In this document: positions 1-64,000 of the stretch, piece after piece
Numbering within the stretch: position 1 is the first letter of the stretch
Layout of the letters: each line of letters begins with the position of its first letter
Source of the DNA: Setoptus koraiensis
Taxonomy: Eukaryota; Animalia; Arthropoda
Assembly: GCA_048013815.1 (NCBI GenBank)
Contig: CM106585.1
Span: forward strand, 2,108,001 to 2,172,000
Length of the DNA stretch: 64,000 bases
Reading direction: 5' to 3'
The notes under the pieces: model-generated
Database searches by the model: none
Seen by the model: only the letters and a program-made list of their open reading frames with translations
Told to the model about the DNA's origin: nothing
Position numbers and translations under genes: made by a program

Positions 1-3000
1 TGCCACTCGCAGCCAAGAATGTTAATTAAGATAGATGAGATATGAATTAAGTTATATAACTGATTATCGCGCAGCGAGTTTGCGCTAACGGATTCACGAA
101 TGAGTGTAAATATTGTATCCCACATGATGATGTAACACCTTCCTTGACCGTTTACTATTTACTATTTATTTACTATTAGTTTTTTGTTTTTTTATTTCTA
201 TTTGTCTTGATGTCGGGCTGCGATGTCGGCCAGTCGCAAATTCCAAGTTCGTTTCGACCGCCACAGTCCAGTTAGGCCGTTACACAACTGACCGTAGGCC
301 ACAATGCCGAACCAGCTAAATAACTGCTGGCTTTATGATATTAAAATCATAATAATAATAATAATGTTCGTATGTTAGCGACGGTTGTGATGAATTGCGA
401 AACAGGTACATTGTCTTACCCGATTAACGGTTATTGTGTGTGTTTATATCATATTATTATTATATTATATCATATCCTCCCATCCGTGCCTTTATCGCGG
501 GCCTTTATCAATGCAAGGCTCGTCTCTTTATTCTCGCACTACAGGTGGATCACTACGTCTACTGCTACTACCGTTACTGCCACTACCTCTACTACTAATT
601 CTACTACAACTACAACTGCAACTACAACTACTACTTCTACCTCTATTATCACTACCACTATTATCACTACCTCTATTATCACTAGCAGTGCCGCCACAAG
701 TGCCGCTACTTCACTTGCAAAATCATCAGAACGAAGCCACTGAGTAGCTTATGTTATGTGTCATGTTTATAAACCGTTTAGCATGACTAGCGGTCAGTTT
801 GTTGCAGTCGGTGGTGGTGGTCTGGCCAACTAGAATAATAAGAAAAAGATGGGATTATTGAATAGAGAGAAAGAGATGAGTAGTAAGAGCAAAATGATAG
901 CGAGATAAAATTAGTGGTTATTTGTTGCGCTAACTAATACCGCTGATGCTAAACTACTGATGTCTCGAGTCTCATGTCTCATTTCATGGATATAATACCG
1001 ACTATTAGCTGGCCTTCCAGCCATTTGAGCAGCCGCATTACGTCACAACAACAACAACAACAACAGCAACAACAACAGCGCCAACTTGTGCCAGCGTAAC
1101 AGCGGCCGTTTAACCTTTATCAAATCGTCTTGTTGTTTCATTCAGCTCGTTGCAGTTATTGGCCTGATAACCGCTCAAACATTATATAACATATAAACGC
1201 ATATGAACAGCGACAACAAAGGCCATGCAAATTAGTTAAGCTGCCAACAGGAAGTTGGCTCGCTGGTCAATCGTTGAGACAGTACAGTGTTGAACGCAAA
1301 CAATGGCACTGTTTTTGTGTGAGTGCTTGATATGAGAGCAACAATGATTTGATTGTTTTCATATCATATAGTGTTTGTGTGCCACTTGTAACAATCGCGA
1401 GACATCACACTTGTTTAGATGGGAAACCTTCTCTTGTAAAACAGCGGCCAATTCGATGGGTCGCAATTAATTTGGCAAGCACCATTGGCCGTAGATTACG
1501 TGAAGGTCGCCGCTGATGTGGCCCGCGTCACGTGAATCAGTTCAGTTGACTCGATCTATTTTATCAAGACAGCGCTGATGAACTAAACCAACAAGTCCAT
1601 AGCGTGTCTCTGGTAATATCTGTAGCAGCATAAAGAATTGCCCCAGACCTGTTGCGACCACAAGCTACCCAAACGATTGTGTTGCATAATTTTATGTGTT
1701 GTTGGTGGCAACAAATTGATGCATTAGATGCGAATTTGGTGTTGGGGTGCAAAGGTAAGAGAGTGCGAGAGAATCGTTATTATCAGATCAGCCTTAAAAA
1801 ACTTAAATTTGCAACTTATCGGCATGCAACTCTTTATCGCCACTATAGGAGTGGCCGTAGAAACGAGCGAGCGAGCGAGCAAACAAACGACCGACAAACG
1901 AACAAACAAACAAGCTGACAACTATCGTTACAGATAGAAATTTTTAATGATATGCATTAGAATGCCCTTTTGATTTCTATAGTAATTGAACCAATAATTT
2001 AGAGATGGCAACGTAAGTTTATTTTATCTCTCATACAACAACCGCTAAACGGCCGACAAACCGACACACTGGCCAGCGAGTGGAGCGACTCACAACTGCG
2101 ATCACAAGCACTGATTGGGGTGTTGAAACACCATCCTTGTCAGCTTATCCTATCTCATTATTTTTAAGAATAAAATGCAAAAAAGAGAGAAGAAGAAGAA
2201 ATTTCTCTTATCCTCTTCTTCTTCTTCTTCGTCGTTTTCTTTCACTGCTTGCGTTGTGATGGCGCTGCTTTGAAAAGATTGACCGGCCGACTGTTGATTT
2301 TAACGGACTAATTTTAATTGGTCTAGCCTCTATGTATTGGCCTGTTGGGCCATTAGTCGGGCCATTGGTTGCATTTAGACAAGAGATGGAAAGTAACTCT
2401 TGTTACCGCATCACCGTTGGACGTCACTGTTGCGCTGACAGCAACAGTCAAATCGGCGCTTAAATCAACGAGTTAGATTAGCACAACAAATAGCTGGATG
2501 GCCAAACAAACGGTCAACATGTTTTACTAAATTTATATCAAACTAATAGTCCAGTTCGATTGGAGATAAACAACAACAAGCTGTGCAAAACTCTCTGTCT
2601 CTGGCTCTCTCTCCATGGCCTCGAGACGAGTTCTCTGAGTACTTCTGGGCATGTGAGCACTTGTTGTTGTCTGCACAAACACTTGCATCAGACTCCTACA
2701 ATGGACTTGTACAATATACTTCTTCAATGCACCTCTCCAATACACTTCTTCAATATATTTCTTCAATATACTTCTGCATACTTCTGAACGTTTCCAAAGA
2801 ATTCGAGCTTAAGTGCGCCGCCAGGTAGACAGCGGCACACTGGCAGTGGTTGCGCCAGCACTAATAACAACAAGTGGCAACAAGTGAAAGAGCGAGAGAG
2901 AGAGAGAGAGAGAAACAATGCTTTTTGTGTATGCCTAAGTCGCCGTTATCGGAGCTTATGCAAATTGGCTACTGTCCGTGTCCGTGTATAACCCGCTGCC

Positions 3001-5535
3001 TGTCCGTTTGTGTGTGTGTGTGTGTGTGTGTGTCTGTACATTTGCAACCTGTAACAAGTGCAACCAGTTGCTAAGATGATGCAACTAATTATCGGGTCAA
3101 TCATCTTACTTTTTACAATGACGGCCTCAATTGTTGTCCGCTGACACTCGGTGTGTGCGTATGACTATTACAACTGTTAGTGTTTACGATAGTCGCTAAT
3201 AGCGCAATGGCAGCAGTTGTAGGAGATAGTTGCAAAACAGTAGGAGTGGCGCCAACGGATAAATAGTGAGGACTCCAAAACAAAAACAAACAATAATCGA
3301 GGAAGAAAGAGGGTACTTAATCATTACTACAGGCTAACTTTACTTATAAAACGACCGCCAGTGAGGGGTCACTCGCCGGCCAGATAGATAATAATCGTCA
3401 GAGAGAGTGAGAGTTTCATTTGTAGTAATAACACATCGACTACAACGACAATGACAGCACCACAACAAAAGAATCGAACGCTTGCACCACAGATTGCGTA
3501 AGATAGATAAGGCTGCCGTTGCTACTATCTCAAGTAAAGTAGTGATAGTGGCGAGCGAATGTCAATAACAATGATCATTGATAACATTGTACAAATCAGC
3601 TGCCGCAATCTCAATAAACTTAATGATGGTCAAATAAATGGATGGCTCTCTCTATCTCTCTCGCACTGTCTCTCGCACTGTCTCTCTTGAAATCTATTCA
3701 ATTGGCTTCGCGCAGATTGTTACACTAACTAGCCGTGCAAATTCAACACTGCCAATGACATTGTGCCTAAGACATTGAATTATTTTGAGGCCACACACAC
3801 TCACTGACAATTGTCGTTGTTGTTGTCATGCAATACTGTGTACTTGTGCATGGTCAACGAGTGACCATTTGAGTGAAAGTTGAGCATCGGCTATTTGGTC
3901 AGCAATAAGTGTAGCTGAAGAGGCTACACATTATTGGTTGGTGCTGATTGAATTTCAATCATTCAATCATCGTTCAATTGATTCGAAACGCAATGCTGGC
4001 CGCCGTTGATTGTTGGTGATTGAAAAATGACCGCTCACTATTGACACTGTCCAACACTGTTGAGAGCGAGCACCAATGAAAGAGTTCCCACGACACGTTA
4101 TAATCATAGATTGATTAAATGGCCCGGCATTGCATTATATTCAATGGCATTATATTGCAAATCAAACATAATCGTGCACTGGAGTGGTGCACACGAAGAC
4201 CACCACTTTTCTACTTTCGCCAAGTTTTGTCCTCTCCCTCTCTCTATCTCTATGAGCTCTCTGTTGGTCGGCTCTCTGTCGGTCGGCCGTCGGCCGGCCA
4301 GCGTTGATTCCGCGGTCAAAACGACAACACGCTTGTGGGTGTGCCGTACCGATTTGCGATCTCAACATGTCGAGATTAGTATAATTATCTCATGGCTGCA
4401 TTGGTATCTCATAATTGACACTGTGTTCTCGATAGTAGAGTGATGAATAGACAGAGCCAAATCGATTAACCACCATCATATCTCCTTTTTCTAAATGTCG
4501 AGTTGTAGACAAAGAGGAAGCCAATTATGAGCCGATTGCCGGCGCCATTGCAAGCTCGCCCGTCATTATCCTCGAACAACTCGGGATCTGAGCTGCCAAT
4601 CGACTATCAACTTTTGATTGCCTTTTGAATTATCGCATAAATTAATCCCGTAATAATCCTCCGCTACCGCAGCCAACCACAGCTACAGCACGATAAAATA
4701 CCGGTGGCGCGCTACTTGTGCCCCCGCCACAGTCGTCCGTTGGTACGAGTGAGTAATTTTAATCAATTTTACATAGATCCATCGTTTCGTTGAATAAACA
4801 CAATGTAAACGAGTAGCAGCAGGTGAGCCAGTGTAATAGCGACTGTTGTTATGTAAGCGAAATGAACTCAAGCGACTTGTCGCATGCAAACGGCGGCCGC
4901 CAATAACGGACATTTCTGGTTTGATTTTCGCATTGCGAATGGCCATATTCGAACAATTTGAGAGAACAGCCGAATAATTACAATCAACTTCTAAATTCTG
5001 ACACCGCTCTGGCTGTATGGAATCGGTCAGCTGTTGTAGAGGCTACCGTTATATGGTGATTGTTACTCACTTGTTATCGCGTAATATTGCCAGTTGGATA
5101 CACTTTCATACTGGCAAGTGTATTGTCAGTGCCATACTGTCATTGTTTTTATACCGTTACATACGTTTTTGTTGTTGGTCCCGTTGTATTTTGCTAACGC
5201 CAAAAACAATCTACAATCAGCTGTTCACATCAACAGTCTCGGCGCGCGATACCTCGATAAGCGTCACACAGGGGGGAGAGGGGGGCGTGACTGTCTTAAC
5301 AGGAGGCGGACCATGGGGGCAGCAGTGGGTATATGGGGCACGGAAAGGGGTAACATGGACATCAGCTATTATCGTTATTTTTTCTTTTTCTTTTTTTCAT
5401 CATTGTGGCCAAGTTGTTTGGACTTGACTTTTGTTTTTGTTTGTTGTTGTTGTTGTTTATTATTCACTATTTATTTATTTATTTACTAATTAATTAATTA
5501 ATGTTATCATTATTTATAATCAAGAAACAAACAAT

Positions 5536-6141
5536 ATGCCACCAAGAGCTCAAACAAGCAAGCTGAACAAGACAATTCTGCAGGCTAGAATTAGAAGTAT
5601 GTTTATTTGTCGTTCGCAACAAAACACGCGTTACAATTTCAGGAAATGCACAAGAGATAGCGACATTTACACTAGTCCCTATGAGACAATATTAGCAAAG
5701 TCGTCGTCGTTTAACAAATGGCTCATTGAGAACAGAAAATTACGATTGCCATTCATTGATAATCAAACTAACGTGGCCCAAACAAATTGTTATCTATGGA
5801 AGGACCGATATGATAGACTTGCTCCCAGGCAACACGGACAAATCGTCTCTTATCCGGCACAAAGATGGCTTAGGAGACAACGTAGCTACTTAATGCAGGA
5901 CGAACAAAACACTTTGAATACAGAATTGAATCTCACCATTCACGATAGTAGTGACAACAATAATGATTATAATAATTCCATAAACCACGACAACCACTCA
6001 CAACAACAAGATAGCGAATATGCGAGCTCGACGGCCAACGAAGATTTTCATTCCACATGCTCTCTCATTCGTTGCGATAGTACTGAGTCCATTTATATGG
6101 ACGCCGACGAGAATGCCTACAATAATTATCCGCATTGTTGA
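5536..6141 (+). CDS. d4/DPF (Requiem N-terminal domain) family protein, no C2H2/PHD fingers visible
   Basis: YETILAKSSSFNKWLIENRKLRLPFIDNQTNVAQTNCYLW...GQIVSYPAQRWLRRQR matches the Requiem_N motif of DPF2/d4 (RLPFLDSQTGVAQ..CYIW...GQ.YTYPAR.WRKKRR). Stop at 6141, AATAAA near 6222. Confidence 0.8.
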   Translation: MPPRAQTSKLNKTILQARIRSMFICRSQQNTRYNFRKCTRDSDIYTSPYETILAKSSSFNKWLIENRKLRLPFIDNQTNVAQTNCYLWKDRYDRLAPRQHGQIVSYPAQRWLRRQRSYLMQDEQNTLNTELNLTIHDSSDNNNDYNNSINHDNHSQQQDSEYASSTANEDFHSTCSLIRCDSTESIYMDADENAYNNYPHC

Positions 6142-7039
6142 CTGGTGTTGCTGTTGGCTATAAATTACTATAATACTATTATTATTACTTATTACATAAT
6201 CATGTTGGGTGTCGTGTCGTCAATAAAAATGACAACAAGCACTGCCAGTTCAATGCACATACAATATACAAAGAGACACATGTTCATTTACGATCTCACT
6301 CACAATTGAATAGGAGAACAAGTATATCAGATACATCGCCGAAAATATACTTACCACATTATACAGTATCTTCTTTCTACTGAAAGATGCTTTCCGGAGT
6401 GTAATTAAATGAAATCGCGTTTTATTTTTGCTGCCATAAATACATAGACACATAGTGGACGACGTGGATCATCGACCAGGAAGTTCGGAAAGGGAACCGG
6501 TCACCTGGAAGAACTTTCACAAAAATTTTCGTACACATGAACTCATTTGTCTGGCTTAGTTGTAGATTGATGATCTACACACCAGACATATACCCAATAA
6601 TAGTATCGTCGTTGTCTACCAATAAATTCTTCAACTCACTCAATTTGTATCGTTTCCTAACTCTCTATTGTGTTGAACGTCATTAAATGCTCCCACTTTG
6701 AGCGATGATACTTTCAATCCCGACGCATGCTAACTAATAGTAGTATTCGTAGGATAATGAAGAAACTCAATTTAATCAAATAAAGAAAACACTAGAGGTA
6801 AGTCAAGAAGCAGAACCGAGTTTAATGTAAGTTTTGATTCACAACGATCACGCTGCAAAAAATTCTCGATTAGTCCCGAATTGCTAGCAAATACTGTCGA
6901 GTGAGGATAGATGTTCGGAAAAGAATGAACCTTTCTTGCTCGGGCTTACGCGGCAGATTTGGTGTGATTTTAAGCCGGAGGAATGATTCGAAATGTATCC
7001 CTCTCCGTTGCAAAAAAATGATTAAATGACAATTTCAAT

Positions 7040-7539
7040 NNNNNNNNNNNNNNNNNNNNNNNNNNNNNNNNNNNNNNNNNNNNNNNNNNNNNNNNNNNNN
7101 NNNNNNNNNNNNNNNNNNNNNNNNNNNNNNNNNNNNNNNNNNNNNNNNNNNNNNNNNNNNNNNNNNNNNNNNNNNNNNNNNNNNNNNNNNNNNNNNNNNN
7201 NNNNNNNNNNNNNNNNNNNNNNNNNNNNNNNNNNNNNNNNNNNNNNNNNNNNNNNNNNNNNNNNNNNNNNNNNNNNNNNNNNNNNNNNNNNNNNNNNNNN
7301 NNNNNNNNNNNNNNNNNNNNNNNNNNNNNNNNNNNNNNNNNNNNNNNNNNNNNNNNNNNNNNNNNNNNNNNNNNNNNNNNNNNNNNNNNNNNNNNNNNNN
7401 NNNNNNNNNNNNNNNNNNNNNNNNNNNNNNNNNNNNNNNNNNNNNNNNNNNNNNNNNNNNNNNNNNNNNNNNNNNNNNNNNNNNNNNNNNNNNNNNNNNN
7501 NNNNNNNNNNNNNNNNNNNNNNNNNNNNNNNNNNNNNNN
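7040..7539. other. Assembly gap (500 N)
   Basis: Run of exactly 500 N. The ORF-track entry 7026..7568 is an artefact of this gap. Confidence 0.99.
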
Positions 7540-7690
7540 ACTTGGTGTCCCCTCAGTCGGTGGACTGAGGTAGGGAGATCGTAGGTCGGGAAGGTTCTAT
7601 CGATTTTCTACTCCCCTGTTCTCCCTCACTCTCCCAAATCTCCAGAAAACTAAAGAAAAAGAAAATTTTCAGCTGACGAGAAAAAAAGTG

Positions 7691-7827
7691 TGACCAATAT
7701 CGTGACGGATATCGTGACAAATATCGTGACTAATATCGTGACCAATATCGTGACTAATATCGTGACCAATATCGTGACCAATATCGTGACAAATATCGTG
7801 ACAAATATCGTGACAAATATCGTGACA
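7691..7827. repeat. 12-bp minisatellite TGAC(C/A/T)AATATCG, 11 full units plus a partial
   Basis: Units read directly at 7691, 7703 ... 7811. Explains the spurious CHDI/GHDI ORF 7669..7938. Confidence 0.95.
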
Positions 7828-8381
7828 TTTCTCGTTATTAAAGTTTAAAAGATCTACGATCGTAACCTCCCTACGATCTAATAATACAATTATTACCACT
7901 ACACAATCATAATCACAATCGCATGAAATCACATTCAATCAAGATATAAATGTGCTGTTTAGATCTTTACTATTATGACATCATCTAAAAATGTTAGCAC
8001 TAAACACATAGTAGGGGCGGTATTTGTTTTTTGCTTTTATAGCAACACATCAGTATCAAAATTAATATTGTATCTGGAGTTGTTGATCCAATCTAATGAA
8101 TTGTTTATCAACAGTTCGTTTTGATGTGGAACTCATTCGCATGAACAATAAGCGGAGATATCAGTAAATTTAATAATATTGAGTTATAAATACTGTTAGC
8201 AACTGTGTTCAAGTCGACAATTGAGATATCTGGATGAGCAGTTGCATGATGATTGATAACAAGAAAAGCTGTCCACATGCTATTGCCTCGATAAAAAAAA
8301 AATATATCTTTGTTTGTTGTCCAATATCAATCACTATTCTAGTCAATTCGATTATTTTAATATCAGCCATCATTGCACAAA

Positions 8382-10129
8382 ATGAATCAAATGAGCAAAA
8401 CTAATGAAACCATATCATTAGCATGCAATGATTCTATGAAAAACGGTGACAAATCAACAAGAACATCGGCATCCAATGATGCACTAGTCAATAAGGTAGA
8501 TCGATCACAAACATCAACCTGGCCTCAAGAGAAAGATCATCATGTAAAAAACTCGTCTTCTGGCTATGATCTGAAAGTGCCAAAAAAATACATTGACGAA
8601 TTAGGCTTCTATAGGGCTAACAAACAATTGGACGACTATGAACAATTTTATCGTTCAATTAGGCGCGATCTTAGGATAAGCCATTTCGATCGTACCCACG
8701 ATCATGAAGGATGGAAAAATCGCTGGGATGTGTTCATCAAGAATAAACTAGTTCGCAAGGAGCCAGTTCAACTGAACAATGAATTTAAAATTAGATGCCG
8801 CTCAGGTATACCCCAAGATTACCGGCGCAAAGTATGGACCGCACTGATAAATATGAGGGTCAAACACATTAAACGACAACGCGGCCACAACCTATACGCT
8901 GAATTGATTCGCTCACCGGAAACGACCATAAGATGTGATCCCTTATCAGCTAAAAATTCAAGTGATAATTCTAGTGATAATAATAATGAAGGTGATATTA
9001 ACAAACAACAAATAGAAGCAACCTGTAGCACTGTTTGTAATCAGGGCCACCCGTCATCAACAAACCAAGAAAACAACTCAATCAATGGTAGCTTAAACAG
9101 CACAACTAACCATCACCAGACTTCAAACATGACAGCAGCATTGTCCAAATTAGACAAATGTTCGAGACAAATTGAATTAGATCTATTAAGAACATTACCT
9201 AATAACAAGCATTTCGATCAACCTGACTCTATGGGTATTCAGAGAGTTAGGCGAGTTCTTCGAGCCTATGCCAAGTACAATCCACATGTAGGCTATTGTC
9301 AAGGAATGAATCGTTTGGCCGCAGTGGCACTACTTATCTTGCCGGAAGAGGACGCCTTCTGGTGTTTAGTGGCTATAATCGAATGCATAATGCCCAAAGA
9401 TTATTACGTAAAACCCTGGCTTGCACAAGTGGATTGTTGTGTCTTGTATGATTTATTAGCAAGTAAGATGCCTGTGCTACACAAGCACCTAGTGAAACAT
9501 GACATAGATTTGGCTTTATTCACTTGGTTCTTCACTGTTTTTGTTGATGGTTTCAAGCCCGAGCTGACATTACGCATTTGGGATTGTTATCTGCTGGAGG
9601 GGGACAAAGTGTTATTTAGGTTTGCATTGTCACTGATCCATATAGCACAAGACGAGTTATTGCAAATGACTGATTTTGCCACAGTTAACAACTATCTACA
9701 GAAAATTAGCTCTGACAACAATCTTGATATAGAGCATCTATTTCAGAGTACGTATGCACTTTTCGGTAGGCGATGAAACTTTTTTATTTGTAAGCTCATC
9801 ACTAATCACTAATTTTCATCTCGTTTGCGTCGTTTTATGGTATTCAAAACACCATGCGACATGTGGCTAAAATAGTAGCATTTGAGTTATTGAATCCATT
9901 TTCGACAAGGTAAATAACAATAATTGATAATAAAAATAGAATGGAAAATCTTGATATTGTATGCAAACTAATAATATGATGATCTAAATATTGTCACTCT
10001 CTCCCCCTCTCTCACCTACAATCCAATCTATTAATAATAATTATGATTGGACCACCATAAACTTATAGGACGATACAGTCCAAACGAGCCCTGCATCATA
10101 AAAGGGTCAAGGCCACTTTCGAGGACTGA
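8382..10129 (+). CDS. TBC1D2: TBC1D2/TBC1D2B-like Rab GTPase-activating protein, 3 exons
   Basis: TBC motifs SGIPQDYRRKVW, QIELDLLRTLPNNKHF, YCQGMNRL, EEDAFWCL, IWDCYLLEGDKVLFR. GT-AG splicing of 8382-9747, 9876-9909 and 10069-10129 gives LFQIAFELLNPFSTRTIQSKRALHHKRVKATFED*, resembling the TBC1D2 C-terminus. First ATG is 8382 (the ORF track starts at a TTG). Confidence 0.88.
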
Positions 10130-10538
10130 ATCACGCGCACTGTGGATGCAATCGGAGACAGCAAGTTGTCCAGTTTTCACTCGAATTAACAAAGCGAAGG
10201 TCATTATTTCTAACTGCTAAGATAAGATCTATGCTATTAGCTAAATTGATAGCCGTTTATACTGTATTTATATTTAAATGATGATGTAACAAGTAGATTA
10301 TTAGCATGGTGGTGGCGACAGGTGTACACAGTAGTTGTTGCTATTATGGGGCGTTGGGTCGCGTTGTCCTTGGCTGCCATAAGATGCTTATCGGATGCCT
10401 ATATAGAAATAATCATAGATGTGACATTGTAAGGCAGTGATAATGCTCACATGAGCATGGTGCCTCAAAGAACTAGAGTCCATCCCACTTATGGTTGATC
10501 ATCGCATCATCGCAGCATCATTCTCAATCAAATCACCA

Positions 10539-10581
10539 TATATAAGTTTGGGTGAAATTAAATGACACCAACATTTCATTC
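10539..10581 (+). promoter_or_regulatory. Candidate TATA box plus Inr for the 10673 gene
   Basis: TATATAAG at 10539-10546 and TCATTC at 10576-10581, ~95 nt upstream of the ATG. Spacing is slightly longer than canonical. Confidence 0.35.
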
Positions 10582-10672
10582 AGGCATCGTGAAGAGTATC
10601 ATCGAGAGTTTTTCAGAGAAAAGTAAACAAAGTTACACATTAAAACCGAGTTGATAGCAACACACAAACATA

Positions 10673-11671
10673 ATGGCTTCAACTAAAAAGTGTTTGTCAA
10701 TTGTTGGATTATTAGCTCTGACAATAGTACAAATTGGAGCCGCTACGAAGATCGTTTTAACTCAACCAATACAACAAGTACAACCAGCTCCACAGCCAAT
10801 TCAACCAGCTCCACAACCAATTCCGCCACCACCACAGCCACAGAGAGAAACTTATCCTACTAAACAACAACCTCAAATAGTACAGCAACAACTGAGAACG
10901 GTTCCCGAAGAACCTGCATTTGGTTGGCCATCAGCACCAGTCGAGCACAATAGAGATGTCGCGTTCGAAGGAAAGACGAGCCCCGCTGGCACTAAAACAG
11001 TTCAAAGTTCAGAATTCAGAGAGAACCTTTTGCCTCCACAACAACCACGACAATATCCACAATTCACAATGGTTTGTCCCGAGGCAACAAGTTTGTTGAC
11101 TAAAATTAAATTCGCGCTGCAACAACTCATTGAGAAGGCCTCATTGAAGAAGAAGTTGTTGAAACAAAAGAAACCAATCGCCGTCCCAGTTCCGGTGCCA
11201 GTTGCAGTACCAGTGAAATCTGAGCCAAAATATCTGACCTTCACTAAAACCTACAAAGCACCAATTTTTATCGAGGAATCCGTGCGTCAATATGCTCCAC
11301 CACAGCAATATGAAGTTTTGGAGCCTGTCGAGAAATTCAGTAAGATAAAGCTATTATCCGATAAGTTTGCCAAAACATATTATCAGCAACCATCGCAGTT
11401 ACATCAGTTGCACCAACAACAATTCCATGAGCAACAACAACAGCAGCAACATCAATTCATTCAACAGCAACGCGAACAAGATTCATTCAAACCGATCGAA
11501 CAACAACAAGAACTAAGTAACTTTAAACAAGTAGAACAACAACAAGAGCAGATTCCTTTTAAACAATCAGAGCAACAACAGCAATCACAACAGGATGAGC
11601 TACTGGATGATGATATAAGAGGTGCGGGAGTCAAAGATCGCGATTCTGAACAACAAGCCAGAGAAAGATAA
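10673..11671 (+). CDS. Secreted Pro/Gln-rich low-complexity protein (cuticle/secretory type), 332 aa
   Basis: Signal-peptide-like N-terminus (MASTKKCLSIVGLLALTIVQIGAA), QPAPQP repeats, KKKLLKQKK-PIAVPVPVPVAVPV block, poly-Q tail. Intronless; AATAAA near 11842. Confidence 0.8.
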   Translation: MASTKKCLSIVGLLALTIVQIGAATKIVLTQPIQQVQPAPQPIQPAPQPIPPPPQPQRETYPTKQQPQIVQQQLRTVPEEPAFGWPSAPVEHNRDVAFEGKTSPAGTKTVQSSEFRENLLPPQQPRQYPQFTMVCPEATSLLTKIKFALQQLIEKASLKKKLLKQKKPIAVPVPVPVAVPVKSEPKYLTFTKTYKAPIFIEESVRQYAPPQQYEVLEPVEKFSKIKLLSDKFAKTYYQQPSQLHQLHQQQFHEQQQQQQHQFIQQQREQDSFKPIEQQQELSNFKQVEQQQEQIPFKQSEQQQQSQQDELLDDDIRGAGVKDRDSEQQARER

Positions 11672-12824
11672 CTAAATAGATTGACTATTGCTATTGACAA
11701 TTATTGATTATTATCACTGTTACATCACAGATATTATATTAATATTATTATTATTATCGTATTGAGCATAAGAATGTCCTGTCGAGGGGACTGGCGCCAA
11801 ATCCGCACTGAATGTAAACCTTGAATCTATATCTACTCTCAATAAATAATCTACCAGTTGCGTACTATGTCTGCTTTGATTGCATGTTCATGAATGGTGC
11901 AACTGCATGTGATTCGAATGGTATCGATTTCATCAAAAGAATAATAAAGTTTGATTGGCGAGTCCAGTGACCAATCGCGTTTTTTAATTCGAACTGATGA
12001 GAGCTATATGCACTTTTGAGTACCTTGCCCGTTCTAGAGGAAGGGCGAACTCCTCTTTAGTTTTTTCTGGTTTGGTTCAGTAATTATGGTTGAATCAAGA
12101 TCAATTTATTTTTAGAGTTCCGTTGAGTGGAATACTCGCATCAGATTGTAATATATTAGGCAGATACTATCAGTCAACAGATATTGGTAAATGTTTTTGT
12201 TTATTGGTCTATTTTGATCATATACAATCTTGTTGTTTACTTCGATGTTCGACAAAAATTATCACTTTCGCTCTTGAAACTGCCTTAGTATGCATAGGGA
12301 TAGATAGTAGCCGAGAAATTCAGTTGGTGATTGGAATCTCCTTTGGGGATAAAAAACTTTTCAAGAGTTTTGTCTCTCTTTCTATTATATGATTGCACTG
12401 GTCATGCCAACGGGTTAATTTCTTTCATCAGATTGTAGAGAAAAGTGATCTGTAAATAGAACACACTTGCCAAAGATAATTCGTAAAAATGACAATAAAA
12501 CTAAGTAGATTATAAAGTTGGAGTGTTTGTGAGTGTCTTAGGTTACTCCTTGAAGATGTCAGAGCTCATTGGTAGGAAATGCGTGTAGACGGCGATCCAT
12601 TCAATCAAGGCCCACAAAATTTAGTTAGTATAACCATAAAACAAAGTTTCCGTCTCAAAATTAACAATCGTGTACAGTCTAAATAAGGAATAATAATACA
12701 TACATGTGTGTACTGTAATACTCATCAATAATAATAATAATATATAGTAAAAATTATAATAATAACACTACCAGAAGCTGGCACTTCAACTACAGCGGAA
12801 TACGTTGCATTGTTTTACATCTGC

Positions 12825-14255
12825 CTATTCTGGTTTAGGTAAATCTTCAGCTACTAACTCTAACAAGTGTTGGTTAGCCTTTCGATAATATTCAGCTTGG
12901 GCTCGTATGAAGTTCTTCAAGTATGTCACATGCTCATTAGTAGAGCTGATAACTTTCTCACAAATAGTAGATACTAGAGCCACTTGACGATCGAACTCTC
13001 CCTGAGCGTTACGAAGTTCATGTTCAGCCTGTACAGTATTGAATAAGGATTATGTCGAAAATTAGTTAGATCATGGGTACATATGTGATCGTGAATTTTT
13101 GCTTTCACAGCGATCATATCACAAACATAGAACAGTTTTATCAGTTAGCTAGAAACAGCAATATAGAGAGACGTATTATATGGGGTAAGCTTTACCTCTT
13201 GTATTTCTTTGACTATCTGATCAAAAGTTTGCTGATGTTGTTAGTGAGTATAGTATATGTAGCAAGTTTAGTAAAAACATTTTTGGATTGAGATCACAGT
13301 GAGATGTGAGTGAAGAACAATTACATGAAGTCCAGAGAAGTAGAGCAAGATGAACTAAACACAAAGCCTACGTGTTTAGCAATAACAACTAAATGAATAC
13401 GTACATTTGTTGGATTTTCATTAGATCTGACTTTCTTATACTTGCTTTTGGCGGCGTCAAGATCTAACCGTTTAACTTCCAAAGAACGCCTTTCTCTCTG
13501 ATAATGGAAATATATTTATACGTTAGTAGATCGTTGTCAACATTATTGCATCGATTAGTCTAAGGGGTCAGTGATTTAAACCTGATACTTACTACAAGCG
13601 CTTTGACTTCATTATTGAGAAAAAATTTAAGTGGCCTGATGAAATCCATGTAAGCTTTTGCGACAAAATCACGTTCTTCTTGGCCCAGCTTCAATTGTAC
13701 TTGACCGGCGCTAATCAAGGCACTTCCATATACATCCCCTGGCGAGAGTTCGGTTCCGGCACTAACCATCTCACTACCCATTAGTTCCAGATTACGAAGT
13801 CTATCTTTTCGCTTGTCTGATTCGCCAAGCTTCTCCATCAAATAGTCTTCTACTCGATTACCTGTTCGCGTAACATGTCAGGAAATAAAGACAAAGTAGT
13901 TAGTACAGAGTAATCAATTATAAGATCATTAACACACAATAATGAGTTACATACTTGGATTAGGTTGCAACATTGACTCAGCTGATGCCACTATCTTCTC
14001 TGTCCATAGTTTAGTTTGGTCCGCACGCGTTAACAAATTCTCGAAATAGCCATCTAGTTCTGTTTTTTCACTTGTACCTAGTCGTTCCTCCGTGAACTGT
14101 AAACACAAGAAATTGCATAATGTTGCTTTTCAGTTCTCTACAACGACCTAGTATTATTATATTCATCAATGTGAGTCACTCACCTGTTTAGCTCTAGTCA
14201 GCGCTGTCGAGGCCTCGGCAGCAAAACCTTTGAGTCCCTTGAATGAGAAGTCCAT
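12825..14255 (-). CDS. EndoB: Endophilin B (N-BAR), 5 exons, ends without an SH3 domain
   Basis: Exons 14255-14184, 14096-13955, 13861-13593, ~13497-13405 and ~13028-12825 joined at GT-AG sites. Reads MDFSFKGLKGFAAEASTALTRAKQFTEERLGTSEKTELD...LQPNPSNRVED...YGSALI...RLDLDAAKSK...AEHELRNAQGEFDRQ...AQAEYYRKANQHLLELVAEDLPKPE*, typical of the SH3GLB BAR domain. Confidence 0.88.
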
Positions 14256-14348
14256 ATTTTTTTATCGTTGAGTGTATAATTCTATATCATCAGAAGAACA
14301 AGTTAGGACAGTTAATCTTCACACTATGATTGAATTTATCGGTGCACT

Positions 14349-14699
14349 ATGAGTTGTTTGTTTGATAATCTGCTTTCTCTTTCATATTTTTTTGATGAGT
14401 TGCTTACGCCAGGCAAGACACAAGTAATAGAAATTTCTAAATCAGCTGGTACATCTCATGTGCCACCTACTGACACTAGCGTGAGCAATCTGTTGTCAGA
14501 TTGCAAGATCGTTGCTCAATCGGGTCTTGTGACGGGACATCTACACCATCGAATGATATGTAGGCATGATATCAATGGTACCTTCCACCAACATAATTAT
14601 CTACAATCGATTGTCAGAGACACGATAAAGAGTGAAAATGGTCTATGTGTTTCCACATTAGATCGTTCAATCAGGGATATAATTTCCTCTAACAGTTGA
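14349..14699 (+). CDS. Uncharacterised 116-aa ORF
   Basis: ATG-initiated open frame in AT-rich DNA, divergent from EndoB. No recognisable motif. Confidence 0.25.
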   Translation: MSCLFDNLLSLSYFFDELLTPGKTQVIEISKSAGTSHVPPTDTSVSNLLSDCKIVAQSGLVTGHLHHRMICRHDINGTFHQHNYLQSIVRDTIKSENGLCVSTLDRSIRDIISSNS

Positions 14700-15102
14700 A
14701 AAGCAAGATATTACACACATATGGAGATGGTCTGAACAATGCAACCATCATTTATTTGTGAACGATACTCGTTATCTCTTTGAGGGAACTTAAATAAAAC
14801 ACAAAAATAACAACAATAAATTATCACTGCGGTGCAATCTCTAGAAAATTGATGGTTTAAATTTAGCGCATTGCATCAGCTGTAAACTCCGCTATCGCCG
14901 GGGGCACAGATACACATACAGTACAGTGTATACGATTTTAGTCTACACATGAGGGATTGACCACGAACCGTCAGAGTTTGCATCACATATATGCAAATTG
15001 GTAACTCGACACACTGAGTCATAACATGTGAAATTGACACAGCTAAGGCTTCACTTGCATAGATTATTAATGTAATGTAACTATTATAAAGAAGCCTCAA
15101 GA

Positions 15103-15618
15103 ATGCCTCGCTGCAATCTGACATTGAAACAAAAATGTCAGATAATAGCGCTGAAAGATAAACTACCGACGAAGGATCTAGCAAAAAAATTCCATGTTCA
15201 TCTGTCAACTATAAGCAGGATAATTAAAAATCAGCAGCAAATTCTCAATGTTGCCACCCGAATCAATCTAAATCACAAGAAAACCACAAGTTACGATTAT
15301 GAATTAGACGGGCTTGTTTTGGAATTCATCAAGACACATCAGGAGGAGTCTAAATCACTGAGTGTGAAAGACATTTGCGCAAAAGCTACGGAATTTTCAA
15401 CGACGCTTGGACGCCAGATTACTTGTAAGGGGTCCTGGTGGAGGAGGTTCAGGCAAAGATGCAAAATAATAAAAACTAGACAATCTACTAGTATTACCAA
15501 CAGCCGTAAAAGCAGTCAATCACAACAAAACAATGAAAATTCGGCTAAAAAGGAACCATCGTCGAAAGAGCGGTGTACCATATTCAAGATAAGAGAGGAG
15601 AGAATACCGAAATATTAA
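15103..15618 (+). CDS. CENP-B/Tigger(pogo)-type DNA-binding protein, two HTH domains, no DDE transposase domain
   Basis: psq-type HTH (LTLKQKCQII...KDLAKKFHVHLSTISRIIKN) followed by a CENP-B/Tc5-type HTH (ELDGLVLEFI...ICAKATEF...GSWWRRFRQR), then a short basic tail and stop. No flanking TIRs seen. Confidence 0.78.
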   Translation: MPRCNLTLKQKCQIIALKDKLPTKDLAKKFHVHLSTISRIIKNQQQILNVATRINLNHKKTTSYDYELDGLVLEFIKTHQEESKSLSVKDICAKATEFSTTLGRQITCKGSWWRRFRQRCKIIKTRQSTSITNSRKSSQSQQNNENSAKKEPSSKERCTIFKIREERIPKY

Positions 15619-15668
15619 ATAATTAATTAATAAAAGAATCAACTAAATACTGGAAATAACTATCGAGT

Positions 15669-15983
15669 TTATTCTTTAAATTTCCATTCTTGTCGACACA
15701 TTGGGCAATGCTGGTGAACATGCTGCTGATTCAACCATTTCATTATGCAATGAATGTGAAAACAGTGGCTGCATTTACCCCAAACTAATTGACAATCATC
15801 TCCTGGTATCTTACAATCTGTACAACAATCATCGAATGCATTCCTGCATATTCCGCAATCCTCATCTCTGGTTATCCATTTCCAAACTGCCACTCCAGTA
15901 AAGCTGTTTATATTGACTTTGAGGCTAGATGCTGGTAAAGAGGCGTCGAGACTCTTGGATTTGTTTTCTTTTTTGCCTTTCAT
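15669..15983 (-). CDS. ANAPC11: Anaphase-promoting complex subunit 11 (RING-H2)
   Basis: LKVNINSFTGVAVWKWITRDEDCGICRNAFDDCCTDCKIPGDDCQLVWGKCSHCFHIHCIMKWLNQQHVHQHCPMCRQEWKFKE closely follows APC11. ATG at 15983 gives a ~20-aa N-terminal extension. Confidence 0.95.
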   Translation of the reverse strand: MKGKKENKSKSLDASLPASSLKVNINSFTGVAVWKWITRDEDCGICRNAFDDCCTDCKIPGDDCQLVWGKCSHCFHIHCIMKWLNQQHVHQHCPMCRQEWKFKE

Positions 15984-16096
15984 TTTAATTTGAACAAAGT
16001 AGGGTTCACCCAATTACTAAAGTTGTCCAAATTCAAAAATCGAAAATACATTCAGAATATAGAATGTTTTCACTACAAAATAAAAACTTGAAGCGG

Positions 16097-16140
16097 ATTG
16101 GCTAATGACCGCCTTCATGCGCATGGCGCGTGAATTTGAA
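16097..16140. promoter_or_regulatory. CCAAT box plus CDE/CHR-like element upstream of APC11
   Basis: ATTGG at 16097-16101, GGCGCG at 16125-16130, 4-nt spacer, TTTGAA at 16135-16140. Confidence 0.5.
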
Positions 16141-16171
16141 AAATGATTTCGCGATGTAAACATCGTTCTAT

Positions 16172-17122
16172 TCATTTTTTCATTTCTTTTGAAGCAATCA
16201 CATAACGCTGTGGAACTGCCAAAGGTGGTGAATAGCCTTCAGTGTAAGTGGAATCTTCGAATGACACCATATAGTCATCTGAAGCGGTTTCGGGCGGTCT
16301 ATCAATTATTGCCCTATAGAAACAAGTGGTTTGTGGGTATAGGGCAAGAACGAGAGTGTCCTTGGGGAACAGGGCCTCTGGATTGGTGGCTGGGTTAGCT
16401 CTCATTGTTGGTAGTGGTATCACACGCCTCTTTCCTATTGTGTGTCGTTCTTTTTGCTCTTCGTCTATGTCATCAATCTCGTATTTAGCACAACCAGCCT
16501 GGTACTGTAGAACCTCACCCAAAACCCAAACTTTGCTGCCATCTCCATCCGGGCTTGGCACAAATGCGGCCACCATATCGCTTGCTTTGGCCACATACGA
16601 TGACTCAGCTGGCTTGCAACCGCAGAGAGGGGGCACTTCGTCGTCCCTAGTTTCGGGTATAAATAATGGTAAAGCTGATGCAGATTGTTGCAAGATTTTC
16701 ATCAGAGCACCTCGTCTCATGCCAATTTGTTGATTTTGGCCAATACCGTGACTAGCTAATAACTTCCTTTGTCTTTGTCTCAAATTTGATCTGATCGAGA
16801 CAACTAAGGATAAGGCATCTCTTAGAACCTTGGATTCTGAGTCGGCGTTTTGAATGGCGCTCTTATATAGAGAACGAAGTTTTTGCTTAAGGTAAGGCTT
16901 CACAGATTGTTCATTCTGAGTCCTTTCCTTAGTTTTTGTTATATTGTCAATATTATGTTCCGTTTGTGCATGTTCCTCCTCTGCTTGTTGTAGCAATTTA
17001 AAAAGCTCACTCAGTTTTTCGCTCATCAAAGGATCTGTTTTGATAGCCATGTGTTGCAAAATATTTACAGTTATGTATTTAATCAATTTGACCACTTGTG
17101 TTATCATGCAAAAACTGTTCAT
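16172..17122 (-). CDS. SGF29: SAGA-associated factor 29 (tandem Tudor)
   Basis: N-terminal coiled coil; MRRGALMKILQQSA..LPL; RRVIPLP..RANP...ALFPK..LVLALYPQTTCFYRA...FEDSTY..GYSPPL.VPQRYV. Confidence 0.95.
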   Translation of the reverse strand: MNSFCMITQVVKLIKYITVNILQHMAIKTDPLMSEKLSELFKLLQQAEEEHAQTEHNIDNITKTKERTQNEQSVKPYLKQKLRSLYKSAIQNADSESKVLRDALSLVVSIRSNLRQRQRKLLASHGIGQNQQIGMRRGALMKILQQSASALPLFIPETRDDEVPPLCGCKPAESSYVAKASDMVAAFVPSPDGDGSKVWVLGEVLQYQAGCAKYEIDDIDEEQKERHTIGKRRVIPLPTMRANPATNPEALFPKDTLVLALYPQTTCFYRAIIDRPPETASDDYMVSFEDSTYTEGYSPPLAVPQRYVIASKEMKK

Positions 17123-17577
17123 TTGAACAACGACATTTAAGTTGGTACACTAATATACATTGTTGATATTGATGATCTACTATAAATATAAAAAAAAGGT
17201 TTTGCAATCAGTTTTTTCTACCCATCATTGATATTGACAAGGATGTGTTGCAGAAAGATACAGATTTTGTTGAAAATAATGAACAGCTGTTCTTTCTCAC
17301 CTCGCTCGCTAGAGGGCCACTTTCTCTCTGTTCTCTATAATCTGTTCGAAATCACTGTGCCAAATTGTATTTACTGCGCTAAATCTTTGTCCTTCTGAGC
17401 AGATTATATATAGGTGAAAAATGGTAATGGTCAGCTAACTGTTGATTATTCTACTTCAAAGCCATTGAAACAAGAAAATTTTAATTTAATCCTATGTAGC
17501 ACTGTCAATCTTATTTAATAACATTTAGTATTTTCGATATCGTCCATTCAAACGCCGATAACAACATCTGTGGAAAC

Positions 17578-18231
17578 ATGAGACACGAGTTTGGACGTAA
17601 CACTAACAACGGTAACAACACTGATTTACAAAATGATGCCGACTCTGAGGGATGTAGGCGACAGTCAATGCTGAAATTAAATGATGTAAAAGTACCGCAA
17701 GGTGAAAATGAGAACGAATGGTTGGCCATCAACACATTTGATTTTTTCAATCAAGTTGGAATGCTCTACGGAATAATAGCAGAAAATTGCACTAACGATA
17801 CATGCCCGACAATGTCGGCTGGCACTGGTACTGAATATCGCTGGATAGATGTTGATGGAAGCCGAGGGCCTATTAAATACAACGCAAAACAGTATGTTAA
17901 TCATCTTATGAATTGGGTCGAACAGTGCCTGAACGACGAGAGATTATTTCCTACAAAGTGCGACCCCACTGATTTTCCTGATTTTCCCGATAATTTCAGA
18001 AATGAATGTAAGATCATCTTCAAACGTTTTTTTCGCGTCTATGCACATGTTTATCACCACCACATAGATCAAGTGAAAGATTTCAATGCCGATGCTCATA
18101 TGAATACTAGTTTTAGGCAATTTATATATTTTGTCAGAGAGTTCCAATTGATTGAAGATCGTGAATTAACACCACTCAATGATCTTATAGCAAAACTGTG
18201 TCCTATTCGACAAAACCAATCAACAAACTAA
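17578..18231 (+). CDS. MOB1/Mats-like kinase activator with divergent N-terminus
   Basis: PQGENENEWLAINTFDFFNQVGMLYG, CPTMSAG, LFPTK, KRFFRVYAHVYHHH, AHMNTSF..FIYFVREFQLI..REL.PL form a MOB core. FFNQ..MLYG is MOB1-type. The true start may lie in an upstream exon (frame open back to an AG at 17527-17528). Confidence 0.85.
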   Translation: MRHEFGRNTNNGNNTDLQNDADSEGCRRQSMLKLNDVKVPQGENENEWLAINTFDFFNQVGMLYGIIAENCTNDTCPTMSAGTGTEYRWIDVDGSRGPIKYNAKQYVNHLMNWVEQCLNDERLFPTKCDPTDFPDFPDNFRNECKIIFKRFFRVYAHVYHHHIDQVKDFNADAHMNTSFRQFIYFVREFQLIEDRELTPLNDLIAKLCPIRQNQSTN

Positions 18232-19426
18232 TAATGATATTTGAATAGCTGATAGACAAGCGAATAAATACATGTACAACTTATTTATCGAGTCCAATCT
18301 GTATGAATAAAGTCAGAAAACTGAGTAGGAGATTCAGAGAAACGTACTACTGAGAACATAATGAATATAGTTGAATAACTTCACGGTGATTTTAAGTTCC
18401 ACCGAAGCCAGGACAAAGTGTGCAAAACACAGCACGTGAAGCACATCGATGACAGATTATATCACTCTTGAAATGAGCACATTCTTAAAAGCACACAGCT
18501 CGAGCTGCCTCGAATAATCTAGCAACCTATAGTAAGCCGGTAGTATCCCAAAAATTTTCATTGACAGGGGCAACCATCGAAATATCAATGTTGTTCAACG
18601 AACGAATTCTCTGATGACATTGGTTGCGCGAGAAAACTTCTGGTAATTTGTGGTCTCAGTCTGTAAGCGTTATAAATTATATAAACTTCTTCTGTGGCGA
18701 ATAAAACGTGCCAGTCTAAGTTTTATCATTTATAATATGACAATAATAACAATTTAATAAAACAAAATATTTACGATTTACATTAATTATGTACAAATCA
18801 TTGCAATGATGATTTTCATGTTCATCTTTAAAAAGTGATGCATCCGATCTAACTATCAAATGTTCTAGAAGGTGCCTCTGGGTTGATAAACATGTGCCCG
18901 CGACGATATATGAAGTTATGTTTGAATTCATTTTGGTGAGATCATGTCTTTTTTCGTGTGTACAACGTATCCGCATTGTCGCTACTGAATAGAGTCGACG
19001 AGGCAAAGAACATTAACATCGACGAAGCCCTCAGTCATCGGTGATGAAATGTAGTATCGCATTTCTCCAATGAGTGTCAAGTGTCCATCATTTGCGAAGT
19101 GTGAAATTCATTTGGTATATCTCCAATTGTTTTGAAATAAGTGGCTTAAGAAACCTGATTACGTAGAGATATTTTGAGAAGATAGAAATGAGAAAGTTAT
19201 CGTCAACAAATTTATATTTATGAATCCATTTCAAAAGCTGGGTAATACTCTGTACTATGAAGTTAAAACTTTTTCAGTATAATACTTACCAGCTAAACGA
19301 TGAACTATATTGGCGCGGATATTGTGAGCAGTGCTCTCAGTCAGACTAATACGACTTAACGAGGCTTCACAAATCTAATTTGTTGGATTATATGGCAACT
19401 TAGAATTCTCACTGTTTCTAGTAGTT

Positions 19427-22400
19427 TTAGTACATTTTGTGACCATTTGTAAGTGTCATATCACTATAGTTATCAAAGTCACTGCTATTACTTAGTCCAT
19501 TATTACTAGATTGGAGATTTGCGCTGCTAGTTCCATTGTTAATGGAGAGATAGCAAGGTGGTTGTTGCTGTTGTTGTTGTTGTTGTTGTTGTTGTTGCTG
19601 CTGCTGCAATCTGAGGGTACGGGCGGGCGGTGGTGGTTGTTGCTGCATCTGCTGCTGCATGTGCTGCTTCAAATTGAGCTGCTGTTGATTGAGACGGGAT
19701 TCTCGAGGTTTGGGTACAATTAGATGAGGCCTCGATCCTTGAGGAACTGGGTTATCTAGTGATACGGTTCTGAAATGAGCTCCCGGCGATGGTTGCATAT
19801 TCGCTGACTTTCCTACAAGAACTCTGTTAGATCCGCCGAACGTCGTCGCCGTCGACGCGGTACTTATGCCGCTAACCGCAGATTGTTGACTTATAGCTGA
19901 CTGTAGAATCATAGGGTGCTGCGATCCAGACAGCTGATGATGATTACCAGTTGAAGAGCTTAAAGTCGATGCCATAAGATTTGTACTAAAATTGGATGCA
20001 TGGTTGACGTGTCCACCGTACATGAGATGGCTTGCACTTAATGTTGGTCCGTGGTCGCTACCATTGCATGCTGTGTTTGATTGAAGATCAGAATTCGACA
20101 TCGAAGATGCCTGAAGTTGACGCTGTTGGTCCATGTCGTGTTGATGACGCTGGAAATGATCGGGGTACTGTTGCTGTTGCATCTGATTGTTGAAAGAATT
20201 TTGTTGATGTTGTTGCTGCTGCTGCTGAGAAAGTAAACCAGATGTTGCAGCGGATAGTTGGGTGGGTGTTAGGCTGCTGTTCGATTGTAACATTTGTTTT
20301 AGATGTAACACTGAACTTTCACCACTTGGTGTATGTCTATGATGATAATAATGATGACTTCTTCCCATTGACCCGTTATGGGGATTTGTGTCAAGATTGC
20401 CAATGCTACCAGAATTACTTCGATGTCCAGTTGTGCCGGTATTGTAGAGGTAGCTAGGTTTTTTCTTTTCTCTTGAATTTATTTTCAAGAAACTGAAAGT
20501 TATGATAATCAGTATGATGATAAAGAAAGTGATAACCACTACGATACCTATAGACATTGGATCATTGGGAGGTATCGACGATTGAGGTTGATCAAGACTA
20601 TTCGTTGATATCACCAAATTGAGCGAAAGTGGTGGTTGATTGACACCATCGGATACTGATATCAACAGGTCGTAAGGAGAAACTTTCAACTTAGCGAATG
20701 GCTCCAACACGTAAATCTTGCCACTTTCCTTTTCTATCATAAAATGTCCATTGCATGAATAGCATGCAGTCATCGTGTATTCAAGAGACGAATTCAAATC
20801 TTGATCATAAACTATTCTGGATACGTCATAAATCATTGATCCAGAAGCCACACTGTCATTAAGAGCTAGATACATAACATTTTTGTATTCAGGCAGCAAC
20901 TGAGGCGGACAATCGTTGACATCCAATACAGATATCTCTACCACTATGAGATGGTTGCTGACTCTATTTTGGATTATTGTCACAATTTCCAGATTGTATT
21001 TATCCTGCTTTTCTCTATCAAGAAAACCATTCTCGGAGAGAGTCAGTTTACCTGTGTTGCTGTCAATAGTGAAAGGTCGATCAGTTTCGTTAACAAGAAG
21101 AAAGTTGCAACCTTCGGGACCTGATAGACTTAGGGATGAGTACTGGGAACTCGATCTCACTAGAGATGAAGGAGAATCCATCCTACCATGATGAGAAAGA
21201 CGCATAACCGGTGGCAACTCTGTTGGCCAGTAGGGTGAATCTGATTGAAAAGCTTGCTGATGCTCCATGCTAGAACCGAAGTCGCAATCTAGTTTAGTCA
21301 CTAAGAATCCGGGAGCTTCGTTTTCCTTGATTTCAAACCTTAATGGAGGATTCAATCCATTATGATCATTCAATCTATTTATAATGATGAATTGTATGTT
21401 AATATGCGTAGACAATTGTCCCCCATCTATCGCAGAAATACGAACTTTCTTAGTCATTTGGCTGTCGAAATATCTTTTAGCTCGAACTTGTCCAGTGGCC
21501 GAGTCTAATTGCAACAAATTAGTAATGTCTGAATATTCTGAATCCATTCTGTATGTAATAGTACTGTTAAACCCATAATCTGGATCAATGGCCTTAATAG
21601 TGCCTAATAATTGATTGGGTTCCAAAGAACCGATATGTACAATTGAGCTTGATGATACGAATTTTGGTGGATTATCATTAATATCATCTATCAAAATGTT
21701 AACATGTATTGTGTCGGTATTTCCAGCTCCATCTCGAGCTTCTAGAGATATCAAAACGCTGGTGGTATTTTCTCTATCTATCGATACTGCAGTTCTTAAT
21801 ATCCCTGTGTCGCTATCAATTTTGATTGGACAATCGAGACCTTTGCCTGGGTTGGGATCGTTCTGGGATTGATCCTGCTGCTGAAACGAATTTTCTAATT
21901 GGTGCTGACCGAAGGTTTCCTCTACGCATGAGGACACCTTGTATGTCAAAATATCGTGTTCGTCGCAATCCACAGCAGATACCGTTAGAATTTTACTGTT
22001 GATGGGTAAGTTCTCTGGGATGTTTATCGTTAGTGCTTGAGGTGACTTGAATTTGGGTGAACACTCGTTAACTTTCACAACCAAATATGCAGTTGAAGAT
22101 CGCGGCGGATTTCCGTGATCTCTTGCAACAATAGTGAGATTGTATTTGGACTGCTTGTGACGATCTAATTGACCATTGACTTGGATCATGTGTGAAAACT
22201 TAGTGCTAACCAGTTTGAAATGTCCATGCTCATTACCCTTCTCAATTGATATACTTGTTTCACCATTTTGGCCTTGATCGTCATCTATAACTGTCACTGC
22301 AGCAACTAGACTTCCATTTTGTGCTCGTTTCTCGTCGACTATTGCGAAGCCACTTTTGGAGAATGATTTAAATTCTATTCTAGGATCATGATGATTGTTG

Positions 22401-23821
22401 TCATTTGTGAAATGTACAGTTACATATGCCCTTCCAGATTGTTGTGGCGAACCATTGTCGCGAGCGGCTATAGTGAGAACACAAACGTTACTAGTTATTG
22501 CAGATGCCTGGGAGGATGGCTGCTGATAATTGTTGCTCGCTGATATTTGCTCATAGGCGGCACCGGATGTGAGATGTGATAATGGATCGGCCATTATTTT
22601 ATTATCTGATGTTGTGTATATAGATGATATAGATCTAACTTGGGGCGACTGACAATGCAAGGGGCCGTCAACATTTTTCGTAATGATGCCGGTATCTGGG
22701 TCTATTTTGAAGAGTTGAGTCGGTTGATCTATATAATAATTAACACGGGAATTGTCAGTGTATGGGGCGTCTGCATCATTTGCTTGAACTTGTATGATTG
22801 TGTCGCCTTTTGATAGATTTTCATTAACTCTAACACTGTAATGATTTTGTTCGAATTGAGGGGCCTGATCGTTGACATCCAAAACATCGATGGTGATGGT
22901 TTGATAGGCTCTCTGGTTTCCGTCATCATAGGCGGATATGTTGAGCACGTAACGACTCTGCATTTCGCGATCTAACGGTTCAACAACTTCCAATTGAAGT
23001 AAAAAGTTGCTAGATGAATTGTCATAACTCAATTTAAATGGACCACCATTACCGGCTGAAGTACGCTGTTGTTGCATAGATGTTGGCCTCGAATTCAAGC
23101 GGGCATTCGCTAGCTGTTGTTTAACTGTAAGTTGCTGTTTTGTTGTCGCTTGATCATTGTTGGCATTGTTGTTGTTGAGAGTAGATAAAATCTCATAATT
23201 TAATGTTCCCTCATCTAGATCTTGTGCCGAATCTAGCATCAGCCTGGTGCCTATAGGAGCGGCTTCGCTAATATTAAATTCATGATGTGATTCGGACCAT
23301 TGTGGTTTGTTGTCATTAACATCTAGAACTCTTATCTGAACGTTGATGGGTGCCGATGACAATGATGACAACACAATTAAATTGTATGTATCATTGACTT
23401 CTCTATCTAGTTTGGCGTGCGTGGTGAATATAAAACCCGATGTGGGATCAATGTAGAATTGTGGTATTTGTTCGAAGAATCGAAAGGTCACTTTAGGGGA
23501 GGTGTTTTGTTGGAGTAGATTGTTGGCTAGATTGGCCCCCTGAGAATTTATTGACGGTTGCAGAGCGGCCGATGTTGGATTGTTCAGTGGCGATTGTTTG
23601 ATTCGGCCAACAATAGTTTCAAATTCACTATTTTCTGGCACAGAGAATACATAATTGGTTGCAGTATTGTTGTTATTAGCACCATGTTGTTGCAGCGCTG
23701 GCTTGTTGTTGTCGGATGTTGTTTGGGGCGAGCTAATTGCACAGCTAGCGATAACAACAAGCGAGCCTATGAGGCATAACAACAAGTGCGAATTTGTGGC
23801 AGGATGATAATATGTGAACAT
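19427..23821 (-). CDS. ft: Fat-like atypical cadherin, intronless, ~8 cadherin repeats plus TM, 1464 aa
   Basis: Signal peptide; linkers LDVNDNKP, LDVNDQAP, DDINDNPP, LDVNDCPP. The first repeats follow Fat in order (LDRE..DTYNLIVLSS; GTRLMLDSAQD; CVLTIAARDNGSPQQSGRAYVTV; VAAVTVIDDDQGQNGETSISIEKGNEHGHFKL; LDR..QSKYNLTIVARDHGNPPRSSTA). TM helix near 20490-20555; Q/S/H-rich cytoplasmic tail. Confidence 0.8.
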   Translation of the reverse strand: MFTYYHPATNSHLLLCLIGSLVVIASCAISSPQTTSDNNKPALQQHGANNNNTATNYVFSVPENSEFETIVGRIKQSPLNNPTSAALQPSINSQGANLANNLLQQNTSPKVTFRFFEQIPQFYIDPTSGFIFTTHAKLDREVNDTYNLIVLSSLSSAPINVQIRVLDVNDNKPQWSESHHEFNISEAAPIGTRLMLDSAQDLDEGTLNYEILSTLNNNNANNDQATTKQQLTVKQQLANARLNSRPTSMQQQRTSAGNGGPFKLSYDNSSSNFLLQLEVVEPLDREMQSRYVLNISAYDDGNQRAYQTITIDVLDVNDQAPQFEQNHYSVRVNENLSKGDTIIQVQANDADAPYTDNSRVNYYIDQPTQLFKIDPDTGIITKNVDGPLHCQSPQVRSISSIYTTSDNKIMADPLSHLTSGAAYEQISASNNYQQPSSQASAITSNVCVLTIAARDNGSPQQSGRAYVTVHFTNDNNHHDPRIEFKSFSKSGFAIVDEKRAQNGSLVAAVTVIDDDQGQNGETSISIEKGNEHGHFKLVSTKFSHMIQVNGQLDRHKQSKYNLTIVARDHGNPPRSSTAYLVVKVNECSPKFKSPQALTINIPENLPINSKILTVSAVDCDEHDILTYKVSSCVEETFGQHQLENSFQQQDQSQNDPNPGKGLDCPIKIDSDTGILRTAVSIDRENTTSVLISLEARDGAGNTDTIHVNILIDDINDNPPKFVSSSSIVHIGSLEPNQLLGTIKAIDPDYGFNSTITYRMDSEYSDITNLLQLDSATGQVRAKRYFDSQMTKKVRISAIDGGQLSTHINIQFIIINRLNDHNGLNPPLRFEIKENEAPGFLVTKLDCDFGSSMEHQQAFQSDSPYWPTELPPVMRLSHHGRMDSPSSLVRSSSQYSSLSLSGPEGCNFLLVNETDRPFTIDSNTGKLTLSENGFLDREKQDKYNLEIVTIIQNRVSNHLIVVEISVLDVNDCPPQLLPEYKNVMYLALNDSVASGSMIYDVSRIVYDQDLNSSLEYTMTACYSCNGHFMIEKESGKIYVLEPFAKLKVSPYDLLISVSDGVNQPPLSLNLVISTNSLDQPQSSIPPNDPMSIGIVVVITFFIIILIIITFSFLKINSREKKKPSYLYNTGTTGHRSNSGSIGNLDTNPHNGSMGRSHHYYHHRHTPSGESSVLHLKQMLQSNSSLTPTQLSAATSGLLSQQQQQQHQQNSFNNQMQQQQYPDHFQRHQHDMDQQRQLQASSMSNSDLQSNTACNGSDHGPTLSASHLMYGGHVNHASNFSTNLMASTLSSSTGNHHQLSGSQHPMILQSAISQQSAVSGISTASTATTFGGSNRVLVGKSANMQPSPGAHFRTVSLDNPVPQGSRPHLIVPKPRESRLNQQQLNLKQHMQQQMQQQPPPPARTLRLQQQQQQQQQQQQQQQPPCYLSINNGTSSANLQSSNNGLSNSSDFDNYSDMTLTNGHKMY

Positions 23822-24848
23822 TTTGTGATTTGTGGTTGTTGTTGTTGTTGCTATGTTGTGGTATTGATTTCAAATTCAATATTACATGTACGATGATGGC
23901 TAAACTAGTGCTGCGGTTGTTGTTGTTGTTGCTGCGATGAGCAGTTGCTGTTGTGCTTCAATTGTTGTTTCCACACTAATAATCATGATTAATTAATCTT
24001 GTTATGTGAATGTAATGTAAATGGCGATAATATTTAATATCAACAGGACGATATTGATATTAAATATAAAAGGAGAAAATAACAATTCTCTACGGCTGGC
24101 CCAACGATGAATGTCCAGAGAATGCGCGTCGAACTGTTGCTCGCGTCGCGGTAGAATTTTTTGCTCCCTCTCTGTACCACTGCTACTTGTGCTGCCGCTG
24201 CTGCTGATGCTGTGTGTGTGTGTGTGTGTGTCTGAAGCCTGCACAAACGCGCACAGATTAGAATTAAACGGCACAGGATTGTTGTTGTTCGATGAGCGAT
24301 TCAAGATGAAGAAGCAGAGCGAGACCAATGAGCATCCCTCTGGCTGCTAGAGTCTACTGCTAGAGCAACACCAACAATGCTGCTGCTGCTGCCGCGATGC
24401 GATGCGTCGTCGTTCTATTCAGTGCCCTTCGCACTGCTTGCTGCCATTGCCAGCGCCACAGCACTATATTGTGTGTGCGTTCGACGATTTATAGCTTCAT
24501 CAGCTCATCATCGCGCATGCTATCGAATCGTTTTTGTTTGCCCGTTTGTCCGTGCGAGCGTGCACTTTACTCCGCTGCCATCCCCACACTGTATGCCGGC
24601 CGATAGTAGTGGCATCTCTGCAAGCCAGCACCACTAACGCAGCGTTAGCGAGTGCTGGCAGCGCGCACAAGCACAGGCATTCAACAGGCTTCTTCTTCTT
24701 CTTATCTCGTGTGTCTGTGCCTTTGTGCGTTCCTCCCCCCGCTCTCGAGTGCGGCCCCCGGGAGCGCACACCAGCGCTCTTATCGAGCGTATTATTGGTC
24801 ATCCTCATTCTTTGTTCACACACACACACACACACACACGCACTGGCA

Positions 24849-24903
24849 CTGCGAGCGAACTGTGAGCGAACTGCGAGCGAACCGCGAGCGAACTGCGAGC
24901 GAA
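24849..24903. repeat. 11-bp tandem array CTGCGAGCGAA x5
   Basis: Five near-identical units, ~1 kb upstream of the Fat-like ATG, close to a GA repeat at ~25010. Confidence 0.9.
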
Positions 24904-26704
24904 CTGTAAGCTCCTCCGAGAGAAGCGCCATGAGACACACACACACACGGTTCGGTACAGAGTAGCGGAGAGCGCAGAATCGCAGAGCGGACAGCCAGCG
25001 AGTGAGTGAGAGAGAGAGAGAGAGAGCGAGGCAAAAATAGAATAGCCATAAGCACGCACTTCAGCGACCGAGGCTCAGTTTGCATATGCGCTCGTTGTGC
25101 CGGTTTTGCTTCATTTGCTCACGCTGGCGCTACTAGCAAATAAAATAGATTGCTGCAATACCTCAATCGATGGCCATTCGCAGAGGGCATCACCAATTAG
25201 ATGCCCCCACCAACACTAAGGTACCGATACACTGTGGCACCACTCGTGCAAGTATCGTACGAGTGCCAACGCTGACCCGTAGCCAGTCGCTGGCTGCCAG
25301 TGTGAGCGATAGAGAGCGCGATAAAAGAATAATATTGAAGTGTGATGTGAATTTTGATGATGATTATTCTCTGCTCCGTCCAATGGTGCAGCGGCGCACA
25401 CACACACTGCAGTCCAGTGACTGGACAGTGCAACTGGTCGTCATTTGGTGCGTCGCATCAGTGGTGCGTTGGGCAGCCTACGTGCATCATTAATGCACAA
25501 GCGCAAAGAACGAGCAGCAGCAGCAGCACCACAGTGCACCATATCAGCCTGAATCAAACCATAGCAGCAGCAGCAGCAGCATTGGCGTGGTGTGTGCAGC
25601 ATTGAGCGAACAGAAGCACCAGCAACAGCAACAACAACAACAGCGGCACCGGCAACAGCAACGACACACGCAGCATATGCTGCCCAAAATGGCAAAATGG
25701 GAGAACGTATAGAATAGATTAGGAAGAAACAAAATGCCTATTCCACACTGCTGACCATTGGCGGCCATTAATAGAAGAGGCTTCGCTATTTTGGCCATGG
25801 TCGTCGTCGTCGTCGTCGTCATCATTTAAAAGCGCAAATTTTATTTTCAACCTGACGATCATTGCACACACGGCGCGATACGGAGTGATACTGTTATATC
25901 GTGGTGGCGGTGGTCGGGGCAGCAGTCGTAGGCCGGCGCAAAGAACGCCACACAGTCGCATAGCGAACACAACACGACTACTCGGTTTGGCATTGCAAAC
26001 TTGTTATAACTTGCCCCAAAGTGCCGCTGTTGCACTATTTGCCTAGTGGACACACGCGACACACACACACACACACACACAGTTGCCCAAATCGATGATG
26101 CTATTTAAATTTGATTAATACTGTCCCCTGACATTGACTACGATCGTCGTAGCTACGATCGTCGTAGCGGGCCCACGGCCGCTGATAGACTGCTGCTAAC
26201 AAGCTCTGTTGTAAGCAGCAACAGTTTGTTTGGATTGTCACTTATGCCACAGCGACATGAATAGAAGGGGGGACACTCAATGGTGCGTAGCCACTCTGCG
26301 CCATCGTCGCATTACACTGGCAGTGTTATGCTGGCACAGTGACTGCGCTGCGCCAGTGACAGTGCAATGGTAGTAAAGACTAGTTGTGCGTGTTAATCGC
26401 ATCAATTAATGAACAACAACAACAACAACAACAACAATAACGACATCAACAAGACGCTAATGGTGTAAATGGCCGCTCGGCATTTTGTGTGCAACAGCGA
26501 CCAGCCAGCGTATACAAACACACACACACACACACACTGGCTCGCTCACGGCTGGCTGGCCATAAATAGATGGAGATGAATTTGAGCAATCTGTAACAAG
26601 AGATTGTTATTAATTGTTTGTAGTTTTATCTGTTGCTTGCTGCACGCTGTTTGCTTTCGTTGTTGCTGCTCACCACACACTTGTGCTGCCGGCATAATGT
26701 TGCC

Positions 26705-26739
<35 letters not shown>

Positions 26740-29157
26740 TTGTGTGTGTAAGCAAACCAGCGCATGCCCACTGGTGGCGACGGTGAGCAAATTAACAAGT
26801 GAGCCAGTCGCAACTTGTTGCTCTGCTCGCGCACTGACCGCACAAAGGTGAGCGGCTGCACGAGCGTGCACTCCGCATACACAAGACACTGTATCTTGTG
26901 TGCACCAGGTAGAGAGCCAGCACAAAGCTTATCTAATATCACCGCTTCTGACCTGTGTACGTGCTTACGCTGTTGGCCTCTATGCGCCGCGCTATGATGA
27001 GCCGGTTTTGCTGGCGGCCACCGGCCCGAGCTCGACAGCATACAGCATCGGATATAGCATGCTGCTGTGTTGTGCACGGTGGTTTACCTGGCGCGGTGTG
27101 TTGGCTTATTATCAGGCGGGCGCATTGGCGCATTAGTTGGGTGGGTTGGTCATGAGCATGAGTTTTAATTATCGAATGCAAACACGACTGACCACACGAC
27201 TATTAGCGGTTTGTGTCTAGTCGTTTGATTGCACTTTGTTTATTATTACCATTATTATTAATGTTAAATACGTGCCCGCGCGCTCTGGCCTGCACACACG
27301 GCCGATGTAAGCAAGGTAAGCAAGGTAAATGGGCACTATCGGTATCGGTTTGGTTGGTTGTGTTCTTTTGTTCGATGTGCCCTGCTCTCGATGCGCTCAA
27401 CACGCTCAGCGCGTTCCGTGCCCTTGATGCGCGCCTCACACCGCATGCACACCAATATATACCCACTGTGGGCGCAATGTGGCCACGACAAACAATCACG
27501 ACTATTCAATCTATACAACGACAGGCAGCCAGTGTGATGGCGAGCAGCATTGTTGCATCACCACTGGTTCATATATTCATATTCCACACACACTTTCATC
27601 GCAAATCGCAAATCGCATATCGAGGTTGTTGCTGTTGCATCATGCTGCCGATTGGGCCGACCATCGTTAGCCACGCCAACGAAACCTGGCCGTGCCACTT
27701 ACTGCGTCACTTGGTGCTTGTTGGCCGCAGAGCGCGGTGTTGCGACTCAAACGAGCGGTTGGTGTCACGCGTGCGCAACATCTATCGCACCGGTCATCTC
27801 GTGGCGTGGTCAGCGTCGATCTCGTGGCGCGGTCACCGGTGAGCGGCGCTACTTGACACTTTGGCCAGCGTCGCAAAATTATACAAAATATAATATATTT
27901 ATGCAATGTTATTCGGCGGCCGGCCGATCTGGTTGCTGGCATCGCTCGCATAATGCGAGTCGCACTCAATCTTGTTTGGCGATCTTGTGGCTCTGTTGGT
28001 CGCATGCATTATTTGCTGCCTGGTTGTCGGGCCACCGCGAGATTCACCTGATGATACGCTCAGCACACCACATCCATGTGTATTTATGCGCTGCTGCGAG
28101 TCGATTTGCTACAGACTCGCGGCCCGTCCCTTGCTGACCATCAGTCGCGGCCCGTCGATTGCTGACCAGCCGCTGACCAGCCGCCGACCGGCCAGAGAGC
28201 GGCGCTAAATGGAACAAAACACGCAATCCAGATTGATGACACCACCACTATTGCGCTTGTCATCATGTGAATGGACAGGCCGCCACCACCGCCGCCGCTG
28301 CTGCTGTTGTGTTGATTTAATCTATAAATTATCGACGATGACATGTGAATAGTGGCGCACACAGAGACAGACAATTTTAGAAAAATAAACGCATTTGAAT
28401 ATTTCGACATGATGAATGCTGAGCGACCATCACGCGGCTCTCAACTCTCGTCGCTAATATCCCCGAAAATGCCTCTAATATCTCTAATATCGCACGCCAG
28501 TATCGCTCGCTAATGATATCCGAACGCGCTCTGTTGCCGTGTGTGTGTGTGTGTGTGTTGTGTGAACAGCGTGACCGCTATTAACGTCTAATTGAACTCA
28601 ACTTGAATGGCACTTCAATTAGACTGGCCTCTCAAGTTAGCCTCAGCACGAAAGTTAAATAATGCTGCTGCCACCAGCAGACAAGGCGCAGTGTTGGGTG
28701 TAGTGGTTGGCCGATGTTGCAATGTTGGCTGCCAACAACAATTCTCTTTCTTCGCTCTTGTGCCATTCCGATTCATTCAAGTGGCCGCCGTCGCATATTA
28801 TTATTATTATTTATCTGCTCGCCATTTAGCCGCGCGCTGTGTCCCGTCGCAGTCACCACGCCGCAGTCACCACGCCGCAGTGTGTCCAGCGCCAGTGTGT
28901 GTTGCAACTTTGGCCGTGGCCAACAGTGTGCGTTCACCTGGTGCGTTCGCCAGGTGAAGAGCCCACTGTGCAGCGTCGCTCACCGGGGACCACACACCAG
29001 TATGCGCCACTTGCCGGCCACTGGACATAGGTGGTCGTTGCGCGCACTGTGCTCAGGTAACTTATTGGCGATCGCAAGCATCATGCAAATCATTTAGGAT
29101 GGGCATCGCCGCAAGTGTGCTAGTGTCAATTCGTTTAACGGCTTGTCCCGTCCGCCG

Positions 29158-29238
29158 GCCGTGTCTCGTTGCGGGTCGTGTCTAGTTGCTGGCCGTGTCT
29201 AGTTGCGGGCCGTGTCTCGTTGCGGGCCGTGTCTCGTT
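29158..29238. repeat. 17-bp tandem array GCCGTGTCT(C/A)GTTGCGG x~5
   Basis: Units at 29158, 29175, 29192, 29209 and 29226 (partial). Confidence 0.9.
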
Positions 29239-31828
29239 AGCCGGCCGTGGCCACAAACGACAGCGCGCTGACCACAGCGATCGAACTGGAAGGGCGTGAC
29301 ACCCGCCTGCCCAGCGCATGGATCGACGGTGCGTCCAACAATATTCATGCCACGAATTTCATGGGCCGCGCGGGTCGGGCAGCCAGTGGGCAAGCAGTCG
29401 GCAGCTCGCCGGTGGCGAGCGAACCTGCGAGCAATTGTCGATCATCATTTCGGCACTCATTTGCATATCGACGATTCGAATTGTAAATTGAATATCGAGC
29501 TGTGTTTAAATATCGCAATTGTGCTCAAATATCGCAATTGTGTGTGCGTGTATCTGCGGCTGACCGATCGATCATAATCGATCAAGTTGCATCACAGGTG
29601 CGCGCCACTCTGCTGACACTTGATGCAGCAAGTGCAAACAGATGCTGACTGTGACAGCCAACTGTTGATGCCTGGCCCAGTCACCGGGTGGCAAGGTGAG
29701 CGCCGCCAGTGCGCCAGGCCGCATCATGGGAACCGGCGCGATATAGAGATATTATCAGCGTTGGCATGAGCCATTGTTGTCAGTTCCGGATAGCTGCCGG
29801 CAGTTCCGGACAATGGCTCGCTGAGCCGTACGCTGCCACAGTGATCCAATGGGGTCCCCAACCCAATGGCGGCTCCTTGGTGCCCCGATTGTGCCCCGAT
29901 TGTGCGCTGACTATTGTGCACGAGCACAACTGCACCACTGACAACTGCAACTGTGCTCCAAGAGCGCCGGCCATAACAATTGAATCGAAGTGTGCACCTT
30001 CGAAATTCGAATTCGCCCAGCGGTGCCCATTGTTGGCCGCCAACAACAACATTAATGTTTACACGTGCATTGTTGGCCTGGTCTGACGTCGGTGGCGTTC
30101 GACGCCAGTGGCCGGCCAACGCTGGTCACCAGTGAGCACTGGTCACCGGTTGCTCGTGGCATGCAACCAGTGACCAGTGACCAGTGCTCACCGGCGCTGC
30201 GAGTCAAGTAACGGCGAGCGGCGATATATCAAAGCGCCCCATTATGTGCAACGTCCGACAGTGGGCCGCTGACAGTGGCCCACTGACAGTATGCCACGGA
30301 CAAAGAATGAATTGATTTGAGCGGCCAATTCGCGGCCCGATGCGCCCGTTCCGAGCAGAATGTGGCGCCCCTTGCAGTGGGCGCCAGTTGCCGATACGGC
30401 CGGCCCGTGGTGACGGGCATTGTCACGGGCCACATTGGCTGTCAGTGTGGCCAATGCGCCCGAAAGCGGACGGCACCACAAGCAAGTGGCCGGCCGGTGT
30501 GCGCGAGCGTGCGGCACAACTGGTCGCGCGCACCAATCACGCTCGCTCTCACAACAATCGGCGCCCCAAACACCCATGATGGCACACCAATTGTCACTTT
30601 TGTTTGCGTCAATTATTTGCCTTGACAGCCATATATAATATTTCGCACGAGCAGGCCCCATCGGCGATTGGGTAAGCTGAGCGCTAAGCGTTGAGCCATT
30701 GTTCGGGCCTTCCGCTCACAGGCGTGGGCCTTTTGGCGAGCAAATACGCTCGCACAATGCGCACAAAATGCCCGCTATCGGCTGCCGTCATAATCCGACG
30801 GCCGATAGCAGGCACCTAGCATCGTGCGGGTGAGCCACAATGGGCCTCAGGAATTCGCTCTCTCCGGCGCATGAGTCGCACCATGAGAATGTGGGGCCGG
30901 CCACGGAAGCCAATCCCCGAAGCTTTGCGCTGCATGCCTCTGCAGTGTGCCGGCTTTGTGCCAGCTTTGTGCCGGATCTGTGCCGGCCCTGCGCCGGCTT
31001 TGTGCGTTTCCTTTGACGCACGCGAGGCACCAGTGACAACAGCGGCGGCCGGTTTGTTGGGCTGGTCAAGCCGGCGAGCAAACACGCTGTCAGACGGGCC
31101 AGACTGGCTGACGGTCGACCGGTCAGCTGTCGCTTGTCGTGGTGTGGGCGACAAGTTCCGGCCTGGCGCTGTCAGCGGCTCGCCGGTTGACCCCTCGCGA
31201 GTCGCGACACTGTTCGCGACACTGGCCGTGTGGCGTGCAAAGCGCGCAAACCGGCCGCTGCGGCCCAACGCGAACGGAGATAATAATAATCGGCGACATT
31301 CCTCGGCTGCTTTCGATTGTCCAGCGACCGGTTGACAGCCCGACCAGCCCAAACGGCCGAAATAATGGAAGCGGCCGGAGCGGCCGAAATGGCGTGGGCC
31401 TGACGGATAACAGACAGTTGTAATGATGATATTTTGGCACACACGCCAAACGCCAAACGCATTCATTTAATCTAATATTTGTCTAATATTTGTCCGGCGC
31501 GTCGTTGTGGTCAGCGCGGCGAGAGTCAGACTCTGACTGTAAGAGCGAGAGTGTGATGTTTGTGTTTGGTTGACGGCACAAGTCATTTAGCGGCTGGTCA
31601 TCGTGCGCGCGTCACTTGCTCAAGCCGAGCCAACGTGCGAGCGCTGCCATCGTGGCTTCATTTTAACAATCACCGATCGCACTGATGAGTGATTGAAGTG
31701 CCAAACTGCTGCAACAATCAACACCAATTGTTACCATGCCACGCCCATCGCATATTAGTTTTAGCGGGGGCCACCAACGATAACCGTTATCAGCAGCAAT
31801 CGTTTAGCCAACTGGCCGCACTGTGCGC

Positions 31829-31882
31829 ATCTGTTTGGATATTCGGATCTGTTTGGATAGTCGGATCTGTTTGGACGTTCGG
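31829..31882. repeat. 18-bp tandem array ATCTGTTTGGA(T/C)NNTCGG x3
   Basis: Units at 31829, 31847 and 31865. Confidence 0.85.
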
Positions 31883-34062
31883 ATATTCAGACATTCGACA
31901 GTCGCGCATACCGGTGGCCGGCCGTCAGCTGATCTGGCCGGTCGAGCGGGCCGGTCAGGCGGGCCGGTCAATCGGCCTGGTCAGTCGGGCCGGTCAAGCG
32001 GGCGGCCCAACAGCCCAACTTGGTGAGTTGAACTTACCTGTCGAACGCGGAATGCAATTTGTGTTTGTGCAGAGCTGTGTGCATTGTCGTCGGTGGGTTT
32101 TGTTTAGCCAAATCGATTGTTGTGTTGTCTTAATTCATATTTATTTTCATTTTTCTTTTTATTTTTATTCAAATATGTATTCACACATAAATATCATAAA
32201 TGTGCTCTGCAATGGCTGCAACTGCAAACGCTTGGCCCGACAAACGAAGCACGGTAGCCAGATATGTGTGTGTGTGTCCAACGTTATCATTATCTGGCGC
32301 GTTGTTTATTTTTGCTCATCCCCGCTTCTTCTGATTCCAGATTGTCTTGCAATGTTAATGTATCACTCACTTTGGGCCATGTTGTGTGCCGCTAATAGAA
32401 TCGTCGCCATTCCAATAAACAAAGTAGCGCTAATTTGCCATACGACACCCAAAATGACCCCTGAACGGGCCTGGCGCCCCCATGCAAATCAATATAGCGG
32501 CCGATCACGAGTCAAGTCACGAAAGAACACGCTGTTTAGGCCAATGTCAATATAGGGCCACTATGGGTCGTTTGCAGCACACAATTCTTCGCCGGGTCAC
32601 ACAATGGCCCGCGCTGACACAAAAACCGATACCGGCGATACCTGCGATACTAGCAATACCGGCGATACCGGCGATACCAGCGACGCCGCGATTGTTGTTT
32701 GTGTCAGGCAACAAAGGCAGCAGCAGCAAGCAGGTATATAGCGTGGCCAATTGTAGCGTGTGGTGACAACAGCAGCACCAACAACAATCATGATTAATTG
32801 ACCACCACAAAGCAGCCACTGACATTGAGTTCATTCCAACTGGCGACATATCGACAACAACTGGACAACTGGCACGGCTTTGCTGGGCGAAATCTGGCGA
32901 CCAGAATTGGCCCAGAAGCAGCACAGTTGGCACACAGTTTGCCCCTCGTTGGGCTCCGGCCAACTCGACCGCTCGCAAGTCGACCGAAATCAAATTGCTC
33001 CAAATCGGGCCACTTTTCACCAGCGCCAGTGGCACCGGTCAAAAGTCATGCGCCGCTTTCTAACTTATAAGCCGGCTCCCAGATTGAACTCAATTTGCGA
33101 CTGGCAACTCTTGTCGGCTTGCACCGGGCGGCACATGTGGCCGCTGGCCCGAGCGCCGGCCTGTCGGTTGCGAGGAATCCCGACACCGACAAGGTTGCAG
33201 GGCATCCCGACACCGAGGGTCCCGATGTCGCCGGCGTCACCAACACCGACAACAGCGCCAGAGAGCAACACCGGCAACCAGAATGCACACCAACAAGCGC
33301 ACCAACGAGCACACCAACCAGCACACCGAGTGTATTGGCGGCACAACAACCAGGGCCAGCGACGAGCGGCCAAAGGGCACTGCTAATGAATTATTAGCAG
33401 GCGATCCCATAACCTCAAACGATGCAAACGTTTGAGTTGAGGCTGCTCGTGGGCGAGATAAGCGAGGAATGGAATGGTGAGCTCAGGTAAAACAAACACT
33501 GCTGTTTGCTTTGGCCAGTGCGCTTCGGCCAATGGCGACACTATTTACTCAGTGTGGCCATTGGCACTCATCATCATCATCGTTGTCTCGGCTCAATAAA
33601 CATTTATATTGGCTGCTGCTGCTGCGAGCAAGTTGTGTATGCTTAAACAGACTGCCACCGCTGATGGTCGTCGTGGTCGTCGAATGGGACGCCAGCGCCA
33701 CTCTGGCCAGCGCTATCACGGCGATGGAGCTGTGTGATTAAAGCGATCAAAGCGAAACGGAAAGCAACGACAACTATCCCATCAATTATATTTATCAATT
33801 CATATTTAAACTGACCGGCCACTAACTGACCAGCGCCAATCATATCAGGGCCAGCCGATCTGTGCCAATGCGCTAGCTCACAAAGCAGCAAATTTGCGTA
33901 TTCAAATCTCGGCCGCTCGGCCATTTTTTAGCCCCGGCCGCTACAGTCTGTATCGGCTGTATGGCCGCAGCCAGTGCCGCTCTATCTTTACCTGGTGCCC
34001 GTGTCGCCCGTGTGTCACACGGGCTTACCTGTCGCTGCAAGTTGCAACAGCCACTGGCAGCT

Positions 34063-34107
34063 CACTTTACCTGGGCACACTTTACCTGGACACACTTTAC
34101 CTGGGCG
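34063..34107. repeat. 15-bp tandem array CACTTTACCTGG(G/A)C(A/G) x3
   Basis: Units at 34063, 34078 and 34093, each containing TTACCTG. Confidence 0.9.
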
Positions 34108-34398
34108 CACTGGCCGCACCGGCCCATGCCAGCTATACGCTGCATGGCGCTGTATGTGTGTCGCGGCCGGTTTACCTGTGCCGAGCACGCTATACTGGCC
34201 GCCATCCACTGCACACTCACAACCATATACTCACGAGTATGCGCTGGTCAGTTTGAACGTTGCAACTCGCGCAAACTTGTTGTCAAACTGTGCCCATCTC
34301 AGCGCATCTGTGCAAATATCTAAACTAATAAATCTAAACTGTCTCATCACAATGTTTGCTTCCTACGGCAACGGCAACGACAACGACAACAACAACAA

Positions 34399-34435
<37 letters not shown>

Positions 34436-34785
34436 AGCAAAAAACAAACACGTGCTGACGTCCAATGCGCCCCACACGGTCTACTTTTGGGCTACTTGTG
34501 CGCGCTACGTTTGTTTGTGTACCGTTTGTGTGTGTGTGTGTCCGTCTGACAGATCGTGGCGATTTTATCCCTGAGATGACATGTTCAAGTTACAGTTAGT
34601 TGAACTGTTTGCACCGTTTGCGCCGGTTCCACTAGTTGCCAATCATGTCGCTACTGTGCCGCCATAACTGGTGCCAGTGCCAGCGCCTTTGCCAAACCGA
34701 CAACGGACCCACCACCGACAATTGGTGCGACGATTAATTAGATTTATTTGACCCTCTTCCGGTTGTGTGTCCGCCGCCAATTAGC

Positions 34786-34820
<35 letters not shown>

Positions 34821-34910
34821 ACACATGCCACACATGCTATGCATGCTGCTTCGTGTGCGCCCGCCACAGCTAATTGACTCCTGTCCGTCACTTAATCAGC
34901 CCCGCATCTT

Positions 34911-35000
34911 CCAAATTGTCGAGAATCGTCAGCAATTGTCGAGAACTGTCGAGAATTGTCGAAAATTGTCAAAAATTGTCAAAAATTGTCAGAAACTGTC
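34911..35000. repeat. 10-bp tandem array NNNAA(T/C)(T/C)GTC x9
   Basis: Nine consecutive 10-mers ending in GTC (ccaaattgtc, gagaatcgtc, agcaattgtc, gagaactgtc, gagaattgtc, gaaaattgtc, aaaaattgtc x2, agaaactgtc). Confidence 0.9.
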
Positions 35001-38000
35001 AGGGCTAATCTGATGCGAGCTTGTGAATGGGTGGACGGAACACACATGTGGCGCATCCGTTGCATCAAGTGCATTTAATTATATCAATTTGGCCGATGAA
35101 CCCACACACTTGTAACAAGTGACTTGTTGATGAATGTCGACAAAGCTGACACAAGTGCAGCCAAAAGTGCGAATAATTGCAATGTGCCATTTGCCCAATT
35201 AACCTGCTGACCAGCTACTTAACTCGACCAACAGACTCTGGTTTGCAGAGTAACTCTTCTCTTGTCGCTCACTTATCGCGCATCGCGGACATCGTGATTC
35301 ATCGCCAATTAATTAGCAATTGATTAATGAGCAATCAATAATGATTATTGGTGATCCAGCCATAACCAGCAATAACCAGCAATAACGAATCTTGACCAGC
35401 GCGCATCACAAGCAACGTGTGTGCAGCGTGTGTCGCGTTGTCAATTTGGCTCATCGATTATGTTGCACTGACGATGTTGCCAGTTCCGTTATTTTTCGCT
35501 TTATTAGCCAGTTGCTGTTGAGTGTGTCGCCAGTGGCATCGACTGGCGCAAAACTCGGTGTGTGGCAGCTTCGATTTGATTAATTTATTTTAATCATCAT
35601 TTTATTTATTTTAACGTGGCCAACACGTTGACAGCAGCATCGTGTAAGCTCACAAGCGCGACAAACACTCACACCACACAAGCTACCTGTGGCTAGAGAA
35701 AGAGAGAAAGAGGGACGCACCTATCAGAAATTAGCCGCTGCTCAGCTGACCGGCCATTGATGAAACAATCAAACAATAACGACATTCTGCTTGCGATTGT
35801 TGGTGCGCCGGCCAACAGTCGGTCCGTTGAGTAGATGGGTCCGTTCAGTGGATGGGTCCGTTCAGGTGAGCAGAAGCCGTCTGAGCGGACCTAGCGACAA
35901 TAGAGACATCAATATCATGAGCATTTATTCAGTAGTGCCGACTGGTGCCGCTGTCACGTGCTCAGCTGACAGCGTTGTGAGTCGGGAAAAGTGAAAAAGT
36001 TAACGGGAAGCCGCCAAGATTACCGCTAGCTGATATTGGCAATTCAATGCTGACAATGACACATTCCATTGAATTGTTGGGCACACACACACATGGTGAC
36101 AATCCGACGAGAACGCACCGGCACACTGATACAGGCACAGCAATACAGGCACAGCGATACAGGTACAGTTACACAGGTGAGCTAGGTGCTACCGGGTACT
36201 ACCCGCCCCAGGTAGCCGGCGGGTAGCTGGCGGCACCCAACGGGTAGACGGCGCTGGAAGAGTCAATTTAAGCGACAGCCAAAGCCAAAGCCCAAAGCCC
36301 AGCGAGCCGCAGAGCCGGGCCCAACGAGTAGCTGACTAATGACGACGATGATTAAAATGATGGGCTCATCACCGCAAAACAAACGACCATAATCCTTTGC
36401 TTCTCACACACACCGAGCCCTGCCTTGCCCTGTCAGCTCACCTTGGCTCACAGCCTTATCAGTTCGGTTTGATTTGGCTTGATTTGGCTCGGTTTGGCTC
36501 GGTTTGGTGCGACGCAGCAAACTGATCGGTGTGTCAACAACAACGACCGAGCCCAATTTAATCAGCTGACACAGCACACAGGGTGAAGCTCGCGCGTCCG
36601 GCGATTTGGGTTGGGCTCAGGCCGAAGCGCCAGAGCCGGTGAGCGGCCTCGAGGCGCACCAGCAAAGAGCCAACAGGAACACAAACACAACGGGCACAAA
36701 GGTGACATTCTCTGTCACATTGTTTGCTCTTTGTGCGCGTTCGAATTCTCTCTCTGTGGAAATCGAACGCGCACAATCTCTTGTCTGTTGTCGCGCGCTG
36801 CAAGCGATCGCCAATGTTTCAATGTTCCAACTCGGACGGGCCAACACTGACAAGGCTTGTGCGCCATCGAATCGCGTTGCCAGCGCGCGTTCCATCGTGT
36901 TCCGAGGCTCGTCGACGGCCGCCGACGGCCGCCGATAGCCGCCGATAGCCACAGATAGCGCGCCAGCATTCGGCCGATATTTGATCGATTCAAATCGATT
37001 GATTCAACACTGGCTGTTGTTGTCGCTGTTTGTTGTTGCTGCTGCTTCGGCCGGCCGGTTGCTCGGCTGTTCGGTCGCTCGGCTGCTCGGCTGTTTGGCC
37101 GCTTGGTCAACTGTGTTTGCTCAGGCACACACAATCGCAGCGCGATTGTGAGCCGGCCAAAGCAAGCGTGTGAATATGGGTGGCGGCAACAGCGACACAA
37201 CAACAACAACACAACAACATCACAGGTAAAATAGCAGGCAAATTAAATCAATTCAAACAATTCGCTTCAACAGCGACAACAACAACAGCGACAACAGCGA
37301 CAACAACAACAGCGACAGCGTATAATATAATACTGGCCACTGGTGAGCACGTTATAAAGAACGCGCAAACACGCGTTTGCACGTTTCATAACTAGCTGAG
37401 TACGAGACTGTGCGAGATTGTGGATGATTGTACGGGCGAGCGATAGGGTGAGAAAGGTACACACAGTGGCTCGAAATAGAAAACAATTTCGCATAAATCC
37501 ATTGACACTTACTGTATTGACTCGGCCAACGGCACACACCACAGTCGCCTATTTACCTGTGCCATCCGCTGTATCCATTATTATGTGTGTGTGTGTGTCA
37601 ACAGAAAATAGCCACTGGCGGCCTCATCAAGCCGGGCCTCGCTCTCTGTCTCGCTCAGACTGACCGCCGACCAATTATCCGCGCCTCATTATACATATCG
37701 TCACCAATTATGTTATGCATGTCATTGTGGGCACCATTATAGGCACGTTCGCCGGCGTGATCATATTTAAAGCTCTTGCCAGCGCGGTCATGCAACTCGT
37801 ATGATACAAGACTCTGGTTACTCGAGTCTGGTGGCGAGAGTCGCCGCCGAGTAGGCGCCCACCGCCAATGAGTCACCGGGCGTCACACTGTCATTTCTGC
37901 GAATCTGTGTTGCTCATCTCGTCTCGCTGCTACCTTAGCCGATTTATCTGGCTTAGACTCGGCCGAGATCCAGTCGAGATTCGGCCGAGATCTAGAGAGA

Positions 38001-39343
38001 TCGAGAGAGATCGATTCTGCCGAGACACGCCACTGAGCGACAATTTTTGTGTGTGACGGCCACATGAAAAAAGCCATCGATTTGTCGGGCCATTAAGCCA
38101 AGTTCGGGCTTTGTAGGATGGCCAATGGAGTGGGTCGCATGCGAGCCAATGTCGCCATTGATTAATTGTAATGTTGCACGCAATAATGGTTACAACAGGT
38201 AGTGCGGTTAGCGGATATATTATAGACAGACAGACAGGCAGACAGATAATTTACATAGACACGACAAGAGTTAATAGCTTATAAATAAATTATTATGCTC
38301 CTATTATGTTGTTGTTGTTGTTGTCCTTGTTGGGCAGCAAACTGACTACTTGAGCAAACTGAGCATGTGAGCTAACAAGCGCGCTATGGCCGCAATTAAA
38401 ATATATAGCTGCAAAAATATTGCGGCTGGTATTCACAGTGGCTTAGTTGTCACATACTAAAAAACTGATGTCAACTCGCAGATAAATCGCCGTACATGCC
38501 ATTGCCGGGCACAGGCATGGTCGAGAGGCATAAAGATAAGAACAAGTTGAGTTTGCTGATCTGACAAACATTTTTGTGCGAGTAGAACAGCAGCGAATTT
38601 TATTAGGTGACACACACGGATTTTATCAGACACACACACACACTATTGATAGTTGTTGTTTGTGTCGCAAGAATATTAATTATTTATTTATGTGTGTGTG
38701 TGTGTTTGTGTGATGCAATGAGCCATTGCTCACGTCAGTATATATAGCAGGCGAAATTGCGATGAAGTTAGTTTTTGGTTGGTCAGTTCAGTCTGCTGAC
38801 AAAGCAACAGCGAAACAGGTCTTGTGCGGACGAACTCGATCGATTCGAACGGCACGGGCGGCATACATTACGACGACGACACCTATTTGTGTGTATACAC
38901 ACACACACAGTAGATACACCTGTCAACTTGCAAAATATCTCTCTCCACTGTCCACCGGTATCCGCTGTCCACCGGCGTCCACTGTCCACCGGCGTCCACT
39001 GTCCTCTGACAGCCACTGTCCACTGACAGCCACACCGACAGCTGATAGCATCAGCCGCTCAAACGGACAGACGTGTCGCAATGATGCAACTGGAATAGTA
39101 ATTGATATTGGCCATAATTGGCGACAAAGGCCAACTGTGGCCAGCACTATACATATACTGCTGTATATATCGCTGTTGCGCAATATTACGCAACACTGGC
39201 CAGTGCAGCCTGTGTGTGTGTGAACAATCAATCACTGACTTGTGATCATCAGCAGCGGCAGCGCGTCACTTCGAGCCGCCGCCGCCGAAACATGATACAA
39301 TCTTTGTGCTTCTTTTATCCGCTTTTACCTGTTGCCTCCCTCT

Positions 39344-39463
39344 GCTTCTTTTCGCTGCTTCTTTTCGCTGCTTCTTTTCGCTGCTTCGTTGGCTGCTTCT
39401 TCGTCCGCTTCTTCGGCCGCTTCTTTGGCCGCTTCTTTGGCTGCCTCTTTGGCCGCTTCTTTA
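39344..39463. repeat. 12-13-bp degenerate array GCTTCTTT(TCGCT/GGCC)
   Basis: About 9-10 units. Source of the spurious KKRP-repeat ORF 39315..39530. Confidence 0.8.
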
Positions 39464-42400
39464 GATGCTGCTCGTTGTGTTGGCCCGAACTGCATTGGCG
39501 GTCATTTGGCCGGCCGTGATGAGAAGGCATGAGGCGAGGTCAGTTTGGTGTGGTGCCGATATTTAGCCATTTCAGCTTATGTCAGTTGCTTGTGTTGGCC
39601 CGGCCGACACTTGTCTCGCTCAGCTTCAAACGATTGCGTCATGATTTATTACCTTCAGCAAACGTTTTTTGTTTGCTCGCTCGCTGGCTCGCTGCTTGCC
39701 TGAGCCAGAATTGTACGTGCCCAGTTGCACACAGTGAGTGATGTTTAGATTAATTGAAATCTTTGCGCCGGTCACCAGTTGTTTGATTGTTGTTCTGTGC
39801 AGCGTGTGGCGATCTAGTGGCGAACAGTCAATAGAATCGACCCGGCAACAGGCAACCATTCGAGCCGACAATTCCAACCGAATGGAAATGGCTCGACATG
39901 AAACGTTGAAATTAACTAAACTGTGTGCCGCCCAGCGCAAAGAATGCCCGTCCGACGATATCCGATTACGTCCTTTTAGCTTCGCAAACACTCGCTGCTA
40001 GCTTAGTGGACGCAGCCGGTCGGTCAGTCGGCCGGCCGGCCGGCGGTTGCGAGTCGCCAGTTGTGGCACGCGGATTATCTCTCGCTTTTTCTCGCCTCTG
40101 TCGCTCTCTGTCGCTGTCTGGCTTCGCTGGCTTCTCTCGACGGTGCGTGTGTGTGCCCCTGAACTGCTGTTGTTGTTGTTGTTTTTGGCCACTTGTTCGC
40201 CTGGCGCTTGTTAACTGGCTCAGGTGAATGGCAGACACACAAAGAAGCAGGCAAAAAATACTGTCATATTTTTTCTTTTCGCTCGTTTGCATCTGATTGA
40301 ATTGATCACGCTCGCTGCACCATTTAAGTCGCAACCACTGACGCTCAGCCTGCGCGCAAGCCTGCACCGGCTGCACGGCCAATGGTGCAAAGTGGACAGC
40401 CAATGGCCCGGTAAGAGGAGACAACGTCACACGAGCCAACGTCCAGTTTAGTTGCGATACGTAATTGGACTTCGTGCTGTGACGCGATGCCGTCGTTCTC
40501 TCCGGCCGGCCGCGTCCGCGGAAGCCGAGCAAACGAAGCGGCCGAAGCCGACGAAGGAGCCGAAGCAGCGAGAGACAAGTTTCGCTCGTAAGAGCGCCTT
40601 CTTTTGGCCGGGGTCTCCGGCTAACGCCGGCGACTGTATGCATAAGCTGCGTCTATATTGTGCGAGTTTGTTAGTTTGTTAGTGGCGCTACGAGAGCCGA
40701 AGAGGCACACAGAAGAGCGCGCAAGGTGAAGAATCGATCATGAGATGAGATTGAGATTATTATTCAACTCGCAGCGAGATACCAAATTCATCTTCATCTA
40801 AAACGAGAGCGCAAAAACAAGCCAAAAGCAGCCAGAGCGCCGATGAGAGGAGCCGTTTTGTCCACTTGTTGGCGGCGCGGCGCCACTTGTTGCCGTTTCT
40901 GTCGCTGTTGTTGCCGGTTGTTGCTGCTGTTGCCAGTGTCGCTGTTGCCGGTTGTTGCTGTTGCCAGTGGTTGCCGGTTGTTGCTGTGGCCAGTGGTTGC
41001 TGGTGGTTGCCGGTGGCGCTTGCAGTGGCCGTTTCAATCATGACTTGATGAGTGGCCCATCGAGCGGCCATTTGTTGCGCTGGCCAGCGGTTGTTTGAAT
41101 GTTAAAAACAATCGCGCAATGTTGTTTGCCATTAATGAGCCAATAACAGTGAGAGCAGTGAGAGTTGCTCACTTCACAATTATCATCGGCCAACAACAAA
41201 TCACCGCCACCAACTGACCATTGCAACCACCGCCAGAGACACCAATACACAACCGATGCACAACCGATGCACAAGCGACGCACCACCGACGCACCGCCGA
41301 TGCTCCGACCAACGGACGGCGAGCCCACAAAACGACCCACTGACCACCGCCGCGCCGCCACTTCCTTGGCAAACTCAAACTCGGCGGGGCTTCCGCTGCA
41401 CGGCCTCATTTGTGGGCTTATATCGGCCCTTATCGAGCACTCAAATGGCTCCCATTTGCGTCTGTGTACGTATGTTTGCTTTTTATTTGATACTTGTTTC
41501 CATTGGCGCGCCAGCACCGATCGGCCGGCACAAACAATGCGCGGCGCGACTGGTCAAGCGACCCTCTCATCAATTGCAATTGCCAGAGGTGTCTCGGTGG
41601 CCGCTCAATCGTTCCAATTAAGTGATAGATATTTCTAATAGATTGTTGCTGCAGATTATTGTGGCAACGCGGCTCGATAGCAATGAGCGACTCGAATTGA
41701 TTTCGAGCGTATCGACGCGCGTCCAATCGACTTTATGCGAGTCAATCGAGGAGACGCCCACGCCTCGATTGATTTGCGTCGTGTTGCGTCGTGTTGCGTT
41801 GCGTTGCGTTTTGTTGCCCGCGTTCAATCTGACAGCGGCACATTTAACAGTTGAGTTGCCTGGCCGATCAAACGCAGCGCAGCGCGGCGCAACTCAACTT
41901 CTGGGGCGTTGCGTAATAATGTTTCCCATTGGCCGCTGGGCTGGCGCTGGTGGCGTTAAAATCGTTTAGTCAGTTTATTATTATTGCCCTATTATGTATA
42001 CAGATATATATACACACGAGTGTGCATATAGCAACGCATAAGGTCAGGCGCAACAACGAACAGGTGTAATAGTGCAATGGCGACTATTACCTGGCTCTCT
42101 GCACCTGTCAGGCCCGAAGTCAGCAGCTTTTGATGTAATCGCCGGTCTCACTGTTGGTGTGCTTGTTGTTGGTGTTGCTGTCGCTGGTGTTGCTGTTGCT
42201 GTTGCTATTGGTGTTGTTGTTGCTAGTGTCGTTGTTGTCGTTGTTGACCTATTGTAAATTAAATTATTTATTACTGCCAACACTTGATGTGTGCACCGAT
42301 ATCCACTGGCTGACTGGCGAGCATGTATGTAGATGCAGCACCGACAACACCGACAACAATGGCAATTTGTTGCCCACTCAAGCAACAAGTGTCAATAACG

Positions 42401-44943
42401 TAACACACAACAATTGACTTGCTCCATTATAGTCGCCTTACCTGTCCTCTGTTATATCGATCCATGTCGATCCATGTTATGCGTGCCGGCCAATGCCGAC
42501 CATTGCCCACCGATGCCGCCCGACCGGCCGCCCGACCGGCCGCCCGACCGACCAATCGACTTGCAACGGACGAACAAATAATCACACATCCACAGGTAAA
42601 TATGGTAATGTGGCAATAAACAATGCCGCTTACACAATTGCCAGCGTTGGCTCAATTGTATTATTGTGACCAACAACAGATAACACATTCAATGGAACGC
42701 ACAGGCTCAAATCTTGATATGTCGCCATTTATTATGCATTACATTTCATTATTTAAATGTCGCCCGGGCGCCACATAGAAGGACACCAATGGCGCCCATG
42801 TACAAAAGCACCTGTTGATAGCTAGAGCAGCAAATTGGATAGCCGGATGACAGTTGTCATTGGCCGGCCCGCTGGACGCATGATGTTTGTTTAAAAAATG
42901 GCGACTGTGGCGGCACCTAGTGCCCAACCAGCAACACCCGAACCTTTTCTGGTCACTATCTGGCTTGCATTACATGTGTGGATAATTAATAAATTAAAAT
43001 CAAATTATCCAATCAATATCCGTTGCAGAAGCTTGCTGACGTTTCGTTATTTCTTTTTTATTTTGCGCTTGTTGTCACAGGCAACATTTGGTATCGTCTT
43101 CGCTAATAAATCATTGCTGTTGTGAATTATGAGTCACGATTCATGAGGCATGATGGCGAAACTAACGAACTAGTTTCAGTCAATTTAAATTACGCAGCTA
43201 ATTACGCAACAAGCACCGAAGAGCCAGTAGGAAATGTCTTCTTCGGCGTCGTATCGATGACACTTATCGAACGATAAATCGCCACTTTCGCCAGAGTGTT
43301 AATGTATTATCCGTTGGATATGTGATATCTAGCCAGCAGAATAGATTATCTAGTCTAGATACCATTGCAACAAAAATGAGTTTGTCGTGCCAATAGCAAT
43401 GAGCAAATAGGTAGCAAAATGGACAAAGTGACAAATACGACACGACGAGTTGCATACACACACACACACACATACATGTACATTAACGATTTACGGTGAA
43501 TAACAAGTGTTGCTTGTTGACAAAAGCGTTCACTTCTGGTGTGTGCATTGTCAGTGATTATTATACTATTTATCTGCAAAGTTAATGAGTTAATTAGATT
43601 GTTGTTTGTACAGTGTCGCTAGCAACAATTTGTCAGGCCATCGGTCGATAAATCTATCAATCACAACAATCTTGGTATGCACAATATGTTATATGTTATC
43701 ATCATGACGGAATAATGAGCCAGCTTAGCCAGTTTAGCATGTGTAGCAAACTTGTGCCAAGAGTTGTCGTTGTTGAGCGTTAGCAAATTCTCGCAAAAAT
43801 CTTTATTGTTTTAAACCTGTCCTCTTACACTGTCACTTATATCATTAGCATTATTGTTATTGTCACTTTCTCTCTATTGTTCGTCCAGGTAGCGCATGTA
43901 AGTGAGTTTAGCTCAGGTAAAACTAGCGTACAAACTGGCAGCACTATTGGCTGGCGAATCGCGATGACGTAACCTTCCTTCTTGTCGCAATAACCACCTT
44001 GCCGGGCAATGGCGCTGCACTGAAAACTGTAGCTATGCTGTTTCTGTTGCAGCAAGACAAGTGCCGCTGCTGCCGCTGCAATGGAAACAATATCGACGAC
44101 ACCGGCACTAACAACAACAACGACAACAACGACCGTAACGGAACAAAATCTCCCTTGTGTTCATGAGGCAAACACTAGCTTGCCGTGTTGAGGCACCTCA
44201 TCAACCAAGATAAGATGCCTTATCGGCGGTGGTTCAATTCGTTTTGTGCTGGCGAGCCATTGGCCAGCTCGGCTATTGTCTACATCTAAACTGTTGTTAT
44301 CTTTAATTAGTTAATTAGTTCATGCACTCGGACAAACAGCGGAGCTGCTGTTTGACAAACGAGTCGATTTATGACTTTTTCACTTGTGAGGGAGTCACAT
44401 TAGCTTTTAGTTCGACCCACTACTACTAATAATATTACTAGCATGATATAACTACTACTAATAATACTGCTGGCACATGATATAACTATGAAATATCACA
44501 GGTAAATCACAGATAAAGGCAATATAAGACAGTTGGAATAGTTTTACTCTCAACTGTTACATCATACAACTAACGCTGTTCAATAAGGCTGTGTGCTGGG
44601 GGACTGACTACTGAATCTCACCGATGAATGTCCAACTCGAGACAGAGAGAGAGAGTACAACAAAACAACCGTTTTCACTACAACTGACTTAATTGTCACT
44701 GCGGCAAAGTATTGACATTGTATTTATTATTATTATTTAACAGTGTATGTTTTTGTTCATTCGTGTCACACATAGTCACTGAGTCGCAAGCAACAACAGC
44801 ACAATCTTGTATTATCCTGCATTATTATGGCCAATAGAAGATACAAAAAGCGCCTCAACATGAGTGTTTCTTGCGCCACGAAGAAGCCCAAAATAAATGA
44901 AAATAACTCAATAATGACCACTAGCAAATACAATCTAATTAGC

Positions 44944-47900
44944 ATGAGTTGCTTGACCACAGCAACACTACTACTTTTGGCCCCGTTAGTTTGGCCAGCC
45001 ATTTTGGCTACGTCGCCCACAGACCCGTTGTACGTAGAAAACTCAGCGCTGGCTGCACGAAACTCAATTGTCAACAATGCCACAATCAGATTGAAATCAC
45101 CAGCAACAACAGCAGCAGCGGCAACCACCGCAAGTAACAACAGTGACAACAAGTCAAATAACAGCACTGAAACAACTACTACGACAACAACAAAACGATC
45201 GGACAAACAAGATCTGAGGCAAGCTGGCTCGGTGATTGGCGCACTCGGCAAGAGAATGCAACACGAGTTTATGTCGCGCATCTACTCACTCAAAGATCTA
45301 ATTAAGATGCCCAGCGAACCGGAAGTTGTGAAAGTGACAGTGTTGCCAATAGACGAAGCCAAGTCGGCCTTTGTAAAGAAATCGCTCAGTCTGGCCAGTG
45401 AATCCATCGACGACAAACAGCAAACTTCTGCAACAAACAACAACAAGCAATTGAGTGACTATCTACCTGCCATTGATACATCTAACGTGCCCGCAGTTGA
45501 ATCGTCAAGTGTCACATCGAGCAAACAAGCTAATAATCCGACAAACAATAACAACAAACAATTGTCCGGCAACGACAAGCAAGACTTAAATGGTGACATC
45601 AACAGCAAGGCCGAAAGTCAGCATCATTGGCACACTTACAATCAGGCACACGAAGAACAAATCGGATCGCTCGCTCCCATCACGTTGCCTCCCTTGTCTG
45701 AGGTGCCTCCGGCGGGCAGCGAGGCCGCAGCGGCACACGCGCAACACATGGACCATCGGGTCGAGTCGGCGGCCGCGTCGCCCGAGCCGGGCGACGGCGA
45801 CAGCACGGTAGAACAGAAGGTGGCATTACACAACACCAAGGTACTAAAGAACAGACACGAGATGGGCGGCGGAAGTCATGGTCTGAGCGAGCTTTTGTTG
45901 CAAGATTTGCCACCTTCGCCGCACTCGCACGCTCATCACGAGGAGCGCCAAGAGCACAACGAGCATTTAGAGCACCACGAGCAACTCGAGCACCACGAGC
46001 AACCGGAACAGCACGAGCACGAGCTGCATCACAACGAGCACCCCCATGAGCATCATCACGAGCAACCCCATGAGCAGCATCACGAGCAGCATCATGAGCA
46101 GCATAACGAGCAGCCTCATGAGCAGCAGCACGAACAACTCGACAGGCAACATCACGAGCATGAGCAGCACAACCAGGCACAGCACCAGGAACAGCAGGGC
46201 GACGCTGTGCAAGCGGAACATCAGGGCCCCGAGGTACAAATAGAGCATCAGGTGTATCCGGCGCACTTGGGCCACAGCGTACAAATTGAGAACGGTCAGC
46301 AGGAACAGGCCGCAGTTGGGGCCGACCAGCAGCAGGGCCACGAGCAAGCGGACGGGTACCAGGGCCACCAGCGACAGCAGCATCACCAGCACGAGCAACA
46401 GCAGCAACAACTGGAGCAACAGCAGCAACAACACGAGCAACTACAACAACAACACGAGCATCAGCAGCAACAACTGGAGCAACAAGCACACGGCGAGCAG
46501 CATGGCTACCACGGGGGCCCCTCAGAAATGAGAGAGCACGAGCAGAGCAACGAGAACGCGCAAGCCGATCAGGCGGATCGCCACGACAGCAACTACCAAC
46601 AACAAGCGGACAATGAGCATCATTACGGGGGCCACTATCAGCCTGACCACGAGCGGGGCGGACACGTGGAGGAGGCCAGCGAGCAGCGGGGATACCGTCA
46701 ATCGGTCAGCGGTCACGATCGCTTGGGCCAGCCGGGCGCAAAGGTGAGAGCGTCGAGCGACAAAACCAGTCAAGCCATCAAGCCGGCCGCCAGTTACGAC
46801 TCGGAGAAATACATCGAGCACATGCTGAATCATCACAATGGCCCCAACGAGCTTCACAAGGAACATTCTTGCAACGACAAACAGCATCACCATCACCAGC
46901 GACACGATCACCTCGACGAGTACCAACACCTCGACCACAAGCATTCACACGTGCCGAAACATATGCCAAAAGAAGACGAAGGTCTGCCCTACTATGATCT
47001 GGACGACAAACACGAGCCCATCAAGGAGAAAAAGATGAGCGAGCTGCAATTGCACCATCATCACAGCGATTACGCAAAGCACGAGCACAAAGACAAAGAG
47101 GCCCAGCCGAAATCTTACGAGCACGAGCAGCATCAACAGCACGTCGACGAGTACAATCAGCACGAGCCCTCCACTCACCTGGAAGAGCATCATCATCATC
47201 ACCATTACCCAAAGGCGGGCGGCGACAAATCGTCCTATGTCAAAATAGAGAAGAAAAATGAGAAAGTTGTGCAAACGGGCCACCCGATGCACCTAGAGAT
47301 TCATGTGCACCAAGACGACGAGGGCAAGGGCAAAGGCAAGGGTAAGGGCAAGGGTAAGGGCAAGGGTAAAGGCAAGGGCTGGGGCTGGGGACGAGGCAAG
47401 GGAAAGGGCAAGGGCAAGGGTAAGGGTGAGGAAGACGACGACGAGGAGTACGAGGTCCAGATACACGGTCTGGGCGGCCACGGCCATTTCGGCGATCATT
47501 CCTATTTGCAGAATCCGGCCAGCTCGATGGTCCAAGACAAAGTTGGCTCGTCGTCGCTGGACGAGGCCGTAAAAAAGGTATCGTCGGGCGGCGACATGGT
47601 GTCAGTGGATCACGGATCCAATCAATCTGATGGCGGCGAACTGTTTCCGCCGGTGCCGGCGCCACCAAAGGCAACAGAACAGCAACAAGACGACGAATTC
47701 TTTGGCGGCCGAACGGCAAGCAGCGAAGAAAGAGAGACCAACAACGAGAAAAAGAAGGGCAAAAAGAGGCGCGCATCCGCGGACAAGACAACTAAATCGC
47801 GAGACAGCCCGTCCGCTTCAGCCAAAACTCAACAGGCGCAACAGTCCGCAGGTAACGCAGCAACTGGGGCCGTCGGTGGTGGGGCCGCTGGTGGGGCCGC

Positions 47901-58913: not shown

Positions 58914-61900
58914 ATGAGCGAGCAATGTCCACAATCATCATCGAAAAAAAGAAATGTTTTACATAGATTGAAAATATTCCACAGTAACTCTTCGAATGCG
59001 TCTCAGGTAACGCCTGGTGACAACACAATAGCAGCAGATCAAAGCAAACATAAACTTGGCAAAATGATAATATTGCCTGTAAAATGTCACATCAAATCAG
59101 TTCAAGGCGAATTGATGCGCGAGATTACGATTCATGTAAGTCATAAATTAATAGTACCTTGTTATCTTCATCCTACAAGCCTCCTGCAAAAAAACTTGTT
59201 ATGCAAAATTATCTGATGTAACATGTTTATTCTGTGACAAATTATGTGCTGCGATTAGAAACACCATACTGGTCAGTATTTGTTGGGTAATCTCAGAGAG
59301 GCTCTCAATCTATTGGATACAAAATGTTTTGGACTCAAAATAGCTGGTCACATTGACGATCAAGAGGATCTAGTGAAATCGGTGAGTTATAACCACTTTT
59401 CATCCATCAATTATCTCTTCCTATTTGCACATACAAACTCTAGAAACCCGTTATAATAATAATAATTTGATTTAATAATAATTGTCATCCTCAATAATCA
59501 AATAGCGTTGGATCGATCTCTCACTGTCGGTGTACAAACAAATTAAAGGTGAGAACTATAGCTTTCAACTTTTTAACAACTTTTATAACTAATCTAAACA
59601 TCTCTAGTAATGTAGATTGACTGTTTTGTTGCTATTTACTCTCTTATATTCAGAGCTCAGGAAACATATCAACATCTGGCAGGATGACGATACCAAAGAA
59701 ACACATTGTGTCGTTTTCTATTTACGTCTCAAGTTTTATCCTCCAAATCCTTACCGCATCAATGATGTATTTACTCAAAACTATTTGTGGTTGCAACTTC
59801 GAAGAGATTTGCGAGTAGGAAAGTTGACTAGTACATTTAACAACATGGCTACTCTTGCAGCTTGCATCCTACAATGTAAGTCTCCCTGTTTCTTTTTGAG
59901 TCTCACTAACTGACTATTTTTTTAAATATAATACAATGTACTATATCTCTTTCTTCGCCTATTGTCGCTTATATTGTAGTTGAATTTGGTAACTATTCAG
60001 ATCTATCGACATTGGACATGAACCAATATTGCTCTCGCATTCAAATACTACCAAATCAAAAATCCATTGAGAGATTAATTATACAAATTCATCAAACCGA
60101 ATTGTGTGACATGACTGCTCAGCAAGCTCAAATGCATTTCCTCGAAGTGTAAGTAAAAGTGTTCTTCGCTTTATTCTAAGCCCCACTTAGGCCCATGACC
60201 ACCCGTTGCAATTACAAAACTAATCAATGACAACTTTATTTACTTTGTAAAACTATTTCTAAATTATGTTGTGTCCTCACCACAGGGCCGTCACTCTGGA
60301 AACATACGGATTTGACTATTACCCAGTGAGAGATCACCAAAAACAAAGGGGCATGCTTTTGGGCTTTAATTATGCTGGCATAAAAACCATCAGAAACGGC
60401 CGAGTGCTACATCATTTTAAGTGGCACTCTATTCGCAAGATTACATACGAGAGACGCATGATTATTCTACATACATCCATTGACAACGTAAGCTACACAC
60501 CTGTCCACAGTCTTGCTATTATGTTTGGAACTGAGTTTATTCTAGCTTAGATTGTAACTTTTGTCTATTCTATTCCATTATGTTTATCTATTACCTTTTT
60601 CTATGAACAGAAAAAACAAATCATTGGATTCAAGTGCCCCTCTCTGAATGACTGCAATAATTTGTACCATAGACTTTTGGAACAAAGATACTTCTTTACG
60701 TAAGTGTTTCATGATGGCTAACTTTCCTATGATTTCAATCTATCTATCGATCAGCTTAATCAATTAATTAATCATAAATTGCATGAATCATTATTGTTTG
60801 ATATTTGAAATCATTACATTCAGTATTGATTTGGTGTCCTTTGAAGCTTGCTTGAAGAGATCTTGCCTACGCCAATCAATGTCAACAGATGAATACAGAA
60901 GACTAAGTAGGCAAAGTTTGAATTGTAGTTCAACAAATTCTGTATATCCCAGTAGTCGAGATTATTCGTACTCTTACAATAACAACAACAACAACAACGT
61001 CTATAATAGAAATAATATACATAGATATGATCATGAAGAGAGGGCAGCTTCTGGTAGTAGCAATGTTCCCAGTTCCAGATTTCGACTGACCAACACTGTG
61101 TCGGATCATTCTTTAAGCAGCGGTCTACATAGTCATACCTTGAGACGATTTCAAGCTAAATTGCAGCGCCAACATTCAGTATTCTTTGCCGATAGCAGAG
61201 CCACTAGTCCAGTTTTTGTCGAGGATTATGAGGATAGAGATGAGCCCTCTAATTGCAATTATTATTCGAGACATTACCAATCATCTAATCAGGATGAAGA
61301 ATTTGTTAATAAGCAGCAATTAAAAAGGACAAATTTGTCACCAGCCGGTGAATCGATATCAACAATGTCATCGATGCCATCAAGAACTGTATCATTTAGT
61401 CAGATATCTCAGCTATCTAATGATGATTCCGATCCAGCCTTAATTAACTGTTTCATGTCAGATGATTCTAGCTCGGACGGCACAACGGAGGAATCTTCAA
61501 CTAGAAAATGTTTGCTCCTTAAACACAGACACTGCTCTAGAGAACAAGATATGGTTGAGAACACACTTGAAGTTGATGCCGACATCAGCAATAAGCGTCA
61601 ATCTCGTTGTTGGACGATTAACGTTGACCAGGTAAAACAATGCTCAAAGTATATATTAGTTAAAATATGGTTTCCTATTGTATTTACAGCGCAACGAGTT
61701 CCTTTTTTGGTATCTAGAGGCCACTCCAAACTCAGAACAATACATGACAGCTCATCATTATTCGTAACTGAAAATATTCGTCACATTGCGATGCCGTTGA
61801 GGTCAATGATGATAAACAGCAATGAAGCAAGCAACAACCGCCAGATATTAATCAATATAATGAAATTGGGTGTGATAATATTATTATTTCAAATGTCTTG

Positions 61901-61949
61901 CATTGTGACAAGACCCTTATTTGATTGCTTATTTGACAGGTTATTCTGA
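58914..61949 (+). CDS. FERM-domain protein, FRMD3/FRMD5-like, at least 8 exons, hydrophobic C-terminus
   Basis: GT-AG exons 58914-59135, 59259-59381, 59506-59548, 59654-59875, 59980-60148, 60286-60487, 60611-60699 and 60824-61949 stay in frame. Motifs GQYLL..L...LNLLDTKCFGL, RWIDL, LKFYPPNP, YLWLQLRRDL..GKL, LAACILQFEFGNY, LETYGFD. A possible extra 5' coding exon at ~58275-58399 could splice to an AG at 58907-58908. Confidence 0.88.
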
Positions 61950-61998
61950 TATCAATTGTTTATGTTTAATAAAAGTTAACTAAATGTAAAACCATTTT

Positions 61999-62547
61999 TC
62001 ACACCTTCATATTGGATATACCGAGTAGTTCTCTCAAACATTGATTCTCTGCTTGAAGCCTGGTCAAGAGCTCCATGAAATTGTTGTGGTTGTTGTCATC
62101 TATGTTTATGGCCTCCTTCATGACTGTGGCCATCTCAACAATCTTTTCTGTTTTTTCATTTACCTCACTTGTCTTGTCTATATTGCCACTAGGAGCTAGT
62201 TCCCTCTTGTTCAATTCTAACAGTTGTGTCACTTGTGCTCTGTATTTAGACATTATTAGATCTAAAGCCATCTGATGGTCCTCTAAAGAGTATTTGAGTT
62301 CCTTATTCTCTTGCTCCAGATATCTTATCTGACAGTGCTCACGCTGTATAGAATCTATAATGGAATTTCTCAAATTGAAATTTGTTTGTGAGTTTATCGC
62401 TTTGGCGTGCTCCTCATATTCCTTCATCAATGTTAGTTTAGTGTGTAAATCTTGCGCTGAGTTGAGAACATTCTTAGAAATATTGTCGCAATCTTCCAAT
62501 TGGGCACAAACCCTTTTGGCCAGTTCGATCCCGTTTGTAGCGGTCAT
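61999..62547 (-). CDS. FGFR1OP2: FGFR1OP2/SIKE family coiled-coil protein (STRIPAK subunit)
   Basis: MKEYEE...IQREHCQIRYLEQENKELKYSLEDHQMALDLIMSKYRAQV...KIVEMATVMKEAINID...RLQAENQCLRELLGIS. Confidence 0.92.
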   Translation of the reverse strand: MTATNGIELAKRVCAQLEDCDNISKNVLNSAQDLHTKLTLMKEYEEHAKAINSQTNFNLRNSIIDSIQREHCQIRYLEQENKELKYSLEDHQMALDLIMSKYRAQVTQLLELNKRELAPSGNIDKTSEVNEKTEKIVEMATVMKEAINIDDNNHNNFMELLTRLQAENQCLRELLGISNMKV

Positions 62548-62689
62548 TTTATACCTTTTAGTAGTGATAAATGGTAGTGATTACATAAATGATTTCTATG
62601 AAAATAAATAAACGTAAACAAATCAATGAATATTTGATTTGTTTACTTTCAATTTTCCAACATCGAACAGTTGTCGAAGTAAAAGAAGT

Positions 62690-62704
62690 GGCGCGAAATT
62701 TGAA
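62690..62704. promoter_or_regulatory. E2F site fused to CHR-like TTTGAA in a probable bidirectional promoter
   Basis: GGCGCGAAATTTGAA: TTTCGCGCC on the minus strand plus TTTGAA, ~140 nt upstream of the FGFR1OP2 ATG. Confidence 0.5.
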
Positions 62705-62962
62705 AGTTCAAACAACCAAATTCAATTGTGATATAGAGGACGATTAACTAACACTACAGTGAGTATGAATGAGATAATGAATGAATGAATTATATCTGAT
62801 GATGAGGATGATGCTCCTTTAATCCGACTGCTGTTGCTGCTAACAACTTTCTTCGGCTACCACTCATACTACTGTTACACCGAGTTATTTGTGAGTATGT
62901 GTGTGTTGTAATTAAAAATTATAATTGCTAATTTTAATTGTAGGTTTGGCCCAGCTATTATC

Positions 62963-62985
62963 ATGGTTGCTCATCGTATCATTGG
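62963..62985 (+). CDS. Possible first coding exon (MVAHRII G...) of a gene continuing beyond the window
   Basis: Acceptor ttgtag at 62943, ATG at 62963, strong donor GTAAGT at 62986. Confidence 0.3.
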
Positions 62986-64000
62986 GTAAGTAGATACTAA
63001 TGATTCGCTTCTTTCAATTCGGCTCCATTCAATACCTTAAACAACAACTTGCACATTGTTGTTGCATATCAGTTGCAGCGACGACGAGAGACGAGAGAAA
63101 GAAACAAGAGCTTCGCAATTGCATGGATAAAATAATGAAAATAATAGTAGTAGTGATAAATGGAATTATTTAAATATTTGAATTTGTGTGCGCATCAACA
63201 GCAACAACAGTCAATTGGGGAAGCATCTCGACCAATTCATTTTATAGGCACTCACACTTGTACTCATAGATGGATTACCTGTAGCGTTATGTCGGTGCCG
63301 CCTATGTTTTTCATCATTTATCCAACCTATAATATGAGTGTGTGTGTGTGTGTGTGAGTGACCTCTAACAAGTTGATTAATTGTTGATTGTATGATAGTC
63401 AAATTAATAGTTGTTAAAAAATATCTTTCTCTCTCTCTCTCTGTTTCTGACCGATAGAATGTATCCCATTTCAACTGTTACATTGAACGAATTAAATCAG
63501 CTCTCTGCTTGCCACCGATTCCATTGATCAGACAATCAAACGATTCATTAATGTTGCAACATAGTTGTGTTTGTGTGTTGCGCAATCAATGTTGAGATAT
63601 TGTTGCTATTAAAACTCATTGGAAACACATTATCGCTGCCACTCGAACCTGATACGCAATACAATCAAATGTAATGTTAATGAAATGTTGCATAACTAGC
63701 CATTGAATGCGCACAATTGGCCCGTTTAATTGTTGGCTAGTTGCATGCAAGGCCAACAATTAGACTATCTATATTTATATATCTCTATATGAACACACCA
63801 TTCATGATTCATCTTTTTTTCTGAGGGATCTTTTTTGCGATGCCTGATGCTGCAACGTTTAAAAAAAAAACACAGCAAGTCTGTTTATATATATGATACT
63901 TGGTTACTTTTTTTTTATTCGTAACCAACACTCACAGTGTACTAACACATTACTGGCTGCAAATAACTAATCTGGCTAGAAATAAAAAGAAACTTTGTTT

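What the first reader, a model, noticed from the sequence alone, without database searches (positions are those of the whole stretch)
19427..23821. Miniaturised, intronless Fat cadherin: ~8 repeats instead of 34, no EGF/LamG
Seen: a complete 1464-aa ORF with signal peptide, ~8 cadherin repeats, TM and tail. Established: Fat/FAT4 have 34 cadherin repeats plus EGF and laminin-G modules (~5000 aa), bind Dachsous via the most N-terminal repeats, and restrain tissue growth through Hippo. The first ~5 repeats follow Fat in order (from recalled Drosophila sequence), so the ligand-binding end is kept while ~70% of the protein is missing. Inference: a streamlined growth-control receptor in a miniaturised animal. 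It could span only a narrow cell gap unless Dachsous compensates.
Basis: partly seen in the sequence, partly recalled or inferred. Interest (0 to 1): 0.75.

Follow-up and report, generated by a model that had tools for sequence, protein, structure and literature searches.

The report
Shrunken Fat cadherin of a mite
This mite gene descends from the giant cell-polarity and growth receptor Fat but keeps only 8 of its 34 repeats, including the end that grips its partner Dachsous, which makes it a natural test of why Fat is normally so large.

Summary
Window 19427-23821 (minus strand) is one intact 1464-aa ORF with a signal-peptide-like start, eight cadherin domains, one transmembrane helix and a 350-aa Gln/Ser-rich tail.

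By descent it is Fat (ft/FAT4):
- Repeats 1-4 match Fat EC1-4 in register and sit in a 100/99-supported clade with five acariform mite Fat proteins, inside Fat/Fat4.
- AU tests reject grouping with Kugelei/Fat1-3 (p 0.02) and with Dachsous (p 0.004).
- The 'DPMSIG' juxtamembrane segment plus helix occurs only in Fat proteins of my set.

Repeats 5-8 are not Fat EC5-8. They correspond to Fat EC14-17, shown through sarcoptiform mite Fat proteins and shared derived cysteines. The architecture is therefore EC1-4 + EC14-17 + TM.

Lost parts are EC5-13, EC18-34 (with the second Dachsous-binding site, CAD26-27), EGF/LamG, and almost all conserved tail blocks, including the Expanded-binding region E and EEYV. 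Only a doubtful relic of the EHYDLENASSIAPSDID block remains.

The Dachsous-binding role is plausible. Canonical Hippo signalling is doubtful.

Sarcoptes Fat (3736 aa) also lacks EGF/LamG, so the reduction looks stepwise.

Not settled: no RNA data exist, and a second 'Mini-Fat' noted by the scan elsewhere in this genome (s1-321340) could not be examined. A published eriophyoid genome paper reported that fat could not be identified.

The parts
19427..23821 (-). Complete single-ORF gene, 1464 aa plus stop: reduced Fat (ft/FAT4) orthologue
23729..23821 (-). Residues 1-31: signal-peptide-like N-terminus (hydrophobic core 13-31)
   Evidence: hydropathy; sequence
23306..23674 (-). EC1 (aa 50-172) = Fat EC1, with a disordered insert at about aa 80-107
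   Evidence: FatEC01 HMM 64 bits vs 40 for the next; AF2
22862..23305 (-). EC2 (aa 173-320) = Fat EC2, with an Asn/Gln-rich insert at about aa 219-256
22376..22861 (-). EC3 (aa 321-482) = Fat EC3, with an insert at about aa 394-443. The Four-jointed motif position is Asn (DVNDQAPQFEQN)
   Evidence: FatEC03 98 vs 61 bits; motif definition from PMC9935876
22037..22375 (-). EC4 (aa 483-595) = Fat EC4, the best conserved repeat (50-59% identity to arthropod Fat EC4)
   Evidence: 124 vs 65 bits
22022..22075 (-). Junction 1 (aa 583-600, 'VVKVNECSPKF'): EC4 joined in phase to EC14. The canonical Ca-binding linker is degraded (DRE to DRH at 553-555; DVNDHEP to KVNECSP). 'CSP.F' resembles the mite EC13/14 linker DVNDCSPIF
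21668..22036 (-). EC5 (aa 596-718) = Fat EC14. Three cysteines (DCD..SC..DC) are shared with sarcoptiform mite Fat EC14; insert at aa 639-661
21362..21667 (-). EC6 (aa 719-820) = Fat EC15, which ends without a DxNDN linker, as Fat EC15 does
20906..21361 (-). EC7 (aa 821-972) = Fat EC16, with a Ser-rich insert at aa 850-902 and a cysteine pair shared with mite Fat
20594..20905 (-). EC8 (aa 973-1076) = Fat EC17, membrane-proximal. Its C..C pair is shared with Sarcoptes EC17
   Evidence: best BLAST hit is EC17 in Sarcoptes, Tachypleus, Ixodes and Drosophila Fat
20480..20563 (-). Junction 2 plus Fat-type juxtamembrane motif DPMSIG and TM helix (aa 1087-1114)
   Evidence: the motif is found in 8 of 291 cadherins, all Fat
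19430..20479 (-). Cytoplasmic tail (aa 1115-1464): 16% Gln, 15% Ser, no Pfam family, no canonical Fat ICD blocks, no EEYV end
20081..20167 (-). Possible relic of the Fat ICD core block: YPDHF..DMD..ASSMSNSDL (aa 1219-1247) against YPEHYDLENASSIAPSDID
   Evidence: shuffle p 0.0003-0.02 depending on gap costs; p 0.008 for the second half alone; BLAST E 0.9. Suggestive only

Best explanation
The gene is the mite's orthologue of Fat (Drosophila ft, vertebrate FAT4), cut down by two in-phase internal deletions.

What remains (shown):
- Fat EC1-4, joined at a repeat boundary to Fat EC14-17.
- EC17 joined directly to Fat's own juxtamembrane/TM segment.

What is gone (shown):
- EC5-13 and EC18-34, which include the second Dachsous-binding site CAD26-27.
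- The EGF and laminin-G modules.
- Nearly all conserved cytoplasmic blocks.

How it most likely works (inferred):
- It sits in the plasma membrane and binds Dachsous on the neighbouring cell through the antiparallel EC1-4:EC1-4 handshake known from Fat4-Dchs1.
- EC14-17 serve as a stalk of about four domains.
- The EC4/EC14 joint has lost its calcium-binding residues and probably acts as a hinge.
- The tail lacks the Expanded-binding region E, the other conserved regions and the EEYV end. Any output to Hippo/Dachs must therefore be weak, rewired or absent.
- The protein is more likely a polarity/adhesion partner of Dachsous than a canonical growth-control receptor.
For: - EC1-4 hits: in-register hits to the N-termini of named Fat proteins. 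Mites score 295-337 bits at 39-42% identity; Drosophila, Ixodes, Tachypleus and Centruroides 248-272 bits; Fat4 of deuterostomes 175-218; Dachsous 123-144 (names).
- EC-specific HMMs from seven canonical Fat proteins assign query EC1-4 to FatEC01-04. On whole repeats the margins are 24, 7, 37 and 59 bits; EC2, which the insert splits, has the small margin.
- ML tree: the query lies in a 100/99 clade with five mite Fat proteins inside Fat/Fat4. AU tests reject query+Kug/Fat1-3 (p 0.021) and query+Ds (p 0.004).
- Conserved columns: 93 of 110 columns that are near-invariant in other Fat EC1-4 are kept. The best PDB fold match is 8egw_B, Fat4 EC1-4 bound to Dchs1.
- EC5-7: they map to residues ~1430-1800 of five sarcoptiform-type Fat ORFs at 124-161 bits, against at most 61 bits anywhere else in the same proteins. 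In Sarcoptes, that region's first two repeats are FatEC14 and FatEC15 by HMM; the third (1712-1813) scores best against FatEC23 and is taken as EC16 from its position and the linker pattern.
- Drosophila Fat's best HSP for query EC5-8 is 1502-1918, which is EC14-17.
- EC8's best hit is EC17 in four species.
- The linker pattern canonical / non-canonical / canonical and the shared derived cysteines agree with this mapping.
- The DPMSIG+TM segment is Fat-specific in my set.
- The ORF is intact in three run assemblies, with 5 synonymous to 1 non-synonymous differences.
- Literature: FtCAD1-4 alone on a foreign TM binds Ds (PMC11497213); Fat4 EC1-4:Dchs1 EC1-4 form an antiparallel complex (PMC9935876).
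Against: - No transcript evidence.
- No close (eriophyoid) relative was found, so conservation of the two junctions is untested.
- Direct mapping of EC5-8 onto canonical Fat repeats is ambiguous. The EC14-17 assignment leans on the mite intermediates.
- The tail shows no significant similarity to Fat tails, so part of the orthologue's function may be gone.
- A second 'Mini-Fat' with LamG-TM is noted elsewhere in this genome (s1-321340) and could not be examined. It might be the signalling copy.
- Binding to Dachsous is inferred, not shown.
- The query branch is long: 1.1 changes per column.
Confidence: 0.7

Rival explanations
1. It is one of two Fat-derived genes produced by duplication or fission of ft. 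This copy keeps the ligand-binding head. The other ('Mini-Fat' with internal repeats, LamG and TM, on the other chromosome) keeps the signalling parts. Together they would divide Fat's functions.
For: - Scan note s1-321340 (unchecked) reports a second Fat-like gene with about 8 internal repeats and LamG-TM.
- This gene's tail has lost the conserved blocks, which is what one would expect if signalling were carried elsewhere.
Against: - This gene keeps Fat's own TM/juxtamembrane segment, so it is not just an N-terminal fragment.
- Arthropods normally have a second Fat-family gene, kugelei/Fat2, with LamG/EGF. The other gene could simply be that.
- Sarcoptes Fat has no LamG either.
Confidence: 0.15
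2. It is a decaying remnant of ft on its way to loss, still open by chance or recently inactivated in function. This would fit the published view that the Fat/Dachs/Four-jointed branch is lost in eriophyoid mites.
For: - PMC7738191 reports no fat orthologue, no dachs and no four-jointed in Aculops lycopersici.
- The branch is long.
- The tail is degenerate.
- Low-complexity inserts sit in five repeats.
- There is no RNA evidence.
Against: - A 4.4-kb ORF without a stop is very unlikely without selection.
- Both deletions are exactly in phase with domain boundaries.
- 85% of Fat-invariant EC1-4 columns are kept.
- All eight domains fold confidently.
- Five of six differences between the assemblies are synonymous.
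Confidence: 0.08
3. It is not Fat at all but a member of another cadherin family (Dachsous, Kugelei/Fat1-3, Flamingo/CELSR, Cadherin-23 or a protocadherin) whose repeats merely resemble Fat.
For: - Whole-protein PDB and database searches rank CELSR1, protocadherins and Cadherin-23 highly, because scores add up over generic repeats.
Against: - Those hits are out of register. Only Fat hits start at the N-terminus and reach 240-337 bits.
- The tree and AU tests reject this.
- The TM motif is Fat-specific.
- EC-specific HMMs point to Fat EC1-4.
Confidence: 0.02

Closest known systems
Fat (Drosophila ft) / vertebrate FAT4
   Same: - EC1-4 are orthologous and in register; EC14-17 are retained.
- Same DP(L/M)SIG juxtamembrane segment and TM.
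- Type I topology.
- Best fold match is Fat4 EC1-4.
   Different: - 8 instead of 34 cadherin repeats.
- No EGF or laminin-G modules.
- No CAD26-27 second Ds-binding site.
- No conserved ICD regions (at most a relic of one) and no EEYV.
- 1464 aa against about 5000 aa.
- Single exon.
Fat of other acariform mites (Sarcoptes scabiei UXI15942.1, 3736 aa; Leptotrombidium deliense RWS28683.1; unnamed Logan/ENA ORFs P0001, P0018, P0222, P0477, P0487)
   Same: - Sister clade in the EC1-4 tree (100/99).
- Derived cysteines shared in EC14, EC16 and EC17.
- Sarcoptes also lacks EGF/LamG and the C-terminal ICD blocks, and has Asn at the EC3 Four-jointed position.
   Different: - They still carry roughly 26-28 repeats where complete (Sarcoptes, P0222), including EC26-28.
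- Sarcoptes keeps ICD blocks RPDI.., EHYDLENASSIAPSDIDIVYHYKG and ..ILTLQD.S.
- Leptotrombidium seems to have deleted a different internal block: EC5 to about EC17.
Engineered Ft[CAD1-4] on a CD2 transmembrane domain (Strutt et al. 2024, PMC11497213)
   Same: A Fat head of four repeats on a short stalk. In S2 cells this is sufficient to bind Dachsous in trans. The mite protein is a natural counterpart.
   Different: - A natural gene with four extra stalk repeats and Fat's own TM.
- In flies the CAD26-30 site mattered more in vivo than CAD1-4, and the mite protein lacks that site.
Clustered and delta protocadherins (works like, not a member)
   Same: - Similar size: 6-7 repeats against 8.
- Single large exon, type I topology.
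- Trans binding through an antiparallel EC1-4 overlap, the mode that Fat4-Dchs1 resembles (PMC9935876).
- High fold similarity.
   Different: - Protocadherins bind homophilically.
- By sequence the query's EC1-4 belong to Fat.
- No protocadherin cytoplasmic motifs were found.
Dachsous
   Same: Its EC1-4 are the next most similar in register (123-144 bits); it lacks EGF/LamG.
   Different: - Separate, well supported clade; the AU test rejects grouping (p 0.004).
- The TM motif and EC14-17 signatures are Fat's.

Membership tests
Fat / FAT4 (ft) orthologue group | N-terminal EC1-4 orthologous to Fat EC1-4, in register (the Dachsous-binding module) | tested here: met
Fat / FAT4 (ft) orthologue group | 34 cadherin repeats | tested here: not met
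   8 repeats, corresponding to EC1-4 and EC14-17
Fat / FAT4 (ft) orthologue group | EGF-like and laminin-G modules between the repeats and the membrane | tested here: not met
   None by Pfam. The positive control, Ixodes Fat, shows LamG x2 plus EGF. Sarcoptes Fat also lacks them
Fat / FAT4 (ft) orthologue group | Fat-type juxtamembrane/TM segment (DP[LM]SIG followed by the helix) | tested here: met
   8 of 291 cadherins carry the motif, all of them Fat
Fat / FAT4 (ft) orthologue group | Conserved cytoplasmic regions A-F, including EHYDLENASSIAPSDIDIVYHYKG, the Expanded-binding region E (LLNWGP..VGVFKDI) and C-terminal EEYV | tested here: not met
   ICD profile score is -5.6 for the whole tail and -13.6 for its one domain. 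Block tests were all non-significant except a partial relic. Region E function is from PMC10120405
Fat / FAT4 (ft) orthologue group | Second Dachsous-binding site in CAD26-27 | tested here: not met
   No repeat maps to EC26-28, whereas Sarcoptes, P0222 and Leptotrombidium keep them. The site is defined in PMC11497213
Fat / FAT4 (ft) orthologue group | Heterophilic binding to Dachsous | not testable with these tools
   Needs a cell aggregation or ITC assay, or a complex model with the mite Ds sequence, which I did not have
Fat / FAT4 (ft) orthologue group | It is the only ft-type gene of the genome (one-to-one orthology) | not testable with these tools
   Only this window is readable. Scan note s1-321340 reports another Fat-like gene. 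PMC7738191 found no fat orthologue in a related species
Kugelei / Fat1-3 (Fat-like) | EC1-4 group with Kug/Fat1-3 | tested here: not met
   Kug/Fat1-3 form a separate 100/100 clade; AU p 0.021
Dachsous | EC1-4 group with Ds/Dchs | tested here: not met
   Ds/Dchs form a separate 99/99 clade; AU p 0.004

The most novel reading that the evidence does not exclude
This mite runs a natural minimal Fat-Dachsous system. Fat is reduced to the EC1-4 head on a four-repeat stalk. Dachsous is reportedly reduced to EC1-4 (unchecked scan note). The system would lack the second binding site, the Four-jointed site in Fat EC3, the Expanded-binding tail region and, as reported for a related species, Dachs and Four-jointed themselves. 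If it still polarises or sizes tissues, the N-terminal handshake alone is sufficient. The other 26 repeats, EGF/LamG and most of the tail would then be dispensable for a core function, and a new downstream link must exist.
Probability: 0.35. Interest if true: 0.8.

Novelty: new variant of a known kind. Interest (0 to 1): 0.62.

Why it matters
Fat and Dachsous are among the largest cell-surface proteins of animals, and why they need 34 and 27 repeats is an open question. Recent fly work found two separate binding sites and could only guess at the role of the remaining repeats (PMC11497213).

Here evolution has done the deletion experiment. A Fat that keeps the first binding site, four middle repeats and its own membrane anchor has stayed open and looks selectively constrained. 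Its relatives in other mites show intermediate stages.

It also revises a published inference. [quoted passage not shown] At least in this mite the gene is present but too short and too diverged for orthogroup methods to pick up easily.

The loss of the tail blocks that bind Expanded makes a testable prediction: the Fat-to-Hippo link is broken or rewired in these animals.

Tried and rejected
1. Close relatives. All three word-index protein searches (whole ectodomain, aa 440-1130, aa 596-1125) found nothing closer than 42% identity. Exact look-ups of this protein and of the neighbouring Mob1 protein, tried as a synteny handle, are not on record. Conservation of the junctions in other eriophyoid mites is therefore untested.

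2. Transcript evidence. No RNA run holds the stretch. The three runs are DNA-like contigs, and their 'joints' are CAG-repeat artefacts.

3. Direct assignment of EC5-8 with HMMs of canonical Fat repeats. This was ambiguous: EC15 tied with EC20 for repeat 6 and there was no clear winner for repeats 5, 7 and 8. The reading 'collinear EC5-8', suggested by long BLAST HSPs, was rejected. The same mite proteins score 124-161 bits at EC14-16 against at most 61 bits at EC5-8, and the linker pattern and cysteines fit EC14-17.

4. Alignment A1, which mixed EC1-4 and EC14-17 fragments, was misaligned by MAFFT and was not used for modelling.

5. Residue-by-residue mapping of the published Fat4 interface residues (Leu379 and others). 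The PDB alignment to 8egw_B was not printed and I did not want to number from memory. I report only domain-level conservation.

6. Tail against the Fat ICD profile and by BLAST: not significant. The relic motif is offered as suggestive only. Its p-value depends on gap costs, and the motif ends were chosen after I had seen the match.

7. The supplement of PMC7738191, searched for orthogroup membership, was uninformative.

8. The representative-library search is dominated by giant cadherins because scores sum over repeats. I used it only as a source of full-length references.

Full report
OBSERVATION

The window holds one ORF at 19427-23821 on the minus strand. It is 1464 aa long with an ATG start. 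Hydropathy finds two hydrophobic segments: residues 13-31, which look like a signal peptide, and 1091-1109.

Pfam reports seven Cadherin stretches (E 3.7e-72) and the FAT4-like N-terminal cadherin domain. It reports no EGF or laminin-G.

AlphaFold2 models built on alignments of homologues show four beta-sandwich domains in residues 45-595 (mean pLDDT 77, 252 residues at 90 or above). They show four more in residues 590-1090, followed by a helix at 1091-1114. Confidence is low only in five low-complexity inserts, at about 80-107, 219-256, 394-443, 639-661 and 850-902. Foldseek matches both halves to four-domain cadherin crystal structures. The count of eight repeats, one TM and a 350-aa tail is therefore right.

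Contigs of three public runs carry the same DNA. Of six substitutions inside the CDS, five are synonymous and one is M249V, inside an insert. Length differences are multiples of three. No RNA run holds the stretch, so the single-exon transcript is unconfirmed. The 'joints' sit on CAG/CAA repeats and are assembly artefacts.

The neighbours are a Mob1-family gene on the other strand (17578-18231) and an SGF29 gene. No ORF nearby has EGF or LamG.

WHICH CADHERIN IS IT?

Whole-protein searches are misleading because scores add up over generic repeats. CELSR1, protocadherins, Cadherin-23 and every giant cadherin score well.

The first word search had a length filter. Its top hits were 1720-1810-aa proteins called 'cadherin-related tumor suppressor-like', which is UniProt's name for Drosophila Fat. 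These end without a TM, so they are N-terminal fragments of Fat gene models.

I took full-length references from the representative library and named them by cluster look-ups. With these, the query's first four repeats (aa 50-595) hit in register at the N-terminus:
- acariform mite Fat proteins: 295-337 bits, 39-42% identity (Leptotrombidium deliense, Sarcoptes scabiei, three unnamed ORFs);
- Fat of Drosophila, Ixodes, Tachypleus and Centruroides: 248-272 bits;
- Fat4-like proteins of amphioxus and a crinoid: 199-218 bits;
- Dachsous/Dchs1/Dchs2: only 123-144 bits;
- everything else is out of register.

HMMs built for each of the 34 repeats from seven canonical Fat proteins assign query EC1, 2, 3 and 4 to FatEC01-04. 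The scores are 64 vs 40, 58 vs 52, 98 vs 61 and 124 vs 65 bits.

An ML tree of EC1-4 (LG+C20+F+G4) puts the query in a 100/99 clade with the five mite Fat proteins, inside arthropod Fat. Dachsous (99/99) and Kugelei/Fat1-3 (100/100) form separate clades. AU tests reject query+Kug/Fat1-3 (p 0.021) and query+Ds (p 0.004).

The query keeps 93 of the 110 columns that are near-invariant in 19 other Fat EC1-4 sequences. That is 85%, the same range as deuterostome Fat4 (82-87%). The best PDB fold match of the EC1-4 model is 8egw_B, human Fat4 EC1-4 in complex with Dchs1 (E 2e-39).

The segment 'NDPMSIGIVVVITFFIIILII' matches the juxtamembrane/TM segment of Fat: Sarcoptes TDPMSIGVMVILFFFIILIL, Tachypleus TDPLSIGVILVIVFFIILIV, Drosophila ADPLSIGFTLVIVFFVILVV. 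The motif DP[LMIV]S[IV]G occurs in 8 of 291 collected cadherins, and all eight are Fat. Both ends of the ectodomain are therefore Fat's.

WHAT ARE REPEATS 5-8?

They are not Fat EC5-8. In five sarcoptiform-type Fat ORFs (P0001, P0018, P0278 = Sarcoptes, P0477, P0487) the query's aa 596-975 align to residues ~1430-1800. The scores are 124-161 bits at 29-32% identity. No other place in the same proteins exceeds 61 bits.

In Sarcoptes Fat that region's first two repeats are FatEC14 and FatEC15 by the canonical HMMs. The third repeat (1712-1813) scores best against FatEC23, so I call it EC16 from its position between EC15 and EC17 and from the linker pattern, not from the HMM. It is followed by EC17.

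Canonical Fat proteins have a fixed pattern of linkers. EC14 ends with DxNDN, EC15 does not, and EC16 does. The query's repeats 5, 6 and 7 show the same pattern (DINDNPP / none / DVNDCPP). The collinear alternative EC5, 6, 7 would predict canonical / canonical / none.

Drosophila Fat's best HSP for the query's repeats 5-8 is 1502-1918, which is EC14-17. The best hit of repeat 8 alone is EC17 in Sarcoptes (51 vs 31 bits), Tachypleus, Ixodes and Drosophila.

The alignment of aa 590-1125 with EC14-17 of mites and canonical Fat (A2) has 29 invariant columns. It also shows derived cysteines shared only by the query and the mite proteins:
- DCD..SC..(N/D)C in EC14;
- C...GC in EC16;
- C..C in EC17.

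I take EC5-8 = EC14-17 as well supported, at roughly 85%. The direct signal against non-mite Fat is weak.

THE TWO JUNCTIONS

Junction 1 reads 'YLVVKVNECSPKFKSPQ'. The left side is the end of EC4. 'CSP.F' resembles the EC13/14 linker of the mite relatives (P0001 'DVNDCSPIF', Sarcoptes 'DINDCHPMF') rather than their EC4/5 linker ('DHNDHSPKF').

The calcium-binding residues around this joint are the main losses among Fat-invariant columns: DRE to DRH at 553-555, and DVNDHEP to KVNECSP. It is probably a calcium-free hinge (inference). A deletion between two copies of the repeated linker motif would explain why the domain phase is preserved (inference).

Junction 2 runs from the end of EC17 ('LNLVISTNSLDQPQSSIPPN') straight into DPMSIG and the helix.

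THE TAIL

Canonical Fat/Fat4 tails share these strong blocks:
- RPDIIERE;
- EHYDLENASSIAPSDIDIVYHYKG;
- ARLSPS..PRILTLQDISGKP;
- GLTAEEIERLN;
- NDSFTCSEFEYD;
- LLNWGPNF..LVGVFKDI;
- EEYV.

Sarcoptes keeps the first three. The query's tail scores -5.6 against the profile of canonical tails (-13.6 for its one aligned domain). It gives no BLAST hit to any collected cadherin. It ends ...NGHKMY.

Block-by-block tests against shuffles are non-significant, apart from a borderline RPDIIERE match (p 0.04) in the wrong order and QASSMSNSDLQ (p 0.008, uncorrected). PDHF lies 17 residues upstream of it (p 0.06).

A gapped local alignment to YPEHYDLENASSIAPSDID gives YPDHF-----DMD-----ASSMSNSDL. The shuffle p is 0.0003-0.02 depending on gap costs. 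BLAST against the Drosophila tail finds the same pairing at E 0.9. I read this as a possible relic, split by Gln-rich inserts, and not as proof.

The block LLNWGP..VGVFKDI lies in the C-terminal residues 64-25 of fly Fat. This is the conserved region E, which binds Expanded directly and is needed to restrain Dachs and Dlish (PMC10120405). It is absent here and in Sarcoptes.

CONTEXT IN MITES

- Ixodes Fat (a parasitiform tick) has two LamG and several EGF domains. Sarcoptes Fat (3736 aa, with TM and tail) has none by Pfam.
- Sarcoptes and P0222 keep about 26-28 repeats.
- The partial Leptotrombidium model goes from EC4 to an EC18-like repeat. This suggests a different internal deletion, with the caveat that it is a draft gene model.
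- All three keep EC26-28 with high scores. That is the second Dachsous-binding site found in flies and humans (FtCAD26-27 with DsCAD17-22; PMC11497213). The query has nothing that maps there.
- The Four-jointed motif D-X-N-D-X7-S/T in EC3 (PMC9935876) ends in Asn in the query (DVNDQAPQFEQN) and in Sarcoptes, and in Pro in P0222. It ends in Ser in the other mites and arthropods compared, and in both Fat4 sequences.

THE ORGANISM

I infer an acariform mite from several lines:
- the tree places the query with acariform mites;
- earlier scan notes call this genome a mite;
- the genome comes in two pieces;
- the window is compact and intron-poor.

This fits an eriophyoid mite such as the two-chromosome 34.5-Mb assembly described in PMC11879100. 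I did not verify the species.

[quoted passage not shown] It also states that dachs and four-jointed are absent while dachsous is present (PMC7738191). No paper in the searchable library links eriophyoid mites with a reduced Fat.

HOW IT PROBABLY WORKS

Shown: a secreted-type N-terminus, eight folded cadherin domains, a TM, Fat ancestry at both ends, and a conserved EC1-4.

Established elsewhere:
- Fat4 EC1-4 and Dchs1 EC1-4 bind head-to-tail with high affinity, and Fat EC4 contributes the critical hydrophobic contact.
- Fly FtCAD1-4 on a foreign TM is sufficient to bind Ds in cell aggregation.

Inferred:
- The mite protein binds Dachsous of the neighbouring cell through EC1-4. EC4 is its best conserved repeat (50-59% identity).
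- EC14-17 act as a stalk.
- If Dachsous really is reduced to EC1-4 (scan note s1-345627, not checked by me), the trans complex would span about eight repeats (8 + 4 - 4). That equals a clustered-protocadherin trans dimer (6 + 6 - 4), so a narrow gap is no obstacle.
- The tail cannot use the known Expanded/Dachs route. Output is absent, weak or new.

RIVALS

- Duplication or fission with the other 'Mini-Fat' (s1-321340) as the signalling half: 0.15. That gene may simply be kugelei.
- A decaying relic: 0.08. Argued against by the open 4.4-kb frame, the in-phase deletions, the conserved columns and the 5:1 synonymous differences.
- Another cadherin family: 0.02. Rejected by the tests above.

VERDICT

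It is corrected on the identity of repeats 5-8 and not supported on Hippo growth control.

By descent this is ft. By architecture it fails most defining features of the Fat family. I classify it as a new variant of a known kind, of real interest to people who work on Fat-Dachsous, pending expression data and a look at the rest of the genome.

The scan noted this same stretch once (s1-338107). It also noted a different Fat-like gene on the other piece.

Noticed in passing
window 17578-18231 (+): A Mob1/phocein-family gene (Pfam E 1.5e-63) lies 1.2 kb from the 3' end of the Fat gene, tail to tail. Mats/Mob1 is a core Hippo-pathway component, so a Hippo-pathway gene sits beside ft. This is probably coincidence. 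Also flagged by the scan as s1-338190.
   Followed up: partly
window 20198-20228 and 23916-23934: Short CAG/CAA (poly-Gln) repeats. One lies inside the Fat tail and the other about 100 bp upstream of the Fat start codon. Both attract hundreds of unrelated contigs and create false 'joints' that skip about 3.69 kb in read laying. Logan contigs of the runs break at such repeats.
   Followed up: yes
window 44827-48549 (+): A 1240-aa ORF for a His/Gln/Glu-rich protein (12% His) with an N-terminal hydrophobic segment and no Pfam family. It lies in a stretch with GC 0.58 and AT skew 0.47.
   Followed up: partly
window 24000-42000: GC content jumps from 0.38-0.41 (in 16-24 kb, which includes the Fat gene) to 0.47-0.59 for about 18 kb. 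That stretch has only short overlapping ORFs on both strands. I did not explain it.
   Followed up: no
window 15103-15618 (+): A 171-aa ORF with a CENP-B N-terminal/HTH DNA-binding domain (pogo/Tigger-type transposase remnant or a domesticated gene).
   Followed up: no
L001 (ENA ERZ25067524 contig, 13.6 kb), 3681-13634: An AT-rich mite contig carries a Fat gene as three consecutive ORFs (1811 + 976 + 339 aa, cadherin repeats throughout, running off the contig end). This is the nearest relative of the query by tree path length.
   Followed up: partly
P0219 (Leptotrombidium deliense RWS28683.1), P0222, P0278 (Sarcoptes): Acariform Fat proteins appear to have lost different internal repeat blocks in different lineages. 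Leptotrombidium goes from EC4 to an EC18-like repeat. Sarcoptes and P0222 have about 26-28 repeats. Sarcoptes has no EGF/LamG and no C-terminal tail blocks or EEYV. Gene-model errors are not excluded for the draft genomes.
   Followed up: partly
P0105 / P0431 (Bolinopsis microptera 'protein dachsous-like', 1323-1363 aa): A ctenophore cadherin with nine repeats, one TM and a C-terminal ...DSYV groups at the base of the Dachsous clade in the EC1-4 tree. It is another naturally short member of the Fat/Ds world.
   Followed up: no
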